Shown here in pieces: positions 1 to 64,000 of a stretch of 64,000 nucleotides of DNA. A model generated the notes under the pieces. That model ran no database searches, was not told where the DNA came from, and saw nothing but the letters and a program-made list of their open reading frames with translations. Location of the stretch: the IMG/VR virus record IMGVR_UViG_3300030330_005983, positions 38,199-102,198 of that record, one strand, 5' to 3'. The DNA is from a virus (taxonomy: Duplodnaviria; Caudoviricetes). How positions within the stretch are numbered: the stretch's first letter is position 1; each line of letters opens with the position of its first letter. A program made the translations under genes and the position numbers.

Positions 1-564
1 TCGTCTTTATTAGACGCAGAGCGGGGTCAAGATATAGACGATTTTGATGAAGTCGTAAGGTTTAACAGGGCTCCAACAGAGGGGTGGGAAAATTATGTAG
101 GCTCAAAAACAACCCTTAGAGTCGCTAATAATCATGTGTTTGCAAACGTAAAACATAATGTGGGTGGAGATGAGGAGTGCGACGATTGGAAGCCGCAGGG
201 TCAACCTCAAAACTTTATAAGAGATTTAAAAGACCAAAAAATACTATTGCTTAACAAAGACTTTTCGGCATGGGAAGAGAAAGAAAAGCACATAGACTCA
301 AGCTCAACAGCATTTTTAGGTAATTATTTGTGCGTTGAGTCTTTTGGGGGAACTCTTTCGCCAAGTGTTGGTTACGCCTTTATAGCCTTGTGTATAATGA
401 ACGGAATCAAACCAACGTTATTTGGTTTTGGTCTTGCAGAAGAGGATAATAAAGCTAGCCATTATTGGGAGAATAAGGACAGGATTATTTCCAGCCACGG
501 ATATAAGTTGGAAAGACAAAATATTAAAAACTGGAACAAGGCAGGGAAATTGCTCATAAAATGA
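1..564 (+). CDS. GT29-family (eukaryote-type) sialyltransferase-like protein, 5'-truncated by the window edge
   Basis: Frame +1 is open from base 1: GQDIDDFDEVVRFNRAPTEGWENYVGSKTTLR resembles sialylmotif L, PSVGYAFIALCIMNGIKPTLFGF motif S, HYWE motif III and HGYKLE motif VS (HxxxxE). It overlaps the neuB start (ATGA). Confidence 0.85.
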   Translation, partial: SSLLDAERGQDIDDFDEVVRFNRAPTEGWENYVGSKTTLRVANNHVFANVKHNVGGDEECDDWKPQGQPQNFIRDLKDQKILLLNKDFSAWEEKEKHIDSSSTAFLGNYLCVESFGGTLSPSVGYAFIALCIMNGIKPTLFGFGLAEEDNKASHYWENKDRIISSHGYKLERQNIKNWNKAGKLLIK

Positions 565-2414
565 AAAACCATACAACTATCATTGCTGAGGTTGGCCTAA
601 ATCACAATGGAAGCGTAGAGATTGGAAAACGATTAGTTGATGCGGCAAAAATATCTGGAGCAGATTATGTCAAATTTCAAATGAGAGATTTGAAATCATT
701 ATATAGAAATCCAGATAATTACTACAACGAAAGCCTAGCTACGCAATACACATTAGACCTGTTGCATAAATACGATTTGAGCTTTGATGAACTTATTGAG
801 CTTTTTAATTATGCTAAAAAAGAAGGGATAGAGCCATTATGCACTCCATGGGACACTCACAGCGTTTCCGTATTAGAAGCATATGGAATATCAGCTTATA
901 AAACAGCGTCGGCTGACCTAACAAACATTGAATTACTGGAGTGTATCGCCCAAACAAACAAGCTGATGTTTTGCTCCACCGGAATGTCAACAGAGGGAGA
1001 GATTATAAAGGCCTGTCGATTACTAGATAAAATGAATGCTAACTACAAACTTATGCATTGCAATTCTACATATCCAGCCCCATACAAGGATATTCAACTT
1101 AAATATATTGAAAGATTAAGAGTCATATCCAATAAGGACGTTGGATATTCTGGGCATGAAGATGGAATACATGTGCCGATGGCTGCTGTTGCTTTGGGGG
1201 CGAACATTATAGAAAAGCATATTACCCTTGACAGGAATCAAGAAGGAAATGACCATAAGGTTAGCTTGCTTCCAGAAGAGTTTTCCGAAATGGTCAAGGG
1301 CATTCGAAATATTGAAGACGCTCTTGGCGAAGGCAAAAAAAGAAGGGTCACTCAAGGAGAGCTAATTAACAAAGACAGCTTGGCTAAAAGCATGGTAGCA
1401 AAAAAAGATATAAAATATGGCGAGGTTATTAATAGAGATTGTATTGACATCAAAAGCCCTGGAGGGGGCTTACAGCCGATTGACCTTAATGAGATTATTG
1501 GCAAAACAGCCAAAAGACATATTAAGGCTGGAGATTTTTTCCATAAATGCGATTCAAATGAACTAGAGCTTCCGCAATATTTCGACATAGACAGAACATG
1601 GGGTCTTCCTGTACGCTTTCATGATTATGATTTTTATCTAAAAAACAGCAATCCAAAACTTCTAGAGTTTCATCTTAGCTATAAAGACCTAGAGATGAAC
1701 CCTTCAGAAATTTTCAATCAAAAATATGACAAGGAAATAACTGTTCACGCGCCAGACCTTTTTGAAAACGACCACCTAATTGACCTAGCCTCTAAAGACG
1801 AAAACTACAGGGCAGAGTCGGTTAGACACATGGAAAAAGTTATATCAATATCGAAACAAATTAAACCGTTTTTCAATTGCGATAAAATTAGAATTGTTGC
1901 TAGCATCGGAGGAACCACTAGAACAGAATGGATGAGTGATTCAGAAAAAGAAGAAGGGTACGAACTTTTGGCAAAATCTTTGGAAGAGCTAAAAGATAAG
2001 GACGTTGAGTTCTTATTGCAAACCCTACCACCCTTTCCTTGGTATTTCGGCGGACAGCTACACTTAAACCTACTTGTTCTTCCAGACGAGATTGACTGGT
2101 TCTGCTCAAAATATAATTATAAATTATGCCTAGACACCTCACACTCACAGTTAGCTTCAAATTACTACAAAATAAACTACATAGATTTTATTAACAAAAT
2201 CAAAGACCATGTTGGACATATGCACTTATCTGATGCGTTTGGCCTAGATGATGAAGGTATTCAGATTGGAAAAGGGCAGATAGATTTTGCCAGACTCTTG
2301 AAAAAAATCAACAATAGCGTGTCCTTTATTCCAGAAATTTGGCAAGGACATAGAAACTTAGGCTACGATTTTTGGATAGCCTTGAGAAAGATAGAGGAAA
2401 TACTAAATGATTAA
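561..2414 (+). CDS. neuB: N-acetylneuraminate/nonulosonate synthase (NeuB + SAF domain) fused to a C-terminal xylose-isomerase/AP-endonuclease-2-like TIM barrel
   Basis: IIAEVGLNHNG, VKFQ, HCNSTYP, GYSGH, IEKHITLDR..DH, then SAF-like KSPGGGL. C-terminal metal ligands EFH, LDTSH, HLSD, PE. Confidence 0.9.
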   Translation: MKNHTTIIAEVGLNHNGSVEIGKRLVDAAKISGADYVKFQMRDLKSLYRNPDNYYNESLATQYTLDLLHKYDLSFDELIELFNYAKKEGIEPLCTPWDTHSVSVLEAYGISAYKTASADLTNIELLECIAQTNKLMFCSTGMSTEGEIIKACRLLDKMNANYKLMHCNSTYPAPYKDIQLKYIERLRVISNKDVGYSGHEDGIHVPMAAVALGANIIEKHITLDRNQEGNDHKVSLLPEEFSEMVKGIRNIEDALGEGKKRRVTQGELINKDSLAKSMVAKKDIKYGEVINRDCIDIKSPGGGLQPIDLNEIIGKTAKRHIKAGDFFHKCDSNELELPQYFDIDRTWGLPVRFHDYDFYLKNSNPKLLEFHLSYKDLEMNPSEIFNQKYDKEITVHAPDLFENDHLIDLASKDENYRAESVRHMEKVISISKQIKPFFNCDKIRIVASIGGTTRTEWMSDSEKEEGYELLAKSLEELKDKDVEFLLQTLPPFPWYFGGQLHLNLLVLPDEIDWFCSKYNYKLCLDTSHSQLASNYYKINYIDFINKIKDHVGHMHLSDAFGLDDEGIQIGKGQIDFARLLKKINNSVSFIPEIWQGHRNLGYDFWIALRKIEEILND

Positions 2415-3330
2415 AGGTCCAGTTTACCCAATTATTTTACCATTTAATAACAAAAAAGATATTGACATTCCGTCTCTTCAGAGATATATATCATATATAG
2501 TCGATGGAGGTGGAAAATATATAATGGTCGCTTCGGCAACCAGTAGGTTTTCTCAGCTATCTACCGAAGAGATTAAAACAGTAAACAAGGTAACAATAGA
2601 GTCAACCATAGAAAGCGGAGGCGTTCCAATCGCTTCTACGCCTATAAGTGGAAGCACTAAAACACACATAGAGGTTGCCCAACAAGCAGAAAGAGATGGG
2701 GCTGAAATTGTTATCTGTGAATATCCTTGGAGGTATCAAGGCTCAGGTCCTTTAATAGATTATTTTAAAGAGATAGTGAACAACACAAACCTTGACGTAA
2801 TGCTTCACGTTACACCAACCAGAAGCGAAGTAGAAACCAGCTTTGGAAAAACACATAGATATGAAATTGACGATTTGGTAGAAATATGCTCTTTACCAAG
2901 GGTCATAGGATTTAAGGAAGCTGCCGGAGACCCAGAACATTCAGAAAAAATATGGCGTGTTTTAGGTAAATCTACGAGTATTATAGTGGCGGTCGCGGCA
3001 AGCGAGACATTCTTGAAGGCTCGTCCATACGGTGCTACTGGATTTTTCACTGGAATTGAAAGCATATTTCCAAGATTTGGAAAAGAAGTTTACGATTTAA
3101 TTTTGAATGACGACAAAGAAAAGTCTTCTGAAATAGTTTCACAAATGTCTGACTTATTGCACTCATGCAAAAATTTTGGATGGCATGCTGCTTCAAAATA
3201 CTGTCTTTTTAAATTAGGCATTATGGGAATAGACGAAAGAGAGCCTATGAACCCAATAAGCGAAGAAGCTCAAAAAATATTAGACCCTAAAATTGAAACT
3301 CTAATTGATATATATGGACAATATAGTTAG
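2407..3330 (+). CDS. DapA/NanA (class I aldolase) family protein
   Basis: PIILPF...ID, a Schiff-base Lys in VIGFKEAAG and a C-terminal REPM. The canonical GTTGE is altered to SATSR. Confidence 0.75.
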   Translation: MIKGPVYPIILPFNNKKDIDIPSLQRYISYIVDGGGKYIMVASATSRFSQLSTEEIKTVNKVTIESTIESGGVPIASTPISGSTKTHIEVAQQAERDGAEIVICEYPWRYQGSGPLIDYFKEIVNNTNLDVMLHVTPTRSEVETSFGKTHRYEIDDLVEICSLPRVIGFKEAAGDPEHSEKIWRVLGKSTSIIVAVAASETFLKARPYGATGFFTGIESIFPRFGKEVYDLILNDDKEKSSEIVSQMSDLLHSCKNFGWHAASKYCLFKLGIMGIDEREPMNPISEEAQKILDPKIETLIDIYGQYS

Positions 3331-4153
3331 AAGCAAATGGGGGATACATAATCGAAGCATTGAGAAGATAAATGCTTTGTATGGAGATGTATATAATCTA
3401 GACAATAAATATATATTAAAAATAACAAATATAAATTCAAATGAAAAGCAAGGCTTAATTAATTCGTTCATGAATAAAGCTCATGAAAAAGGATTTCCGG
3501 TTCCGAGAACAACACAAACAAAAGAAGGCGGTTTATTTTTTTCAGAATCTAGAAAAACATACTCTTTGTATGATTATATTTCAGGAAATCACTATGATTT
3601 TAAAGAAGGTTCTCTAATACAGGCCGCAACAACACTTGCCCGTTTTCATGATGAGTTTGAAAAAGAATTAGAGCTTGAACAAGAGGTTGAAAAGGTTTGC
3701 GGAGACGTTTACCCCTATGACTTATCGGGTATTAAATACTATACCAGCGAGGTCAGGGAGGCGGTTAAGCTAATAGATAGGTCAGAAAGGTTTTGCGTTA
3801 GTCTTCCTAGACAGATTGGACATTTTGATTACATACCTAGCAACTTGATATTTAAAAACGGAAAAATGATAGGTTTAATAGATTTCGATATCATGCGTGT
3901 TTCTGAGAAAGCGAGGGATTTGGCCATCTCACTGCACAGGCTAACAAAAAATGAATTACAAAAAAAGCTGTTCTTAGATTCTTACGGGTCTATAAATAAT
4001 TTAACAGATGCAGAATTGCAGTCTATGAATGATTTATATTTTGATGAGATGAAAAGAAAATTAATTTATACTATCAGGAGATATAATATATCGCCTAAGC
4101 CATTTAAAGTTTTATTTGACAGGATAAAAAATGAAAAACTTGAACGAGTTTAG
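3305..4153 (+). CDS. APH/homoserine kinase type II-like phosphotransferase
   Basis: YILK, LARFH, catalytic HFDYIPSNLIF and LIDFD motifs. Likely start is 3314. Confidence 0.8.
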   Translation: MIYMDNIVRSKWGIHNRSIEKINALYGDVYNLDNKYILKITNINSNEKQGLINSFMNKAHEKGFPVPRTTQTKEGGLFFSESRKTYSLYDYISGNHYDFKEGSLIQAATTLARFHDEFEKELELEQEVEKVCGDVYPYDLSGIKYYTSEVREAVKLIDRSERFCVSLPRQIGHFDYIPSNLIFKNGKMIGLIDFDIMRVSEKARDLAISLHRLTKNELQKKLFLDSYGSINNLTDAELQSMNDLYFDEMKRKLIYTIRRYNISPKPFKVLFDRIKNEKLERV

Positions 4154-4838
4154 CTCAGAATTAAAAAAAGATGCGCAAGGTATGCACGATGACTGTAAGC
4201 TTCAGGATGATGCGTTTAGTGTATTGGTCAGGGCTGACAGACATAGGTGGATACACCAAACAAACTTTGCTGGAATTCCCGCGTTGCAACTACCTCAAGA
4301 CTTGTTTGCTATTCAGGAAATAGTTTTTAAAACTAAACCTCAAGTCATAGTAGAGCTTGGTGTTGCGTGGGGAGGAACTACAATGTTCCTTGAGTCTTTT
4401 CATCAGGGAGATATAATAGGGGTAGACCTCCAAATACCAGACCACCTAAGAGACGCAACCGCATTTAAAGGAAATATTAGGTTCCTTATAGGAGACAGCG
4501 TTTTGAGCGCAGAGGTAATTAAAAGGTTTGTTGGAGATAGAAGTTGTATGGTTGTAGTAGACTCTATGCACACACATAAACACGTTCTTGAAGAACTCAA
4601 CGCTTTTTCAGACATTGTTACCCCTGGCTGCTACATGGTTGTTTGCGACACTCTAGTTGACGACCCAAGATACCACGAAGACGGAGCGGCAAGAAATCGT
4701 CCTTGGGGACCAGGAAACAGCCCAAGAAGCGCTTTGAATCAGTTTCTTGAAGAAAATCCAGAGTTTGAAAGAGACGAGAACATAAGAAATAAACTATTGT
4801 TTTCATGCCAACCAGACGGATACATATACAAGAAATGA
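4131..4838 (+). CDS. CmcI (cephalosporin hydroxylase)-family SAM-dependent sugar O-methyltransferase-like protein
   Basis: QLPQDLFAIQE..KP..IVELGVAWGG, DSMHTHKHVLEEL, VTPGCYMVVCDT, RPWGPGNSP. Confidence 0.85.
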   Translation: MKNLNEFSSELKKDAQGMHDDCKLQDDAFSVLVRADRHRWIHQTNFAGIPALQLPQDLFAIQEIVFKTKPQVIVELGVAWGGTTMFLESFHQGDIIGVDLQIPDHLRDATAFKGNIRFLIGDSVLSAEVIKRFVGDRSCMVVVDSMHTHKHVLEELNAFSDIVTPGCYMVVCDTLVDDPRYHEDGAARNRPWGPGNSPRSALNQFLEENPEFERDENIRNKLLFSCQPDGYIYKK

Positions 4839-5833
4839 AAGACACCCTTACATTAATAGTCCCTCTTCTAGACAGGCACGAGCTTACAGACCGGTCATTG
4901 AAGTGGTTAGAGCAGCAAGAATGCGAGTGTAAAGTTATACTTGCGGACGGAAGCAAGGTTCCGTTTTCTGGCTCCTATAAGAGCCTGGATATACAGTATT
5001 TCTATAACGGCTTTGATGAAAACATAGCTCGATACATGAACAAAATGCATCGGGCTACTCAAATGGTTGAAACTCCGAGTTGCATGATATTTGATAACGA
5101 CGATGTTATTAATTTAAGCGGCATACTGAATGGGGCTTATTTTTTGAGCGAAAACGATGATTACAGCACCTATCAAAATGACGTAAGGCCACTTGAGATA
5201 TATCCAGAAATAAGCGTCAAGGATTCTTTGTACACAGGAAAATCAATAGAACAGGAACTTCCCGAAGACAGGCTGTTGAACGTTATAAGTAATTTTAACA
5301 GCTTTAACTACGCCGTTTTCAGAACCTCTATAATGAAATGCTTTTTCGAGATTATGGACGCTTTAAAAAACGATGATTTCCAATTATTTCAAAAATCTTG
5401 GGCATATACATCAGCGATTTTAGGCAAGTGCAAGAGGCTTCAAGACCAGTCTTATTACTATTTCATTCCTGGCAACAGCATATTACAAACAGGGGGCAAG
5501 GTACATAAGTTTAGCAACTGGGTTTCAACGCAATACTGGAACGAGTCCTGCCCAAAAATGGTTTCTATTATATCATGTCTTTACCGAGGTGACATAAGAG
5601 AAATATTCTTAAGAGCCTTTTTAGATGAGATTTGCAAAAAAAACAATATTGAACCGGCTAGTGAAGAATATATTGATGGAGTCATCAAAGCTTCTCACGA
5701 CTATGACGACACAGTACGAAAAGTTGTAGACAAATACTGTAAGTTATTTACGTTTGAATCGTGGCGTTTTAATGCCCAGGAATATTATCCAGTTGGACAC
5801 GCTACCTTTGTGGAGGATATTATTGATGGCTAA
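4835..5833 (+). CDS. GT-A fold (GT2-like, TIGR00180-type) glycosyltransferase
   Basis: LTLIVPLLDR, ILADGS and a DNDD motif. The ATG at 4835 overlaps the upstream stop (ATGA). Confidence 0.7.
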   Translation: MKDTLTLIVPLLDRHELTDRSLKWLEQQECECKVILADGSKVPFSGSYKSLDIQYFYNGFDENIARYMNKMHRATQMVETPSCMIFDNDDVINLSGILNGAYFLSENDDYSTYQNDVRPLEIYPEISVKDSLYTGKSIEQELPEDRLLNVISNFNSFNYAVFRTSIMKCFFEIMDALKNDDFQLFQKSWAYTSAILGKCKRLQDQSYYYFIPGNSILQTGGKVHKFSNWVSTQYWNESCPKMVSIISCLYRGDIREIFLRAFLDEICKKNNIEPASEEYIDGVIKASHDYDDTVRKVVDKYCKLFTFESWRFNAQEYYPVGHATFVEDIIDG

Positions 5834-6692
5834 ACATGTAGTTCTTGATGCTATTGCTCGTTCTGGCACAACTCTAATGAGCGCGCTTCTTAGAAGCCAA
5901 GAAAAAACAATTGCTTTCTGTCCTGGATTTAATGAGCCTCTTTCTTGTAAAAACATGGGGGAGTGGCCTCATGGAATGTGTAGAAAAGAGTTTGTTAATC
6001 GGCCTGAGTTAAGTTTAGACTTGTTTAAAAAAGAGAGTCTTTCCTATATCAACGATTACGCTCAGTATTATGGTCTTAGCAAAGATTCGTGGAGGTCTAT
6101 AATTTATGATGCGTCTAGCACAAAAGATATAAGAAAAAATATGGAAGAGGCTTTTCCTGATGTTGAAGTTTTTTGTTATAGATGGAATCAGGCTTTATGT
6201 TATTTTTACGAATGGATAGAAAAAGGCGAAGATTATCTTTGGGTTTCAATGATAAGAAACCCCCTGGATAGAGCGGTTTCTTCTATGCAAAAACATGGAT
6301 GGTCCTTTGAAGACAGCTTAAACAGCACCTTATCTTTTTGCGAAAAGTTAAAGTCGGTAAAAAATAATGAAAAATTTTATTTAATTCGATACGAGAGTCT
6401 AGCAAATTTGCCAGAGAAAGAGATGCAAGATATATACTCTTTTTTTTCGGTAAACCTCAGCTCAATAAATCTAAATGATATAAAGGGTTCCAATGGAGAG
6501 CATTTTATACCTCAAAGCTCTACAATAAAAGATACTACCACAAAAAAAGACGGGTATCTAACTGAAGCAGAAAAATTTAACGGGGTTTACACAAATCAAA
6601 TAAATAGACATCCGTTCCATGAAGACGATGATGTGTATCGGTGTTTTATGGACAGCTTGTCTGAATATGAAGAATATAAGGTATATTTTTAA
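5826..6692 (+). CDS. Sulfotransferase-family protein
   Basis: 5'-PSB-like ARSGTT, 3'-PB-like IRNPLDRAVS, and IRYESL. Confidence 0.75.
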   Translation: MAKHVVLDAIARSGTTLMSALLRSQEKTIAFCPGFNEPLSCKNMGEWPHGMCRKEFVNRPELSLDLFKKESLSYINDYAQYYGLSKDSWRSIIYDASSTKDIRKNMEEAFPDVEVFCYRWNQALCYFYEWIEKGEDYLWVSMIRNPLDRAVSSMQKHGWSFEDSLNSTLSFCEKLKSVKNNEKFYLIRYESLANLPEKEMQDIYSFFSVNLSSINLNDIKGSNGEHFIPQSSTIKDTTTKKDGYLTEAEKFNGVYTNQINRHPFHEDDDVYRCFMDSLSEYEEYKVYF

Positions 6693-7567
6693 TGAAAGAA
6701 AACTTTTTACACATAGGCTATCACAAGACAGCTACCACATGGATGCAGCAGTTCATGTTCCCGATAATATTTGAATCAAAGTATTTTGGAAAGTCTATTG
6801 AGCAAAAAAGAGACAACACCCTTTATTTAAGGGAAATGGATAACTTAAAAAACTTATTCTACAAAAATTCAAACGCTTGCTTCTCTGACGAGTTTTTCAT
6901 GAAGCCTATGCCTAGAGGAAAGTTTGACTTTGAAAAGAATATCGCTATAACAGATAGAAACAATATGCCAACGCCATCAAAAGAATTTTATATCTGCTCA
7001 GACAATCATGTAAAATCAATTTGTAATAAAATTTGCTCTAACCTTGTAGATGAGAATATTAACACCAAGGTTATTTTATCCATTAGAAATCAAACAGACA
7101 TGTTCTTTTCTATGTACTTGCACCAAGAAAGAGCGCCTCACCAAAAATGGAACAGTCCAGATATATGGGTTAAAGACTTAAACGGATTCATTTCAAAGTT
7201 TGATAGAAAATTTCTTACAAAAAAGCTTAAAAATTATTATGATTTTAATAATACATACACGCAATTAGTAAAAACTTTTGGACAAAAAAATGTGCATGTT
7301 ATAATATATGAAAACCTTTTCAAAAACACTGAAAATGAAATAAATAGGCTTTATTGTTTTATGGCAAAAGAAATGGACTTAAAAGCGTTAGAGCAAATAA
7401 AAAGCCGTGTTAGCACAAAAAAGAACGACAGTCGGAACGATTCCTATAAAAGACAAAAAAACGGAGAAGATATAAGAAAATTGTTGATGCAAGAATACAA
7501 AGATTCTAATAAAGAACTCTCTAAGCTAATAAAATTTGATTTAAGCAAATACGGATATCACCAATGA
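6692..7567 (+). CDS. Sulfotransferase-family protein
   Basis: HIGYHKTATT, IRNQ...SMY and IIYENL motifs. Confidence 0.75.
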   Translation: MKENFLHIGYHKTATTWMQQFMFPIIFESKYFGKSIEQKRDNTLYLREMDNLKNLFYKNSNACFSDEFFMKPMPRGKFDFEKNIAITDRNNMPTPSKEFYICSDNHVKSICNKICSNLVDENINTKVILSIRNQTDMFFSMYLHQERAPHQKWNSPDIWVKDLNGFISKFDRKFLTKKLKNYYDFNNTYTQLVKTFGQKNVHVIIYENLFKNTENEINRLYCFMAKEMDLKALEQIKSRVSTKKNDSRNDSYKRQKNGEDIRKLLMQEYKDSNKELSKLIKFDLSKYGYHQ

Positions 7568-8259
7568 AAAGAAGATTAGCTGTAATTCCAGCAAGAAGCG
7601 GAAGTAAAAGGTTTCCAGGAAAAAATTGGGCAAAACTAGGAGAATACCCTCTGTGGCAGTGGAGCGTTGATGTTGCCTCTGTTGCTTTTGAAACCACTGT
7701 CTTCACAACAGACTCAGAAAATCTTCTGTACGATGTTGTAAATAAAGAAGGAAGTTTTGTAGCAGGCCTACTAAGACCCAAAGAGCTGTCCTCAGACACC
7801 TCAAAGGTAATAGATACAGTAAATTGGATTTATGATATATACGACAAAAGTCCAAGTAAGCCCGACGAAATTTGGCTGCTTCTTCCAACGTGCCCATTAA
7901 GGAGTCTTAAAGACGCAGTTGATGCTCAAGACAAATTAAGCGCCAACAATGACTGCGATGGAATAATTAGCATTACGGACTATGAGTTTCCACCTCAACT
8001 TGGATTGACGCATGAGGGTGAACAGATAAGGGACTGGCATGAAAGTAAGCCTTGGCAGTCTGGAAACACTAGAAGCCAGGACCATGAAAAAATATACAGA
8101 CCAAACGGAGCGCTTTACGGAATGAAGTGGGAGGCATTTAGACAAAACAGAAATTTCTATAAAGGAAAAATATGCAGTTACTATATGCCCAGAGAGCGTT
8201 CAGTTGATATAGATAATGAAATTGACCTTAAATTAGCAGAGGCGTTAATCAATGAATAA
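7564..8259 (+). CDS. neuA: CMP-nonulosonate synthetase (acylneuraminate cytidylyltransferase)
   Basis: AVIPARSGSKRFPGKN, LLPTCPLR, PNGALY, SVDIDNEID. Confidence 0.92.
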   Translation: MKRRLAVIPARSGSKRFPGKNWAKLGEYPLWQWSVDVASVAFETTVFTTDSENLLYDVVNKEGSFVAGLLRPKELSSDTSKVIDTVNWIYDIYDKSPSKPDEIWLLLPTCPLRSLKDAVDAQDKLSANNDCDGIISITDYEFPPQLGLTHEGEQIRDWHESKPWQSGNTRSQDHEKIYRPNGALYGMKWEAFRQNRNFYKGKICSYYMPRERSVDIDNEIDLKLAEALINE

Positions 8260-8908
8260 CACAGCAGTTGACAGCGATGTTATAAAGACAATAAAAGATG
8301 TCGGCCTTTACATATATCCTGAGCTTATTGATGCAGATATTGTTAAAAGGCTGAAATCTCAAACCCTGTCTCTTCTCGATGAGCGAGGAGACAAAAACTA
8401 TAAGTTTGGAACAGCAATAAATATGGGCGGTCTAAACGAACAGGACGGGGATATTAGAAAGTTTTTTGATACTGATTACTTCAACAGTGTGGCGCGACAA
8501 TACGGCAAGAGAGAAGCTAGGGCGGTTATGGCCACGCACGACTATCAAAACGATAATGGCACAGACAGAAACGGCTTTCTTCATTTTGATAGAACGCATA
8601 CATTCAAATTCTTTTTATATTTGACTGATTGCGATGAATATAGCGGGGCGTTTAGATATGTTCCTGGTTCTAGGAAACTAGGTGAAACTTTAAGAACACA
8701 GGCAACCGTTGATGCTGGGGGAGACTATAAAACAATAGCTAACAGATTAGAGTTAGATTATTTAGATTTAAACTATACCGCAGAGGATGCAGAGCCTCTT
8801 GAGGGTAAAGCTGGAACTTTATTTGCTTTTGACACAGACACCTTTCATATGGGTGGTGTGGTACAAGATGGAAAAGAAAGGATTGTAATTAGGTCGCATT
8901 ATGTCTAA
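8252..8908 (+). CDS. PhyH-like 2OG-Fe(II) dioxygenase
   Basis: HFD (HxD), YLTD, GAFRYVPGS, FDTDTFHMG and a distal Arg. Confidence 0.8.
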   Translation: MNNTAVDSDVIKTIKDVGLYIYPELIDADIVKRLKSQTLSLLDERGDKNYKFGTAINMGGLNEQDGDIRKFFDTDYFNSVARQYGKREARAVMATHDYQNDNGTDRNGFLHFDRTHTFKFFLYLTDCDEYSGAFRYVPGSRKLGETLRTQATVDAGGDYKTIANRLELDYLDLNYTAEDAEPLEGKAGTLFAFDTDTFHMGGVVQDGKERIVIRSHYV

Positions 8909-10076
8909 GATAAAATTTTTAGATTTGGGCACACAGCCCATTGCAAACGGGTTTTTAAAAGAATCAGACCTGGGTAAAGATGAGTATACATTCAATTTAT
9001 CTGTTGGTATATGTAGTGAGACGTTTTTAGTTTCTCTTATGGATTTTGTAGACCCGCCAAAGATGTTTAATGAAAGCTATCCATTCCACACATCCGCTTC
9101 TCCAGTGATGGAGTCTCATTTTAAAAGAACCTCTAATTTGCTGTCAAAATTAAATCCAAGCAAGGTTATGGAGATAGGAAGTAATGACGGCGCGTTCTTA
9201 AAAAACTTTCATCCATCTAAGGCTATATCAGTAGAACCATGCTCTAATTTTGCTAGACATACACAAGAACTTGGGTATACAACCTATGATGAGTTTTGGA
9301 CCCAAGAACTTGCAGACCGCGTATGTTCATCTAATGGAAAGCAAGACTTAATATTCTCTGCGAATTGCATGTGCCATATACCTGACATAGAAGGTGCGTT
9401 TAAAGCCGTAGCCTCCTGCCTAGACAAAGACGGGGTTTTTGTTTTTGAAGACCCGTCACTGGTGTTTATGCTTATGAGAAACTCGTATGACCAAATATAC
9501 GATGAACACGCACACATATTCTCCCTACATTCTTTGTCTATAATGCTTAAAAGGGCCGGTCTAAAGATATGGAAGGTCGATGTTCTTGAGAATGTGCATG
9601 GAGGCTCTTGCAGGGTTTATGCCGTTCATGAAAACAACCCCGTAAAAAAGGTTGATTCCACCCTAATGAAATTTGAGAGAATTTGCGGAATAAACAAGAG
9701 TGGTTTTGAAATATACTACTCATTCGCTAGGAACGTACAGAAAAGCAAAGAGGCTCTTGTTGACGCTCTATCTGCTTTAAAAGACAGAGGCAAGAAGGTC
9801 ATTAGCTTTGGCGCAACTTCCAAGTCTACCACAGTATTTAATTATTGCGGAATTGGAAATGAGTTAATAGACTATATAACTGATAGGACAGACGATAAAA
9901 TTGGAAAATTCTCTCCTGGAAAGCATATACCGATTATAGAAGAAGGAGTAGGGTTTGATGATTCTGTTGACGCTGCATTTCTTGGCGCGTGGAATTATAA
10001 AGACGCGATACTTACGAAGTATTCAGATTTTAAAGGCTCTTGGATTACTCACGTTCCAGAGGTTTCTGTAATATGA
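8901..10076 (+). CDS. NDP-sugar C-methyltransferase (SAM-dependent)
   Basis: LDLGTQPIAN, EIGSNDG, YDQIYDEH, HGGS, FGATSK, AWNY. Confidence 0.88.
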   Translation: MSKIKFLDLGTQPIANGFLKESDLGKDEYTFNLSVGICSETFLVSLMDFVDPPKMFNESYPFHTSASPVMESHFKRTSNLLSKLNPSKVMEIGSNDGAFLKNFHPSKAISVEPCSNFARHTQELGYTTYDEFWTQELADRVCSSNGKQDLIFSANCMCHIPDIEGAFKAVASCLDKDGVFVFEDPSLVFMLMRNSYDQIYDEHAHIFSLHSLSIMLKRAGLKIWKVDVLENVHGGSCRVYAVHENNPVKKVDSTLMKFERICGINKSGFEIYYSFARNVQKSKEALVDALSALKDRGKKVISFGATSKSTTVFNYCGIGNELIDYITDRTDDKIGKFSPGKHIPIIEEGVGFDDSVDAAFLGAWNYKDAILTKYSDFKGSWITHVPEVSVI

Positions 10077-10975
10077 AAATTTTAGTTACGGGCGGTCTTG
10101 GGCACATAGGCTCTTATATTATAAGAACTTCGTTTGCAGAGAATGGAATTTCTGTTGTGGATGACTTATCTACCAACAGGTATTGTTCTTTGATGAATCT
10201 TCCATACCCTATTGATTTTATAAATGACGGCTTTGAGAATCTAAGCGAAGAGTTTTTAAAAAAGTTTGACGTTGTTCTTCATCTTGCTGCCGTGACAGAC
10301 GCGGCCAGAGGTGACTCTGAAAGCATTGAAAAAATCAATGTTGGACACACAAGAGACTTTATAAAAAAATTAGCTTCTATAGACAGTTCGCCTTTGTTTA
10401 TATTTCCCTCATCAACAAGCGTTTATGGTACAGCTTCCGATATTGTTAAGGAAGATGACGAGAGCGTTTTAAAGCCACAAAGCTACTACGCTTCGTCTAA
10501 ACTGGTTATAGAAAACTTTCTTAGAGAAAATTACCCTAGACACTTGATTCTCAGATTTGGAACAATATTTGGGGCAACTCCAGGCATGAGATTTCATACA
10601 GCGATTAATCACTTCTGCTGGGCCGCTTCGATGAAACAGCCCCTAGAAGTTTGGGAGCAAAACTATCACTACCACAGGCCATATCTTGACGTAAGAGACG
10701 CAGAAAGGTCAATTTCTCATCTTCTTTACAAAGGCGTGGAAAGTCAAACATATAATGTACTTAGCGACAACTACAAATGTAGTGATATTATAAAAATAAT
10801 AAAAGCTTACGTTCCCGACCTTGAAGTAAATATGGTCAAGACACCCCTTCTTAACCAGTTCTCCTACCTTGTAGACGACAGCAAGCTCAGTGCAACCGGG
10901 ATAAATTTAAACGGAAGCATAAAACGAGGAATAAAAGAAACATTGGGATTACTTAAATGCGTAAAAAGATTTTAA
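10073..10975 (+). CDS. NAD-dependent epimerase/dehydratase (extended SDR)
   Basis: ILVTGGLGHIG, SSTSVYG, YASSK. Confidence 0.85.
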   Translation: MKILVTGGLGHIGSYIIRTSFAENGISVVDDLSTNRYCSLMNLPYPIDFINDGFENLSEEFLKKFDVVLHLAAVTDAARGDSESIEKINVGHTRDFIKKLASIDSSPLFIFPSSTSVYGTASDIVKEDDESVLKPQSYYASSKLVIENFLRENYPRHLILRFGTIFGATPGMRFHTAINHFCWAASMKQPLEVWEQNYHYHRPYLDVRDAERSISHLLYKGVESQTYNVLSDNYKCSDIIKIIKAYVPDLEVNMVKTPLLNQFSYLVDDSKLSATGINLNGSIKRGIKETLGLLKCVKRF

Positions 10976-11670
10976 TTTCTGGCGGCTTAGGAAAGTTTGC
11001 AAAGCAATTATTAATTCAGGGTTCTGAGAACTTTGAAATATTCGCTCCTCCTAGAAAGGAAATGGATGTAAAAAATCCTCGTCAGATTTATTCTAAAATA
11101 ATATCATGCAATCCAGACTATTTTGTTCATGCTGCGGCGATGACAAGACCGATGAAAAACCATGAGCTTGCACCAATGAAAAGCATGAAAATAAATATTG
11201 AAGGAACTTGTAATGTTGTTGATGCTTGCCACACAACAGGTATAAAGCTAATATATATATCAACAGATTATGTATACCCTGGAAAAGATGGCGACTATTC
11301 AGAGAAGGACGGCGTGCTTCCTTTCACTAAATATGGATGGTCAAAACTTGGTGGGGAATGTGCCGTAAGAATGTACGATAATTCTCTTATACTAAGAATA
11401 GCTATGTGTGAAAAACCTTTCCCGCATCCAGGAGCAATGATTGATGTGAAAAAAAGTTCTATTTTTAGTGATGAAGCTGCAAAAATTACTTTACAATTGC
11501 TAGGCGAGTTTGGTATAATAAATATTGGAGGACCGAATCAATCCATATACGATTTTGTAAGTTTGCATCAAAAGGTGAGCCCTATGACGAGGAATAGCGC
11601 GGACTCTACAATGATGCCTGACGTAAGTATGAACACGGATAAGCTAAATGAGATTTCACGAAGACGATAG
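10957..11670 (+). CDS. RmlD-like dTDP-4-keto-sugar reductase
   Basis: ISGGLG, YISTDYVY, YGWSKLGGE. Confidence 0.8.
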   Translation: MRKKILISGGLGKFAKQLLIQGSENFEIFAPPRKEMDVKNPRQIYSKIISCNPDYFVHAAAMTRPMKNHELAPMKSMKINIEGTCNVVDACHTTGIKLIYISTDYVYPGKDGDYSEKDGVLPFTKYGWSKLGGECAVRMYDNSLILRIAMCEKPFPHPGAMIDVKKSSIFSDEAAKITLQLLGEFGIINIGGPNQSIYDFVSLHQKVSPMTRNSADSTMMPDVSMNTDKLNEISRRR

Positions 11671-12031
11671 AGCGCAAAGATTTTGCGACATATTTCCAGA
11701 AGCCGGTGGACAAACAATGGTGTCTAGGATAAGAACCCCTGGTCATGTTGTGGCTTGGCACAGGCACAAAATACAGCACGACTATTGGTGTTGCTTGCAA
11801 GGTTCTTTTAAGGTTGGTCTCGCAAAAGAAAACGGAGACTTTGAATTCGTATATCTCTCTGACAAGCAGCCGAGAACCATACATATACCTCCGGGGATAT
11901 ATCATGGATATATGGCGCTAGAACCAAATTCTATTTTATTGTATTACATGGACCAAGCATACGACCCATCAGACGAATATAGGGCTGAGGTAGGTTATTT
12001 CGGTGATGATTGGGGAATACCAAATAAATGA
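11648..12031 (+). CDS. RmlC-like cupin (dTDP-4-keto-sugar 3,5-epimerase)
   Basis: FHEDDR, AWHRH, IPPGIYHGY. Confidence 0.75.
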   Translation: MRFHEDDRAQRFCDIFPEAGGQTMVSRIRTPGHVVAWHRHKIQHDYWCCLQGSFKVGLAKENGDFEFVYLSDKQPRTIHIPPGIYHGYMALEPNSILLYYMDQAYDPSDEYRAEVGYFGDDWGIPNK

Positions 12032-13053
12032 GATTATTTAAAAAAAATAAAAAATTAAAACTATTCAACATAAATGACTATGTAATAGATACATCTAAAT
12101 TTAATCACCTCTTACATGGCAGTGTTGAGGAAGAGCTTGAAGATAGATTCGCTGAATATGTGGGAGCTAAATACGCATGTGTTGCAAGCAGCGCAAGCAA
12201 TCTGATTTATCTTTCAATGATAAGCATTCTAGGGATACCTGAAGAAATACTAAAGAAAAATCCAGTAAAAATACCCAGCATGATACCGATTGTGGTTCCA
12301 AATATCATACACAACATCGGAGTTCCGTGCTGCTGGACAAATGATTGTGATTGGGTTGGCTCTGCTTACACTCTTTATGATACCGAAAAAGCGTTTGAAG
12401 AAATGAGTCTCGAAAGCGACCAAGAATATAACGCTTTTAAAATAATAGACTCTGCACAAGAAGTTACAAAAAATCAATTCTCTGAACAGGCTGAGGACGG
12501 AGACTTGATGATATTTAGCCTGTATCCTACAAAGCCTGTGGGAGGGATGGACGGAGGAATAATTGTTTCAAATAGCAAAGCAAAAATAGATTGGTTCCGC
12601 ACAGCGAGCCACCTCGGAATATCCAACGTAGAAATGAGTGCGGGAAGCTGGCAAAGAACCCTTGCCTTTCCAGGGTGGAAAATGCACCCAAATTCATCAC
12701 AGTGCTATGTGGCTCTTGAGAATCTAAAAAAACTAGATGCTAAAAATAAGAGGCTGTCGCATATACGAGAAAAATATAATGAAGCCTTTTCTCTTAAAAA
12801 TAATAGCTGTCACCTTTATCGCATAGAGGTAGAAGATAGGGATAGATTCTCAAAAAAGATGAGAGAATCAAATATAGAAACGGGAATACATTATTTACCG
12901 GCCCACATGTACTCTTTTTATGATATAAAAATTGTAGAAGATATGTCAGAGACAGAACTAAAGTCGATGTCCACTGTAAGTATACCGTTCAATGAGTCTC
13001 TTACAGAAAGAAATGTTGATTTTATAATAAGAAAGATTAAAGAAGTATTATGA
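12028..13053 (+). CDS. DegT/DnrJ/EryC1/StrS PLP-dependent sugar aminotransferase
   Basis: FAEYVGAKYA, IIDSAQ, FSLYPTKPVGGMDGG (PLP Lys), GIHY. Confidence 0.85.
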   Translation: MRLFKKNKKLKLFNINDYVIDTSKFNHLLHGSVEEELEDRFAEYVGAKYACVASSASNLIYLSMISILGIPEEILKKNPVKIPSMIPIVVPNIIHNIGVPCCWTNDCDWVGSAYTLYDTEKAFEEMSLESDQEYNAFKIIDSAQEVTKNQFSEQAEDGDLMIFSLYPTKPVGGMDGGIIVSNSKAKIDWFRTASHLGISNVEMSAGSWQRTLAFPGWKMHPNSSQCYVALENLKKLDAKNKRLSHIREKYNEAFSLKNNSCHLYRIEVEDRDRFSKKMRESNIETGIHYLPAHMYSFYDIKIVEDMSETELKSMSTVSIPFNESLTERNVDFIIRKIKEVL

Positions 13054-13964
13054 AAATAATGACAACGGGAGGCAGGGGTTTTATTGGGAGCCACTTTGTT
13101 GAAAAGATTCTTGGGATGAACAATGTTTCTTCGGTAATAGACTATGACTGCATGACTTATGCGGCAAGCAAGTCCCTTCCATTTGACAGCAATCCTAAGT
13201 ATGAACACGTAAATGAAAATATACAAGACATACAAAGGCTTCCTCCGAATATAGATTATATCGTTAATTTTGCTGCAGAAAGTCATGTAGATAATTCTAT
13301 AGCCTCTCCATCAATTTTTATAGAGAGTAATGTTTTAGGTGTTTATAATTTGCTGGAGCTTATACGAGGAAAAGTTTATTCAAGGCCTCAGCTTATACAT
13401 ATTAGCACAGATGAGGTTTATGGAGACGCAGACGACGGAGACAATCATTTTGACGAAAACCACAAGCTAACTCCCAGCAACCCATATGCTGGCTCAAAGG
13501 CTGCGGCAGAAATGATGATTATGTCCTATGGCAGAACTTTTGGGATAGACTATAAGATAACAAGAAGCACAAATAATTATGGGCCAAGGCAGTATCCAGA
13601 AAAGCTAATACCAAAGTGTATAGATTCAATCAGCTCCGGTAAAAAAATACCTTTGCATGGAGATGGCAGCTATGTTAGAGACTGGATTCATGTTAGGGAT
13701 AACGTAGACGGAATATGGTATGTTATCGAATACGGAGAAAACAGAAACGTATACAATATAAGTGGCGACAACCCTTTGTCTAATATCGAGGTTGTTAAGA
13801 AAGTTTGTTCTTGGTTTGGAATAGAGGACTACGAAAGCCATGTTGAATTTGTGGAGAATAGGCTAGGTCAAGATGCAAGATATTCAATCAATAGCGTAAA
13901 AGCAGAGAACTTGGGATGGTCAAGAAAGTTTGGAAAGGGATTAACTAACTATGTTAAACATTAA
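13050..13964 (+). CDS. rmlB: dTDP-glucose 4,6-dehydratase
   Basis: TGGRGFIG, NFAAESHVD, HISTDEVYG, YAGSK, NNYGPRQYPEKLIP, RDWIHV. Confidence 0.92.
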   Translation: MKIMTTGGRGFIGSHFVEKILGMNNVSSVIDYDCMTYAASKSLPFDSNPKYEHVNENIQDIQRLPPNIDYIVNFAAESHVDNSIASPSIFIESNVLGVYNLLELIRGKVYSRPQLIHISTDEVYGDADDGDNHFDENHKLTPSNPYAGSKAAAEMMIMSYGRTFGIDYKITRSTNNYGPRQYPEKLIPKCIDSISSGKKIPLHGDGSYVRDWIHVRDNVDGIWYVIEYGENRNVYNISGDNPLSNIEVVKKVCSWFGIEDYESHVEFVENRLGQDARYSINSVKAENLGWSRKFGKGLTNYVKH

Positions 13965-14334
13965 TAAAGACGAAAGAGGAAATCTAATATCAATTAACGA
14001 CTTAATTACAAGCGTCCCCTTTACTGTAAAGAGATTTATGGATATAAGCAATGTGCCAAATGGTCAGACTAGGGGTTATCACGCACACAAAACCAATAAA
14101 CAATTTCTTTTGTGCTTTAGTGGCCGGGTTGTGGTTAGAACCGTAGCTAAAGATGAACAGGGTGTTCTTGTAGATGAGTCTCATGAATTAAATGAGGGTG
14201 ATTTTTTATACATGCCAGAAATGACATGGGGGGAACAAACATATTACGATAATGCCGTCTTGCATGTTCTGTGTTCAAAAAAATATGACGAGGAAGATTA
14301 TGTTAGAGACTACAACGAATTTAAAAAGCTTTAG
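13951..14334 (+). CDS. FdtA/QdtA (WxcM-like) sugar 3,4-ketoisomerase cupin
   Basis: DERGNL, VPFTVKR, RGYHAH, YDEEDYVRDY. Confidence 0.85.
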   Translation: MLNINKDERGNLISINDLITSVPFTVKRFMDISNVPNGQTRGYHAHKTNKQFLLCFSGRVVVRTVAKDEQGVLVDESHELNEGDFLYMPEMTWGEQTYYDNAVLHVLCSKKYDEEDYVRDYNEFKKL

Positions 14335-14785
14335 TGTGCTTGTTTCTGACACTGGGGCTAGTCAGCTTTCCTTTTGTGTAATAAGCGAAATAAACAATCT
14401 GCCAGCTATTTGCCCAAACATAGACGGAATAGTGTTTTATGAAAACAAACATAAAAACTGTTTACCGGCAAATTTTTCTGTCATGCACATATCGTCTGCA
14501 TGGGGAATGTCTGGTCCGGTGATTGCCACCTCTTTTTCTACGGCCTATAAGCTTTTAAATTTTCCTTCAAGCAAAAAATTCTTCTATGTGTGGAATTTAG
14601 AGTGGATTACTGGAAATGATATAAAGCAGTACGAGAGATATAAAAAGGTATATCAAGACACATCCTTGAGTCTTATTGCCAGAAGCGAACCTCATAAAAA
14701 AATAATAGAAAATGCATTTAACAGAGATGTTGAGCATGTCGTTTCAGACTTTAATATGTCAGAAATTTTGGAGATTATAAAATGA
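14300..14785 (+). CDS. Hypothetical protein, possibly resembling a GT-B N-terminal domain
   Basis: SD-like GAGG before the ATG at 14300. IATS...FFYVWNLEW...LIARS pattern. Overlaps both neighbours. Confidence 0.45.
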   Translation: MLETTTNLKSFSVLVSDTGASQLSFCVISEINNLPAICPNIDGIVFYENKHKNCLPANFSVMHISSAWGMSGPVIATSFSTAYKLLNFPSSKKFFYVWNLEWITGNDIKQYERYKKVYQDTSLSLIARSEPHKKIIENAFNRDVEHVVSDFNMSEILEIIK

Positions 14786-15561
14786 AAAAGCTCGAAGACA
14801 AGAACTGGTGCCATACCCAATACTGGGATAAAGAAAGAAGCATTGGTGATATAGCAAAAGAACTTGATACATATCCAAATAAGGTTAGAAGGGCGCTAAA
14901 ATCGCATGGGATTAAACTTAGGGATAAGGGGTCTGCGCAGGCGGTGGCTTTAAAAAAGGGCCGCAGCAGCCATCCTACGAAAGATAAGGGGCATTCTGAG
15001 GAGTCTAAGCTAAAGATATCTGAGTCTGTGGCTCAAAACTGGGAAAACTTGTCATATGAGGAGCTTGAGGCAAGGAGGGAGACGGCTAGAGAACAGTGGC
15101 GAAATATGTCGGAAGAAGATAAAATTAAGCTTAGAGAATCTGCTGTTCCAGGGATAAAAAGGGCTTCCACTGAGGGTTCTAAGCTTGAAAAATACATACA
15201 AAATCAATTGACAAAATCTGGTTATGTGATAGAATATCATAAGAAGGGGATTGTACCGAACGCCAATCTAGAGGTGGATATATATCTCCCAGAGCTTGGC
15301 ACGGCGATAGAAATCGATGGTCCTTCGCACTTTTTACCAATTTGGGGACAAGAGGCCTTAAATAAAACGATAAAGTCAGACAATGAAAAAAATGGACTTT
15401 TAAGATATCATGGAATTATGGTGATAAGAGTTTCTCAGAAGAGAAAAACTTTGTCTCAAAAATCCATGAGAGATACATGGTCCGCAATAGAAAAAGAAAT
15501 TAAAGATATATCTATAAAAATGCCAGCTAAAAATAAAAGATTTAAAGAAATAGAGGTTTGA
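14782..15561 (+). CDS. Homing-endonuclease-like protein: HTH + NUMOD3 + Vsr/DUF559-type nuclease
   Basis: SIGDIAKEL..V (HTH), HSEESKLKISE (NUMOD3), EVDIYLPELGTAIEIDGPSH (PD-(D/E)xK/Vsr-like). Confidence 0.75.
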   Translation: MKKLEDKNWCHTQYWDKERSIGDIAKELDTYPNKVRRALKSHGIKLRDKGSAQAVALKKGRSSHPTKDKGHSEESKLKISESVAQNWENLSYEELEARRETAREQWRNMSEEDKIKLRESAVPGIKRASTEGSKLEKYIQNQLTKSGYVIEYHKKGIVPNANLEVDIYLPELGTAIEIDGPSHFLPIWGQEALNKTIKSDNEKNGLLRYHGIMVIRVSQKRKTLSQKSMRDTWSAIEKEIKDISIKMPAKNKRFKEIEV

Positions 15562-15565
15562 TTTT

Positions 15566-16510
15566 ATGATGACTAAACACGGATACGAAGACGTAAGCGT
15601 TAAAGATATTAGAGAAGAGCTTATTTCTCTGGGCGTGGAGGACCAAGAGATTTTATCTCAAAGCAAAAAGCCTCTTGTTCAGCTATTGATTGAAACTAAA
15701 GAGAAAAAAGCAAATGAATTGTTTGAATTTGATAGCGAAGAGGAAGATATTTTATCTGCTGTAGACACTGACGCCCTATCTAGCTCTTTAGAGCTTGTTC
15801 AGCCTTCTTTTAATACTGAAAAATGGTCTGAGTGGGTTATGTCTCAGTTTGCGGACGATGAGCTAGAAAATGGGGCTCCGACTTGTGATGGTCTTCGTAG
15901 GGTTGCAGAAGATGTGATTGGGCCGATAGCTAAAGTAGAGGTTATAAAAAATGATACTCCAACCGTGTCAAATAAAGGGAACGCGACAGTCGTTGTTGGA
16001 GTGACAATTGAGCCTGTGTTGCTGGACAGTCACCCAAGGCATGGGTCTTATATATATGTTGAAGACTTGGCTGATGCAAATAGATTAAATACTCCGGAAG
16101 AAATATTTAAGCACCCTTCCGCAACTGCTGGAACTAGAGCAGAGTCAAGAGTTTACAGAAAGATGCTTAGACTAAGAAAGGTTCTGACAGCAGAGGAGTT
16201 GGCTTCTAATGAAAGCACGTTGGAGGAAGAATGGTCTCCGTCTACTCCTATTACAGAGCAGCAAATAACTGTCATAGAGATGTTATGCAAGAGAACAAAT
16301 CTAAATGTTTTAGAATTTATAAATTGCGGAGATTTGAAATATGTTTGCATAGAGCAGGTTTCTGAACAGTCTGCGCAAAAGATGCTTCAGCATTTAAATA
16401 GAATACAAAGAAAAGATGCTCCTAGACCAGATGGGGTTGGGGTGTATGATGAAAACTGGAAGGTTAAAAACGATGACACAAGAGAAGAAAATTTTAGCAA
16501 AAGAGTATAG
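15566..16510 (+). CDS. Putative Rad52/Sak-like single-strand annealing protein
   Basis: A beta-rich core followed by HPSATAGTRAESRVYRKML (A.TRA..R..R signature). C-terminal ITEQQ...SAQKML helical domain. Sits next to an SSB-like gene. Confidence 0.5.
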   Translation: MMTKHGYEDVSVKDIREELISLGVEDQEILSQSKKPLVQLLIETKEKKANELFEFDSEEEDILSAVDTDALSSSLELVQPSFNTEKWSEWVMSQFADDELENGAPTCDGLRRVAEDVIGPIAKVEVIKNDTPTVSNKGNATVVVGVTIEPVLLDSHPRHGSYIYVEDLADANRLNTPEEIFKHPSATAGTRAESRVYRKMLRLRKVLTAEELASNESTLEEEWSPSTPITEQQITVIEMLCKRTNLNVLEFINCGDLKYVCIEQVSEQSAQKMLQHLNRIQRKDAPRPDGVGVYDENWKVKNDDTREENFSKRV

Positions 16511-17021
16511 GATATATAAGCCTAACTCAAAAGGCACCGGCGCTGCATCTAAGTTTCAGTGCAGGACTAAATGGAAAACCATAGATAAATCAGATTACGC
16601 TGACCTCATATTATTTCTAGAGTCTGCTCAGCAGACTGGTTTTGACTCTAATAAAAACGCTTCATTCGGATGGTCGTCGACCAATGATAAGAATAAAGGA
16701 AAGTCAGTTACGATGAAGTTAGGTCTTCCTGATATAGGTGAGATTTTATTAGTTTTAAAGGGAAGGAAAACTTTTGTAGGACCAGAACCAAAACAGGGAA
16801 GAAAAATAGAGCCCGGATTATACCATCAAAACAATCATGGGAACACAAGTCTTAGGCTGAAATGGAGCGAAGGAAAGCTGTATTTAAATATATCATCTCA
16901 AGACAAAAATAAAAATGTAACAAAAATTTCACACAGCATCACTACAGCAGAGGCGGCTGTGCTTGAGTCTCTTTTGGAGCATTTTATAGTTGAGTACCAT
17001 GGTTGGAAAAATCAAATATAA
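16473..17021 (+). CDS. Whirly-like ssDNA-binding protein
   Basis: Colinear by eye with the plant Whirly domain: YRIYK..KGTGAA, ASFGW, LGLPDIGEIL, LYH, ITTAEAAVL...HGW. SD-like GGAAGG before the ATG at 16473. Confidence 0.6.
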   Translation: MTQEKKILAKEYRIYKPNSKGTGAASKFQCRTKWKTIDKSDYADLILFLESAQQTGFDSNKNASFGWSSTNDKNKGKSVTMKLGLPDIGEILLVLKGRKTFVGPEPKQGRKIEPGLYHQNNHGNTSLRLKWSEGKLYLNISSQDKNKNVTKISHSITTAEAAVLESLLEHFIVEYHGWKNQI

Positions 17022-17059
17022 TTAAAAAGCCCTAATATATAAATTAGGGCTAATTTTTT
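17021..17059. terminator. Bidirectional intrinsic terminator between convergent operons
   Basis: AGCCCTAAT (17028-36) / ATTAGGGCT (17043-51) form a perfect 9-bp stem, with an A-tract on the left and a T-tract on the right. Confidence 0.8.
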
Positions 17060-17068
17060 GATTTATTA

Positions 17069-17710
17069 TTACAAATACTCAAGTGCAAAGAATAATCCGT
17101 ATTGAGTTTTATTTCCAATAGAGTCTGGGCTAGCAGAAATTGCAGCGTACCAATCGTGTCTCTTGGACTGAACGGTCGATATAGTTGTGACTCCATCTCC
17201 GGCAAAAACTCCGCTAACTCCTGGCGAATTTGCAAAACTCACAACAACCCCTGAACCAGCAGGAGTAATCCACTGGCTGTCTCCAGAGCCTGTCGCTGTT
17301 TGAGTAACTCTTGGGTGAATAATCTCGGCTACTTTTGTTGTTACACCCGAGGCTGCTTTTTTAATATTAAACCTATCATAAATTCTTAGCTCACAGTTCT
17401 GGGTTTTCACCTGTGAGTCGTGTGTAAATCTAATATTAAGAGTAGCTTGATAATTTGGTATGGCTTGCAATCCTATGCCGCTAGTCGAAGCTCCAATTAT
17501 ACCACTCCCAGCATTGAGAAATTTTATATTTTGAGCCTGAGCGCCACGGCTGCTGCCGGTGCCGTCTGACACAAAAGTTGTCCCTTGATATTTACCAACC
17601 TCAACGCTTGCGCCAAAACCAGCGTCTCCAAAGAATGCTAGCCCTGAGCCTCCAAGCTTGAGGTCATAATCAAAGCCTGTTCTATTTATAAGAAAATCTA
17701 TCGTTGCCAT
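17069..17710 (-). CDS. Gly/Ser/Thr-rich putative virion protein
   Basis: ATG at 17710 with a GGAG SD and an upstream TGGTGTATA motif. Beta-strand-rich composition. Confidence 0.5.
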   Translation of the reverse strand: MATIDFLINRTGFDYDLKLGGSGLAFFGDAGFGASVEVGKYQGTTFVSDGTGSSRGAQAQNIKFLNAGSGIIGASTSGIGLQAIPNYQATLNIRFTHDSQVKTQNCELRIYDRFNIKKAASGVTTKVAEIIHPRVTQTATGSGDSQWITPAGSGVVVSFANSPGVSGVFAGDGVTTISTVQSKRHDWYAAISASPDSIGNKTQYGLFFALEYL

Positions 17711-17734
17711 TTTAAAGTAATCTCCTTTTATATA

Positions 17735-17743
17735 TATACACCA
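17735..17743 (-). promoter_or_regulatory. Putative late promoter (TGGTGTATA)
   Basis: Intergenic AATAAATGGTGTATATATA, just upstream of the SD of the 17710 gene. The motif recurs elsewhere. Confidence 0.6.
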
Positions 17744-17750
17744 TTTATTT

Positions 17751-17975
17751 CTACTTTGGCCATTTGTCTTTTGGGCAATCTTCGCTTCTCCACCAAGCTT
17801 TTTTAGATAAAATACACCCACATTCTGTGCAAATGCCTTTATTATTTGACGAACAATTATTGCATATTTTCATTCTTTCAGCATACTCTTCCCCACAAAC
17901 GTTAGAAAATCCATCTGCCGCATGCTTAACAACGGCTTTAGTAAAAGTTTTTATTTTCTTTATATTGTCTGACAT
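17751..17975 (-). CDS. Small Cys-rich (DUF6171-like) metal-binding protein
   Basis: ERMKICNNC...CTECGC...K.....CP..KW, with a GGAGG SD before the ATG at 17975. Confidence 0.6.
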   Translation of the reverse strand: MSDNIKKIKTFTKAVVKHAADGFSNVCGEEYAERMKICNNCSSNNKGICTECGCILSKKAWWRSEDCPKDKWPK

Positions 17976-18038
17976 ATAAGCAGCCTCCAATAACACTAAG
18001 GTAAATCCCCGATAAAGTCGATAAAGTCGTCGAGGTCG

Positions 18039-21000
18039 TCAATTCGCATCGTCTGCCTCTTCAGTAAAACAATCTTCAACATTTATCCATTTTATCTTTA
18101 CATCGTCCGCGTTATCTGAACCGGTGTGACCAAGGACCTGTAATCTACTGGGGTCAAAGCCACAATCGGAGGTTTCTACTTCATCACAGTTCGGCCCAGT
18201 TTTTCTATACTTGATTGAGTCCCATCCCTTATAAGTCTCCCACAAGTGACAAGGGGCGGCATCTTGGTCGACAGCCGAGGCGTCGAAATTAATTCCGCAA
18301 CCATACGCAGTTACCCACTGGAATATCGGCGCGCCACCAAAATTGTTTCTAGCAAAAACTATAGTCTCTAAATCGCAGGGTTCTTTCCTAAAACCAAAAT
18401 CTTGATTTGGTTTAAGGCTATTTCCCTCATCGTCTTCATCCCAATGGTCATCCGGGAAGCCTTTAGGTCCCGCCAAAGTGTCCTCTATTTTAACAGGAAG
18501 GTCTCCTGCGTTATCTGGCTCGGCGTCAGAACCTACTCTTTTTTCCTCTTTAAATCTGAACATGACTCCATCACCAAACTCGTCTATATTTAGGAATTGT
18601 AATTGGTCTCCTTCATTATGTCCAACAAACTGAACGAAGTCTTCGTCGTAACCTCTGTCCTTAATATCAGGGTCCGCTGGCATGCCCGCAATTCCACCGT
18701 AGATTTTCCAAATGTCGCAGGGCCATTCTGCTTCCAACGCTTCATCATCAATTGGACAGGACCCTGGAGCCGTATCCCACTTCGGAACCTCATTTTTTTT
18801 ATGAATAAGAATTTGGTCTTCGTCATCATCCCAGCCCATACCTCCAGGTTCTCGGCTAGCTCCATCGGGGTCTTTGCCCCACTCTATGTCTTTGGCGCCT
18901 CCTAAAGTTTCCCAAAGAAAACACGGCCACTCATCTCGACCGATTCCCCCTCCAGGGCCAGCATTACTAAAGCCCTCATCCCCTTCTTCTGGCTGAGGTC
19001 GATTCAACCCCCATTTTCTAGACGCCTCATCACCCGACGTTGGGTCATCTGGGTCAATAATCTGTCGGTTCGCGTCGTCTCTTAAAATAGGGCAAGCGTC
19101 TGTTTGATTAATCCAATAAACACCAACCTTAGCGGGGTCGCCTTCGTTTTCAGAGTGCCCCTCAGCGTAATGCCCCAGATATTGATGTTTTGTATTGTCA
19201 TAGCCGAAATCATGGTCTAGGTCATCTGCCCAATCTACACCATCTGCCCCATGAAAAGTTTCATAAATATGACACGGCCAATAAGGTCTATCTTCATCTG
19301 GAACTGGGCATTCCTCTGTCTTTGGTGTTGGAAATCCAACTACTGGCAAATTGATTTCGGTAGTATCAAAACCACTGTAGTCTTCGCATTTTTCTTTAGA
19401 GCCGCTAAAAACTTTTTCAAAAGTGCTGTCTTTAATTCCAGTATTATCATCTTTTTTTTGGTCTAATTCTGTGTCCGTAGGTAAAGAATTGCTGAAATGA
19501 GTTTCATGCCAACCTCCAAGTCTATCGTCTCTTTCACTGCCCTCGGATGGGTTTTGGTTAAATCTAGGATGTTTCATTGTGTCGCTGTCCCACATCACAA
19601 GTACTGTATCCCCCTCCTTGTATGATTTAGCAACACCTTCCCAAAAACCTTCTTCTTCATCCTTATCAGAGGGCGGGCCTCCCTCCTCAAAAGTCGCATC
19701 ATCCGAGCCAGTGGGGTCATCTGGCTGAAGTGTCCCAGCGTCGTCTTCCCAATGATATGAAAACCCAGTCTCCTCCGGGAGGAAAAAGGTAGAGCTACCA
19801 CCGCCGCCTCCGTCGCCACTTCCACTTCCGGCACCAGTATCTTCTTCATCTTGAGGAATACAGGCTTTAATTTTAACGGAGGCTTTAGAATAAATGTCAC
19901 TAGCACCAGCTTTTCCAAATTGCCACCAAATCCAATCTGGAACATCTCTTGATTCAGTATCCTGATGATGACAGTTTGCAAACCATTTCATATCAACTTC
20001 TGCCTCTGCCTCCCAGTGAACTCCAGATTTTGAAAATTCAGATTTTAGCTTTGCGGGAAATATTTTTAATCTAAAAGGATGAGCTGGACTATAAAAAGGC
20101 TGGTCTATGGGGTCATTGAAACATGTCCAGCTTTTTCTTGCTTCATCCCATCGTAAGTCTAATACGCCTGTTTTCCATTCTCTAGAATCAATAGACCAGT
20201 TTTTTACAAACGTCTCCTCTACTGTATTAGATTCTTCTCCTGAGTTTGGTGCAGGAAGGCCATATCTATCGTAACCCCAACCAGAAACAACCATTGGGGT
20301 TCTTAGTGCTATAGACCTAGCTCCTTTAAATGGGGCTGTTGACGTTAATCTTGTACCTTCCTTCGGACACTTTTGATTCCTTAATACATGAGTGGTGTTT
20401 GTGTTATATTTCCAATCAGTGCTACTGGAAGATGAAGATTTTTCTAAGTCTGAATCCAATTTAATATACTGATATAAATCAAATGGATTACCAGCGTTAA
20501 AAGTGTTTTTGTCTGGTTTGTCTTCGTCGTCTATACCAACTGAGGGCAGCAAGCTAGTGCTGCTAGAACTTGAACCCTCTTTGATTGAAAAGGGTGTAAA
20601 TATAGAATCTAACGAGCAACCGGCTGTACTATCCCAAAATCCAGATTCGTTGGAATCAGCTTCTGAGACTATTACCTCTAAGGGGGCTATCATGATTCTT
20701 GAATAAACAGCATCAGATGGAAAATTTTGAGGCATGTTTTCGCTACCTTTAAAATTTTGACCAACTATGATAGCTGAGCTTCTTCCACTTAAAGAATTTC
20801 TAAGACCAGACGCTTTTGCTCCTGAAGAGGTGCTTAGAGTGCCTCCTGGAGTTCCAAATGTATTTGCGTTGTGGAATTGTTTAATTTGTTCATTTACTGC
20901 TCTTTGCGCTGATTTTAAATTGAACGCTCTTTGGAATTGATGTTGTTTTTCAGCCATCATTTCGAAAAATTCTAACCTTGACTGTGCAATCTCGCCAAAG

Positions 21001-23351
21001 TTTCTAACAAAGGTCCTGAATTGAATGTCTGTAGTTACACCTCCAGAACCCACGTTAACATTTATAGATGTGCAATTTGCCCCTGCATTAGCTAAACTTC
21101 TTCCAAGTCCAACAATGCCAATATCTGACGGAAGGCCTGATATCTTGCCCTGACCAGACTCTAGTATACTAAATCTAGAACTAACAACTTTAGATTGAGC
21201 TGTTATTTGAGCTGCTCTAGTCATTGCGCTGAAGCTTCCGTATGTCCAGGGATTAAAGGTGCTGTCTACTGAAAATTCAGACTTGCCATATGATTGCGAT
21301 GCTCCTCCCCCCGCAGACCAAGGTCCGTATCTTGTCGCATTACTTTTTAAAGGCACCACTGCTCCAGTGGGTGTCTCAACGGTTTTTGACAATCCAAGAC
21401 CCCTAAACGAACTTCCTCCAAAGTTAGCATTAAGAAGCTCATCTATATTTTTTTTCTGCGCTTCAGTAAGTGCGTTTCCGCCATTTTCCCCCATCATTAT
21501 TAGATACAGCAATCCGTCGGTAAAAGTAATGTCTCCTTGGCCGTCTCCGCCCTCAGCCTCATTATCTACTTTTACACCACCGCCAGCGCTCAAAATCGCC
21601 CATGGTGCATATTCAGGGTCGCATCGGCCTAAAGACGGGTCAGCGTTTACGTCAGCAACAATTTTTTCAAATCCTGGCTGAACGTAGATACTGTTTGATT
21701 TTTTAATCCAAGTTCCTTGCAGTTTAGACAAGTCGGTGTCTTTTGCTGGAAATTTAAGAATTGGACCAACTTTACCGTCTTCTGTCTTGAATAACTCCAT
21801 AGCAGCGGAGCGAAAACTAAGACCAAGTATCGAGCCGTTTTCATTGGTAGGCCAGCCACCGTCTGATTTTTCATAGCTTTTATTAACAGCTATTACATCG
21901 TTTTCTTCTCCACAACAAAGAGCTTCAGGTATTTGAACCGCCCACTTTTGACCAAAGTAAGATGCAAAATTAGCAACGAACTGATGAAGTTGATGTAAAT
22001 GGCTTTCTCTTTTATTTAACTTTCTTAAAAAATTTGCATATTCTCTAGCGTCATTCATTAAAGATACTGAGTCGCACTCTTCTGCATCAAGTTCGCCCCC
22101 AGCAATTAAAGCGTAGGTTGCGTCAGCAACAAAAAAGTTTCCAACGCCTTGATTTGTACCTACAAAATCTCCAAGAATATCAGCCTTAAAGTACGCCATA
22201 AATTCTCTCCATGAATCAAAGCTTTCCTCTGCGGCTAAAATTTCTCCCGCAGTAACATTATATGTGCTTCCATTCAAATGTTTGCTAAAAGCCTGTAGCC
22301 CAATGTTCACATCGAAGCTATCCCCCATGTTTACACCTCTAAGCTTCGTGTTGGAGGTTACATCAAACTGCTCTCCTGTCTCAGGGTCTTCGCCCCAGTA
22401 TTGTTTAATGATTGGGTTGTCGTTTCCTACTATAACCTGTTCAAAATCTCCAATGATACCAATTGCTGTAGTAATGTCATTTGTTTCAATACCTGCGGAT
22501 GCAGACATAACTCTACTGCTAGATGTTCCTGTATTTCCACCAAAAACTGCACTGCCAAACTTTCTATAAACTCCTCCCGAAGCAATATCGCCTGAACTAT
22601 TAACGCTTCTTGCTAATGAAGAAGAGCCTGTAGTTGAATAAACTTTTATTGTGGTCCCTAGTATACCGGGCACCGTTTCAAGAAATATTCTTTTGCCTTG
22701 CGAGCTAGCGGCTCTAGTGAGTGCAGAAAGAACGTCAATAACGTCTCCAGTAAATCTTAGGTCGCTGGCCGGAACTGCGCTTCCTATGCTAAGCTGAAGG
22801 CTGTTGCCGTAATACTGAAATGCGCGCCCATCAATAACGTTTTTTATATGAGCCCAAGTTACACCCGTGTCATTGCACCAATCGGCAAATCCTAATTCTT
22901 TATGAAGGTTTATTAAGTTTGTACTTCCCGTACTGTTGCTTCCCAATCCACTTAATATAACTTGAGAGTTTGATAAGACTTTAGATGGACTTCTAAGCCT
23001 AACACTGTAAGTAAATCCATTGGACCCTCCGTTTTTCTCCCAGTTTTCTAAAATACCACCAAATTTAAAAGTGCCGTATCTAAACATGCATGCACTTCCC
23101 AATGTAGGTGGATTGAAACTGTCTGGGCTCGTTGTGAAAAAAGTTATGCCAAATGGGTTGTATGCTCTTTTTGTAGCGGTGGAAGTGTCCTCTGCTACGG
23201 TAACTGTTACTTCGCTGGCATCTGTCCCCCATCCTAGTCTTGTTTGCCAGCTAAGTATTGTTGCTCCTAGAAATCTTGTTTGTTGATATCCATTACTGGT
23301 GGCTCCAGAATCTGATTTTATACTTTTAGATGGGCTTGGCGTGTAACTCAT
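18039..23351 (-). CDS. Large tail tip/central fibre protein (1770 aa) with acidic C-terminal repeats
   Basis: Located distal to the tape measure. The beta-rich N-terminus resembles a tail hub. The C-terminus has four PC..(W/Y)...G(Y/W/F)D....Q...H repeats. Confidence 0.6.
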   Translation of the reverse strand: MSYTPSPSKSIKSDSGATSNGYQQTRFLGATILSWQTRLGWGTDASEVTVTVAEDTSTATKRAYNPFGITFFTTSPDSFNPPTLGSACMFRYGTFKFGGILENWEKNGGSNGFTYSVRLRSPSKVLSNSQVILSGLGSNSTGSTNLINLHKELGFADWCNDTGVTWAHIKNVIDGRAFQYYGNSLQLSIGSAVPASDLRFTGDVIDVLSALTRAASSQGKRIFLETVPGILGTTIKVYSTTGSSSLARSVNSSGDIASGGVYRKFGSAVFGGNTGTSSSRVMSASAGIETNDITTAIGIIGDFEQVIVGNDNPIIKQYWGEDPETGEQFDVTSNTKLRGVNMGDSFDVNIGLQAFSKHLNGSTYNVTAGEILAAEESFDSWREFMAYFKADILGDFVGTNQGVGNFFVADATYALIAGGELDAEECDSVSLMNDAREYANFLRKLNKRESHLHQLHQFVANFASYFGQKWAVQIPEALCCGEENDVIAVNKSYEKSDGGWPTNENGSILGLSFRSAAMELFKTEDGKVGPILKFPAKDTDLSKLQGTWIKKSNSIYVQPGFEKIVADVNADPSLGRCDPEYAPWAILSAGGGVKVDNEAEGGDGQGDITFTDGLLYLIMMGENGGNALTEAQKKNIDELLNANFGGSSFRGLGLSKTVETPTGAVVPLKSNATRYGPWSAGGGASQSYGKSEFSVDSTFNPWTYGSFSAMTRAAQITAQSKVVSSRFSILESGQGKISGLPSDIGIVGLGRSLANAGANCTSINVNVGSGGVTTDIQFRTFVRNFGEIAQSRLEFFEMMAEKQHQFQRAFNLKSAQRAVNEQIKQFHNANTFGTPGGTLSTSSGAKASGLRNSLSGRSSAIIVGQNFKGSENMPQNFPSDAVYSRIMIAPLEVIVSEADSNESGFWDSTAGCSLDSIFTPFSIKEGSSSSSTSLLPSVGIDDEDKPDKNTFNAGNPFDLYQYIKLDSDLEKSSSSSSTDWKYNTNTTHVLRNQKCPKEGTRLTSTAPFKGARSIALRTPMVVSGWGYDRYGLPAPNSGEESNTVEETFVKNWSIDSREWKTGVLDLRWDEARKSWTCFNDPIDQPFYSPAHPFRLKIFPAKLKSEFSKSGVHWEAEAEVDMKWFANCHHQDTESRDVPDWIWWQFGKAGASDIYSKASVKIKACIPQDEEDTGAGSGSGDGGGGGSSTFFLPEETGFSYHWEDDAGTLQPDDPTGSDDATFEEGGPPSDKDEEEGFWEGVAKSYKEGDTVLVMWDSDTMKHPRFNQNPSEGSERDDRLGGWHETHFSNSLPTDTELDQKKDDNTGIKDSTFEKVFSGSKEKCEDYSGFDTTEINLPVVGFPTPKTEECPVPDEDRPYWPCHIYETFHGADGVDWADDLDHDFGYDNTKHQYLGHYAEGHSENEGDPAKVGVYWINQTDACPILRDDANRQIIDPDDPTSGDEASRKWGLNRPQPEEGDEGFSNAGPGGGIGRDEWPCFLWETLGGAKDIEWGKDPDGASREPGGMGWDDDEDQILIHKKNEVPKWDTAPGSCPIDDEALEAEWPCDIWKIYGGIAGMPADPDIKDRGYDEDFVQFVGHNEGDQLQFLNIDEFGDGVMFRFKEEKRVGSDAEPDNAGDLPVKIEDTLAGPKGFPDDHWDEDDEGNSLKPNQDFGFRKEPCDLETIVFARNNFGGAPIFQWVTAYGCGINFDASAVDQDAAPCHLWETYKGWDSIKYRKTGPNCDEVETSDCGFDPSRLQVLGHTGSDNADDVKIKWINVEDCFTEEADDAN

Positions 23352-23368
23352 TTATTTTCCTTCCTTAC

Positions 23369-25165
23369 TTATTCGTCATTGTTTTGAGAAGCTTGGCTAA
23401 CTTGAAATGTCCAGGTTACATTTCTTGAGTATTTTTTAATAGAATGCTCGTAATTTTCTCGGTCTTCTGTTAAATATCTAACGCTAGCTGTGGGGGCATA
23501 CGTGTTAATTTTGGTGATTATTTTGTCTATAGATGAATCAATCTCAGAGTTGCTTATACCTTGGTCAAATTGAACTTCCGCAGAAACACTTATTGTTTCA
23601 TCATTAACCGAGCGGAGCCACTGAAGAAAAGGCCCCCTTTCTCTACCAGGAACAACGTGTTCTACAAATCTGTCTGTGTCGTCAGAGCTGCTTACTTTAA
23701 GGCTTTCAGAAACTGGTGGGGTAGCTAAACCAAAAGTATTTTGAGATGTGGCAAAAGACCAAGTAAAAGAAACAGTGCCCATTTTATGACTGATTGAATG
23801 TGCAGTTGATGTAGGCTTGAGTCTAAGTGAACCCGGAGAATATTGGCTTGTATTCAAAGTGGGCGCTGAATTAGCGGCTATGTAAATTGGATTAGAAGAT
23901 GTGCCTTCATTCGCTTTTAAAACTTTATATCTATTTATAGCTTTTTCAACAGCCATGGCGGTTGTTGATTCTGTAGCTTGAGGATAAGAACTTATAGTAT
24001 CCCACCCTTGTATGGTGCCATTAACTGTAACCGTTAATTTATTTGCTGAAGAATCCCAAGAACTATTTACATTTATAGACTCTGTAAATTCAAATGAAGA
24101 CGAAGAGTATGGGGCCAACAGCCATGTTTCTGTGGTTGAATAAGAGCCAGATGTAATATCAACGTCTTGTGAACGTGTATAATTATAAGCAACCCAATCT
24201 CCAACAGACGGGGATTTATCTCCGAAATATTTCTTACTCCAGTCAAATCCATGTATTTCTTTTCTAAATATTCTCCTATCGCTAGAGCTTCCTCCAGGAT
24301 TTATATAATCAGCAGAACCTTTCGAAGAGCTGGTAAGTCCGTCTCCAGCATCTGAGGGGGTCAGCCTAGAATGCACCCATTTCTTAGCATTTTCCCAAGA
24401 TTCTCTTATCAATCCGTCTGGGCCAAAAGCTCTTTTGCCGGTAGCAGAAACCTGATGTGTGACTGTATATGTTCTTGTTTGCGAGGTGGTGTTTATGAAG
24501 GCCTGTTTTCCTGTAGGCTCGCTGTTCCAAGTTTCACTAATATCAGATAAGTAAACCTTGCCTCCAACGCGAAGACCATATTCAAAATCGTCATTGAACG
24601 ATTGTCCGAATTCAAAATTATCTGTTGAGTGCTGTTTGCCTCCGGTGTGCATTGCCAAATAAAAGTCTTCTTCTCCCACAGAATTGTTGATGCTTCCTCC
24701 ATCCTCATCGAAGAAAACCTCATCACACTCTAATTCAATTGTGTAGGCTATTGGCTTGTTATATTCGCCTTCCGATATTGATATTGAATTTACCCTTGGA
24801 AAACAGCTAAGCCCGTAGTTGTTTGAATCCCAGGATAAAATTTGTAATTTTTGACCCTCGCTTGAGAACAGAAACCTAAGAGCTTGAGCTTTATTGAAAA
24901 GCGAAGATTGTATTGAAGTTACCGGAATTGACTCTTTAATAAATTTTGCGGCACTAGGATTGCCATCAGTTCCATTATAAAAAGATGCGTCTGAGGATGG
25001 AGACCCTTTATCTGGAATAAGAGTTCCATCTAGGGTTATACTGTACGTCGCACCAACTTTTTTGCCATCTGACGTTTTTATAAATTCTTTTGATATATTT
25101 ACAGAGGGCGCAGGTATTATTGCTGCGTTAGATTTTGTATCGGCATTATAGTATAATACAGGCAT
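23369..25165 (-). CDS. Tail (distal/baseplate-type) protein, paralog of 25165..27057
   Basis: Shares MPVLY, IPAP, IKTSDGKK.GATY.ITL.GT, CFPRV.SIS, H.VSATGKRA.G.DGLIRE.WENAK.WV and H.VPGR with the upstream gene. Confidence 0.6.
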   Translation of the reverse strand: MPVLYYNADTKSNAAIIPAPSVNISKEFIKTSDGKKVGATYSITLDGTLIPDKGSPSSDASFYNGTDGNPSAAKFIKESIPVTSIQSSLFNKAQALRFLFSSEGQKLQILSWDSNNYGLSCFPRVNSISISEGEYNKPIAYTIELECDEVFFDEDGGSINNSVGEEDFYLAMHTGGKQHSTDNFEFGQSFNDDFEYGLRVGGKVYLSDISETWNSEPTGKQAFINTTSQTRTYTVTHQVSATGKRAFGPDGLIRESWENAKKWVHSRLTPSDAGDGLTSSSKGSADYINPGGSSSDRRIFRKEIHGFDWSKKYFGDKSPSVGDWVAYNYTRSQDVDITSGSYSTTETWLLAPYSSSSFEFTESINVNSSWDSSANKLTVTVNGTIQGWDTISSYPQATESTTAMAVEKAINRYKVLKANEGTSSNPIYIAANSAPTLNTSQYSPGSLRLKPTSTAHSISHKMGTVSFTWSFATSQNTFGLATPPVSESLKVSSSDDTDRFVEHVVPGRERGPFLQWLRSVNDETISVSAEVQFDQGISNSEIDSSIDKIITKINTYAPTASVRYLTEDRENYEHSIKKYSRNVTWTFQVSQASQNNDE

Positions 25166-27057
25166 TATATTTCCTCCTGATACTTCCAGGTAACTGTTCT
25201 AGAATATGTATCTGAAATTGGGTCCCATTCCCTATTGTCGGCAGTCTTGAAATAAACCGCAACTGCAGTACCTGTGGTGGTACTTCCTGGTGTATAATCA
25301 TTAATTTTTGAAACAATTTTATTAATGGCAGCAGACTGTTGAGTTGAATTAGTTGAAGGATGAAATTTTATGTTTATGCTAACTGTCCTTGATGGCATCG
25401 AAGGCGTTTCTAAATTTTGCAATACTGAACCCTGGCGCCTTCCTGGAACTAAATGGCTGGCAAATTGCGATGTTCCTTTTGTGTCTGTTACCACAATTGA
25501 ACTAGAAATAGGCTTATCGATTCCGACTCCTAACGGGAGTCCAATATTATCTCTTCTGTTGTTGAAAACATAGCTAAAAGTTATAACGCCTTCCGTTTCA
25601 TTTATAGAAACATTTTTACTAATTGCCTCAGAATCTATATCGGATGAAGACGAGTCTGATAAAAAATCTGTAACGGCGATTCTATATATGGGAGATTTAT
25701 CTGATGTCTTACTTGTTAATGTGGTCCATCTTTCCTTCGCATTTGAAGCGGCAGTAACATTAATCTTAGAGATGTCTCCTCCAGAATTGGTTGACACCAC
25801 ATCATGACCGGTTATTGTGCCATTAACTGTCACGGTTTTTATATCATTATCTAGGTCTTCAGAAAAATCAATCTTTATATCTTCAGTAACACTTTTGTTT
25901 TGAAGGTCGCCATTGTTTCTAGCATACCCTGGAATCATTGTAAAGGTTTCAGTAATAGTATATGAGCCTGAGGTTCTGTCTATTTCTCCTGTTCTTGACC
26001 AGCCGTGAGGCGTCCATTCTGTATGTTTAGCGTCTGAAGAAACACTGTCTGGAAAATATCCCTCTTCCCAATCCCATCCGTTTCTATAGTAATTAAAAAT
26101 TTTTGTTGTGTCAGAAGGGTCAATGTAATCGTTGGGCCTTGCTTCCTTTCCGCTATCATCTTTTGGATTTGGGCCAATTCTAGATTCAACCCAGATTTTA
26201 GCATTTTCCCAAGGCTCCCTGATAAGCCCGTCTTCTCCATACGCTCTTTTGCCTGTTGCAGAAACAGTGTGAGTAACCGCATACACATTTTCGCGTAAAT
26301 ATTTTAGTGCCGCAGTTTTACTGTCCGCAAAATCATCTTTAAGTTGGCTGTCATACCACATAAATCCTTTATCTTGATTGTTAGTTGCCCATGTTTCTGA
26401 GGCGTTAGATAAATAAACATTGACATTTCCTGTAATGTCTCCAACGGGGCTAATAAAATCAGAGTCAAAAGACTGCCCACCCTCTTGAGTTATATTCACT
26501 CCTGCATTATGAAGGTCTTCTTGGCCAACTAATGTGGTGGAAGAGCCGTCTGTTCCTGTGTCAATAAATATCTCATCACATTCAAGTTGTATGGTATAAG
26601 GCAAAGAATCTGCGTATCTCCCGTCGTCCATACTTATTGATTGAACTCTTGGAAAACAGAATATTCCTGGATTTCCAGACTTCCAAGTTAATATAGAAAG
26701 CTTTCTTCCTTCTATTGAGAAAAGCCTTCTTATTGCCTGAGATTTCATCATAAGGCTTCTTTGGCTCAAATCACCAGTCACAGACTGAGAATGATAAATA
26801 GAAGATGTTCCTGGCGCTCCGTCTCTGTTTTGATAAAATAATGGTACTTGTGCATCTCCAGCTATGGCTCCTCCTGCGGTTGGAGAGCCTCTGTCTGGTA
26901 ATATAGTCCCTTTTAAAGTTATTCTGTAAGTAGCCCCTATTTTTTTACCGTCTGAAGTCTTTATGTAATCTTTTGATATGCTTACAATAGGAGCTGGAAT
27001 TAAAGCCGCGGGTTTTCCCGCACTACTCAATGTCATGTCTTCATATAAAACTGGCAT
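25165..27057 (-). CDS. Tail (distal/baseplate-type) protein, paralog of 23369..25165
   Basis: Same shared blocks as its paralog. Located downstream of the tape measure. Confidence 0.6.
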   Translation of the reverse strand: MPVLYEDMTLSSAGKPAALIPAPIVSISKDYIKTSDGKKIGATYRITLKGTILPDRGSPTAGGAIAGDAQVPLFYQNRDGAPGTSSIYHSQSVTGDLSQRSLMMKSQAIRRLFSIEGRKLSILTWKSGNPGIFCFPRVQSISMDDGRYADSLPYTIQLECDEIFIDTGTDGSSTTLVGQEDLHNAGVNITQEGGQSFDSDFISPVGDITGNVNVYLSNASETWATNNQDKGFMWYDSQLKDDFADSKTAALKYLRENVYAVTHTVSATGKRAYGEDGLIREPWENAKIWVESRIGPNPKDDSGKEARPNDYIDPSDTTKIFNYYRNGWDWEEGYFPDSVSSDAKHTEWTPHGWSRTGEIDRTSGSYTITETFTMIPGYARNNGDLQNKSVTEDIKIDFSEDLDNDIKTVTVNGTITGHDVVSTNSGGDISKINVTAASNAKERWTTLTSKTSDKSPIYRIAVTDFLSDSSSSDIDSEAISKNVSINETEGVITFSYVFNNRRDNIGLPLGVGIDKPISSSIVVTDTKGTSQFASHLVPGRRQGSVLQNLETPSMPSRTVSINIKFHPSTNSTQQSAAINKIVSKINDYTPGSTTTGTAVAVYFKTADNREWDPISDTYSRTVTWKYQEEI

Positions 27058-27061
27058 TTAA

Positions 27062-30000
27062 TTAAACCCCTTCTCCGCTTTGAGGTATACTTACGTCTTG
27101 CTCAAATCCAGAAACAAACAAATTTAAGTCCCCCTGCGCTAAAAACTGTTTTGTGAAATTTCTATAATCTAAGTCAAATTGTTGTTCCATTGCATTTACG
27201 CTGCACACTTTATTTGACACAACAAGCTCATCTATTAAAAACTCTTCTTGTTGTTTCGGCTCTAAGCTTATGTTTAATCCAAGATTAGAGTAGGGAACCG
27301 AATCAGACCCTCTTTGTAAGAGGCCTCCGACTTTAAATTTTATATCATCTGTATCAGTTTTTACTTCGTATCCATCCCATTTTTGAGATACGTCAGTGAT
27401 GGGCTTAATTTCAGGCATATATCCAGACTGCCCTGGATGCCCTTTTGCTGGAGAGGCAACTCTAACAAATGATTGATATAGCTCTGTATCTACCCAGTAA
27501 TTTATAAAATACCATCTATCGTCGTCAAATGGAATCATTAAGCCTGGAAGGTGTTCTGGGGTTAATTCTCCATCGTCATTGGTTTTCCCAATTCTTCCCA
27601 TTCTTCCTCCTGCTGTAGTGTTTACAAAAGGAATGAGTCCGCCAAAAGCAGAAAGCTCGCCTTGCAATTTATTTTCAGAATTAGGCTTGAGAAAATCTTT
27701 AAGAGAATTGAAAGGAGTGTCTCCGCTCGCTTTAACGTTTGAATTATGACCGGCATAATAAATTGACCACTGACCAGATGTTGCCGTGGTACTCCCTGCA
27801 AAACCAATCTCGCAGTTTCCTAATACTCCTCTAATACCAAGGGACCCGACTGGGGGGACGTATCCAGGTGCTGGGCCTTTTCTTTTTATCCAAAAAGATG
27901 TGGAAACACCTCTTCTTGCCGGAGTAAAGTTTCCAGCAGAATCAAGATGTCCGTCCTTGGGCGTAATTCTATGTTGGTCGTTGATAGATGGAGAACCAGA
28001 CTGTACCAATACGGTTCCATAATAAGGCGTTGATAAATCGCCTTTAAATCTTGATACTCCAGAGCCGGTAAGCGATGATGCTGGAAATCTATCGCTAGTT
28101 TGAAAAAATCCAGATTCAGGGGTATAAGGGCCAGTAAACGAGCCCCCAACTTTGCTACGCCATCCACTTGCATATAATTTAAATCCATAATCCTGAGAAT
28201 TATCATTTGTATTATTATCAAATTTATATAAAGAGCCGTCTGTACAATTTCTTTCAGAGCCAGCAAAAAGAAGGGCTTCTGATTTACTTGGTTTAAAATC
28301 AGAACTATCAACAAGTTCGTTTCTGAAAAATGAAACTGAATCGGGAGCTGTAATTCCACTAAAGCCTTGAGTATTTAGTCCAATTTTATTTGTATTTTCT
28401 AAGTCTGTATCTAAAAAGAACGAGTCTTCTGTTCTGGCTCGACCTCGAGAATCAGGCAGTCTCGTTGAGGCAGATATGTCTCCGGTATTGATTAATCCTT
28501 TCAGGTGCAATGTAAAATGTTCTTTAACACCGCTAGCAAAAACAATTAATTCATCACCCAAAATTACTCTGGGGTCTTTACCTTCAATATATAAAAGACC
28601 TCTTCTTTTTAAAGTAAAATTACCTATGTTCAACGGGGCAGTATTACTTTTTGGTATAGGAGCGTTTACAAACAAAGTTGAAAAAGAACTAGAGGAGTCT
28701 TTGATATTTGGTATGCTTAAATCAATTTCTTTTTGCGGCCCTCTACCAGAAATAAACATTGGGTAAAGACGACTAGCAAATTCGTCATTTATAAAAAATA
28801 GTCCAAAATTATTAATTGTTGCGTGAGGTTTAATTGATAAAGAAACAAGCTCTTTAAACTTTGTCCCCTCTACAAATAAGTTATTTTCGGATTGTGATTT
28901 TATTAGGCCTCTTGTGTGCAGAGGTATGCCTGAAGAGTCTACAAAAACTCCACCCTCGATAAATAACGGATTAACGCCACTTGCTTTTGGAGGGGAGAAC
29001 ATTGTAAGATTAATCTTATTGTCTAAAAGATTTGGCCCAGTGATAAACAAAGGCACGCCTTGAGGAAAGCCGCCAAATTCATATGCCCCAACATCGTACT
29101 CCTCAGTGCCAGGTCCAGATGCGAATGGCCTTGGCATAAGTCTTATGTCAGAAAGAACTGAGTCTATAGTTACTCCGCCGTTTATAGCTCTAGAATTTTT
29201 TCTTAATCTAAAGTCTGCTGTAGAAGAGACAGAAATTAAACCGCCAGAAGAATTTATTGATATTGTCTTGGTGGGGTTTTTGAATAGGGATGATGATGCT
29301 TGGTCAAACTGAACAGCAAGAACATCTGAAGTGTCTAGGACGCTGAAGTCCGTAGATATATTATTGCGAAAGTCTATAAAGCCATTTCCACCTGAAGAAA
29401 AAGAAAAGTCTGACCCATCAGAATCCGCTCCAATGCAATTAAATATTTGAACATCTGCCCCGCCATAAAATCCAGGAAGGGCCGTGTTGTGTACTCTGTA
29501 ACAAGAATTTTTATGTCCATATGCAGTGCAGTTATGACATTGTATTCCGGGTTTACCTCCGGCCATGTCTGAGCCGCCCAGCTCAAATCCAATATCCTGA
29601 TGTGTGGTTCCTATTGCAAGGCAATTTTTAAAAATATTTCCGGAGCTTGAAGTCGTTCCAACGCTAGATTTTGCCTTGAAGCAAAAATCGTTTTTTGAAG
29701 TTGCCCAACAATTTTCAACCGTCATATTTGACGCTGTGTCTATATCCATATGAAAGCCTCGAGTGCTCCCAAGACCATCAACCTTAGCATGGCTAACAGC
29801 TATGGTATTAACTTCTGTGCTGTCTTCTCCTGGATATATAATTGGACCGGTTGTTATGTTGCCGTTGTGAAGTTCTCCTGAAGAGGCAAAAATTCTTGGG
29901 TAGCCAGAGGGTGTCGGTGTAGACGACCAACCAGATAAGGTAAATGTACCAAGATTAAAGCCAGAAAAACACTCAGCCCATTGATATGGGTTGACCTTGT

Positions 30001-30097
30001 CGTCTGCATAATCTTCCCACGCTTGAATCGTGGTAAAATCACCTGTTCCCAGTGGGTGGCTTGAAGCCCTAATTGTTTTTATTCTTGGTCTAGCCAA
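27062..30097 (-). CDS. Tail fibre/appendage protein: beta-helix-like N-domain, repetitive shaft, LamG-like C-domain
   Basis: The N-terminus is paralogous to 43591..45117 and has NC-repeat ladders plus YDVGAYE. About 14 (L/M)(F/H/Y)(I/V)xG-like repeats follow. TSFWIK, DDRWYFI and IDELVV are LamG-like motifs. Confidence 0.6.
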   Translation of the reverse strand: MARPRIKTIRASSHPLGTGDFTTIQAWEDYADDKVNPYQWAECFSGFNLGTFTLSGWSSTPTPSGYPRIFASSGELHNGNITTGPIIYPGEDSTEVNTIAVSHAKVDGLGSTRGFHMDIDTASNMTVENCWATSKNDFCFKAKSSVGTTSSSGNIFKNCLAIGTTHQDIGFELGGSDMAGGKPGIQCHNCTAYGHKNSCYRVHNTALPGFYGGADVQIFNCIGADSDGSDFSFSSGGNGFIDFRNNISTDFSVLDTSDVLAVQFDQASSSLFKNPTKTISINSSGGLISVSSTADFRLRKNSRAINGGVTIDSVLSDIRLMPRPFASGPGTEEYDVGAYEFGGFPQGVPLFITGPNLLDNKINLTMFSPPKASGVNPLFIEGGVFVDSSGIPLHTRGLIKSQSENNLFVEGTKFKELVSLSIKPHATINNFGLFFINDEFASRLYPMFISGRGPQKEIDLSIPNIKDSSSSFSTLFVNAPIPKSNTAPLNIGNFTLKRRGLLYIEGKDPRVILGDELIVFASGVKEHFTLHLKGLINTGDISASTRLPDSRGRARTEDSFFLDTDLENTNKIGLNTQGFSGITAPDSVSFFRNELVDSSDFKPSKSEALLFAGSERNCTDGSLYKFDNNTNDNSQDYGFKLYASGWRSKVGGSFTGPYTPESGFFQTSDRFPASSLTGSGVSRFKGDLSTPYYGTVLVQSGSPSINDQHRITPKDGHLDSAGNFTPARRGVSTSFWIKRKGPAPGYVPPVGSLGIRGVLGNCEIGFAGSTTATSGQWSIYYAGHNSNVKASGDTPFNSLKDFLKPNSENKLQGELSAFGGLIPFVNTTAGGRMGRIGKTNDDGELTPEHLPGLMIPFDDDRWYFINYWVDTELYQSFVRVASPAKGHPGQSGYMPEIKPITDVSQKWDGYEVKTDTDDIKFKVGGLLQRGSDSVPYSNLGLNISLEPKQQEEFLIDELVVSNKVCSVNAMEQQFDLDYRNFTKQFLAQGDLNLFVSGFEQDVSIPQSGEGV

Positions 30098-30112
30098 TTT
30101 TATCTCCTGTCC

Positions 30113-33100
30113 TTACGCTGGAGTATCAACTTTTTCCGCTATTCTTGTCAGTTCCCTTTGTATTTCTTCAATAGTAGCGGATTTAACCGGTCCTTCCAGA
30201 CTATCTAGTCCCGTCACATTTACTTGAACAGCATCAAGTCCGCTTATTTGCATTTGTATGCCATCGCCAAAGCTTGTTGTAAAATTATTCAAAGAATCAG
30301 TAAGAGCTGTAATTTTTTCTGATGAAGAAAAATTCGACAAAGCATTTGTTAAAGAAGATATAGACGAACCGTCCCCGCCATCTGCCTGCTGCTTGCTCTC
30401 AAAAACTGCAACTAAACGCTCAACTCCACTTGCTGTTCTTTCTGCAACGCCTATAGCTTGAGTTGATTCCTGTGGTGCGGCAACCTGAAACGGAGCATCA
30501 ATCCCTGGGCTAATTGCTGTAGAGCTTGTTGCTCCTCCAAGACGTATCCCCGCTCCGGGAATTCCGTTATATATATTCGTGCTAGCCAAATCTACTGGTG
30601 GAATCGGATTGGGCTTGTCCGGCGTAGATGTGGTTGGAATTTTTTGTGTTTGAACGTTTTGTTTTTGTGTTTCTAACCTGCCTTCTCTATCTGTCAGCCC
30701 TTTAAGTTTTGCATTGACAGAATCCAGTCGAGATTCAAAAACGTCCCAGCCATCAGTCTTTTTTAACCCTTCATTAAGAGACCTAGCCTTTTGTTCTATG
30801 TCTGAAATATCAATATCGCCTCTTATTATGCTATTTTGTAAGCCTCTGTCGATATTAGCCTCGTCAAGTCTTTGACGCTCATCTAATATTCTTGTGCCTG
30901 CAGCGTCTTTTGCTCCACTAAAAATTGATTCAAATGCGGGTGCCATTTTCCCTATCATGTCCGACACATCGCCAAAATCTGTGTCAAAATAATCAGCATC
31001 AAAGTCAGTCAGGCTGTTAATGGCGACGGCTAATTTACTAAGCTCTTCAGGACTAAAATCAAGATTTTCCTGCTCACCAACTTGCTTAAATACTCTTTGT
31101 GATATTCTTGCTCGCTCATCCCTTCCGGCAATATTGTCTTCAACAGCAATGTTGCTAGCGTTTATTTCTTGGAAAATTTGACTGAGAGCCCTTCGCATTG
31201 GGCTGTTTATTGCGGCATCCATTTCCGCTCTAGTTGAGTTCGACAATCCCGGAACATCTGAACCAACACCGTGGCTTCGCGAGCGAATTTTTTTAGCCTC
31301 TGCTCCCCCAAATCCAGCACTCGTAATTCTATCAAGCCTGTGTAACTCTTTTGCCGACCTTCTAATTTCGTCAAAGCTAGAGGCGGCGCCTACAACTGCC
31401 TCTGCTTCCTTTCTGCCTCCAATTCCCATAGACGCAAGTTGGCCTCTTGTCGTTATTTTGTCTTGAGCCCGAACCTGTTCTTTTTGTGCGGTCTCTTTCT
31501 CTGCTTGTACTCGCTCTTGAGCTTGCGCGACTATGGCTTCCCTAATTGACCTTGTTCCTTCTACTATTGCGTTTTTAACTTCAACGTCTGTTGTCTCAAT
31601 CGTCTTCTCAAAAACCTCTTTTATTTTTTCTGCGGCTTGCCTCTGAACATTCATAGCCTCAAGTATCTTTTTCTCAAGTTCTTTCTCCCCCTTGCCTTTT
31701 TCCATACGTTTTTCCACTAAAACATCAATTTGTTTATCAGTTAACTTAGCCGCTGCGCTATTAGGAGGCGCCGCTCGAAGTTCTGCTTTTATCTGTTTCT
31801 TAGTTTGACGTTTTATAATTTCGTCAGCGTCAACCATAATTTTTTTCCCATCTCCTTGCTCCGCCTCCTTCTCAAAATCTCTGACTTTTATTCCAGCCCC
31901 CGCAAATTCTCTAAGTTGTGCCAGTCCACCTTGCATCATCTGCTCACCCTGAGGACCAAGTCTGGCTATCTCTTGAGGAAGCATGCCTCTTTGAAGCAGG
32001 TTAGCCCCTCTCATGCCTGTTGCAAAGTTTTGTCTTTGCTCTTTAGTTCCAAAAGCAATGTCTGTCAGCTTTGATTGAGTATACTCTCTTCTTTTTTGCT
32101 CTTCTCCTAGTTGCTTTTGTAAAACCGAAAGTGTTGTAGTTGATTCAGCAAGATTCGAGAGGCCAGCTCTAAGCCTTTGACCCTCTTGGCCTAGAGTATT
32201 CAGGCTATTAGTTGCGGCAAGATGTGCGGAGCTTCCAACTTCTAACTCTTTTATATATTCTCTTTGAGCTGCAATCTGTGCTTCATTTGCTTGAATTAAA
32301 TCACCAAGCTCTTGGGGGTCCATTGGATTATTAAGATTTGCACCATAACCCAAGAAATCCGTTCCAATAATAGCTCGTTGCTCTTCTTCAAATCTTCTCG
32401 CTGCTTCCTGTCGAGCTTCCTGGTCTGTTCTTGCGGCTACTGCATTTCCCGCTACATCTCTACCAAACTGTTGTTCAGCGTCATCCAATTGGTTTTGCTT
32501 CTGAAGTAATCGCTGCCTAGCTTGAGTGTAGGCCTCTTCAAGGTCATTTCTTTTCTGTAGCATAGAAAGAAGATTCTCTTGAGACTGAACTATTGCGTCA
32601 CCTATTTCTTGCAATGCTTGCAAAACCTGCGGCCCAACATCACCTCTTATTTTTTCAGCAACAGCTCTAGAATCGCCTATAATTTCATCTCTTGCAGTTC
32701 CCTCTCCTTTTTGACGGCCTGTTGTCATTGTTCCTACAGCAGTAACAACCGAATTAGCAATGGTTCCGGTAAAACCCTTTGATTGTAAAGATTTTTTAAC
32801 TGCATCAACCAACTTAATATCGCTGTCCATTCCTGGGCCAACTGCCTTTGCGGCATCAAATAATACTCCTGGTAATTCTTGAGCAAGCCGGGCTTGTTGT
32901 GCTGCCTGTTGTCTTACATTTTCATCACTACTTGCCTGTCTTATTGCCTGTGAAAGCATGGCGGGGTCAACTCTTTCTCCCTCAGCCGCTCTTCCTAATA
33001 TGTTGCCAGATTGTCTCGTGCCTCCAAAAGTTGCAGAAATATCTCCTCCTAACGCAGCATTAACTATTCCGCTTACCCTGTCTGCAAATTCAGACGTTAT

Positions 33101-36100
33101 GTCTGCGGCCCTAAGTATAGCGTCTCTAAAAGAGTTTATTTCAGAGATAAAGTCTCTTTGTGCGGCAAACGCTTCGGCGGCAGCGGCTTGGGCTTCCCTT
33201 AGTCTTCTAGCTACATCAATCTGCCTCTTATATTCTCCCCTTAACTCCTCGTAAGGAACACCCGTCAATCTACTAAGAATCTCAATTGCTTCTCGACCCT
33301 TTCCTCCCATCATTGACTCAAAGTCTGAAATGCTCTCTGAGCCCTTTGCCATTTCTCCAGTCATTTTTTGAAGCTCTGGAACTAATCTTTTCATTTCCTG
33401 TTCCATTTTTTCCATTTGCTCAAGGTCGCCAGCACTAGCCATATTATCCATAGCTCTATTTACATCGTTAACTATACTTCCAACGACAGAGGACGTAGCT
33501 CCTTGGCGTTCCAGTTTTTTCATGTTTTTGTCTATGCTTTCTAAATGTCGAGCCTGCCTTCCCCTGTTTATTGCATCTACAACTTCTTTATTTGACCCGA
33601 AAATTCCAGCAACCAGACCGCCTATTGCTCCAACTACACTACCAATTAGCCCACCAAGAAGAGTTCCTATGACAGGTATAAAGCTTCCAATCGCTGCTCC
33701 TGCAACAGCGCCTCCAGCCATTCCTGTTCCAGTGGCGCTAATTACTTTGCCTTTTGTAAACTTTGCTTGTGCTGCGTTTTCGTCTGCAGTGTTTTTAGCT
33801 CTTTCTGCCGATTCTACGGCTTCTTTCTTTAATTTCTCTCCAAAAGACCTTATTGCTACTCCAGCAGAAGCGAGTGCGCTTACGACTGCTAGGGCGCCTG
33901 CGGAAGTTCTAGTCAAAGCTGCTCCAAAGGCTTTAACGTTGCCTCTGACTTTACCCATTCCTAAAGTATTTACGTTTCTATTGCTAAGGGCGCTAAAAGT
34001 TCTTCCAAATGACGCTCTGCTAAATCTTTTTCCGCCTGCAGCGCCAGGAAGGCCCTCAAGAAGCTTTTGCGCACCAAGGCTTTCAAAAGCAATCTTAACA
34101 GTAAGAAGAGTTCCAAGAAAACCGGTGAGTCCTGACACGAGATTTGAAAAAGTCTTGTTAGTCGTTCCAACGCTTGCGGCAAGCTGTTCTAGAATATTTG
34201 GAAGAACAATAGCCGCGGCAGTAAGCTTTTCAAACCCTCGACCAGAATCGCCTCCACTAGCCCTTCCACCGCGTCGAAATTTTTTAACTATTCCGCCAGA
34301 AGCAAAGCCTTGAGCTTGACCTTTATTTATTTTGTCTAATGCCCCATAACCAATTCTTTGAGCAGATTTTTTATTTACTACAAATTCGCCAGGAGTAAGA
34401 AGTGCGGGAACAGTATCAGAGCCAGATATTCCACCTCCCGAAGCTCTCCTTGCTACTTTCAGGCGATTTTGAATAGAGTCTTTATTGACATTGGCTATAT
34501 CCCTCCACTTTGTTCGTTTTTGGTTGTTAAATTCTCTTGTGACTTTTGTTCCTTTTAAGCCTGCCTTCATCTCCTGAAGGCTTCTTTTAACTTCTCCTGT
34601 TTTTAATTTTTCTGCGCCAGGACCAAACAGCTTGCCCCATGCGCTTCGCTGATTTTTGGTTATTTCAGGAATGTCAAACGCCGCTTTGTCACCTCCCATA
34701 GCTGTTCCCGTTAAAGCAGTTAGAACGCCTTCATAAATGAAACCCGCTACTGAGCTAATAACATTGGGGTCTGATTCAGTGGCCGCCTTAGCCGCGGCTA
34801 TATTATTATCATCTACAGAAACCCCAGCCTTTTTGAAAGTGGCATTCTTTTTTAATTTCGAAACCGCCCTTCCTACTCCACTACTAGCCCCTTTCGCCGC
34901 AGCCCTATCGATTTGTGTCCCCATAACTTCTTTCAGGTCCCCTGGAGAAGGAGCGTAGCTCATGAAAGTTTGTTTATTCATGGACCCCTGTAGTCTTGTT
35001 GCGGCGCGTTGTCTTGAAGAAAGTTTATGTTTTTTTGCGGTTGACCTTTTCCAGTAATCTATAAAAGCTGGGTTTGTAATATCGAAGCTTTTAATTCCGG
35101 GATATCTGATTGCAGTATCAGCTCCGCCTTTAGTTTTTGCCCCATCTCGTAAATGGATTCCTCCGATATGAGTTCGGGGAGTCATGTTAATTGGAAGGCC
35201 ACCAGGGAATCCTCTAAGGGGAAGTTCGTCTGCGTCTGCCTTTTTCTTTCCTCTTTTCATAGCAGCTCTGTCGTTTGCTCTTTTTTGAGCGACGGTAAGC
35301 GGCTTACTTTTTCTGGTCTGACCATAAAGAAGAGCGTGTCCATCGGGTAGGCCTCTGCCTGAAGAAATCTTACCGCCCATTGCTTTCCTGGCTTTAATAG
35401 ATTTAACGCCAGGAATTTTAGATGCAGCCAAAACATTGGCATCATCATCATCAAGAAATGTTATGTTTCCATATTGTTTTTTAAGACGGTTAAGAACTTG
35501 AGCTTTCTTTTGAGACGTATCTCCTGGTCCCGGACTTCCTCCAACACCAATAATGTCTTTTGCGGTGACCCCAATTTTACTCATAAACCCGCTAATGCCC
35601 CTCCTAGTGGAACTATCACCGGGTCTAGCTGTGACCACGAATATATCGTGTCCCCTTGACGCTCTTGTTTTTGCCATAGACGCTATTTTTGTAGCTGTTG
35701 CACTCTTGACAAAAGACTCCCCTCTTTTGCCTCTAAAATCAACGTATGGGTCTTCGGCGCCCTCTCTGACAACGGCATCGCTAACGGCTAATGTGTCGTC
35801 AAAATCAAAAGCGTAAGCGCGCTTTGATTTAGATATTCCTCGTCTTTTTTTGCCACCCCTGTTAAGTCTTTGTAAATTTTCAGCCCCATATTTTTCAACA
35901 GAGCTTTTTCTAATAACAAACTCGCCCGGCTCAAGCATAGCAGGAACGGTGTCACCAGTGCCTGTTCCAGGAACAATACCTCCAGTAGCAAATCTTCTCC
36001 TTCCGCTTCTTCCGCCCATCGCTCCTGAAGATATAATTTTTTGGTTGGATGAAGATAGACGGTTAATTGGTGGTATTAAAGAGTTTACCGCTGCTGTAAG

Positions 36101-37660
36101 TTTTGTGATAGCTGTTGTATTAGTTGTTAGGGCTTGCACTTGTTTTGCTGCTGACGCAGCTTGCGCTTGTCCAGTTAACTGTCCTGCGGCCCCTCTCCCG
36201 GCACCTCTAGCTCCTCCTCCACCAAGACCGCCCGCGAAACCACTAACAAATTGAGAGCCAAGTTGAAAAGTTTTGAAAGCGGCCAAACCAGCAATTAAGG
36301 GAAGAACGGGCTTTATAGCATCTCCAACCTTAATCATTGCTGAGGCGATAGACAGAGCTGTTTTGGCAAAAGCTTGAAATGCAGTGGTCCCAGCTATCTC
36401 TCTAAAAAGGGCTAAAAATTGTTCCCTAACTTTTACAGCCTGTACAGCCAAACTCTGTTGAGCTGTTACTGCGTCTTTAGCTAAGGAGCCTTGCCCAGCT
36501 ATAGCAACATTTAATGCTCTTTGTGCTGTTCCAAATTGTTGAATTAATGGGATTACTTTTGAAACCTGCCTAAATCCACCAAGCTCTTCAATGATTTGCT
36601 GGAATCTAGGGTCTGTGGTTTCAAGAGTGCTTAATGCTTTGTTTAGTCTTTTAATAGCTTCAAAAGGACCAACGAAGTTTCCTTGAAGGTTTTGAAGCTC
36701 AACTCCAGCCTGTCGCAAGAATTCGATTGTTTTTGGTCTTTGGATTCTTGTGAAGATGGTTCTAAAACCAGTTGCAATTGTTTCCGCACTTTCACGGGTT
36801 GTTGCTCTAACGCTAGTAAACAGAGCGAGAAGCTCTTCTAGATTGCCTCCAGCAGCTTGAAACGCACCACCAGCTCTTCTAATAGCAAAAATCAAGTCTT
36901 GAGATTCTACAGCGAACTGCCCAGCAAGCGCATTTATTGAACCTAGCTTTCCTCCTAGCTGGTCTGCGGTAACGCCAAACTGACGCATGATAGCAATGGC
37001 ACCCTCAGCGGTATTTGCCATGTCTTTAAAGGTAGGCGCTAAAGAACTCTGCGCTAGTGTTTTCAGGGCTGTTGTAACGTCTTTGGCAGCCAAGCCTGTT
37101 TGCGCCAACGTTCTAGAAACATCTATTAACTCAGATGAAGCAACGCCCATGCCAGAGGCAAGTCTGCTGATTTCCTTTTCTAGGAAACCTAAAGATTGTA
37201 AGGTCTTGCCAGTAACCTGAGCAACCTTTACCATTTGCCTTTCAAAGTTTATCGCTTCAGAAACACCAGTTTTTAAAGCTGATGTGAAACTAATTAGAAC
37301 TCCACCACCAATACTAAATGCGGCAAATCTTTTTGTGGCTAATGCAATCTGGTGACCAAAGTTTTGAGCTGACGTTCCAGCCTCTTTTAAAGACGAAGAG
37401 GTTTTGTTGACATTGCTTGATGTTTTAGAGGTAGTGGAATTAAGTTGAGAAAGCGTCTTGTTTGTTTTGGCTACTTGAGCAGAAATGTTATTGAGTGATT
37501 TCTGCATGTTCTGCAAGGCCTGTAGGCCAGACTTGCTAACATTAAGATTAACATTAGCGTTGAGTCCGCCTAACTGCCTCTGCAGCCTGCTGACAACCTG
37601 CCTAACATTTCCAGGACCCTGCAGTTGAAGCTGGGCGACTATATTAAATTTTTGAGCCAT
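30113..37660 (-). CDS. Tail tape measure protein (2515 aa) with inserted globular cargo domains
   Basis: TP901-type core (FERQMVKV, LAQTG, TTRESAETIATGFRTIFTR), hydrophobic Gly/Ala segments, long coiled coils, two GG..G..DTVPA.L.PGEFV motifs and an embedded HAD domain. Confidence 0.9.
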   Translation of the reverse strand: MAQKFNIVAQLQLQGPGNVRQVVSRLQRQLGGLNANVNLNVSKSGLQALQNMQKSLNNISAQVAKTNKTLSQLNSTTSKTSSNVNKTSSSLKEAGTSAQNFGHQIALATKRFAAFSIGGGVLISFTSALKTGVSEAINFERQMVKVAQVTGKTLQSLGFLEKEISRLASGMGVASSELIDVSRTLAQTGLAAKDVTTALKTLAQSSLAPTFKDMANTAEGAIAIMRQFGVTADQLGGKLGSINALAGQFAVESQDLIFAIRRAGGAFQAAGGNLEELLALFTSVRATTRESAETIATGFRTIFTRIQRPKTIEFLRQAGVELQNLQGNFVGPFEAIKRLNKALSTLETTDPRFQQIIEELGGFRQVSKVIPLIQQFGTAQRALNVAIAGQGSLAKDAVTAQQSLAVQAVKVREQFLALFREIAGTTAFQAFAKTALSIASAMIKVGDAIKPVLPLIAGLAAFKTFQLGSQFVSGFAGGLGGGGARGAGRGAAGQLTGQAQAASAAKQVQALTTNTTAITKLTAAVNSLIPPINRLSSSNQKIISSGAMGGRSGRRRFATGGIVPGTGTGDTVPAMLEPGEFVIRKSSVEKYGAENLQRLNRGGKKRRGISKSKRAYAFDFDDTLAVSDAVVREGAEDPYVDFRGKRGESFVKSATATKIASMAKTRASRGHDIFVVTARPGDSSTRRGISGFMSKIGVTAKDIIGVGGSPGPGDTSQKKAQVLNRLKKQYGNITFLDDDDANVLAASKIPGVKSIKARKAMGGKISSGRGLPDGHALLYGQTRKSKPLTVAQKRANDRAAMKRGKKKADADELPLRGFPGGLPINMTPRTHIGGIHLRDGAKTKGGADTAIRYPGIKSFDITNPAFIDYWKRSTAKKHKLSSRQRAATRLQGSMNKQTFMSYAPSPGDLKEVMGTQIDRAAAKGASSGVGRAVSKLKKNATFKKAGVSVDDNNIAAAKAATESDPNVISSVAGFIYEGVLTALTGTAMGGDKAAFDIPEITKNQRSAWGKLFGPGAEKLKTGEVKRSLQEMKAGLKGTKVTREFNNQKRTKWRDIANVNKDSIQNRLKVARRASGGGISGSDTVPALLTPGEFVVNKKSAQRIGYGALDKINKGQAQGFASGGIVKKFRRGGRASGGDSGRGFEKLTAAAIVLPNILEQLAASVGTTNKTFSNLVSGLTGFLGTLLTVKIAFESLGAQKLLEGLPGAAGGKRFSRASFGRTFSALSNRNVNTLGMGKVRGNVKAFGAALTRTSAGALAVVSALASAGVAIRSFGEKLKKEAVESAERAKNTADENAAQAKFTKGKVISATGTGMAGGAVAGAAIGSFIPVIGTLLGGLIGSVVGAIGGLVAGIFGSNKEVVDAINRGRQARHLESIDKNMKKLERQGATSSVVGSIVNDVNRAMDNMASAGDLEQMEKMEQEMKRLVPELQKMTGEMAKGSESISDFESMMGGKGREAIEILSRLTGVPYEELRGEYKRQIDVARRLREAQAAAAEAFAAQRDFISEINSFRDAILRAADITSEFADRVSGIVNAALGGDISATFGGTRQSGNILGRAAEGERVDPAMLSQAIRQASSDENVRQQAAQQARLAQELPGVLFDAAKAVGPGMDSDIKLVDAVKKSLQSKGFTGTIANSVVTAVGTMTTGRQKGEGTARDEIIGDSRAVAEKIRGDVGPQVLQALQEIGDAIVQSQENLLSMLQKRNDLEEAYTQARQRLLQKQNQLDDAEQQFGRDVAGNAVAARTDQEARQEAARRFEEEQRAIIGTDFLGYGANLNNPMDPQELGDLIQANEAQIAAQREYIKELEVGSSAHLAATNSLNTLGQEGQRLRAGLSNLAESTTTLSVLQKQLGEEQKRREYTQSKLTDIAFGTKEQRQNFATGMRGANLLQRGMLPQEIARLGPQGEQMMQGGLAQLREFAGAGIKVRDFEKEAEQGDGKKIMVDADEIIKRQTKKQIKAELRAAPPNSAAAKLTDKQIDVLVEKRMEKGKGEKELEKKILEAMNVQRQAAEKIKEVFEKTIETTDVEVKNAIVEGTRSIREAIVAQAQERVQAEKETAQKEQVRAQDKITTRGQLASMGIGGRKEAEAVVGAASSFDEIRRSAKELHRLDRITSAGFGGAEAKKIRSRSHGVGSDVPGLSNSTRAEMDAAINSPMRRALSQIFQEINASNIAVEDNIAGRDERARISQRVFKQVGEQENLDFSPEELSKLAVAINSLTDFDADYFDTDFGDVSDMIGKMAPAFESIFSGAKDAAGTRILDERQRLDEANIDRGLQNSIIRGDIDISDIEQKARSLNEGLKKTDGWDVFESRLDSVNAKLKGLTDREGRLETQKQNVQTQKIPTTSTPDKPNPIPPVDLASTNIYNGIPGAGIRLGGATSSTAISPGIDAPFQVAAPQESTQAIGVAERTASGVERLVAVFESKQQADGGDGSSISSLTNALSNFSSSEKITALTDSLNNFTTSFGDGIQMQISGLDAVQVNVTGLDSLEGPVKSATIEEIQRELTRIAEKVDTPA

Positions 37661-37736
37661 ATTATTTTAAAATAAAAAAGTAAAAAAACACTAAAAATAA
37701 TAGTATTTATGCCCGTCAATTATAGCCACTATCCAT

Positions 37737-38630
37737 TTAAACCGCTTCTTGTTCTGTCTTTTCCGAATCAGATTTTTTGGGCCTGCCTCTTCTTTTTGTT
37801 GTCTTTTTGGGTGCTTCTTTTAGTTGGGGGTTTTCTTTGCTAAAAACTTCATTTCCGTCTTCATCAAGGAATGGTGAAAATGCCACGATAGGATTGCCCT
37901 CTTCGTCAACTCTTTCTCCGTCTATGTTTACATACTCGCCATCTTCATTAACAAACCTTCCCTCTGAGTCGATGAGCTTTCCATCAAAATCAATAAGTTG
38001 CCCTTCACTATTGACTAGCCTGTTCTCATCGTCCGTAAATTCGTACTCGTTCAGGAATTTATTCTCAGGAAGATTTTTTTCATAGTTTTTATCAAGTCCA
38101 TAGTAAATACCGGCAAAAACTTCAGCCGCTTTTACCGCGACACCGTCTTCTGACGACAAATATTTATCTATGTTTTCATAAACTGGTTCTCCAGTATCAT
38201 TATACACCAAACATCCTACTAACAATGCATTAAATCTTGCGTTTTCAGCTTGTCCTTGAGCGGTGTTGACGTCTAAAGAGTTTTTCTCGGCTATTAATCC
38301 TTGAAGCGCCATTCTAAGCGTTCTTATTTCAAGGGCAACTTTTTTTGCCTCTGAAAGTTTAATTCCTCCGGCTTTTAAACTTTTTGATTTGTTAGATATT
38401 TCTTCAACCAATCGGTTTTGTGTCTTTTCTTTTTGTTCGTCCCATATTCCTTGACTAATCATGTATTGTTCTAGTTTTTCTCTTAATAGAGCGCCAGAAG
38501 AAAGGGCCTTACTAAACACCCTATTATACTCCATGGTAGCGTCTTCATTATTTTGAAAAGTGGGTTGAAGGATAGCGTATTTTTCATCTTTTCCGTCAAC
38601 AGAAAAAGTTGTTTTTTTATTTTTTGCCAT
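37737..38630 (-). CDS. Putative tail assembly chaperone with acidic 7-residue repeats
   Basis: Immediately upstream of the tape measure. About seven (V/I)(N/D)x(E/D)Gxx repeats. Confidence 0.45.
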   Translation of the reverse strand: MAKNKKTTFSVDGKDEKYAILQPTFQNNEDATMEYNRVFSKALSSGALLREKLEQYMISQGIWDEQKEKTQNRLVEEISNKSKSLKAGGIKLSEAKKVALEIRTLRMALQGLIAEKNSLDVNTAQGQAENARFNALLVGCLVYNDTGEPVYENIDKYLSSEDGVAVKAAEVFAGIYYGLDKNYEKNLPENKFLNEYEFTDDENRLVNSEGQLIDFDGKLIDSEGRFVNEDGEYVNIDGERVDEEGNPIVAFSPFLDEDGNEVFSKENPQLKEAPKKTTKRRGRPKKSDSEKTEQEAV

Positions 38631-38649
38631 AATAAAATTCTCCTCTATT

Positions 38650-39027
38650 TTATGTAAGGTGAGTGTTCATTGTAAGTGTATATCTGTCCCAACTGACAGA
38701 ATAGTTTCCAATCTCATTGACAGCGGCTCTTAGTTGTGTATTACCGTTGTCTAATATTTCTGCTCTAATTTCATCCCAAACCTCTCGCATCTCAATTTCA
38801 TCCTGAGTAAGTTCCTCTTCACTTTTTCCGTGACCCCACAGAAATCCAAAATGATTTTCACAAGAGGATATGGCCCCTATAAAAGAGGTTTTCATTTTTG
38901 TTGATACGATATTGGAGAGCCTCTTTTTTGAGCGCTCTTCGTACTCTTTAGATTTTGCCTCTTTCTGTTTATGTGCAGCGCTTGCTATTTGATAATGCGA
39001 AAGAGTTTCTTTTTTATTGTCTCCCAT
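38650..39027 (-). CDS. Hypothetical tail-module protein
   Basis: 125-aa ORF with an SD, in the operon. Confidence 0.5.
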   Translation of the reverse strand: MGDNKKETLSHYQIASAAHKQKEAKSKEYEERSKKRLSNIVSTKMKTSFIGAISSCENHFGFLWGHGKSEEELTQDEIEMREVWDEIRAEILDNGNTQLRAAVNEIGNYSVSWDRYTLTMNTHLT

Positions 39028-39054
39028 GTTTTTATTCCTTTTTTTAATTTTGTT

Positions 39055-40107
39055 CTACTTTCTGGCGTGTTGTGCGAAAGAGTCCATGGCCTGTCTTCTT
39101 AGTTCCAATTGAGCGTCTAGGGTATGCTCAACAGAAACTCCTTTTTTACTCTTGTCTATCTGCTTCTGTCTATTTTTGATTATAGCTTTTGAATCGCCGG
39201 TATTCATAGCATATATTTTCGCCGCATCCTGTTGATTATCAGCGAACAAATAAACTTCATCCCCCTTCTGCGCAGCTTTGTTATTTGCATACTGCTCCTT
39301 CTTTTCTTTTTCTCTTTTCTTGTGTTGGAAAATCAACCAGCCGTCAAGCAAATCATCGTCCTGGATTACCTCATCGGCGGGACAATCTGGGCTTTCATGG
39401 ATGCTGTCGTATATTCTTGACCAAGATATTATCATTCTTTGCTCGTCTGATAAAGAAGATGCCGGGATACCAAACACGCCAATTTCGCTTTTTGCACAAT
39501 TCCATATATTGGTCCAAGGGTCTTTTCTTGAAAGCTCCCTAATTTTATCTTCGTCTATGATTTGAGAGCTATATGAGTTAAATAAACTTTGAATTAATAC
39601 AGATTCAGCCTTGTCATAATCATTATTTTTCCATATCAAATTTTCATCTAGGTCTCTAGCAGAGGAACAAATCCTATAAGTATGTTTGTAATTATCGGCC
39701 ATACCCTCAGCGGTTTGCTGACGAAATACATTTCTAGCCATAGTCAAATTAATAATCTCTTTTTTGATTTTTTTTATCCTAGCTTTTAAATTATCTCTGC
39801 TCTTAAAAGAAATAAACGCAGTATAAAGTTGCAGTTTTGATTCTTCCATAATTCCTGGAATTGCTTTTATCCTGTTTTCATTTTCTTCACTCCATAAACC
39901 ATCTTCTATCATTTTTTGAATCATTTCGCTCTCAGATATCACCCCTTTTGAAATCGCTTCAAATAACTTTTCATTGTATATCTGTTCAGATATATACTTA
40001 TTTCTAGGAGTAAGGTTGTCTATAACGTAAGTTACTCCGTGTATTTTACAAAAAGTTACGCCGCTAAGAATTTTGCTTACAAGGCGATTTCTTTCATTCC
40101 TATCCAT
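39055..40107 (-). CDS. Putative tail assembly chaperone-like protein
   Basis: Helical protein between the tube and tape measure genes, with YDSIHESPDCP.DEVI.DDDLLDGW. Confidence 0.45.
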   Translation of the reverse strand: MDRNERNRLVSKILSGVTFCKIHGVTYVIDNLTPRNKYISEQIYNEKLFEAISKGVISESEMIQKMIEDGLWSEENENRIKAIPGIMEESKLQLYTAFISFKSRDNLKARIKKIKKEIINLTMARNVFRQQTAEGMADNYKHTYRICSSARDLDENLIWKNNDYDKAESVLIQSLFNSYSSQIIDEDKIRELSRKDPWTNIWNCAKSEIGVFGIPASSLSDEQRMIISWSRIYDSIHESPDCPADEVIQDDDLLDGWLIFQHKKREKEKKEQYANNKAAQKGDEVYLFADNQQDAAKIYAMNTGDSKAIIKNRQKQIDKSKKGVSVEHTLDAQLELRRQAMDSFAQHARK

Positions 40108-40345
40108 TTTGTCCTTCTAATTCATTAATGCGTTTTTTTAATTCAGCATTTTCTGAAGTGAGGTGGGTGGCTTGAACCTGCATGGCAGCAATTATTTCTG
40201 AGTAATATTTTTCAGTTACTTGCTTTATACCTGAATTTTCAATAACCAAACGTCCAATAATTTGACAAACTGAGTCGTATGAAATTTCATTTTGAGAGTT
40301 AGAGTCTTTTTTTTCGGAAGAGAAATCCGATGTAGAATTTTCCAT
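40100..40345 (-). CDS. Small coiled-coil protein
   Basis: 81 aa with a C-terminal heptad stretch. Overlaps the downstream start. Confidence 0.5.
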   Translation of the reverse strand: MENSTSDFSSEKKDSNSQNEISYDSVCQIIGRLVIENSGIKQVTEKYYSEIIAAMQVQATHLTSENAELKKRINELEGQNG

Positions 40346-40371
40346 ATTATTTTAATCCTTCTTTTGTATCC

Positions 40372-40414
40372 AAAAAATATAAAGGGGAGAGGGGTAAGCC
40401 CCTCCCCTTTTTTA
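40372..40414 (-). terminator. Intrinsic terminator after the tail tube gene
   Basis: Minus strand GGGGAGGGG-CTTA-CCCCTCTCC stem (one G-U) followed by CCTTTATATTTTTT. Confidence 0.75.
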
Positions 40415-40420
40415 ACTAAA

Positions 40421-41854
40421 TTAAACGCTTGCGTGAGCTGTTCCAGCGTCGCCGTGTCTACCATCCCTAAGGGTAAACTTGCTTGTTTGAAAGTGCTCTT
40501 TAATACCTTGATAGTATGCGGTAGTCGCCGCAGTATCGGAACCATTGGAGCCGGTGTTCCTATCTTTATCTCCAGTAGCACCACTATAAGCAACAGCCAA
40601 CGGGTCTTGTGGATGGAAGACTGTGAAGTCATTAAAGTTTTGATAACTGTAAGTGATTTCTTCATTTCCACCACCAGCGTCACCTCCGGTAACATTAACT
40701 GAGGACAACTTGTTTTTCTTGCCCATGTCAACCAACAGACCCTCTCGAAGATGCAATCTAATAGTCTCATTTTGAATATTAGATGTGTTTGACGGGTCAA
40801 TGAAGCCTTCTTCAGTAACGTTAATTAAGTCGCCAGAAGTTGAAATACACGTAATTTCGCAAGTTGCTTCCGTGGGGAACGGAACGAACCTGTGATATCG
40901 ACCTCTTCGGCCTAACTCAAAAATATCTTCTCTTCCGAAGTCGGTAGAGCATGTGATACTTTGAACGTGAACTTTAAAGCTTCCGTTGTCTCTTTCAACA
41001 GTACCGCTAGTGCTAACACCAGGAATCTGCCTGGGAAGAACCGTACCCAGTCCAGAAACAGCGCCGTTAACATCACGATACCCTCTTGTGTGCCTGTCGC
41101 CTCCTGCGGTGTCATTTCCAGGATAAACGTATAGAACATCCTCTCTTCTGTTTACACCGCCTGAACCCTGGGTGAATGCTAACGGGTCCTCTTCTCGAGT
41201 GATAAAGTCTGTCGCAGACCATAAGGCCATAGCAGGCACGCCATTGGCGATTTCGGTTGCATGAAAAACTTTATCTTGGCCAACCAAAGAAACACTCTCT
41301 GTGGCGTAACCGTCGATACCAACAGTGTAGCTAACAGAATTCACAAACATTCCAGACATCATAACTGAAATTTCTGGCTGGTCTTTGTACCAAGCAGCGC
41401 CATCAGAGCCGCCATTGTCAATAACGTTTGCGGCAATCTCGCTTGTATCTTTATAAATATTTAAAGCAAAATCGCACTGAGCTTTAGAACGACCAATCAA
41501 AGTGGCTGCAGTAGCCTTGTTGTCTGCGTCGGTGGTTGATAGCTCTCCGTCTCCATTAATAGATGTCGCCAAAACGTAAGCTGGGCAGTATCCATCAAGA
41601 ACTTTCTCAATATCTACGGAGATATCAGGAATACCTTCAATATTTTCATAGATTTGAAGCATTCCAAGTTCAAATGTTTGCTCCAAATTAAAAGTGGTTG
41701 TAATGCCAACAGACTGAAGTCCATGAAGCTGCCTGAATTTACCCTTATCGGCTTGGGCAATGTCAGTAGGGTCATTGACACCCTTGACTTGGGCAGAGCC
41801 AACTGGACCCATTCCGGCCTTTTTTGCGGCATAAAAAATTCTTTTGTTTGCCAT
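40421..41854 (-). CDS. Major tail tube protein with two tandem tube-like domains
   Basis: Has its own promoter motif and terminator, suggesting high expression. Internal repeat LQSVGITTTFNLEQTFELG / VQSITCSTDFGREDIFELG. Confidence 0.7.
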   Translation of the reverse strand: MANKRIFYAAKKAGMGPVGSAQVKGVNDPTDIAQADKGKFRQLHGLQSVGITTTFNLEQTFELGMLQIYENIEGIPDISVDIEKVLDGYCPAYVLATSINGDGELSTTDADNKATAATLIGRSKAQCDFALNIYKDTSEIAANVIDNGGSDGAAWYKDQPEISVMMSGMFVNSVSYTVGIDGYATESVSLVGQDKVFHATEIANGVPAMALWSATDFITREEDPLAFTQGSGGVNRREDVLYVYPGNDTAGGDRHTRGYRDVNGAVSGLGTVLPRQIPGVSTSGTVERDNGSFKVHVQSITCSTDFGREDIFELGRRGRYHRFVPFPTEATCEITCISTSGDLINVTEEGFIDPSNTSNIQNETIRLHLREGLLVDMGKKNKLSSVNVTGGDAGGGNEEITYSYQNFNDFTVFHPQDPLAVAYSGATGDKDRNTGSNGSDTAATTAYYQGIKEHFQTSKFTLRDGRHGDAGTAHASV

Positions 41855-41920
41855 TATTTTTCTCTCCTGTTTCTATATAGAATCTCTGCTTGCTACCCAG
41901 AGACTAGCGCTAGTTAACAT

Positions 41921-41932
41921 ATTATACACCAA
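41921..41932 (-). promoter_or_regulatory. Putative late promoter (TTGGTGTATAAT)
   Basis: Intergenic, about 67 nt upstream of the tail tube ATG. Confidence 0.65.
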
Positions 41933-41934
41933 AT

Positions 41935-42930
41935 TTATATATCGGACGATATTAATGAAAAAGTTGCCCTTACTGTGCTTCTGTGAAGCCAGCTATTTAC
42001 TGGCGGCATATCTGTGCATTCCATCTTGTCAATTCTGGCTTGATTATACCTAAAGCCCCCTTCTCCAGTTGGAGATATTAAGTCTGGATACATTTTAGCA
42101 TTTTTGACTGGATATCCTAGCCTATTCAGTTGAAGTGGGTACTTTTTGTTTTCTTTCATCATAGCTCTATTGATAAGATATATAATTTTCTCATTTTGAT
42201 TCAAAAGTATGTCTCTTAAATTGTTTTTCTCAAACTCATTATCAGAGAATATATGGAATAAAATATCGTTATAAACTATCTGCCCCCCGCCAATAGCCCA
42301 TCCTTGATTTTTGCCTCCTTTGGATAATTCTAACGCAACAACAGGCAGTTGAAGCCTTCTCTTGCCAAGTTGGTTTCTTGAGCCAGAACTAGAAATTAAA
42401 TAAGAATCTAAATCCTCAATATCATAAGAGTCATACATAAGCTCTTGAACAAATTTTTCGGATGCTAAAGTTATGCCTACGGTTCTATGGCTAAAATTAG
42501 CCTCTACTCTTCTTCTTATTGGGACAGGGTAGTCAAATAATATTCTTCCATTTGGATAGTCAACATAGTGAGAGTACGTTGCATCGCCAGAACCATAAAA
42601 ATAACCATCTACCCAAACTCCACTTACATGTATTGGTTTTGTGTCGTTGTATGTAAATCCAGACTCCCAAACCCAATCATTTCTAAATCCTTCCCAAACT
42701 TGTCCTTGCTCATAGTTTGGGTCATCAGACATCCTAAGTCTATATCTAGAACTTGAGTCGGAAAATGAGCCTGAAGCTGCGGGGCTTCTAGATATATTTT
42801 GAAATGCACCTACTTGTAAAAAAGACCAAGATAAAAAATCTTGAACTCCTAGCAAGAGATTGTTGCTAATATTATCTTTCTGGATAGATGTAACGCCTTT
42901 AAATTTTGCGGGGTCTTGAATAAATGCCAT
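41935..42930 (-). CDS. Putative tail terminator/completion protein
   Basis: Directly upstream of the tail tube gene. LPVVALE...IGGG....DILFHIFS pattern. Confidence 0.5.
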   Translation of the reverse strand: MAFIQDPAKFKGVTSIQKDNISNNLLLGVQDFLSWSFLQVGAFQNISRSPAASGSFSDSSSRYRLRMSDDPNYEQGQVWEGFRNDWVWESGFTYNDTKPIHVSGVWVDGYFYGSGDATYSHYVDYPNGRILFDYPVPIRRRVEANFSHRTVGITLASEKFVQELMYDSYDIEDLDSYLISSSGSRNQLGKRRLQLPVVALELSKGGKNQGWAIGGGQIVYNDILFHIFSDNEFEKNNLRDILLNQNEKIIYLINRAMMKENKKYPLQLNRLGYPVKNAKMYPDLISPTGEGGFRYNQARIDKMECTDMPPVNSWLHRSTVRATFSLISSDI

Positions 42931-42932
42931 TT

Positions 42933-43589
42933 TTATCCCCTTCCACCTAAGGCAGAAATAAAAAGTTGTGTTAAGTCGTTCTGCAATTGAGGAAGAACAG
43001 AATCAATAGCCCGAGTAATAAAGTTATTGTCCTCTGAGCCAGAGTGTTCTGGCGGAACCCTCCATCCACGACCCTTAACCATTATTTTGTCTCCTGTTCG
43101 GGACCTTTTTGGAAATCCAGCTTTAACTTCGAAGCTTCTAATAATAACAGCATCGCCTAAAGTTAATAACCATTTAAGCCAAGGTAAGCTTTGACCTTTT
43201 TCTGTTTCTTGAAGCCCATCTTCTGAGCCCGATGTTACAGTTTGAAGGTCTGAAGGAGCTGCTTCAATTGTAAATTTAGCCACTATTTTGTCTCCAGATA
43301 TTCTTGGGCTTTCTACTTTTAATTTTACAATATTAGATACGGCTGATGCTATTCCATCAGGGTTTACAGATTCTAAACCAAACTCCTCTCTTAAATTTCC
43401 GCTTTGCAAAGAGTCCATTGTTGAAGATTGCAAAATAGCGTTATACACTTGATTTTTAACTTCCATTTTTATTTTGTCAGTGCTTTTATTAAAGTTTTTT
43501 TTCATGTGTTTTTGAATAGCCATAAGTATATCTTTTTTAACTTTATCTTCATTAACCATTTTTAGAGAAAAGTTTAAAGAATTAGACAT
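42933..43589 (-). CDS. Putative neck/tail completion protein
   Basis: Neck-region position. LPWLKWLL and a C-terminal NNFITRAI resemble HK97 gp10-type ends. Confidence 0.45.
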   Translation of the reverse strand: MSNSLNFSLKMVNEDKVKKDILMAIQKHMKKNFNKSTDKIKMEVKNQVYNAILQSSTMDSLQSGNLREEFGLESVNPDGIASAVSNIVKLKVESPRISGDKIVAKFTIEAAPSDLQTVTSGSEDGLQETEKGQSLPWLKWLLTLGDAVIIRSFEVKAGFPKRSRTGDKIMVKGRGWRVPPEHSGSEDNNFITRAIDSVLPQLQNDLTQLFISALGGRG

Positions 43590-43590
43590 A

Positions 43591-45117
43591 TTATCCTCCA
43601 GCAACCCGGCTAAGCATCTGAGCGAAATACCTGTCTTGAGTTATACCCCAAGGAACAGCTTCTCCACTTCTTTCGCATATCCATTTTCTGTATGGAGACA
43701 GATTTTTATTTAAAAGTATTCTGTCACATTTTTCGAGTTTAGGTAAATTATAAATGTATCCTATAACCATAACAGAAGAATCTGGGTTTTCAACAGGGCC
43801 AAAAACAGACCAGTCTTTTTGACTCCAATAAACTCTAAGCCTTAAATCTTCTTTTACTGCTCTACTGCTTTTACCCTCTCCTCCACACCAAGGACAAATC
43901 GTGTGATTTTGAAATGGAACAGGGCCTCCTTCTTTGTATATGTTTGATGACTTTTTCTGTCTTGGACTATATATACAATTAGGGCATATTGAGTTTTTAG
44001 TAGACGGATAGATTAACTGACAGTCTTGTCCTGTAGGTCCGTCTATTAATAAATCAGCCATTGTCTCGTGGCTAGAAAAAATAGAACCAGGAATTTCAAA
44101 CGATGGAGGCGCGCCATAAACTATTTCAACAACAGAAGCTTTTTCTACAGCGCCAATATCATATGCATCTCCTTGAGGCCTAGATGTTCCCAAAATATCT
44201 GACGTAACATCGGCGATAGTTTTACCAAAATCTAAAACAACTGAATTTTTAGCCAAAGAAAAAATATTGCTTTCTGCGTCAGCGAATACATTTTGCGCTC
44301 TTTCTTGCAGTTGATGATTTGTCCCTCCAAAGTCATCAGCGCTGGAATCACTGCTTACATTATAATTAAAGGTTTTAGTTCCTGTATGAAAAGCTATTTG
44401 GCTGTAACAAAAAGTAATTGAGTTTCCACCACTATCAACCGCGCCAATAACAATATTATTTTCAACTGTAATATTAAGAGTGCATGAAGCTACATTAGCA
44501 AATCTAATTCCAAAATTATTTAAAGTGCCTTGGTCTCTTACATAAATAGAGTTATGATATATGAACATATTTGTTGTGCCGCCAGAAGCATCGGTGCCAT
44601 ATGCATATATTGCTGTGGGAGTCGTGTTTGCGGAGCCATCAATAACTATTATATTATTAGTTACATAATTTGAGCTTGATACTCCAGTTGAACTTTGACC
44701 TATGAATATACCATATTGAAATGTGCCATGAACCAAGCAGTTGTCTACCCTGCAGTCTCTAGAAGTTCCTGAAGCTAAAAAATTAATTGCCTTTTCACTG
44801 TTACTGCTTCCACTTACTCTTATTCCGTCTATTCTGGTGTAAGGCACCCCTACTGATATGGGGGTAGATGCGGATATATAAGCGCCAGATGAAAAATCAA
44901 TACCATGACCTTCTTTATTGGCGGCATAAATTTTTGGATAGTCGTTAGAGTCTGGGGTAGACGACCATCCAGAAAGAGTCACAGACCCTAAGTTTCCGCC
45001 AGTGTAGCACTCAGCCCATTGGTCTGCGCTAGACTGTCCATCTGCAAAATCTTCCCATAAAGCTAATGTCGTAAAATCTCCGCCGCCTGCGGGTTTTATG
45101 GTTTTTACTGTAGGCAT
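43591..45117 (-). CDS. Fusion of a beta-helix-like appendage domain with a Zn-finger head-closure-like domain
   Basis: The N-terminal ~325 aa are paralogous to 27062..30097 and end in YDIGAVE. The C-terminus has CPNC...CPWC and a beta-rich segment. Neck position. Confidence 0.55.
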   Translation of the reverse strand: MPTVKTIKPAGGGDFTTLALWEDFADGQSSADQWAECYTGGNLGSVTLSGWSSTPDSNDYPKIYAANKEGHGIDFSSGAYISASTPISVGVPYTRIDGIRVSGSSNSEKAINFLASGTSRDCRVDNCLVHGTFQYGIFIGQSSTGVSSSNYVTNNIIVIDGSANTTPTAIYAYGTDASGGTTNMFIYHNSIYVRDQGTLNNFGIRFANVASCTLNITVENNIVIGAVDSGGNSITFCYSQIAFHTGTKTFNYNVSSDSSADDFGGTNHQLQERAQNVFADAESNIFSLAKNSVVLDFGKTIADVTSDILGTSRPQGDAYDIGAVEKASVVEIVYGAPPSFEIPGSIFSSHETMADLLIDGPTGQDCQLIYPSTKNSICPNCIYSPRQKKSSNIYKEGGPVPFQNHTICPWCGGEGKSSRAVKEDLRLRVYWSQKDWSVFGPVENPDSSVMVIGYIYNLPKLEKCDRILLNKNLSPYRKWICERSGEAVPWGITQDRYFAQMLSRVAGG

Positions 45118-45121
45118 TTAA

Positions 45122-46141
45122 CTATCCATTTGAGTCTGATTGAATTTGCCTTTTTGATTTAACAAACCTGTCGTTCAGTTCATCAACTTGAACTTGAGCG
45201 TCAATGCTATCTGTATTGTCTCTTTTCTTAAAGTTGATACCACCGCTATTAACTATAATTCCAGCTTGAGTTCTACGATTAGCGGTAATGATTTCATGTA
45301 AAACGTCATCTCCTGTAATCGCTGCTTCATCTGTGGCTTCTTCTTCGCCTCCTCCTCCTCCTCCTCCCCCTCCTCCAGAAGAGGTAAACGGAACATTATC
45401 GGTTCCCATATAGGCGTTAGGATAAAAGAAATTAGTTATTCCTGCCGCACTTGCTTGAAATTGATTATCTCCATAGGCTGGGCTACTAGTTTCAGTCAAG
45501 CCATTTGCGTTTAAAACATCCCTGTATGCCCCATTTGTATCGGCAGAACTGCCAACGTATGGCCCACCCATTGGATAATATGCTAGCATTTTTCCAGGCC
45601 GAACAAAAAGAGGAGAAGCCCCATTATAAAGACTTGTTCTTTCGCCGGCAGTAAGAACTGTGGACCATCCCGCCCACTCAGCTATCTCTCCGTCAAAATA
45701 ATAACCTGTACCTGGATTGGCGGGGAAGGCTAGTCCAATTTTAAAATCAAGGCCAGAGGTGCTGTGGTCAGAGGTTTTATTACTGGTGTTTGTTTTTACT
45801 ATGGAGTTGTCTACATAAAGATTTCTTGAGCCATATTGAAAATCAGCAACAATGTGATACCAAGTTATGCTATTGTCGGCTATAATAACGTCGGTTGTTG
45901 TTTGATAGCTGGCGTGGTAACGTAACCTCATTTTACCGTTAGTAATCATAAAAACGCCTAATCTTCCTTGGCCACTAGAGCCGTCATACTGCTCCCAAAC
46001 ACCCCCATTCTGTCTGCCGTGTGGTTTAATCCAACACGACACAGTAAAGGTATAGTTAGTATTGCTAAACGAAGAGTCATTTAAAATATTAACATTCTCT
46101 TTGCCAATACAATCATCTGTTCCGTCAAATATAATGCTCAT
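45122..46141 (-). CDS. LamG/concanavalin-like virion protein with a poly-Gly linker and small C-terminal domain
   Basis: FDGTDD, FTVSCWIK, WYHIV, LYVD, FDGEIAE. A G10 linker. The C-terminal ~55 aa are paralogous to 47792..47995. Confidence 0.75.
   Translation of the reverse strand: MSIIFDGTDDCIGKENVNILNDSSFSNTNYTFTVSCWIKPHGRQNGGVWEQYDGSSGQGRLGVFMITNGKMRLRYHASYQTTTDVIIADNSITWYHIVADFQYGSRNLYVDNSIVKTNTSNKTSDHSTSGLDFKIGLAFPANPGTGYYFDGEIAEWAGWSTVLTAGERTSLYNGASPLFVRPGKMLAYYPMGGPYVGSSADTNGAYRDVLNANGLTETSSPAYGDNQFQASAAGITNFFYPNAYMGTDNVPFTSSGGGGGGGGGGEEEATDEAAITGDDVLHEIITANRRTQAGIIVNSGGINFKKRDNTDSIDAQVQVDELNDRFVKSKRQIQSDSNG
45348..45377. repeat. (CCT)n trinucleotide run encoding the poly-Gly linker
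   Basis: cctcctcctcctcctccccctcctcc on the + strand. Confidence 0.8.
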
Positions 46142-46650
46142 TACGTCTCCTCGTATAAGGATACGGATGCAACGTAAACGTCTCCACTGACTCCGTCTCC
46201 ACTAACATCTCTCAAAATTCCTAGTCTGACTATATCTCCTGCGGCTACGCTGTCTTTTGCTGATAGCGTAAACGTAAGGATGTCTAGGTCTCCGGCTGTC
46301 CCAGGAACTGTTTTCGTGCTGGCGGTTGCGCCAAAATCAAAGTCCTGGGCGGCATCCAAGTCTAAAGAATCTCCATCCGTAATGGCCTCAAGTAAACATG
46401 CGAATGCAACGTCTCCACTGGTTGCGGAGGCGGTATAGTAAGCTATGTCGCATTTCAATGTTCCGCTTCCGGTATATTCAGCAGGCATAAAAAACATGCC
46501 CGTAGATGCACTTTCGTCGACAGAATCATCAAAAGCCAGACCAACTCTTGAAAAAGGGCTGATGCCATGATTAACATAAGTTGGACCCGTAGTGGATGCT
46601 GCTGGTCCAAGCGCAGTAGATGGGAAATTTAATGTAAAGTTTCTAGCCAT
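46141..46650 (-). CDS. Putative jelly-roll virion accessory protein
   Basis: Small, acidic and beta-rich (AFDDSVDES, MPAEY, VAAGDIVRL.I.RD). Confidence 0.45.
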   Translation of the reverse strand: MARNFTLNFPSTALGPAASTTGPTYVNHGISPFSRVGLAFDDSVDESASTGMFFMPAEYTGSGTLKCDIAYYTASATSGDVAFACLLEAITDGDSLDLDAAQDFDFGATASTKTVPGTAGDLDILTFTLSAKDSVAAGDIVRLGILRDVSGDGVSGDVYVASVSLYEET

Positions 46651-47159
46651 TATTCAATCCCCTTTGCTGTTCGAATTACTACTTGTGGGTCAGCGGCTAG
46701 CCACGCATCAAGATTTAGCTCCATTGCAGAAACCTCGTCTTCAGTGGTGGCAGCATCAACATTGTCTTGAGCAGCATAAAGCAAGTCTTGCCCTTGGTCA
46801 ATCCAACCGGCGAGCTGAGAGACATAAGTCACTCTTGCCGTATTTCCGGCCGCGATTGCCAATTGAAGGATGAGCAGAAGACTGAGCTTCTCGTCATCCG
46901 TGTACTTGCTTCTAATAGCTTCGCCAAGGTCTTCCTTAAATTGGTCTTTTTTATCAGACTTAACCTGAGATAGCCACTCAGCGTCGGCAGATGCTCTTTC
47001 AGAGGCGCTTTTTAAAATAATTGAATTCCCATATACTTTCCAGTGTCGTTTAGGAGAGTCAGGAATATTAGGATTTATAAGCCATTCATCAAGGCTATAT
47101 TCTGGAGTATTTACACTCTCAATAACCTCAAGGGTTTTTTTATTTACTACTGTCGCCAT
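46650..47159 (-). CDS. Fibre-assembly-chaperone-like protein
   Basis: SVNTPEY...WLINP...HWKV followed by helices ending VDAATTEDEV, typical of Tfa/DUF4376-like proteins. Confidence 0.4.
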   Translation of the reverse strand: MATVVNKKTLEVIESVNTPEYSLDEWLINPNIPDSPKRHWKVYGNSIILKSASERASADAEWLSQVKSDKKDQFKEDLGEAIRSKYTDDEKLSLLLILQLAIAAGNTARVTYVSQLAGWIDQGQDLLYAAQDNVDAATTEDEVSAMELNLDAWLAADPQVVIRTAKGIE

Positions 47160-47160
47160 T

Positions 47161-47799
47161 TTATGTACTCCAGCTATCTAATGGTTCAACTTTTCTTGAA
47201 AGAAATTCTTGTATGTCTGTGGTTTGGTCTCTTCTAAGTGCTGTAGCTGCATGCAAAATAGGGTTAGGGGTAAGTATATCCCTGTGCTCCTTTATTCCTC
47301 TCTCATGTGGCTCTCTCTTATCTATGCCCCTCTCTTCAATATAAACAACTAAATCATCTGCGGCTAGAAAATTAGCCTCTACTTCTGGGTCAAAAACATC
47401 GTCTGTTTCGCTATGAGGCAAATTGTCAAAATCAAAATGAAGGACACTTCTGTTTGTCATTACTGTTTGAAATACTGGCTCTCCATCTGGCCCAACGATT
47501 TGCGCTCCATTATCATCTTCAATTGGTTCTGTTACAATCTCACAAAAAGGAAAATCGACGGTTGGATTAGGTTCACCCCATTCTTTTTTCTTATTAAGTA
47601 TAGCAAGAGCAAGGGCGGCAGACTGAAGCTCTAGTTCAGAAGCGTTGTTTCCGGGCCAAGTCACCACTTGATGAACTTTCAATTCTTGACTTCCCCACCT
47701 ACCTCCAGCAGCCCTGCAAGTAATTACATCTCCCCTTCTTTTGACGCCTTTTTCCCCTTGACGCCTAACAGAAACCATAAGTTCTATTTCATTAGGCAC
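47161..47799 (-). CDS. Hypothetical protein, paralog of 48000..48488
   Basis: KRRGDVI...WGSQELKVHQVVTW versus KRPGDVI...WGSMETRVHQVVPW. Confidence 0.6.
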   Translation of the reverse strand: MPNEIELMVSVRRQGEKGVKRRGDVITCRAAGGRWGSQELKVHQVVTWPGNNASELELQSAALALAILNKKKEWGEPNPTVDFPFCEIVTEPIEDDNGAQIVGPDGEPVFQTVMTNRSVLHFDFDNLPHSETDDVFDPEVEANFLAADDLVVYIEERGIDKREPHERGIKEHRDILTPNPILHAATALRRDQTTDIQEFLSRKVEPLDSWST

Positions 47800-47995
47800 T
47801 GTATCTGTCTCCGTTGTTTTCTATAAATCTGTTGTCAAGTTCGTCTATGGCATTTTGAGCCTCTGGCAAATCTTCTCCTCTTCTACCGTCAAAATAAATC
47901 CCGCCATTACTCATTTTCATTCCCGCTTGAATTCTCCTATTCGCTGAAATAACTTCTGTGACTACATCAGCTCCTGTCAATGCTATTTCTGACAT
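47792..47995 (-). CDS. 67-aa protein, stand-alone copy of the C-terminal domain of the LamG protein
   Basis: ALTGADVVTEVISANRRIQAG...GGI.F...AQ...DEL..RF matches the C-terminus of 45122..46141. Confidence 0.7.
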   Translation of the reverse strand: MSEIALTGADVVTEVISANRRIQAGMKMSNGGIYFDGRRGEDLPEAQNAIDELDNRFIENNGDRYSA

Positions 47996-47999
47996 TGTT

Positions 48000-48488
48000 T
48001 TAAACCTCCAAAAGACTATTTTTTATTTGATTTTTATTATATTCAAATTCTATAATAATTTCTTCCTCTGTTTTTTGTGAAATATATTTTTGAATATCTA
48101 TTTCTCTAAAAAAATAAGGCTCAACGTAACAGTCATCTCTTATAACGTCTTTTTTTAAGGTTGGGTCTTCTATTGACTCAATGTTAAAATATTTGTATGA
48201 CCTAGTTTTGGTTACCTCTTTTGAGCAAATCAAATCTCCTCGATAGTTTACAAAATCTACCGTTTCGACTTGCTTATATGGAGTTATACGTGCATCGACG
48301 GTACCTGTTTTTTTTATTTCTTCCCTGAGTTGTAATTCTAATTCATCGTCAATCCAAGGGACCACCTGATGAACTCTTGTCTCCATGGAGCCCCAGTCAG
48401 CAAAACCCTCTAATTTAATACATATGACATCTCCCGGCCTCTTGTCATACGCTCTCGAATTTTTTGTTCTAATTAAGGCTTCTAACAT
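48000..48488 (-). CDS. Hypothetical protein, paralog of 47161..47799
   Basis: Shared GDVI / WGS.E..VHQVV.W block. Confidence 0.6.
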   Translation of the reverse strand: MLEALIRTKNSRAYDKRPGDVICIKLEGFADWGSMETRVHQVVPWIDDELELQLREEIKKTGTVDARITPYKQVETVDFVNYRGDLICSKEVTKTRSYKYFNIESIEDPTLKKDVIRDDCYVEPYFFREIDIQKYISQKTEEEIIIEFEYNKNQIKNSLLEV

Positions 48489-48986
48489 TTATTCGTACCA
48501 AATGGTTACCCAACCTCTATTGTAACTAGTTGAATCAAAGTCAGTAGAATCAAAACTTCCGCCCGTTTTTCTGATAAGCACAACTTTTTTATTTGTAATT
48601 CCAGAAACAGCAACATCAACTGCTGTCATGTGCGTCCCGCTTTTTGAGTGATTGTCTCCAAAATACACTGTGTCCGCATCATTCCTAATTGTAAACGCAG
48701 TGTTTCTCGTGCCCTTCCAAGTGTCAGAATATTCAAGCTCGTGATTTACTTTAACAAATCCAGTGCTGTCCATATTCCAATCGCCAATCTCGACAGTATT
48801 TCTTCTAAGCCCGTAATCGTCAAATCTAGACTGATAATCTCCGGAGGCCCTGACCGCGAAATCAAGTTCAGTAATAGTCGATGTAACATTTACATCAATT
48901 CTTTGTGTATCTCCAAGCTTGTTTACTGAAACAACACCGTCATTATTGTTGTATCCATCGCTTGTTTTTATTTTTTTTATCGGCAT
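48489..48986 (-). CDS. Putative fibre-tip-like virion accessory protein
   Basis: IGDWNMDST...H...IRND...NRGWVTIWYE, a small beta domain resembling phage fibre C-termini. Confidence 0.4.
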   Translation of the reverse strand: MPIKKIKTSDGYNNNDGVVSVNKLGDTQRIDVNVTSTITELDFAVRASGDYQSRFDDYGLRRNTVEIGDWNMDSTGFVKVNHELEYSDTWKGTRNTAFTIRNDADTVYFGDNHSKSGTHMTAVDVAVSGITNKKVVLIRKTGGSFDSTDFDSTSYNRGWVTIWYE

Positions 48987-49005
48987 AATATTTCTCCGTT
49001 AATGT

Positions 49006-49542
49006 CTATCTATAGCTTCGCGTGCTTGATGTATCGCCGTACACAGCGTTTCTGTGAGGGCCAATAATAGCTTCGCCCGCATTACTATTTCCTAGCCTAA
49101 ACTCTAACTCAGCTTGTTCATATTTATCACAAGCTTCCTTCATCATCTCTCTTTTAGCCGCAACCATACCTCTTGGGTCAATAGATGAAGGCCCATCTTT
49201 GATAACTATACCTTGATTTGTAGCGGCTCTATACTCTCCCCCAGCTAAAAGACAAGACGCTTTAAGCAGGACTAGATTTATAAAGCCATTATCTCTCTCT
49301 CCTACAGTGGGGTCAGGAGATATTCCGCTGTTTGCAATGTCTACAACGTAATCTTTTGGAAAATCAACAACTCCTTTTGTTAATTGAGCCGAGGTAACTA
49401 ACAGGCTGCAAAGTCTTTCGTCGGTAAATTCTCTTCTTGTTTCGTCTACGTCATTAATAACGTATCTTAGCAAGGATGTCATTTCGGGCTTCCATTTGGC
49501 AACGGAGTCGCTATACGATTTTCCAGCATATGTATAAGACAT
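49006..49542 (-). CDS. Head-tail adaptor (connector) protein
   Basis: First gene after the major capsid. LRYVINDVD...FTDERL helical pattern. ATG at 49542 with a GGAG SD. Confidence 0.6.
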   Translation of the reverse strand: MSYTYAGKSYSDSVAKWKPEMTSLLRYVINDVDETRREFTDERLCSLLVTSAQLTKGVVDFPKDYVVDIANSGISPDPTVGERDNGFINLVLLKASCLLAGGEYRAATNQGIVIKDGPSSIDPRGMVAAKREMMKEACDKYEQAELEFRLGNSNAGEAIIGPHRNAVYGDTSSTRSYR

Positions 49543-49584
49543 CTTAAAACTCCTGTTTTTGGCAATAAGTCGCTGTTCTGCTAT

Positions 49585-49596
49585 ATTATACACCAA
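49585..49596 (-). promoter_or_regulatory. Putative late promoter (TTGGTGTATAAT)
   Basis: Intergenic, immediately after the capsid terminator and upstream of the adaptor gene. Confidence 0.65.
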
Positions 49597-49604
49597 ATTG
49601 ACAT

Positions 49605-49640
49605 AAAAAAAGCTGGCCCCAAAATGGAGCCAGCCCTTTT
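49605..49640 (-). terminator. Intrinsic terminator after the major capsid gene
   Basis: Minus strand GCTGGCTCC-ATTTT-GGGGCCAGC followed by TTTTTTT. Confidence 0.8.
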
Positions 49641-49663
49641 GTTTTTAGCTAAAAAGCTAGGGT

Positions 49664-50677
49664 TTACAGCGAGCCAACGATAACGCGACGGTTATCAAGC
49701 ACAGCAAAGCCGTGCTCAGCAAAGCCATAAAAACCAGCTCTACGCTGACGGTGAAGATTTTCATCTTCAAATACCTGGACGTTTTCTCTCACCGGTCGAA
49801 CGAAAGAATCATTCGTGCTGAGGTCAAGGCCAACAACAAGCTCAACATCAGAAGCCTGAAGACTTCCGCTAAGCTCGCTCTTGAAGAAGTTTTGATACTC
49901 CTGGCCAACGCCAAGCTCGTCAATATCCTGAATATTCACCGAGAAGATACGCGTGATGGCGGCAGAGCCGTCCTCTGACGTATAAATCTCTCTACGGGTA
50001 ACATCGTCAACTTGGTCAACGCCCCAGTTGCGAATATCCTCGATAGCCTCTGGCGAAACATACAAGTCGGTAAGTTTGCCACGATTAATGCTGCTGGAAT
50101 TACCACCACCATTACGTCGCATAACAGTCTTCAGAAGCGAAACAAGTCGCTTAGTGAATTGACCTGCTGCTGCATCAGCATCATAAACCAAAATATTTCG
50201 GTCAACGCCAGCGGCCAAAATCGTGTGCCAAGCGTCATCGTTTGTCTTCTTGACAAAGCTAGACTGAAGAACCTGCAAGGCTCTGCCCACGATGTCCCAG
50301 CGAGCGTCTCTGGCATATCTGAGTGTCCAGTCAATGCTAGAGGCAATCTCGAATGTTGGAACCATGACATAATCGCCTTCCACATAACGCTCGGGAATAC
50401 GACCGTGATTTGGAATACTATATGCAACAAAATCTTTTTCAGTTCCGGGTGCCAAGAAATCCAAGGGAAATTCTGGGCTAGCTCCGGGAGCCAAAGAAAT
50501 AGTCTCGTAGATACCTGCTGTGATATCTCCGCTCATAACGCCTTGACGTAGCGGCTCTTGAAGCGCAACAGCAAGCTGATGCGAAGCCTCGAGCGACTCA
50601 GCTCGATTAGCGGAACCGCTTCTTTTCAGAAGGTCGGTCATTTCTGGCGTAGGAGCGCTAATAACATTTTTATTCAT
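49664..50677 (-). CDS. Major capsid protein (HK97 fold probable)
   Basis: About 337 aa, downstream of protease-scaffold and decoration genes and followed by a strong terminator. VMVPTFEIAS and GFYGFAEHGFAVLDNR are capsid-like segments. Confidence 0.8.
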   Translation of the reverse strand: MNKNVISAPTPEMTDLLKRSGSANRAESLEASHQLAVALQEPLRQGVMSGDITAGIYETISLAPGASPEFPLDFLAPGTEKDFVAYSIPNHGRIPERYVEGDYVMVPTFEIASSIDWTLRYARDARWDIVGRALQVLQSSFVKKTNDDAWHTILAAGVDRNILVYDADAAAGQFTKRLVSLLKTVMRRNGGGNSSSINRGKLTDLYVSPEAIEDIRNWGVDQVDDVTRREIYTSEDGSAAITRIFSVNIQDIDELGVGQEYQNFFKSELSGSLQASDVELVVGLDLSTNDSFVRPVRENVQVFEDENLHRQRRAGFYGFAEHGFAVLDNRRVIVGSL

Positions 50678-50687
50678 TTTAGTTCTC

Positions 50688-51203
50688 CTATCTATTTGGG
50701 TAAGTGTTTGCATCTGCTTGTGGCAGATTTACAGAAATTTTCGCATAACCGTCTTCGTCTTTGAGGCTATCAAACTGACCAATTGCCAATCCACCTGCAT
50801 AATTCTTACGATTAATCAATGGACCACTGTTGGTATTAGTGATAAATCCGCTAGGACCAACAAAAGCAATCTGTCCCTTTGTGGGCGTGATGCCTGGGTC
50901 AATCCGGTTAGTAACAACGGTCCCCTTCTTAAGAAGGGTTACTTTGCCGCCTTTTTGCATCTCATTCTTGTGGAAATTGATGTGCTGACGAGTTTGGTCA
51001 ATGTTGACCATATCGTTAAGCAAGATACCAATGGGAACTTGCCCGGACTGAGCTGCTGCGTATGTAACTAACGCTGCTGACTGGTCAAGTGCAGCACCAG
51101 AGCCCGCCGTGCTGAGAGTAACGACACCACCTCTTTCGGCCACTTCATTCATGAAGAAGTCGATAGTGGTTTCGAACTCGTATCGGTCGCCTTTAAGTGC
51201 CAT
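50688..51203 (-). CDS. Capsid decoration/cement protein
   Basis: Between scaffold and capsid genes. PIGILLNDM, GGKVTLL..G.V.T and D.DGYAKI form a beta-tulip-like pattern. Confidence 0.65.
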   Translation of the reverse strand: MALKGDRYEFETTIDFFMNEVAERGGVVTLSTAGSGAALDQSAALVTYAAAQSGQVPIGILLNDMVNIDQTRQHINFHKNEMQKGGKVTLLKKGTVVTNRIDPGITPTKGQIAFVGPSGFITNTNSGPLINRKNYAGGLAIGQFDSLKDEDGYAKISVNLPQADANTYPNR

Positions 51204-51217
51204 AGTTTATTTCTCCT

Positions 51218-52849
51218 TTACGACTCTTTTTCGTTATTATTGCCACCTAAAACTTCAGTAAAATACTGATTGAGGCTGGCAATAACCTCGCCAGACTCAT
51301 CTTCGCTGCTTACAGCCAAAGCTGCAGCATCCTCTGCTTCAGCATCGTGCAAAATTTCTGCGTCTGCTGCTTCATCAGCGGCTTCTGCGGCGTCTTCTGC
51401 ATCATGCTCTTCGGCTTTTTCAGCATATTTCTTTTTCATCATGCTTTTAGCCTTTTTCTTCTCATCGTCCTTGTCTTTGTGAAAAGGATAATGAGGGGCT
51501 TCGGTCTTCTCGTCTTTCTTCTTCTTCTTTTCCTCATCGTCGTCATGCATAGGCTTGTGAGGAGCTTCAGTAAGTTTCAGAACAAGAGTTTCAAACTGTT
51601 CGTCGGTAATCCCGGCAAAAGTTTCAACTAATTCCTCAGACTCTTCCTTGTCAATGCCCTTATCTACAAGGGCGCTAACACGACTAGTCTTGAGATTTTC
51701 AGCTTCGATAGAATTAAGCTTTTCAGTTAATTCAGTGATTTTGATTTCACTTTCGGCCTTAACGGCATCAAGCTCAGCAAAACTTTTCTTGGAAGCTTCT
51801 AAAACTTCATTAGCCGCTTCAAGTTTAGAACCAAGCTCTGCAATCTCCGCGTCTTTGTCAGCGCAAGCTTTCTCGAACGCAGAAATTTGAGCTTGAACTT
51901 TCTCTTCGTCCAATTCTCTGAGTCTAGCCTCAAGAGTTTCCACCTGAGCCTGTAAAGAGCGGACTTGCTCATTGTTATCTGACATTGAGCTTTCTCCTTT
52001 ATTACTACTAGTTACTAGTAAATTGATTTTTGGTCTTGCGTCGGCAAGCCCTGTAAAAATCACACTGTCTTGTTCTTTAAAAATAATTGATTCGGGGTTA
52101 CCTGGATTTTTAACCAAGCCTTTTCCGCTGAAGGTCATATTGCGCATCAAGCGCCCAACTTTATTGCCCTCATATTCTCCAGCACCACCATAAGAACGAA
52201 GGTGTTTGCTGAGAAAAGCAGTGTCTTCATTTCTGGAAACAATGCTTTCAACCCCTTTCGGAGAAACAACGGCGTAGTCAAAGTTAGAAAATAAAGCCTC
52301 CATTGAAACATACCATTTGCCCTCAGAAATTTCTTGCAAAAGTTCTTTAGTCTGAAAAGTCAACTTTTCATCACGACTTGATATGTGTTTATATATAACA
52401 GCGCTTGTAAGTATATGAAATTTTTCGGGTAGCGAATCAACATCGGAGTCATTTTTAACTAGCTCATAATTTTCATCAACTATAGCGTTGCCTGTTATAT
52501 GCCCAATAATATTATTCGGGTCATGACCTTTATTAAATGGTTTGTCTTCTGGCGTATTTCTAGCTGACCACATTTCTTGACGGTCAAAAACATCGTCGTT
52601 TTTATTCCAGCCTGTAGTCGATAATATAGAATAAATATAATGCAAATCAAACTGCTCTTTATCAGAAGCAATTGACTGTTCTATAGGCTTGGTTTTTTTT
52701 GCCTTAACAACTTCTTTAACTGAAGAGAGAACATTTTCATCTAATAAGATGGGGCAATATGCAGCTATAGCGCAGTTCTCTTTGGCTCTTATAGCCTCAG
52801 ACAACCCAGCTTCAGCCTCTGCTTTATATATTGGGATATCCCTGTACAT
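51218..52849 (-). CDS. Prohead protease-scaffold fusion
   Basis: N-terminal WNKNDDVF, KPFNKGH, IIGH, VSMEA and FSGKGLVKNP. C-terminal acidic coiled coil. Between portal and capsid genes. Confidence 0.75.
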   Translation of the reverse strand: MYRDIPIYKAEAEAGLSEAIRAKENCAIAAYCPILLDENVLSSVKEVVKAKKTKPIEQSIASDKEQFDLHYIYSILSTTGWNKNDDVFDRQEMWSARNTPEDKPFNKGHDPNNIIGHITGNAIVDENYELVKNDSDVDSLPEKFHILTSAVIYKHISSRDEKLTFQTKELLQEISEGKWYVSMEALFSNFDYAVVSPKGVESIVSRNEDTAFLSKHLRSYGGAGEYEGNKVGRLMRNMTFSGKGLVKNPGNPESIIFKEQDSVIFTGLADARPKINLLVTSSNKGESSMSDNNEQVRSLQAQVETLEARLRELDEEKVQAQISAFEKACADKDAEIAELGSKLEAANEVLEASKKSFAELDAVKAESEIKITELTEKLNSIEAENLKTSRVSALVDKGIDKEESEELVETFAGITDEQFETLVLKLTEAPHKPMHDDDEEKKKKKDEKTEAPHYPFHKDKDDEKKKAKSMMKKKYAEKAEEHDAEDAAEAADEAADAEILHDAEAEDAAALAVSSEDESGEVIASLNQYFTEVLGGNNNEKES

Positions 52850-52883
52850 ATTGAAAATATCTCTCCTGGTTTGGTCAAATAAA

Positions 52884-52892
52884 TATACACCA
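52884..52892 (-). promoter_or_regulatory. Putative late promoter (TGGTGTATA)
   Basis: Intergenic AATAATGGTGTATATTTAT upstream of the protease-scaffold SD. Confidence 0.6.
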
Positions 52893-52920
52893 TTATTTTT
52901 AAATGATGCTAATTAGTTAT

Positions 52921-55119
52921 TTATTTTGCGCATATGCAGTATGTAGCCGCCTGTATATTTCTAATTTCTTCTATAGTGGGCTGCCTATTTACGTTTTTTA
53001 TATGAGAGGAAAGTAGAGCGCTATAGCAGTGTGAAAACATATTTGGCAATGTGGGGTGCTTCGACAATATGCTAGAAATTAAAGACTCGGTGATGGGTGT
53101 TTTCTGCGGTAAATTCGCTAGTATTCTGAACTTTGTCTGTTCTACATCTACGCATTGCTTTGCAGATAACCCCCTCATGTTTTTCTTGTCATAGTGCTTT
53201 AATATACCTGGAAGTATTATGGATGAAATTTCAGATTGAGCAGATTTTGCCCAAGACATTCCGTTTAAAAACGACCCAATGTCCGACGCTATTTGCTCTG
53301 AAGACCTAAGATTGAATTGTCTGTCTCTGTTTATTCCCGGAGCGTCTTTTGAGTTTATAGGTCTGCCTTCTCCGGGCCTCCCTGTTTTTGTGTCATTATT
53401 AGGAATTGACAAAGTGTCTGGGTCTGAGTTTTGCGGATTTTCTTTCTTGTTCGAGTCTTGCTCTAATTCAACACCAGCCTCTTCAGGGCTTATTATTCCT
53501 TTTGAAAGAGCTATTTTTATTAAGTCGTGAATTTTGTCTTTGTCATAAGGCCCTGTTTTTGCCTCTCTTTTTCCTGAAATTCTTTCTCTGCTTTCCCTCT
53601 TCTTTCTAGACTTTTCTATTTCTGGCACAGCCCCAAACATTTCAACAACAAGCTCTTCACTGACTAGATTTCTGTCTAATAATTGTATTAACAATGCTTT
53701 TTCAGCGGACTCATCCTTTAAAATCATGTTGTCAAAAACTACAGACGGAGCCTTGTTCCAACCCATTGCTTGCCTAAGTATTTCAAGTTCTGCCTGCCAA
53801 AATTTAGTCGCCTGCTGCCTTCCGTACTGAAGTCTTTGAACTAATGTTTGTAGTGATATAAAATTATTGCTTGCGCCTCCAACTCTTGAAGAACCCGTCA
53901 GCGTTGGGGGAACACCTAGTCCACTAAAAATACTATCTAATATAGGTTCGTATTTGGTTGAGCCAAGAAAATTATGAACAGATGTAGTCACTTCTTCAAA
54001 AGAAAGTTCTGGTCCCCATATCAAGTCAAAAGCACCTCCTCCTGGGTTGCTGAGAAGTATGTCCGCTAGTTTTTGTATGGCTGCGTCTGTTGGTAAAATG
54101 CCTTTATCTAAGTCGCCCAATCTCCACACTCTAATTTGAGATATAGCTCCATCTAACGCAGCTAAATCTGCTAGCTTCATTTTTTCTAAAACCATCAGGT
54201 CATCTAATATACACTCCAGCATGGGAGAGGCCCATAAGTCCCAGTCATCTTTCTTGTAGGTTGAATGAGTTATTTTGGAGTTATCTAAAGGAAGAATCTT
54301 TGCCCCACTCCTTACGGCTTTTAAAAGCTCTTCAGGTATTTTTTCAACTAAAGCCTTCTCTAATTCATTTTTAGGGGAGTTAATTTTTGTTCTTAAACTG
54401 CCTGTTATTTTCAAGCCAAATTTCTGTTCGCCAGCAAATTGAGCTAGTTCACCACCGGCTATTTCAAGCGTCATCGGATTCAAAAAAGAATATCCGCAGG
54501 GTATAACTCTTTTTCTTGGAATTGGAGATTTTTTTGGCGTATGCGTGGGCTCTAAGTAAACGGTTTCACTGGCCATAGCCATTTTTCTCTCATCAGTTAA
54601 TGAAATTTTGCACATCTGTCTTTGCGCAACAACTGTCCCAATTCTGTATAGATAATTTAGGAATCTTTCAGTGACCTGCTCTCCATCAACTTTATGCGTA
54701 AACCACTTTTCAGAAAATTTCTGTATTCTTTTATTTTCGTGAACAAGACGAACGCCCTGTGAACCAAAATCAGACATCAAGTCAATTACATTTCTAACTA
54801 TACCGACCTTTTTATATGACCTATCACAAGCGGACATAATCGCCTTAGACTTTGTAGGAATTGCCTCGCCAGCTCTGTAAGCCTCATAGTCATTTCTAGT
54901 AAACTCATTCCTAATAGATATGTTTGTGCTTACATCTTCAAATCTATCCCTGCTGCTACGAAAAGCGACGGCTTGGTATTGATTTAATGCCTTAGAGTTC
55001 TGTATTGCGTTAGCCGCCTCATCTGGCTTTTCTGGGTCAAAAGTTATAAAAGCTGCAGTATTTGAGGAATTAGAACTAGAAAGAAGATTAGTCTTAATTG
55101 GGTCTTTTCTTTGGGCCAT
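52921..55119 (-). CDS. Portal protein
   Basis: Directly downstream of TerL. IVRNVIDLMSDFG, IFSGLGVP and a C-terminal GRP repeat. Confidence 0.8.
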   Translation of the reverse strand: MAQRKDPIKTNLLSSSNSSNTAAFITFDPEKPDEAANAIQNSKALNQYQAVAFRSSRDRFEDVSTNISIRNEFTRNDYEAYRAGEAIPTKSKAIMSACDRSYKKVGIVRNVIDLMSDFGSQGVRLVHENKRIQKFSEKWFTHKVDGEQVTERFLNYLYRIGTVVAQRQMCKISLTDERKMAMASETVYLEPTHTPKKSPIPRKRVIPCGYSFLNPMTLEIAGGELAQFAGEQKFGLKITGSLRTKINSPKNELEKALVEKIPEELLKAVRSGAKILPLDNSKITHSTYKKDDWDLWASPMLECILDDLMVLEKMKLADLAALDGAISQIRVWRLGDLDKGILPTDAAIQKLADILLSNPGGGAFDLIWGPELSFEEVTTSVHNFLGSTKYEPILDSIFSGLGVPPTLTGSSRVGGASNNFISLQTLVQRLQYGRQQATKFWQAELEILRQAMGWNKAPSVVFDNMILKDESAEKALLIQLLDRNLVSEELVVEMFGAVPEIEKSRKKRESRERISGKREAKTGPYDKDKIHDLIKIALSKGIISPEEAGVELEQDSNKKENPQNSDPDTLSIPNNDTKTGRPGEGRPINSKDAPGINRDRQFNLRSSEQIASDIGSFLNGMSWAKSAQSEISSIILPGILKHYDKKNMRGLSAKQCVDVEQTKFRILANLPQKTPITESLISSILSKHPTLPNMFSHCYSALLSSHIKNVNRQPTIEEIRNIQAATYCICAK

Positions 55120-55169
55120 TTTTATGTTCCATGTATTTGTATTGCATTTGATTGGTAATACTACTGTAT

Positions 55170-55180
55170 ATCATACACCA
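55170..55180 (-). promoter_or_regulatory. Putative late promoter (TGGTGTATGAT)
   Basis: Begins right after the TerL stop, in the intergenic gap upstream of the portal gene. Confidence 0.55.
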
Positions 55181-57232
55181 CTATTTACGTTGCACACCAA
55201 TACCGTATATGCCTGTCATTTTTTTGACTAAATGCTCTGGGCCGGTGTATAATTGGCTGCCTGTTGGGTCTTTACCTTGCTTTGCGTAGCCCCCGACAAA
55301 ATTATGCTCTTGTCCAGATAATTGATTTTCTAAGACATGACCCACTTCATTCGCCATTAATAAAGAAGAATATCTATCTTTTCTCATTCTAGACCTTTTT
55401 CCTCCCGCTTCAATTGTTTGCGGGGTGTCCCATCTGTCTCTTCCGGTAGAGGTCTGACCATGCTCGATAGTTGCAAGCTCGTCTTTAAGAGACTCTATTT
55501 CCATAACGCAATCTTCTAAGGTATCATAATGTCTGTTCGATATTTTATCGTCTGTGATAGCTTCCGATAGCAGGATAGTATCAAATTTAGGAAACAACAA
55601 GCTTTGTGTCTCAAGGTCTTTTCTTAGATTATGGTTTGCTTTAAATGTAAACTCAGATTTTGCAAATTGAATCATGTGCAATATGTGCAAACCAGCTTCG
55701 CCGTCTGTGGGTTTATTATTTGACTCCCAGTAAAAAGGGTCTTTGTTATCGTCCTCTTTGATATATGGCCACAATGGATGCTCTCCTTCTTTTAATAAGC
55801 TCTTGTCGTGAAGGGCCTCCATTATTGCTATCCCGCCTCCTTGAGCATCTATGGCTATATTTTTTGTTGGAAATATTTTTGTTAAATCTAGTATTTTTCT
55901 TGCGCAATAATTGTAGAAGCTCTCTAGCTGAGATTCTTTTTTTGTTTTAATTCTTTCCCTCATTACCTGCCTGCTGCAAGTCCATACATAAACAATTCTT
56001 CTATGGCTCTCATTTTGTTCAAGAATTACAATTGAAAAATTGTCGTTTTCTGACGCTGGGTCTATACCGTAAATATATTTTTTATTTGGATTTCCACAAA
56101 GCATCGCGTCAAAAGAAACTTCGCTTCCGTCCTTAGTGGCGACAGGATTATTTGTTGAACATCTTTCAATTAAGCTTCTTCGAAAAAATCCTTCAGAGTC
56201 TTTTGCAAAGCACGCCTCGTACTCCATGTCATATCTTGAGCTGTGAAGCATAGCCTTTGCTTGAGCTAGCTGTGATTTATCCATAAAGCCTTCTGGCAAA
56301 ACGCCCTCTGGTAATCTCATAACAGAATAGTGAGTCCAATCAAAACCTTCTGGTATTTTACCCTTGAATACGTGCTCTTCTAAATATCTCTCGTCTCCTT
56401 TACTACGCACTATTTCTCTTTGTCTTACAAAATATTCGTAAAAATGATTAAATGCGTAGTAAGCTGTTCCAGCTATGATAGTTTGGTTTCCAAAACCAAG
56501 CTCCCCTTCTATCTCGTCTGCTTCTTCATACATGCCAAGCTCTTTAAGCTTTTGTATTTGAGCATATTCTTTTACTTTATCCGCAGGGTTGGCGGAAACA
56601 GCTCCAAAACCCTTAATAACAACTTCAAATATTTCTTGGGGTATCGAGGCAAACTCATCGGCTATAATATAGTTCGCGCGTAAACCACGAATTTTAGAAC
56701 CATCTCCAAGAGGTATAGCGATTATTTCGCTCTGGCCAACATAAAAAGTGCATCTATCTATATCTCTTTTTGGGCCTTGCCCTTTACCGGCGCCTACTAT
56801 ATTTCTGAATATAGGAGAGTTTTTATAAAAAGTTTCCATGTACTCAAACAATAACTTAGATTGTCTGAACGCCGCACCTATTACGATAACCTTACAGCCC
56901 TGCATAAAAAAAGCTCTAAGTAAAGAATACAGAGCCAAAATCCATGTTTTGCCAGCTCCGCGAGTTGCAATTAACATTGGAAATTTTCTAGTCCAAAGCT
57001 CTTGTAATATAGAAAGCTGAAAAGGTAAGAGGTCAACGTTTAATAAATACTTACAAGTAAACCAAAAGTTTTCTGGCTTACTCATGTAATCCAAAAATTC
57101 TAAAACAGTATTATCATACTGCCTTTCTGGAAGTAATAGCTTGTTTTCTATATGTATCTTATCTACATCGCCTATATTTAAATGGGCGTGTTTTAGTAAT
57201 ATCTCTGTGCGGTTTTTATCTCTTATTTTCAT
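55181..57232 (-). CDS. terL: Terminase large subunit
   Basis: Walker A ATRGAGKT, IRGLRA, Walker B YIIADE, RNase-H-like YGIDPA, IAIDAQGGG and KDRYS. No intein seen. Confidence 0.92.
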   Translation of the reverse strand: MKIRDKNRTEILLKHAHLNIGDVDKIHIENKLLLPERQYDNTVLEFLDYMSKPENFWFTCKYLLNVDLLPFQLSILQELWTRKFPMLIATRGAGKTWILALYSLLRAFFMQGCKVIVIGAAFRQSKLLFEYMETFYKNSPIFRNIVGAGKGQGPKRDIDRCTFYVGQSEIIAIPLGDGSKIRGLRANYIIADEFASIPQEIFEVVIKGFGAVSANPADKVKEYAQIQKLKELGMYEEADEIEGELGFGNQTIIAGTAYYAFNHFYEYFVRQREIVRSKGDERYLEEHVFKGKIPEGFDWTHYSVMRLPEGVLPEGFMDKSQLAQAKAMLHSSRYDMEYEACFAKDSEGFFRRSLIERCSTNNPVATKDGSEVSFDAMLCGNPNKKYIYGIDPASENDNFSIVILEQNESHRRIVYVWTCSRQVMRERIKTKKESQLESFYNYCARKILDLTKIFPTKNIAIDAQGGGIAIMEALHDKSLLKEGEHPLWPYIKEDDNKDPFYWESNNKPTDGEAGLHILHMIQFAKSEFTFKANHNLRKDLETQSLLFPKFDTILLSEAITDDKISNRHYDTLEDCVMEIESLKDELATIEHGQTSTGRDRWDTPQTIEAGGKRSRMRKDRYSSLLMANEVGHVLENQLSGQEHNFVGGYAKQGKDPTGSQLYTGPEHLVKKMTGIYGIGVQRK

Positions 57233-57707
57233 ATTTATGCTGAGACTCCATAAATCTCTTGAATATACTAGAACAAACTTCTTTTGCATATTTGCCACAA
57301 AAAATAAATGGTACGTCGTATTTCTTTTGTAGCTCTAGTATTCTTTTTAAAAAGAAGGGGCCTCTAACTTTCATGTATTTTCTTTTGTAGGCCGGTATTT
57401 TACTTCCCTTTGGAAATTCAACAACATCCTTCATTTCGAATTCTAATAAAACGTATCTCCACGGGAACTCTATCATTCTTTCAAGCTCCCTTTCGAATCT
57501 TGGTTGGGTTATATTTGTTGCTAGCTCTGATACATTTCCTTTTCTTTCTATGCATATGTGATTTTCATATCCATACAAAGTATAGTCTCCGGTTTTTATA
57601 GTGTGCTCCTCTGTTCCGGCGCAATAACCAGAGTGCGCAAACTCCCAACCGTCTTTTTCTCTAGTGTCTCTATATACTAGATAAGGGTCGTATTTTTCTT
57701 TTGACAT
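57216..57707 (-). CDS. ERCC4-domain structure-specific nuclease
   Basis: DTRE...GDY......IERK signature. Confidence 0.88.
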   Translation of the reverse strand: MSKEKYDPYLVYRDTREKDGWEFAHSGYCAGTEEHTIKTGDYTLYGYENHICIERKGNVSELATNITQPRFERELERMIEFPWRYVLLEFEMKDVVEFPKGSKIPAYKRKYMKVRGPFFLKRILELQKKYDVPFIFCGKYAKEVCSSIFKRFMESQHKYENKR

Positions 57708-58744
57708 GATTCGCTTATGTCGTGCTCTACCATTCTCTTTACCATTTCATTAAACGAAGTTTCTGGAGACCATCCTATTTCAGACTTGGCCTTATTATAA
57801 TCTCCGTGCAAAAATTCAACTTCGGCTGGACGATAAAATTCTGGGTCAATAACAACTAAATTTTCCCATTCTTTTATGCCTATGAAATCAAAAGCCATTC
57901 TAACAAAATCCCTAACGGTTCTGCTTGTACCGGTAGCTATGACATAATCCTCTGCTTGTTCTTGTTGTAACATCATCCACATTGCCTTGACATAATCAGG
58001 GGCATATCCCCAATCTCTGGCCGCATCCAAGTTTCCCAATCGCAGTTTTGGAAAACTTTCCTCTGGGTTCATTACGGAAAGTATATTGTCTGGGTCAGAA
58101 GCTGCGTCAAACGGTTTGTTTTCGCCAGTCATCCAGTTTCTAAATTCAGCGACCCACTTAGTTATTTTCCTGCTTACAAACTTCTCACCCCTTCTTTCGC
58201 TTTCATGATTAAACAATATACCGCTACAAGCATACATTCCGTAAGCCTCTCTGTAAATTCTAACCTTATGGTGCGATGCTAGTTTTGCTATTGCGTATGG
58301 TGACTGCGGCTCAAATGGGGTGGTTTCTCTTTGATACCCGTCTTGGTCTACAGACTTTCCAAACATTTCTGATGTGCTCGCTTGATAAAATTTAGCATTA
58401 AATGCGTGCCTTCTAACCGATTCAAGTATATTAAGCGGACCCTCAGCATCAACCCTCCATGTATGTAAGGGCTCATTAAAAGATGTGGCTACATGAGACT
58501 GTGCGGCAAGATTGTAAACTTCATCTGGTTGGAAGTCATTAATAATTGAAGACACGCTGATAAAATCAGTAACATCGCCTTCCGTTAGACTAAAATTTTT
58601 GTTTTCCTTCAAGCACTTTAGCCTGCCCGTGTTGTCTATGCTGGCTCGACGAATTACTCCTAAAACCTTATACCCTTTTGAGAGTAAAAGTTCGGATAGA
58701 TATGAACCGTCTTGTCCTGTAACACCAAAAATAATTGCTTTCAT
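57677..58744 (-). CDS. gmd: GDP-mannose 4,6-dehydratase
   Basis: GVTGQDGSYL, YNLAAQSHV, QASTSEMFG, SPYAIAK, GILFNHES.RRG, RDWGYA.DYV, RPAEV. Confidence 0.95.
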   Translation of the reverse strand: MKAIIFGVTGQDGSYLSELLLSKGYKVLGVIRRASIDNTGRLKCLKENKNFSLTEGDVTDFISVSSIINDFQPDEVYNLAAQSHVATSFNEPLHTWRVDAEGPLNILESVRRHAFNAKFYQASTSEMFGKSVDQDGYQRETTPFEPQSPYAIAKLASHHKVRIYREAYGMYACSGILFNHESERRGEKFVSRKITKWVAEFRNWMTGENKPFDAASDPDNILSVMNPEESFPKLRLGNLDAARDWGYAPDYVKAMWMMLQQEQAEDYVIATGTSRTVRDFVRMAFDFIGIKEWENLVVIDPEFYRPAEVEFLHGDYNKAKSEIGWSPETSFNEMVKRMVEHDISESCQKKNTTLI

Positions 58745-58746
58745 TT

Positions 58747-59550
58747 TTATTCCTTTTGCTCTTCTTCAAGTTCTGCTTCTGGCGTGAGCCAAGCCCTGTC
58801 AACCTCTCCATCAGCAAAAACCATTTCTTGCCGCATCTGTCCCTCTTTGGTTTTAGCTGCTTCGTAAACTAGACCTGTCATCCTTCCTTCTGTTTCTCGT
58901 AACTTTTGTTCATCAAGTAACTTAATGAGGGCAAATATATCCTTGCCTGACTCCTCAACAGTTTTTAGTCTCTCGTTTCTTGTTGCTTTTAAATCCTTGA
59001 ATTTTCCGTCTTTAGTTTTCTTAATTTCGTTTATCTCTTTGGTATAGGCTTCTGAGGTGCCTCTCAGTTGAACTATGGTACGAAGGGCGTTCGTCATAAA
59101 ATCAGAATCTCGCTCCTCGATATCTTTTTTTCTCTCTTCCGCCAGTTGATTTTCGTAGTCTTTTATTTCTTCTAGTATATTTTTCTTTTGTTCAAGGGCT
59201 CGATGAAGCAATATATCCTCAATTATAACATCCTTCATCATTATCTCGTCAGTCGCAGTAACACCCTGATGAAAAAATTGGGAATAGAGAGAAGCCCAAC
59301 TGTTTTCAAAAGTCTCTAGTTCTTCATTAAGCAAGCTCTTTTTAATAGTGACCCAAAAATGTTTTGAATGAAGTTGGGAAATGTAAGACTGAAGCTCATC
59401 GTTAGCATTTTCTTGAGGGGCTACAGACCTTCTCTGAGAAACAGCTTCAACGCTCCTGCCAAGCTTCTTGGCCATTTCCTCGTCTGTCATGTTTTCTAAA
59501 TTAGAGTCTATAAAAGACTTTTCATTTTTGCTGAGCCTTCCTGATTTCAT
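58747..59550 (-). CDS. Putative terminase small subunit (HTH + coiled coil)
   Basis: N-terminal LSKNEKSFI...MAKKLGRS.EAV HTH with long helices, upstream of TerL. The call is positional. Confidence 0.4.
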   Translation of the reverse strand: MKSGRLSKNEKSFIDSNLENMTDEEMAKKLGRSVEAVSQRRSVAPQENANDELQSYISQLHSKHFWVTIKKSLLNEELETFENSWASLYSQFFHQGVTATDEIMMKDVIIEDILLHRALEQKKNILEEIKDYENQLAEERKKDIEERDSDFMTNALRTIVQLRGTSEAYTKEINEIKKTKDGKFKDLKATRNERLKTVEESGKDIFALIKLLDEQKLRETEGRMTGLVYEAAKTKEGQMRQEMVFADGEVDRAWLTPEAELEEEQKE

Positions 59551-60158
59551 TAGTTAGAGCCCCAATGCTTTTTTATGATTATCTTTATTTCGTGTATTAA
59601 GTTTTCTCTTCGGCTCTTTGGTATGCTTGCGCCGTCAACAAATTTCCTATAATCAGCTCTAAGACTAACGGGGATATGTTCATTGAGTAGATTTATGATA
59701 TTGTCGCTAAAAACTTTCTGCTCTACATCTGGCGTAAATGAAACGCTTTGATTGTATACCTCCTCTACATCAAAGGGCTCCATCAAGCTCCTTTTGGCTA
59801 GATTTCTTTTAATCCATTTTTCATACTTTTTGCAGTCTAGTCGGTTAGGAGAATCATTCTTGCAAAGCTCACAATCGCACACAGGGGGCTCAACTCTACT
59901 TAGGCTTTTTCTTCTCATGTTCAAAAAACGCCATCTTACATGAGTTTTAAGAAAAGTTAGTAGCGCATCCCCTATATTGTCCTGGCATGATTTTTTAAAA
60001 TTAAAAGAGGGTAGTGCTTCTATACAGAATATGACACCCTCTTGCTTCATATCTTCAATATCAAAGTATCCAAATTTAAAACTTGGAGATAAATACGCAA
60101 CGGTTTTATCTATTATATCTAAAACCTCTTGTTCAGTCAGTCCTTCTGGTAATTCCAT
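59550..60158 (-). CDS. Phage RNA polymerase sigma-70-family factor (region 2 + Cys cluster)
   Basis: FDIEDMKQEG.I...EAL..F...LLTFL..HVRWRFLN.RR resembles region 2. A CDCELC...C insert follows. Confidence 0.7.
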   Translation of the reverse strand: MELPEGLTEQEVLDIIDKTVAYLSPSFKFGYFDIEDMKQEGVIFCIEALPSFNFKKSCQDNIGDALLTFLKTHVRWRFLNMRRKSLSRVEPPVCDCELCKNDSPNRLDCKKYEKWIKRNLAKRSLMEPFDVEEVYNQSVSFTPDVEQKVFSDNIINLLNEHIPVSLRADYRKFVDGASIPKSRRENLIHEIKIIIKKHWGSN

Positions 60159-60310
60159 TATTTATCCGGTGATATAGCGTTTGCCTTAATTATATTTTCC
60201 CCGTCTTCCTTGTCTGGGTCAGGCGTATTAAGCTCCTCTTCAGTTTTTTTCTTGCTTTCTTCAGCTTCTGTAGTGTATAATATTGAAGGGGTAAGTTTTT
60301 CTTCGGGCAT
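60158..60310 (-). CDS. 50-aa acidic protein (absent from the ORF track)
   Basis: MPEEKLTPSILYTTEAEESKKKTEEELNTPDPDKEDGENIIKANAISPDK. GGAGG SD at 60317-21 and a TAATG overlap with the sigma start. Confidence 0.6.
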   Translation of the reverse strand: MPEEKLTPSILYTTEAEESKKKTEEELNTPDPDKEDGENIIKANAISPDK

Positions 60311-60374
60311 TTTGGGCCTCCTAAATAAAAGTGGACATTATATTATACCCTAAAAATGCAAAAAAGTCAATAAA
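60311..60374. promoter_or_regulatory. Divergent promoter region
   Basis: AT-rich gap between divergent operons, with AGGGTATAATATAAT on the minus strand. Confidence 0.45.
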
Positions 60375-60611
60375 ATGAGGAAAATTATGAATCAGGTATG
60401 GAGTGAAGCGGAAAAGCAATTTATTAGAGATTCCGCTGGTAAGTTGACAGATGAAGTCGGAGCGATAGAATTAAGTAAGGTTTGTGGTAGAATCATTACT
60501 GTTAATGCTTGGAGAAAGCAGAGACAAAAGATGGGAATAAAAAAGAACCCTGGTAGAGGGGTTTGTTCTCTCAAAGAAAGCGAGGCTGAGGAATGTGGAG
60601 GTTCATCCTAG
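60375..60611 (+). CDS. Small Myb/HTH-like DNA-binding protein
   Basis: WSEAEKQFIR...RKQRQKMGIKK. Confidence 0.5.
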   Translation: MRKIMNQVWSEAEKQFIRDSAGKLTDEVGAIELSKVCGRIITVNAWRKQRQKMGIKKNPGRGVCSLKESEAEECGGSS

Positions 60612-61090
60612 AGGTAATTGTATTTAGTCTTATATCCATGTTATGCTTTAGTGTATTTGGTCAGAATTGGCAAGATGAAGAGCATGTGTGGGATGAGGAG
60701 CGGCAGGAATGGGTGGTACAAAACAGAGCACAAGGTAGAATAGCCGAAGATGGACCAGTTGGTGGTTTTTTAGCAAATGAGGCGAGGCCATACTATGGTC
60801 AGCCTTGGGAAAGATATTTGTCTAAGAATGTAAAGTATGGTAGAAGAGATGCTACTCCCTGGGAGCTTTCTGAGGCTAAAAGAAAACTTTGGGCTAAAGA
60901 GATGATGGTATATAGGTCTATGGAAAGGGCGCAGGAAAGGCGTCGAATAATGGCTTATAGAAAATCTACTGGCTGGTATGCGGCAAGGCGCTCTGGTGGT
61001 TATAACCCAGCTTATAATGGAATGCTGATGATGCATATGCAATCTGTAAATAACTATGTTAATGGAGGAAGATATGGTGGTGGGTATTAA
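60593..61090 (+). CDS. Exported hypothetical protein
   Basis: Hydrophobic N-terminal signal ending VFG-Q. The mature part is rich in R/Y/G/W. Confidence 0.55.
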   Translation: MWRFILEVIVFSLISMLCFSVFGQNWQDEEHVWDEERQEWVVQNRAQGRIAEDGPVGGFLANEARPYYGQPWERYLSKNVKYGRRDATPWELSEAKRKLWAKEMMVYRSMERAQERRRIMAYRKSTGWYAARRSGGYNPAYNGMLMMHMQSVNNYVNGGRYGGGY

Positions 61091-61418
61091 ATATTTTGTT
61101 TTTATTATCTTTGTAGCTAATTCGTATTTAAATCCAACTTTAGTGTTTGCTGAAAACAGACCAAGACCTAATGTAATAACTGGTGGAAATCCAGCAAAAA
61201 AGAACGTTCCTTGGCCGAAAGATACTTCTGCAAATAAGTACTACAAGCAGAGAAACGAATCTACATATTATAAAAGAGCGGCGCAAAAAAATGCCTATTA
61301 CGGAAATGTTTATCATGACCCTTACTGTGCTGCACATAGAAGAGGGTTTTATGGTGTAAAAATTCAGTACAAAGAATATAGAGCGGCAGTTTATGGGTTT
61401 ATGAATAATGGGGATTAG
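61074..61418 (+). CDS. Exported hypothetical protein
   Basis: GGAGG SD, signal-like N-terminus ending VFA-E, Y/K/N-rich. Confidence 0.55.
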   Translation: MVVGIKYFVFIIFVANSYLNPTLVFAENRPRPNVITGGNPAKKNVPWPKDTSANKYYKQRNESTYYKRAAQKNAYYGNVYHDPYCAAHRRGFYGVKIQYKEYRAAVYGFMNNGD

Positions 61419-62160
61419 CCTATTGTGTGCGGTTAAAAACCGTACCGAGCATCTATTACGGTCGTATAAAAGTTGGCTCGATTGTGATTGCGTTGATGAA
61501 GTAGTCATAGTTGATTGGGGAAGCGATATCCCCATATCTGAAAAGCTTGAAAAAAATAAGAAATTAAAAATAGTCCAGGTAAATAAGCATCATACCCGGT
61601 ACTGGACTTTCAGTCAGGCTTATAACACAGCGGCGAGATTTGCCTCGTGTGATTATTATCTAATAATGAACGCTGACGAAATTATAGTCTCCTCTGAGGA
61701 GATATGTTCTCTAGAGCCACCAGATACATTTTTTTATGAGGGTACTAATTGGGATTCTCCCAGCGCTCATGGTGTATATTTCTTATATATATCAAAAGAA
61801 ATTTTTTGGAAAGTCAATGGATATCATGAGGATATGATAGGGTATGGATATGATGACGTTGACTTTAAATATAGATTGGGGCAAGCTGGCTTTAAACCAA
61901 GAATTTCCTCGGTTAAAATAGAACACATAAAGCATGAATCATCTCATAAAACTAGAGACCACAAAATGAACTATATCGTTGGTTGGTCGCAGCCTTGGAG
62001 CGCTTGTGAAAGGCTAATAGGGCTGAGACACGAAGAAAAAGATGGGGTGATTATGTGCGATATAGATGATATAGATATAATAAGTAAGCAGAGAATGCTG
62101 CATAGGGAGGGCATAGCAAGAGCCCATTCTAGGCGTTCTTTAGACGATTTTGGTGTATAA
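61408..62160 (+). CDS. GT2/GT7-like glycosyltransferase
   Basis: VVIVDWGS, NADE and VNGYHEDMIGYGYDDVDF (GT7C-like). Confidence 0.8.
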   Translation: MGISLLCAVKNRTEHLLRSYKSWLDCDCVDEVVIVDWGSDIPISEKLEKNKKLKIVQVNKHHTRYWTFSQAYNTAARFASCDYYLIMNADEIIVSSEEICSLEPPDTFFYEGTNWDSPSAHGVYFLYISKEIFWKVNGYHEDMIGYGYDDVDFKYRLGQAGFKPRISSVKIEHIKHESSHKTRDHKMNYIVGWSQPWSACERLIGLRHEEKDGVIMCDIDDIDIISKQRMLHREGIARAHSRRSLDDFGV

Positions 62161-62169
62161 GGAGATATC

Positions 62170-63531
62170 ATGCCACTACCAAAAAGAGAAAAAAACGAAC
62201 AGGCCCGTGAGTTCATGGGCAGATGCATGGCCTCAAATGTCATGAAGGAAGAATATCCCGACCAAAAGCAGCGAGTGGCTGTATGTACCTCTCAGTCTAG
62301 GTCTGAAGCAAATAAGTCAAATCTTGGACAAATGGTTCAAGAAGAGCTTGTTTACGCTGAATATTTGTCAGACGCAGAATGTGGATGTGGAGAGGTCGAA
62401 GAGCTTACCGAATCTAACTTTGTAGTTCCTAATGAAGAGGACTATGAGGATTTTGGAGAAGATGTTGAGGAAATTGATTTCGCCAGCCTTTGGGAAAACA
62501 TTCGAAAAAAGAAAGAGCGAGAGGGAAAGAATTATAAGCCAGCAAAAAAGGGAGACAAAGACAGGCCTAAAAAAGACGCTTGGGATAGAGCCAAGGCTGA
62601 TTCTGTTGACTTGCTTGTAAAGCCTGGGGAAGATTACGTTATAAAACAAGACGTAGAAAAGTATCTTAGGGGATTACTGGTAGCAATAAACGAAGATAGT
62701 AGCTATGAGATTGCTTATTGGTATGATAAGCTAGAGCCTTACCCGATTGAAGTAATTATAGACGGAAAGTCTGTAGCTGAAGACGCAAAGATAATAAAGT
62801 TAAACTTTCACCCAGAAATAGACAAGGCTGACGCTTTACAGTACGGAAAGCCTAAAAAGAACGACCCAAGAAAAACACCAGCCAAGCCGTCTGAAAGAAA
62901 AAAGGGCTCTAAAAAGAACAAACCAAAAAGCGCATCAAAGCCTAATAAGTCTATTAAGTTCGGTAAAAATACAACCGAGCGATTAAGAAAGATGATGACG
63001 GAGCACAATAAAAAGGGCAAGGGCTCTAAGGCAAGTATGGGGGCTTTAAAAGCCGTATACAGAAGAGGGGCAGGGGCGTTCTCAACCAGCCATGCACCTA
63101 AAATGAGTAGAGATGGATGGGCTATGGCTAGAGTAAAAGCGTTTCTTTATCTTTTAAGAAATGGTCGCCCGTCTAATCCTAACTATAAGCAAGACAATGA
63201 TTTGCTTCCAAAGGGCCATCCAAAGAAAAGCTCAAAGGCTGATGCGTCATTTATTAGGTATCAACTTGGATTTGAAATAGCTGATGCGGCTAAATACAAG
63301 GGCAGGACTGTGAAGTTGAATAAGCCCTTTCTAACTCCTGGTGGACCTAAAAAGCGTTCTGTCTATGTAAAGAACGAAAAAGGGAATGTAGTCAAGGTTA
63401 ATTTTGGCGACCCTAATATGAAAATCAAAAAGAGTAATCCTGAGAGAAGAAGAAACTTTCGGGCAAGGCATAACTGTGATAATCCAGGCCCTAAATGGAA
63501 AGCGAGATATTGGTCGTGCAAGGCTTGGTAA
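62170..63531 (+). CDS. Modular basic phage protein, probably virion-internal
   Basis: A string of short modules seen in phage proteins: P.P...E....FMGRCM..EYPD.KQR.AVC, LWENIRKK, LKAVYRRGAGAF...WAMARV.AFL and K..VYVK...V.FGD...R.NFRARHNC...ARYWSC. Confidence 0.55.
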   Translation: MPLPKREKNEQAREFMGRCMASNVMKEEYPDQKQRVAVCTSQSRSEANKSNLGQMVQEELVYAEYLSDAECGCGEVEELTESNFVVPNEEDYEDFGEDVEEIDFASLWENIRKKKEREGKNYKPAKKGDKDRPKKDAWDRAKADSVDLLVKPGEDYVIKQDVEKYLRGLLVAINEDSSYEIAYWYDKLEPYPIEVIIDGKSVAEDAKIIKLNFHPEIDKADALQYGKPKKNDPRKTPAKPSERKKGSKKNKPKSASKPNKSIKFGKNTTERLRKMMTEHNKKGKGSKASMGALKAVYRRGAGAFSTSHAPKMSRDGWAMARVKAFLYLLRNGRPSNPNYKQDNDLLPKGHPKKSSKADASFIRYQLGFEIADAAKYKGRTVKLNKPFLTPGGPKKRSVYVKNEKGNVVKVNFGDPNMKIKKSNPERRRNFRARHNCDNPGPKWKARYWSCKAW

Positions 63532-63755
63532 AAATAATAATAATCTTTTTAATTGCCATGGCTTGTTCTTGCGCAACGGCACAAGACAGGAGAACAAATC
63601 CATACAAGTCAGAAAAGGTATATCAGAGAAGACAAAGAATAGTAAGAAATGGAAATATAAATAATTTTTATAGACGGCCTATTAATATTCAATGGGTTTT
63701 AATTAACGGTCGGGCTGAAATGGTAATTTTGTTTAATAGAAACCAGGGGGGTTAA
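63495..63755 (+). CDS. Small exported/membrane hypothetical protein
   Basis: Hydrophobic IIIIFLIAMACSCATA-Q followed by an R/N-rich tail. The start may be the TTG at 63525. Confidence 0.45.
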   Translation: MESEILVVQGLVKIIIIFLIAMACSCATAQDRRTNPYKSEKVYQRRQRIVRNGNINNFYRRPINIQWVLINGRAEMVILFNRNQGG

Positions 63756-63756
63756 A

Positions 63757-64000
63757 ATGGCATCAACAATCACACCTTCAACCTTGACCATCACTATAGC
63801 TGAGGCTATAACTCTTGGTGGAAATGCTTATAACTCTACGGTGGTGAAAACAATTGATAGCATAGGGAATGTGTCGAAAAGAATATTTACCCTAAACGCA
63901 ACGTCTACTCATACATTGGCAGAGTTTGCAAGCTCGACAACGAACGATAAGTTTGATTTGGATGACACGAAATATATAAGGGTAACTAATCTAGACGATG
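63757..64000 (+). CDS. Phage hypothetical (probably structural) protein, 3'-truncated
   Basis: Open from the ATG at 63757 to the window end: MASTITPSTLTITIAEAITLGG...YIRVTNLDD. Confidence 0.6.
   Translation, partial: MASTITPSTLTITIAEAITLGGNAYNSTVVKTIDSIGNVSKRIFTLNATSTHTLAEFASSTTNDKFDLDDTKYIRVTNLDD

Follow-up and report, generated by a model that had tools for sequence, protein, structure and literature searches.

The tape measure protein (TMP) of an uncultured marine phage was found to contain an apparently intact HAD phosphatase domain. Within a very large family of TMPs this domain is an optional in-frame cassette with a defined slot, and the virus probably arrives at its host with the enzyme already made. 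The analysed stretch of DNA, referred to as the window, comprises 64,000 nt of a metagenome-assembled viral record (102 kb, estimated to be 43% complete). The gene of the 2515-aa TMP (P0001) is located on the minus strand at 30113..37660 and forms a single uninterrupted frame of 2515 codons. According to the AlphaFold2 model and the VIA-align and Foldseek comparisons, aa 611-760 (35381..35830, minus strand) are predicted to fold as a HAD phosphatase domain. In the reading that we favour, and to which we give about an even chance, aa 604-765 are a virion-borne, cap-less and Mg2+-dependent HAD phosphomonoesterase, Pnkp-like in type, a cargo that would leave the tail together with the TMP.

P0001 is a genuine TMP. 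It matched PF10145 PhageMin_Tail at aa 163-362 (E 7.6e-24, 85.1 bits, cut-off 33.2) and TIGR01760 tape_meas_TP901 at aa 124-441 (E 1.2e-25, 90.3 bits, cut-off 28.8). Eight tape-measure families of PHROG were detected at E<=1.2e-9 and phrog_14441 at 1.7e-4. The genes of the terminase (55181-57298) and the major head protein (49664-50713) lie upstream on the same strand, and large ORFs of tail-tip size are situated downstream. Among 8000 candidates scored, 2312 TMP-length relatives were obtained at E<=1e-20. A glycine zipper or hydrophobic segment, with six overlapping GxxxGxxxG matches and two TM-like windows, is present at aa 1313-1352 (33605..33724, minus strand).

The initial annotation had placed an intact, minimally capped HAD phosphatase inside the tape measure, with four motifs in order within 35390-35820 (aa 615-757), and all four were recovered at the proposed sites, on the minus strand. 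Motif I, AYAFDFDDTL (aa 615-624, 35789..35818), contains the nucleophile D619, the acid/base D621 and T623. Motif II, IFVVTAR (aa 673-679, 35624..35644), provides T677 and the invariant R679. The conserved lysine of motif III, QKKAQ (aa 717-721, 35498..35512), is the second one, K719, and not K718. Motif IV, ITFLDDD (aa 733-739, 35444..35464), holds D737 and D738 and is followed by the invariant N742. The presence of this motif set in the TMP is well beyond chance.

The 170-aa segment with the domain matched phrog_415, 'polynucleotide kinase', at E 1.2e-6. The HMMER scan of 1.84 billion representatives resulted in 79 proteins at E<=1e-3, of which 21 were at <=1e-10 and 7 at <=1e-30. Since the only Pfam match of the segment, PF00702, covered nothing but motif I and stayed under its cut-off (E 0.041), the HAD assignment rests on profiles and structure. 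Neither PF25109 HAD_PNKP nor PF03767 Acid_phosphat_B matched the segment at E<=10, and it therefore falls outside both families by the Pfam criterion. The best PF25109 score in 24 relatives was 21.4 bits (P0025; cut-off 27.6), and the PF03767 scores in relatives were 22.9 bits or lower (cut-off 27). A single-sequence phmmer search of the segment against the PDB gave only a chance kinesin match (E 1) and NCBIfam nothing meaningful. No match to the segment was returned by tblastn against 50,697 phage records or by a word-index search among near lengths, and no cultured member of the TMP family came up in these phage records.

The AlphaFold2 model of the domain had a mean pLDDT of 91.4 and a pTM of 0.84, with a five-stranded alpha/beta core in which DFDDT (aa 619-623) comes right after the strand at model residues 14-18. 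The top structural match determined with VIA-align was the 3'-phosphatase domain of T4 Pnkp: 5uj0_B had a Z of 16.3 and an rmsd of 2.5 Å over 134 of 142 residues (model residues 11-160), and 1ltq, the same enzyme, a Z of 15.4. The T4 domain is cap-less, so this alignment agrees with the minimal cap and with the T4 Pnkp-type likeness suggested by the initial annotation. Pnkp1 followed with Z 14.4–14.6 (134 residues aligned) and the class B acid phosphatase AphA with Z 13.4 (146 residues), whereas all other HADs remained at 11.9 or below, including GmhB (11.4) and MDP-1 (10.9); Z was at least 8 for 471 of the 1000 chains. Foldseek retrieved 61 PDB chains at E<=1e-3, every match listed being of the HAD type. 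AphA and T4 Pnkp were the foremost, with AphA first by E-value. Among the BFVD matches listed, many were phage proteins named polynucleotide kinase, and the four best were unnamed.

T4 Pnkp/PseT and the TMP domain are both cap-less, about 145 residues long, and have DxDxT, (S/T)-x-R, K and DD in register. Residues D619, D621, T677, K719 and D738 were paired by hhalign with Asp165, Asp167, Ser211, Lys258 and Asp278 of T4 Pnkp, the K719/Lys258 pairing being within one column and not exact; the roles of these T4 residues are described in PMC3592404. Motif I was aligned with DVDGT of T4 Pnkp, and motif II with VVSGR of T4 Pnkp and VTGR of AphA. In contrast to this agreement, the identity between the two domains is only about 17-22%, the TMP has no fused 5'-kinase, and T4 Pnkp is a soluble early enzyme whereas the TMP domain sits in a virion structural protein. 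The identity with Pnkp1 of the Pnkp1/Rnl/Hen1 RNA repair complex (4xrp, 4xru) is 13%.

At the level of sequence profiles, Pnkp is not separated from AphA, a nucleotide phosphatase. With the family alignment (A1), hhalign resulted in a Prob of 95.0% over 137 columns for E. coli AphA and 93.6% over 127 columns for the T4 Pnkp phosphatase domain, the whole domain being covered in both cases. The values for other HADs were 26.6% (Gph), 19.5% (another E. coli HAD_2 protein) and 0.5% (GmhB), and an unrelated T5 protein used as a control reached 0.14%. In the hmmsearch of the family profile against the PDB, AphA was matched at E 9e-4 over the full length and Pnkp1 at E 0.03. AphA (1z5g, 2b82, 1n8n) also shares the T-x-R form of motif II and the similarity of profile and fold over the whole domain; however, its motif IV is GDSDND, compared with DDxxxN in the TMP domain.

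These matches raise the alternative of a nucleotidase like AphA or T5 Dmp, which would act at the start of infection on (d)NMPs or a nucleotide-derived molecule and not on nucleic-acid ends. We regard it as unlikely. It is favoured by the leading position of AphA in the profile searches and in the Foldseek E-values, and by the ESM Atlas, where the neighbours of the domain include viral Acid_phosphat_B and Phage_T5_dNMPase clusters. T5 Dmp, a deoxynucleoside-5'-monophosphatase and itself an ESM Atlas feature neighbour, is likewise a small HAD of a phage and has TAR in motif II, and the HMMER family matches include a HAD-NUDIX fusion (P0075) and a protein whose cap site carries an inserted P-loop segment (P0070). 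However, the alignment with T5 Dmp was limited to motifs I-II (Prob 39.6%), and T5 Dmp, unlike the TMP domain, is made as the soluble product of a pre-early gene. The fold ranking, as judged from the predicted model, favours Pnkp: AphA trails T4 Pnkp and Pnkp1 by 1.2 to 3 Z units. The N-terminal extension of AphA also lies outside the match, which begins at residue 34-36 of the AphA chain.

The catalytic residues of the domain are intact and conserved. In the alignment of 54 sequences, 21 copies are embedded, i.e. HAD domains inside longer proteins, and 33 are stand-alone. D619, D621, T677, R679, K719, D737, D738 and N742 were kept in all 21 embedded copies. D737, D738 and N742 were present in 54 of 54 sequences, D619 and D621 in 32 of the 33 stand-alone copies (53 of 54 overall), and K719 in 32 of 33, with A in the exception; K718 is not conserved. 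At the position of T677, one S was found among the 54. The rough dN/dS values of the HAD domain against two relatives were approximately 0.10 and 0.18, with dS near saturation, and in the same two comparisons the domain was 80-83% identical compared with 67-68% for the N-terminal TMP core. The HAD domain is thus under purifying selection. In a quick tree, 18 of the 21 embedded copies were placed in a single clade (SH-aLRT 98), which suggests that the embedded HADs are essentially one lineage. The median pI was 9.5 (basic) for the embedded copies and 5.4 (acidic) for the stand-alone relatives.

The cassette, aa 604-765 (35366..35851, minus strand), is bounded by LNRGG (aa 599-603) and KAMGG (aa 759-763). 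It is preceded by junction motif 1 at aa 553-603 (35852..36004, minus strand), which reads RRFATGG-IVPGTGTGDTVPAMLEPGEFV ... LNRGG. Junction motif 2, RRASGGG-ISGSDTVPALLTPGEFV, is located at aa 1072-1125 (34286..34447, minus strand), where the collinearity with the TMPs of L004 and L005 and with many other relatives resumes. The two copies in P0001 follow the pattern xxGG ... DTVPAxLxPGEFV, of which relatives have up to five copies per protein, and tblastn of the junction region aa 541-610 matched 280 phage records, mostly annotated TMPs. The breakpoints of TMP similarity are at aa 603, 765 and 1072: similarity to the L004 TMP ends at aa 603, and that to the L005 TMP extends through aa 765 and then ends. 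A BLASTP comparison of the sequence filling the slot in the window with that in L004 revealed no similarity.

The HAD domain is present in 20 of the 120 TMP relatives listed and absent from 100. For 48 of these 100, the match to the N-terminal part stops at aa 590-612. In 19 of the 20 HAD-bearing TMPs the domain follows the first junction motif and precedes the second. Direct DNA repeats above the chance level were not found at the flanks of the cassette. A false joining of a separate HAD gene to the TMP, by assembly or annotation, could be considered with a metagenome-assembled viral contig, but it is extremely unlikely: the frame is open throughout, 19 further proteins of the 120 relatives share the architecture, and both cassette junctions are spanned, with 0 differences and without a joint, by independent metagenome contigs of two further studies. 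The cassette-less joint was not seen in these contigs, which cannot reveal rare variants.

The region between the HAD cassette and junction motif 2, aa 766-1071 (34448..35365, minus strand), is a second cargo-like module, module 2, which is exchanged independently of the HAD domain. Its core, aa ~880-1060, is common to 8 relatives and has a conserved E...D...ExK pattern; this pattern makes a PD-(D/E)xK nuclease a motif-level lead only. Module 2 gave no match in Pfam or among the PDB sequences and was unrecognised in the ESM Atlas (best score 0.77), and its single-sequence fold (pLDDT 41.7) was unusable. A contig from an RNA library spans only 34501-34697 of the window, which gives no indication of transcription.

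The cassette occupies the first of several TMP slots, between two copies of the junction motif, and in relatives the same slot is empty, filled with other sequence or filled with ADP-ribosyltransferase domains. ADPrib_exo_Tox domains were detected in this slot in P0010, beside its HAD, and in P0050. ADP-ribosyltransferases need NAD+, and the slot cargo therefore points to the cytoplasm. This argues against an envelope-directed phosphatase, which would act in the periplasm or membrane on sugar or lipid-linked phosphates and aid the passage of the TMP as muralytic domains do. AphA is periplasmic, which would suit such a role, and the segment had a weak match to phrog_1238 (E 7.5e-4). The TMP-embedded enzymes named in a 2018 review (PMC6116005) also target the cell wall. 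On the other side, GmhB, a cap-less sugar-phosphate HAD, compared poorly with the domain in both hhalign and VIA-align, and we hold the envelope-directed role to be quite improbable.

It is very unlikely that the domain is a protein phosphatase or, without catalysis, serves structure or assembly and retains its phosphate/Mg2+ site for stability or for binding within the tail. Cap-less HADs do include protein phosphatases such as MDP-1, three stand-alone relatives had weak NIF matches (E about 1e-3), and the surface of the embedded copies is basic. However, the protein-phosphatase families scored far under Pnkp, and the full catalytic set is invariant in the embedded copies. The absence of the cassette from 100 of 120 relatives shows that it is dispensable, which argues against a structural need.

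Returning to the favoured Pnkp-like cargo, the phosphatase, with its cassette being part of the TMP, would be a component of the tail and be released together with the TMP upon infection, ahead of phage gene expression. Its activity, its ejection into the host cell and its compartment of action are inferred from the analyses above, and the likeliest substrate class would be a phosphate monoester carried either by a nucleic-acid end (as 3'-phosphate or 2',3'-cyclic phosphate) or by a nucleotide. A point against this reading is the position of the cassette in the N-terminal third, since this portion of a TMP is the last to leave the tail.

To our knowledge, TMPs were until recently known with wall-degrading domains only. 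The initial annotation knew of no characterised TMP with a HAD phosphatase domain, and the literature search likewise found no description of one. Cell-wall hydrolase domains with a use at entry are located inside the TMPs of mycobacteriophage TM4, T5 (pb2) and phiIPLA35 (PMC6116005); they act on peptidoglycan, whereas the TMP HAD is nearest to nucleic-acid and nucleotide phosphatases. A precedent for enzyme cargo in a TMP, which supports the favoured reading, is gp96 of Thermus phage P23-45 (5,002 aa). The N-terminal part of this giant TMP is a non-lytic enzyme, a virion RNA polymerase for the pre-early genes, whose action on the entering genome was demonstrated (PMC10770324). Unlike the optional internal HAD cassette, the polymerase is a fixed N-terminal fusion conserved in four related Thermus phages. 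The P23-45 polymerase showed that delivery by a TMP extends to enzymes that work on the phage genome as it enters. A conserved, optional Pnkp-like cassette of ~160 aa, together with the slot that accepts ADP-ribosyltransferases, would turn this lone example into a general mode of cargo carriage in abundant ocean phages and would suggest a step of counter-defence or take-over that proceeds without phage gene expression. The Sle1-type effectors of actinobacterial contractile injection systems similarly consist of a TMP-related scaffold with exchangeable domains loaded into a tail-like particle (PMC13277306), but these systems are bacterial and not phages, and their functional domains are other ones.

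A broader version, which we consider doubtful, would make the TMP of a very large marine phage clade a polyvalent effector carrier with cassettes swapped at Gly-Gly junctions. The phosphatase would then counter defence by removing the 3'-phosphate or 2',3'-cyclic-phosphate ends left by host defence nucleases or, alternatively, by destroying a nucleotide substrate of defence before phage gene expression, and processing at the junction motifs would free the cargo. Polyvalent proteins (Iyer et al. 2017, PMC5512222) are giant multidomain proteins, co-delivered with DNA, with several conflict-related enzymes and usually a processing peptidase; the terms 'tape measure' and 'phosphatase' are absent from the text of that paper. 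P0001 has several cargo modules and relatives with ADP-ribosyltransferase domains, and no peptidase domain was detected in it.

One point against the Pnkp-like reading is that end healing without a ligase would leave cut RNA unrestored. Pnkp1 is, according to the PDB entry title, paired with a ligase and a methyltransferase, whereas no such partners were found on the contig. The TMP contains no 5'-kinase domain, and AAA_33, RNA_ligase and RNA_lig_T4_1 were not detected on the contig. The absence of partners is weak evidence because less than half of the genome is estimated to be covered and the PF09511 search was positive in no control genome. The neighbourhoods of the stand-alone relatives (79 ORFs in 13 of 23 loci) were mostly without an assigned family and did not fix the substrate. 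In tblastn against the phage records, the stand-alone P0021 had no match and P0024 matched one unannotated uncultured phage. A pyrimidine-dimer glycosylase gene adjoins the stand-alone HAD in one locus and is one gene off in another, and in a third locus a dCMP deaminase was found ~3 kb from the HAD.

The open reading frame at 30113-37660 (minus strand, 2515 residues) was assigned as a tape measure protein (TMP) gene by profile matches. Residues 163-362 matched Pfam PhageMin_Tail (E 7.6e-24), residues 124-441 matched TIGR01760 tape_meas_TP901 (E 1.2e-25, 90.3 bits vs the cut-off of 28.8), and eight PHROG tape measure families were matched with E values of 1.2e-9 or better. In the minus-strand structural block, the genes of the large terminase (55181-57298, minus strand) and the major head protein (49664-50713, minus strand) lie upstream of the TMP gene, and ORFs of 1011, 630, 598 and 1770 residues follow downstream. 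Among cultured phages, the TMP core has its nearest relatives in SPbeta-like Bacillus phages, at only about 25% identity. The completeness of the 102,198-bp record, the final 64 kb of which form the window, was estimated by CheckV as 43%.

The four HAD motifs claimed in the initial annotation were all recovered in the TMP: AYAFDFDDTL (residues 615-624), IFVVTAR (673-679), QKKAQ (717-721) and ITFLDDD (733-739), together spanning 35444-35818 on the minus strand. Pfam by itself was nearly blind to the domain, as PF00702 detected motif I alone (E 0.041), and a phmmer search of the PDB with the HAD segment gave no real match. Residues 611-748 were matched by phrog_415 'polynucleotide kinase' (E 1.2e-6). 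When 1.84 billion representative sequences were scanned in full with HMMER, 79 proteins were obtained at E<=1e-3, 20 of them being 1469-4308 residues long. Most of these long proteins share the N-terminal core of the TMP (local phmmer with the whole TMP) and are therefore homologous TMPs. The remaining matches were mostly stand-alone proteins (102-256 residues); these carry the four motifs as well and gave scattered sub-threshold Pfam matches to the HAD families Acid_phosphat_B, HAD_PNKP, DUF2608, NIF and Hydrolase.

The family alignment was composed of the window segment, 20 segments of longer proteins and 33 stand-alone proteins. Its profile matched almost exclusively HAD proteins among the PDB sequences, with AphA at the top (E 9e-4, full-length alignment). 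With hhalign, E. coli AphA and the phosphatase domain of T4 Pnkp gave 95.0% (137 columns) and 93.6% (127 columns), respectively, so by sequence profile the domain appears about as close to AphA as to Pnkp. The corresponding values were 39.6% for T5 Dmp (84 columns, motifs I-II only), 26.6% for Gph (20 columns), 19.5% for another E. coli HAD_2 protein (14 columns), 0.5% for GmhB (18 columns) and 0.14% for an unrelated T5 protein used as a negative control (8 columns). The Pfam thresholds of the Pnkp and AphA families were not reached by the domain, and it was therefore filed in neither.

The AlphaFold2 model built from the alignment (mean pLDDT 91.4, pTM 0.84) has an alpha/beta core of five strands. 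The Foldseek comparison with the PDB, proposed earlier as a check of the HAD fold, placed AphA, T4 Pnkp and Pnkp1 first (E 5e-6 to 3e-5). In VIA-align, the T4 Pnkp phosphatase matched the model with Z values of 16.3 (rmsd 2.5 Å, 134 of 142 residues) and 15.4, Pnkp1 of the Pnkp1/Rnl/Hen1 complex with 14.6 and AphA with 13.4; all the other HADs had Z values of 11.9 or lower. Among the predicted structures of viral proteins that were listed, many were phage proteins named polynucleotide kinase, the four best matches being without a name. Because of the profile and structure matches, the domain is classified as a cap-less HAD, and in the modelled structure it is closest to the Pnkp phosphatases. 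The earlier interpretation thus stood in part, namely in the HAD fold, the likeness to Pnkp and the TMP context.

D619, D621, T677, R679, K719, D737, D738 and N742 were retained in all 21 embedded copies of the alignment, and position 623 was T in 20 copies and V in one. In the stand-alone proteins, the residues of the catalytic set were kept in 32-33 of 33. By the hhalign alignment, the conserved residues correspond in T4 Pnkp to Asp165, Asp167, Ser211, Lys258 and Asp278, whose roles are described in PMC3592404. The identity with two related contigs was 80-83% in the HAD segment vs 67-68% in the N-terminal TMP core. The dN/dS of the HAD segment against these two contigs was about 0.10 and 0.18 as rough Nei-Gojobori estimates with dS near saturation; with a third related contig, dS was saturated. 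The residue conservation and the dN/dS values together give the pattern of an enzyme under purifying selection, catalysis itself being predicted. In many embedded copies (P0010-P0016, P0018 and P0019), the third strand and motif III are separated by a conserved basic insert (EREPGKRPGTTR...), which is missing from the window's copy and the stand-alone proteins.

The HAD region behaves as a cassette that is optional and occupies a defined slot. In BLASTP, the TMP encoded by L004, a related contig of 148 kb, was collinear with residues 1-603 (64% identity) and again from residue 1072, the 468 residues in between being replaced by 331 unrelated ones. The match of the L005 TMP, from another related contig, continued through the HAD to residue 765 and resumed at 1066. 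The breakpoints fall at LNRGG (599-603), KAMGG (759-763) and RRASGGG (1072-1078). A word-index search with residues 1-600 gave 2312 TMP-length relatives at E<=1e-20 among 8000 candidates scored. The HAD was detected by a local HMM search in 20 of the 120 relatives listed, query included; in 19 of these 20 it is flanked by the first two copies of DTVPAxLxPGEFV, and in the other one the motif matched just once. For the 100 HAD-less relatives among those listed, the N-terminal match ended at residues 590-612 in 48, earlier in 35 and elsewhere in 17. In a quick ML tree, rooted for drawing only, 18 of 21 embedded copies formed a single clade (SH-aLRT 98), and the embedded and stand-alone labels required 2 changes, compared with 17 on average after shuffling. 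With a median pI of 9.5 and a net charge of +5, the embedded copies are basic; the stand-alone copies, with a median pI of 5.4 and a net charge of -4, are acidic.

In 14 sequencing runs, ten of which may represent the source sample, the 2-kb stretch around the cassette occurs nearly unchanged for at least half of its sampled words. An artefact of assembly or annotation was rejected, since both cassette junctions were covered with 0 differences by contigs assembled from the runs of two further studies; no joints at the cassette were seen in the covering metagenome contigs.

The junction motif, (F/R)A(T/S)GG-x-[VI]-x-G-x-G-x-x-DTVPAxLxPGEFV, occurs at 35852-36004 and 34286-34447 (minus strand) and in 2-5 copies per TMP in the relatives. 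It is not special to this TMP clade: tblastn detected it in 280 cultured-phage records from Gordonia, Mycobacterium, Burkholderia, Klebsiella and other hosts, most of the proteins being annotated as TMPs, and a hypothetical protein from Prochlorococcus phage P-TIM68 has it as well. A Pfam scan of 15 other large homologues detected PhageMin_Tail in 13 and an ADP-ribosyltransferase (ADPrib_exo_Tox) in the HAD slot of two, P0010 (residues 1047-1239, directly before the HAD) and P0050 (residues 1278-1442). In P0013, a cytidylyltransferase-related region (residues 1271-1318) precedes the HAD in the same slot. A second cargo-like module follows the HAD directly in the window (34448-35365, minus strand, residues 766-1071). 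It shares its core, residues ~880-1060, with 8 relatives. Three motifs are conserved in this core, G[FY]x[FY]E, [FW]D[IFV]P and [AG]ExK(R), and their E...D...ExK pattern recalls PD-(D/E)xK nucleases. Residues ~968-1135 are retained in many HAD-less relatives.

As a part of the TMP, the putative phosphatase would be assembled into the tail and expelled with the TMP at infection. After the cargo slot, six overlapping GxxxGxxxG matches form a long glycine zipper (33605-33724, minus strand, residues 1313-1352), which is likely a membrane-inserting segment; hydrophobic segments are also present. For zippers of this kind, both in TMPs and in the T6SS effector Tde1, a link with the formation of channels and the crossing of the cytoplasmic membrane has been described (PMC10240207). 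A published precedent for a TMP-borne enzyme, as proposed here, is the TMP of Thermus phage P23-45, whose N-terminal part is a virion RNA polymerase transcribing pre-early genes, with continued association with the TMP pore proposed by the authors (PMC10770324). A TMP carrying an enzyme is thus already known; the phosphatase type of cargo was not found in print. In agreement with the earlier claim that no characterised TMP is known to have such a HAD domain, the searches of the literature revealed no HAD or other phosphatase inside a TMP. In the passages of phage papers mentioning both tape measure and haloacid dehalogenase, these are separate genes; the passages on HAD phosphatases in a jumbo-phage survey (PMC7824862) present them only as soluble enzymes of RNA repair, and 'tape measure' and 'phosphatase' occur nowhere in the polyvalent-protein paper PMC5512222.

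The favoured candidate substrate is a nucleic-acid end with a 3'-phosphate or a 2',3'-cyclic phosphate, or else a nucleotide, because the three nearest solved relatives all act on such substrates. End healing alone cannot rejoin cut RNA, and the contig (43% complete) revealed neither a kinase nor a ligase as a partner; the reading with free nucleotides as the substrate was therefore kept alive. Two of the HAD search matches hint at nucleotide-related substrates: in P0070 (672 residues), an insertion of ~250 residues at the cap site contains a P-loop (GSGKG), and in P0075 (318 residues) the HAD is fused to a NUDIX domain. Among 13 stand-alone HAD loci, a pyrimidine-dimer glycosylase gene adjoins the HAD in one and lies one gene away in another, which is at most a hint to the substrate.

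A large phage-borne sugar-modification cluster occupies 1-17021 (plus strand), 57677-58744 (minus strand) and 61408-62160 (plus strand). It encodes a GT29 sialyltransferase, a NeuB-type synthase fused to a TIM-barrel domain, a DHDPS-family enzyme, a CMP-sugar cytidylyltransferase, two sulfotransferases, several methyltransferases, dTDP-sugar enzymes and a GDP-mannose dehydratase, and resembles a phage-encoded nonulosonic-acid pathway. The region of the terminase gene is overlapped at its start by an ORF of 163 residues (57216-57707, minus strand) with an ERCC4 nuclease domain (E 1.8e-6). In the tail block, an ORF of 339 residues with a concanavalin-A-like lectin domain (Laminin_G_3, 45122-46141, minus strand, E 5e-14) may code for a decorated tail protein.

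Follow-up and report, generated by a model that had tools for sequence, protein, structure and literature searches.

Repeated modules in a phage tape measure protein bracket a HAD-type phosphatase domain and a candidate nuclease

The tape measure protein (TMP) whose gene lies in this stretch of viral DNA (the window, 64,000 nucleotides), from an uncultivated long-tailed phage, contains two copies of a conserved module, which enclose a HAD-type phosphatase domain and a second domain, B, with the residue pattern of a nuclease. The arrangement suggests that the ruler of the tail probably has a second task, bringing enzymes into the host. We propose, with moderate confidence, that the TMP has the build of a polyprotein and that the enzymes between its modules are freed or exposed in the infected cell at ejection. 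The parts of the protein, in window coordinates, are:

30113-37660, minus strand: TMP gene, P0001, an open frame of 2,515 aa on an IMG/VR virus contig
36575-37174, minus strand: PhageMin_Tail core, aa 163-362, inside the conserved N-terminal part, aa 1-556 (Pfam)
35852-35992, minus strand: module copy 1, aa 557-603, FATGG-IVPGTGTG-DTVPAMLEPGEFVIRKSSVEKYGAENLQRLN-RGG (module profile, 73.5 bits)
35351-35848, minus strand: HAD-type phosphatase domain, aa 605-770 (motifs, homologue alignments, PHROG)
35372-35386, minus strand: KAMGG, an A-x-G-G linker directly after the HAD domain, aa 759-763 (sequence scan)
35051-35350, minus strand: basic, poorly conserved stretch between HAD and domain B, aa 771-870 (alignment)
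34457-35050, minus strand: domain B, aa 871-1068, a candidate PD-(D/E)xK-type nuclease (alignments)
34316-34456, minus strand: module copy 2, aa 1069-1115, with RASGG at aa 1072-1076 and DTVPALLTPGEFVVNKKSAQRIGYGALDKIN (module profile, 72.2 bits)
34250-34306, minus strand: doublet Gly linker FASGG-IVKKF-RRGG-RASGG, aa 1119-1137 (pattern scan)
33590-34141, minus strand: three hydrophobic membrane-type stretches, aa 1174-1192, 1252-1274 and 1313-1357 (Kyte-Doolittle scan)
30113-33589, minus strand: helix-rich 'ruler' and C-terminal part, aa 1358-2515 (composition)

P0001 is a TMP of the TP901 type. Pfam assigns aa 163-362 to PhageMin_Tail (PF10145, E 7.6e-24, 85.1 bits against a cut-off of 33.2), nine PHROG tape-measure families match (best E 8.3e-27) and a search with the N-terminus matched 2,411 database clusters. 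The gene order would fit a tail module, with weak, sub-cut-off matches to a terminase at 55181-57298 and a tube protein at 40421-41854. For the ten genes neighbouring the TMP gene there is no PHROG family match, and Pfam gave sub-threshold matches only, to terminase, tube, AAA_13 and PP2C. The third hydrophobic stretch, aa 1313-1357, is a Gly-zipper hairpin in the Kyte-Doolittle scan, and relatives match Gly-zipper families in the same region (PF20721, and in precomputed matches PF13488 and PF13441). Where PF21724 and PF20721 are listed for relatives they are located in the ruler or Gly-zipper region, without slot overlap. The ruler and C-terminal part of P0001 displays weak homology, at 25-32% identity, to the long segments of relatives. 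The module profile, with two matches in the whole protein, finds no third copy there, and PF09718 (Tape_meas_lam_C) has no match in P0001 up to E 1.

The module profile places the two copies at 35852-35992 and 34316-34456, where a preliminary description made from the DNA letters had them bracketing an insert. Its figure of about 580 aa for that insert holds if FATGG at its first occurrence and RASGG at its last are taken as the ends; between module ends the distance is 465 aa, and between the two Asp residues 512 aa. These begin the DTVPA motifs, at aa 570 (35951-35953) and aa 1082 (34415-34417). The copies share 19 of 47 residues, nearly all in the core DTVPA(M/L)L.PGEFV, and an alignment of 483 module copies reveals that the core DTVPAMLTPGEFV is near-invariant. 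No Pfam family is reported over the module. A tblastn search with aa 540-1145 against 50,697 phage records matched the module of about 40 aa alone, in 27 records. A module match in a Ralstonia phage, from an unverified record, is not readable in one frame. We also inspected a LysM-like reading of the module and abandoned it, since its conserved residues are not spaced as such a reading requires.

The core also matches TMPs of solved phage structures and is not a chance match. Among PDB sequences the module finds two sites in gp16, the TMP of mycobacteriophage Douge (E 2.6e-11), residues 1019-1068 of the JBD30 TMP, gp46 (E 0.0055), and residues 732-777 of lambda gpH (E 0.01), where the family profile also finds the core at 754-777. 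Douge gp16 resembles P0001 in having two module copies. Lambda and JBD30 differ, as they lack an enzyme and have a single copy, placed 70-130 aa from the C-terminus. The notion that the module is a boundary specific to cargo does not survive this comparison, as a homologous single copy occurs near the C-terminus of the ordinary TMPs of lambda, JBD30 and a Nitrincola phage.

In lambda, PF09718 covers gpH residues 627-701, upstream of the module rather than the module itself, which is flanked on both sides by [FY]ATGG. A cut at the FATGG of residues 733-737 would give a 79.8-kDa product, compared with the reported value of about 78 kDa. The passages on gpH in the 2025 Ur-lambda paper place its cleavage in a Gly-rich region and describe the site and the protease as unknown (PMC12617516). 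The homologous sites fall within the region of gpH cleavage or border on it. Lambda gpH, with its forms gpH* and gpHC, shares with P0001 the homologous module and its [FY]ATGG flanks, at or beside the Gly-rich cut region.

Phage T5 provides a mapped cut. According to the sections of the structural work that deal with pb2, the protein is cut after R1127 to give pb2* and pb2C; pb2C stays in the tip and its release into the periplasm is proposed, whilst the C-terminus of pb2* is seen anchored between hub subunits, the hub offering three docking sites (PMC10038345). Only two A.GG elements occur in the 1,219 residues of pb2, and one of them, at 1128-1131, directly follows the mapped cut. The module profile finds no match in pb2, including the segment around the cut, so that the link to T5 is the position of its A.GG. 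The order of parts is also not the same, in that the T5 anchor precedes the cut and in P0001 the module core follows the A.GG. T5 pb2 has a hydrophobic membrane stretch, an anchor of about 43 aa, a processing site and an enzyme part proposed to be released into the host envelope (PMC10038345). P0001 resembles it in these features, its anchor and processing sites being putative. T5 pb2 differs in having one site near the C-terminus, a muralytic part and no module-profile match, whereas P0001 has two copies in its N-terminal half, with a putative phosphatase and a nuclease-like domain.

These comparisons also bear on a different explanation, which we regard as somewhat unlikely, namely that the module is purely structural. 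It might serve as a hook by which the TMP docks to the tail hub or tail tube, or else as a site for assembly or for a chaperone, and stay uncut; the inserts would then be tethered and act at the envelope or periplasm during penetration, HAD as an enzyme of the acid-phosphatase type on envelope phosphates. Residues 1022-1066 of the JBD30 TMP are indeed predicted to form a 'hook', which the part of that report on the TMP likens to the pb2* anchor held in the T5 hub (PMC11445458, PMC10038345). The membrane-type stretches 60-240 aa after copy 2, and the muralytic nature of known TMP enzymes (T5, and the SLT domain of Clawz discussed below), also suit action at the envelope. A hook is harder to match with a hub of three docking sites, yet up to seven module copies per chain occur among relatives (in the set used for segment clustering), and an uncut hook with an A.GG exactly at the mapped T5 cut.

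Gly-Gly elements are prominent around the modules. All seven GG pentapeptides described earlier were found, with GG at aa 560, 602, 762, 1075, 1122, 1131 and 1136, though the motif given as xxxGG is better written A-x-G-G, which five of the seven fit. GG alone is hardly enriched in P0001, with 34 occurrences where a Gly content of 10.4% would predict about 27. The A.GG form occurs 12 times in P0001; in 130 giant relatives its frequency is 4.05 per 1000 aa, whereas composition would predict 1.11. In those relatives 840 of 1608 occurrences fall within -30 to +60 of a module core, although this zone accounts for just 11% of the length. An element of the form GG-hh-x-[KRQ]-[FLM]-x2-3-GG, as in the doublet linker, is present 54 times in 120 TMPs compared with 0.3 in shuffled sequences, and 32 of the 54 lie just after a module.

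The elements also mark domain edges. LNRGG ends copy 1, immediately preceding the HAD domain, KAMGG follows that domain and RASGG comes directly after domain B, which agrees, at the level of sequence, with the claim that some such motifs sit at the edges of two putative globular domains. The two glycines of KAMGG, G762 and G763, do not vary among 11 homologues, and stand-alone HAD proteins stop just before this point. Of 38 HAD cassettes, 33 have a GG no more than 35 aa upstream and 36 have one between 12 aa before and 28 aa after the domain end. A role for the GG motifs as linkers, one of those first suggested, is well borne out by these flanks.

All four catalytic motifs are present in the HAD domain: motif I, DxDxT, at D619/D621/T623, motif II at T677, motif III at K719 and motif IV at D737-D738. 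The catalytic residues are invariant in 11 close homologues with 37-59% identity and the motifs are conserved across 18 sequences, stand-alone proteins among them. Homologues encoded by small genes of their own align end to end with the TMP domain, which looks like a phosphatase inserted in frame, as if it were a whole small gene. The domain matches phrog_415, 'polynucleotide kinase', with E 9.6e-5. It falls below the Pfam cut-off (PF00702, 15 bits against 26.4), which a stand-alone homologue, P0140, passes at 27.2 bits. Searched against the PDB, the HAD profile finds AphA (E 0.0018), the best solved relative, and Pnkp1 (E 0.046); the insert as such had no match among PDB sequences. AphA is a periplasmic acid phosphatase, so an envelope target is possible, and this kinship favours a tethered enzyme acting at the envelope. 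We rejected the idea that the insert is an intein or homing element, because it has almost no Cys or His and Pfam detects no Hint-type family in it.

Between the HAD domain and domain B, the basic stretch of aa 771-870 is common only to P0002, P0003 and P0004, at about 41% identity, with no family match in Pfam. Domain B is conserved at G973, E977, D996, (D/E)1023, K1025 and K1039 in the alignments. The E..D..(D/E)xK tetrad is kept in nearly every one of 100 sequences (E977 in 96, D996 in 98, D or E1023 in 100 and K1025 in 93). On this pattern domain B is probably a metal-dependent nuclease, and we treat it as a candidate for which the residue pattern is the evidence. The D-to-(D/E)xK spacing is 27 aa, which is long for the PD-(D/E)xK fold. 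Domain B has no Pfam match, a 19-sequence profile gave a match at chance level only against the PDB (E 0.14), and the ESM Atlas, queried with the domain (299 aa) and its core (129 aa), returned no usable match.

How constant is this architecture among relatives? Module copies were counted in 120 relatives picked by the N-terminus alone, and 114 of them carry two to six. The N-terminal segments of 127 relatives fall into five clusters, 122 of them in one, and 112 C-terminal segments into 13. The slots after the ruler are hypervariable, with 143 segments forming 113 clusters. TMPs with 58-75% identical N-termini have different content between module copies 1 and 2. The preliminary description had asked whether segments between the motifs vary in homologues with conserved flanks, and this is what we observe: slot content differs, termini and modules are kept. 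The HAD domain is optional, present in 14 of the 114 relatives in the set chosen by N-terminus only, and its order relative to domain B varies (HAD-B in seven, B-HAD in three). Domain B, by contrast, is a near-universal occupant, found in 95 of 113 first slots, and cannot be called swappable cargo. The idea of cargo cassettes therefore stands in part: the optional HAD domain, the variable slots and the ART and J-domain of relatives favour it, and the constancy of domain B does not.

Relative P0031, which has a HAD as well, carries an ADP-ribosyltransferase (ART) in the slot between copies 1 and 2 (PF03496, E 1.1e-17). Its R, STT and ExE-type motifs are intact and the domain ends directly at copy 2. 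In relative P0187 a J-domain with an intact HPD is located after the ruler. ART requires NAD+ and the J-domain requires DnaK, so both are cytoplasm-type activities. Their need for cytoplasmic partners counts against inserts that remain tethered in the envelope.

Pfam applied to 13 multi-slot giants recognized PF10145 in all 13 and TMP_N in one, with no domain in any variable slot, so that much of the 'cargo', indeed most of it, may lack enzyme function. A PDB comparison with the complete giants P0016, P0073 and P0002 gave no cargo homologue. Are the inserts then neutral or selfish domain accretions, or spacers that set length, which play no part in infection, with Gly-rich elements as tolerant linkers? 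Slots that mostly lack a recognizable domain would suit this, as would a HAD domain that matches a whole small gene and occurs in so few relatives. We nevertheless judge it improbable. The conserved catalytic and signature residues, invariant in HAD at such modest identity, kept in the tetrad of domain B and intact in the ART and J-domain, indicate purifying selection on activity.

It is about as improbable, in our view, that the motifs are mainly DNA-level sites of recombination for cassette exchange between phages, a function also proposed at the outset. In most TMPs that carry HAD the domain lies directly beside copy 1 or copy 2, and slot content differs between close relatives, both of which exchange at the motifs would produce. 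Yet copies 1 and 2 share only 76 of 141 bases (54%), and 10 of the 19 residues identical between them have synonymous codon differences. In addition, the copies are conserved by position. The consensus of 13 relatives again has the variants IRKSS in copy 1 and INKKSA in copy 2, and conservation of this kind across proteins implies that it is the peptide that is under selection. Even the nearest relatives, at 67-75% amino acid identity, are too diverged for the mapping of breakpoints.

Release or exposure of the enzymes, the explanation we prefer, might proceed as follows. P0001 would sit in the tail tube and be expelled ahead of the DNA, like other TMPs. The modules, which stand between the conserved TMP domain at the N-terminus and the part with membrane-type stretches and ruler, would serve together with the linkers as flexible joints and as points of processing or anchoring, comparable to T5 R1127|AEGG and the Gly-rich cleavage region of gpH. 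Enzymes between the copies would thereby be freed or exposed in the infected cell. Lying in the head-proximal third, the slot would leave last, beside the DNA end, and so be most likely to reach the cytoplasm. There, ahead of phage gene expression, the phosphatase and nuclease could target the ends of nucleic acids or the defences of the host. A difficulty is that the folded globular domains, in three copies, would need to pass through a narrow tube either unfolded or staggered.

A wider proposal is possible, and we offer it tentatively. The module with its A-x-G-G flanks might be a universal cut-and-dock unit of tailed-phage TMPs, identical with the lambda gpH site (at or next to F733|A734) and T5 R1127|AEGG. 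In giant marine-phage TMPs it would have been multiplied into a polyprotein, from which effectors would be set free in a programmed series, hypervariable distal ones passing first into the envelope, and then nuclease, phosphatase or ART, beside the DNA end, into the cytoplasm. The tail would thus contain a polymorphic system of its own for delivering effectors.

Tape measures are usually seen as rulers and channel formers with, at most, a wall-degrading domain. Here, in a large family judged by its N-terminus, a repeated conserved module partitions the ruler into conserved parts and variable slots, and these slots appear from their motifs to hold cytoplasm-type activities: phosphatase, probable nuclease, ART and J-domain. 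If the modules are processing sites, they would represent a new entry route for pre-made effectors that accompany the DNA, relevant to defence and counter-defence, would make a concrete prediction for the site and mechanism of gpH cleavage, and would make the slot a natural place to insert engineered proteins for delivery by phage. The hypervariable distal slots contain a reservoir of domains that lack annotation and probably interact with the host.

Enzymes within TMPs have precedents in actinophages. The TMP of mycobacteriophage TM4 reportedly has an embedded peptidoglycan hydrolase motif, and that of Gordonia phage Clawz has an SLT domain downstream of its last module. In common with these, P0001 has an enzyme domain embedded in the TMP, presumably for delivery by ejection. 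They differ in that their cargo is muralytic and the wall its target, whereas the present protein and its relatives carry HAD, nuclease-like, ART or J-domains. T4 Alt is an ADP-ribosyltransferase injected with the DNA and acting before phage gene expression; it is a separate head protein, whereas the ART of P0031 is part of the tail ruler. Searches of the main texts of open-licence PMC papers and bioRxiv, with motif strings and for TMPs together with ART, polyvalent or cargo, did not retrieve a description of this architecture. Polyvalent proteins, as presented in Iyer et al. 2017, unite a number of effector-type domains, ART among them, in a single giant polypeptide for which entry into the cell alongside the DNA, and processing, are proposed (PMC5512222). 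The word 'tape' is absent from that paper, and the proteins it describes differ in being packaged in the head or transferred by conjugation and in being processed by zincin-like peptidases (PMC5512222). Pfam detects no protease or peptidase family in P0001, and none is found in 13 relatives. The other mark of polyvalent proteins, several conflict-type effector domains, does seem to recur, with HAD and a nuclease-like domain here, HAD and ART in P0031 and the J-domain in P0187.

The tape measure protein (TMP) of the window, P0001, is encoded by a single open frame and carries two copies of a module of about 47 residues, with a DTVPA core and A-x-G-G flanks, that enclose 465 residues (slot 1).

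Features of the tape measure gene and of P0001
window 30113..37660, minus strand: TMP gene, single open frame, 2,515 aa
aa 557-603, window 35852-35992, minus strand: module copy 1, from the family-derived profile
aa 605-770: HAD phosphatase, first domain of the insert, from catalytic motifs
aa 871-1068: domain B, second domain of the insert, from a conserved residue core
aa 1069-1115, window 34316-34456, minus strand: module copy 2, from the family-derived profile

Residues 163-362 match Pfam PF10145 (PhageMin_Tail) with 85.1 bits against a cut-off of 33.2, and nine PHROG tape-measure families match P0001, the best with E 8.3e-27. Pfam matches to terminase and tail tube 5′ of the gene are both sub-threshold, and none of the ten neighbours (window 23369-30097 and 37737-45117, minus strand) matches any PHROG family. 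The source record comprises 102,198 bases, of which the window covers 38199-102198, with a CheckV completeness of 43%; the phage is deep-branching and its virion module very distant from cultured phages.

The DTVPA cores start at aa 570 and 1082. The family profile places both copies where the preliminary description had them and finds no module beyond copy 2. All seven GG pentapeptides listed there are present in P0001, five with the A-x-G-G form. In 130 giant relatives A-x-G-G is enriched 3.6-fold, and 840 of 1608 occurrences lie near module cores, a zone making up 11% of the sequence. Just past copy 2, GGIVKKFRRGG represents a longer linker, GG-hh-x-[KRQ]-[FLM]-x2-3-GG, of which 120 relatives contain 54 instances, compared with 0.3 in shuffled sequences. 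For P0001, 13 relatives, Clawz, Nitrincola and lambda, Pfam reports no family that covers the module; PF09718 in lambda gpH spans 627-701 instead.

It had also been proposed that the motifs are recombination points for cargo exchange. We consider a DNA-level signal of this kind very improbable, and no result speaks for one: copies 1 and 2 share 76 of 141 bases, and 10 of their 19 identical residues use different codons. Each copy also displays position-specific variants common to many proteins. Taken with the differing codons, this indicates that conservation acts on the peptide and that the copies are old.

A search with aa 540-1145 gave 1,676 relatives among 8,000 scored candidates, and one with the N-terminus alone 2,411; the best 120 of each were examined. 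In the N-terminus set, 6, 34, 47, 25, 7 and 1 of these 120 proteins have one to six copies, respectively. The usual layout is an N-terminal part, copy 1, slot 1, copy 2, a long helix-rich segment, copy 3, further slots, the last copy and a C-terminal stretch of about 130 residues. Segments were clustered at E < 1e-5, with a match spanning 50% or more of the longer of the two.

Clustering of segments by position
N-termini: 127 segments, 5 clusters
C-termini: 112 segments, 13 clusters
First slots (<900 aa): 118 segments, 27 clusters
Later slots (<900 aa): 143 segments, 113 clusters (89 singletons)

The expectation that slot content varies between conserved flanks is thus borne out: later slots fall into far more clusters than N-termini, and TMPs with 58-75% identical N-termini have differing slots. 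A domain-B-like region occupies slot 1 in 95 of 113 proteins of the N-terminus set. Strict profiles find HAD in 14 of 114. The first set of 130, which is biased, has HAD in 38, domain B in 43 and both in 10, ordered HAD-B in seven and B-HAD in three. HAD usually lies immediately behind copy 1 or immediately ahead of copy 2. Of the 38 HAD domains, 33 have a GG element at most 35 residues upstream, and 36 have one in the window around the C-terminal end. Among the TMPs with 58-75% identical N-termini, P0117 has neither domain in its slot, P0003 has some 280 additional residues, and P0007 and P0010 have HAD without a BLAST-detectable domain B.

At class level, aa 605-770 is clearly a HAD phosphatase by its motifs. 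D619-x-D621-x-T623, T677, K719 and D737-D738 are invariant across 11 homologues and conserved in 18 sequences including stand-alone proteins. The latter, of 134-173 residues, align to the TMP domain from first to last residue and KAMGG follows directly, which makes the domain resemble a complete small gene inserted in-frame. Profile matches are weak: 15 bits to PF00702 (below the 26.4 cut-off), E 9.6e-5 to phrog_415 ‘polynucleotide kinase’ and, in the PDB, E 0.0018 to AphA and 0.046 to Pnkp1.

Searches of Pfam, the PDB and the ESM Atlas gave no match to domain B. Its core, G973-x3-E977 ... F-D996-F-P ... (D/E)1023-x-K1025, is kept among 100 aligned family members (G973 in 99, E977 in 96, D996 in 98, (D/E)1023 in 100, K1025 in 93). 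The pattern is that of PD-(D/E)xK nucleases, of which domain B is a tentative candidate.

Two relatives carry other recognizable domains. P0031 combines HAD (568-743) with an ADP-ribosyltransferase (1278-1442; PF03496, E 1.1e-17) that has R, STT and ExE-type motifs and terminates at RFAQGG and copy 2. P0187, a TMP of 3,520 residues, has a DnaJ-type J-domain with HPD (2284-2418) behind its third copy. Pfam finds no domain in any slot of thirteen multi-slot giants, and no PDB homologues were found for three giants. Both results count against the cargo idea, and most variable segments therefore lack a recognizable domain. That the inserts are neutral accretion we hold to be highly unlikely.

The module itself is, from sequence matches, already present in known TMPs; what is new is its multiplication. 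Apart from a single ribosomal protein at chance level (E 0.95), the PDB sequences matched by copy 1 are all tape measure proteins. Matches include mycobacteriophage Douge gp16 (964-1011 and 1412-1459, E 2.6e-11), JBD30 gp46 (1019-1068, E 0.0055) and lambda gpH (732-777, E 0.01). By tblastn, Gordonia and Nitrincola phage TMPs carry it, as does a protein of 766 residues encoded within the baseplate-hub module of the T4-like cyanophage S-SM2, so the module extends beyond non-contractile tails. The S-SM2 gene (4993-7293), annotated ‘transmembrane protein’, has one strong copy (aa 334-380, 73.6 bits) and lies between gp26 and a transglycosylase-domain protein.

Known TMPs suggest what the module might do. 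For JBD30 residues 1022-1066 the authors predict a hook of two helices and a hairpin, which they liken to the T5 pb2* C-terminus (PMC11445458). T5 pb2 is cleaved after R1127; the pb2* C-terminus docks between hub subunits after opening, and the C-terminal piece is retained in the tip with a proposed periplasmic release (PMC10038345). Only two A.GG occur in the 1,219 residues of pb2, one (1128-1131) directly behind the cut. The module profile has no match at all in pb2, which counts against a shared cleavage link. Lambda gpH loses a C-terminal peptide of about 14 kDa by a cut within a Gly-rich region, with site and protease given as unknown in PMC12617516. In gpH, FATGG (733-737) and YATGG (778-782) stand on either side of the module core, and cleavage at F733|A734 would yield products of 79.8 and 12.5 kDa, the larger near the reported gpH* of about 78 kDa. 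If the module were a universal cut-and-dock unit that had been multiplied into a polyprotein of effectors, the lambda site would also be predicted; we regard this generalization as doubtful.

Architecture, module homology, intact motifs and variable slots are matters of observation, and we lean slightly towards polyprotein delivery by the TMP. By analogy with T5, lambda and JBD30, the TMP would fill the tail tube and exit before the DNA, C-terminus first, modules and Gly linkers serving as joints for chain cutting and/or docking. Since slot 1 of P0001 lies in the head-proximal third, ahead of three membrane-type stretches (aa 1174-1357), its domains would leave last, next to the DNA end. ADP-ribosyltransferases require NAD+ and J-domains require DnaK, which for these relatives argues for action in the cytoplasm and against a purely structural module whose inserted domains act at the envelope. 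The AphA-like similarity of HAD is compatible with the periplasm and may indicate a role there. We judge the alternative of a purely structural module with envelope-acting domains rather unlikely. Tape measures with embedded muralytic domains, cleavage of the T5 and lambda TMPs, and effectors that are polyvalent or packaged in the head are already known. The polyvalent-protein paper makes no mention of tape measures (PMC5512222), and in the main text of open-licence literature no account of a repeated module or of ART, HAD or J-domain TMPs was found.

Cys and His together are near zero in every segment class of 130 giant TMPs (medians 0-0.8%), which fits proteins having to travel unfolded or extended. 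Two genes upstream of the TMP, a 350-aa ORF (window 39055-40107, minus strand) has a sub-threshold PP2C match (E 0.0084, 16.2 bits against a cut-off of 20.3) that is probably chance. A 1,770-aa ORF (18039-23351, minus strand) in the GC-richest part of the window (0.458), with zero Pfam or PHROG matches, could by position be a fibre or host-recognition protein. The virus contig also carries a sugar-biosynthesis cluster (561-16510, plus strand). This includes a NeuB sialic-acid-synthase type fused to SAF and a xylose-isomerase-like barrel (E 9.8e-80), together with DHDPS/neuraminate-lyase type, sulfotransferase, C-methyltransferase, DegT aminotransferase and GDP-mannose-dehydratase/epimerase type proteins, and suggests phage-encoded synthesis of a nonulosonic-acid-type glycan.
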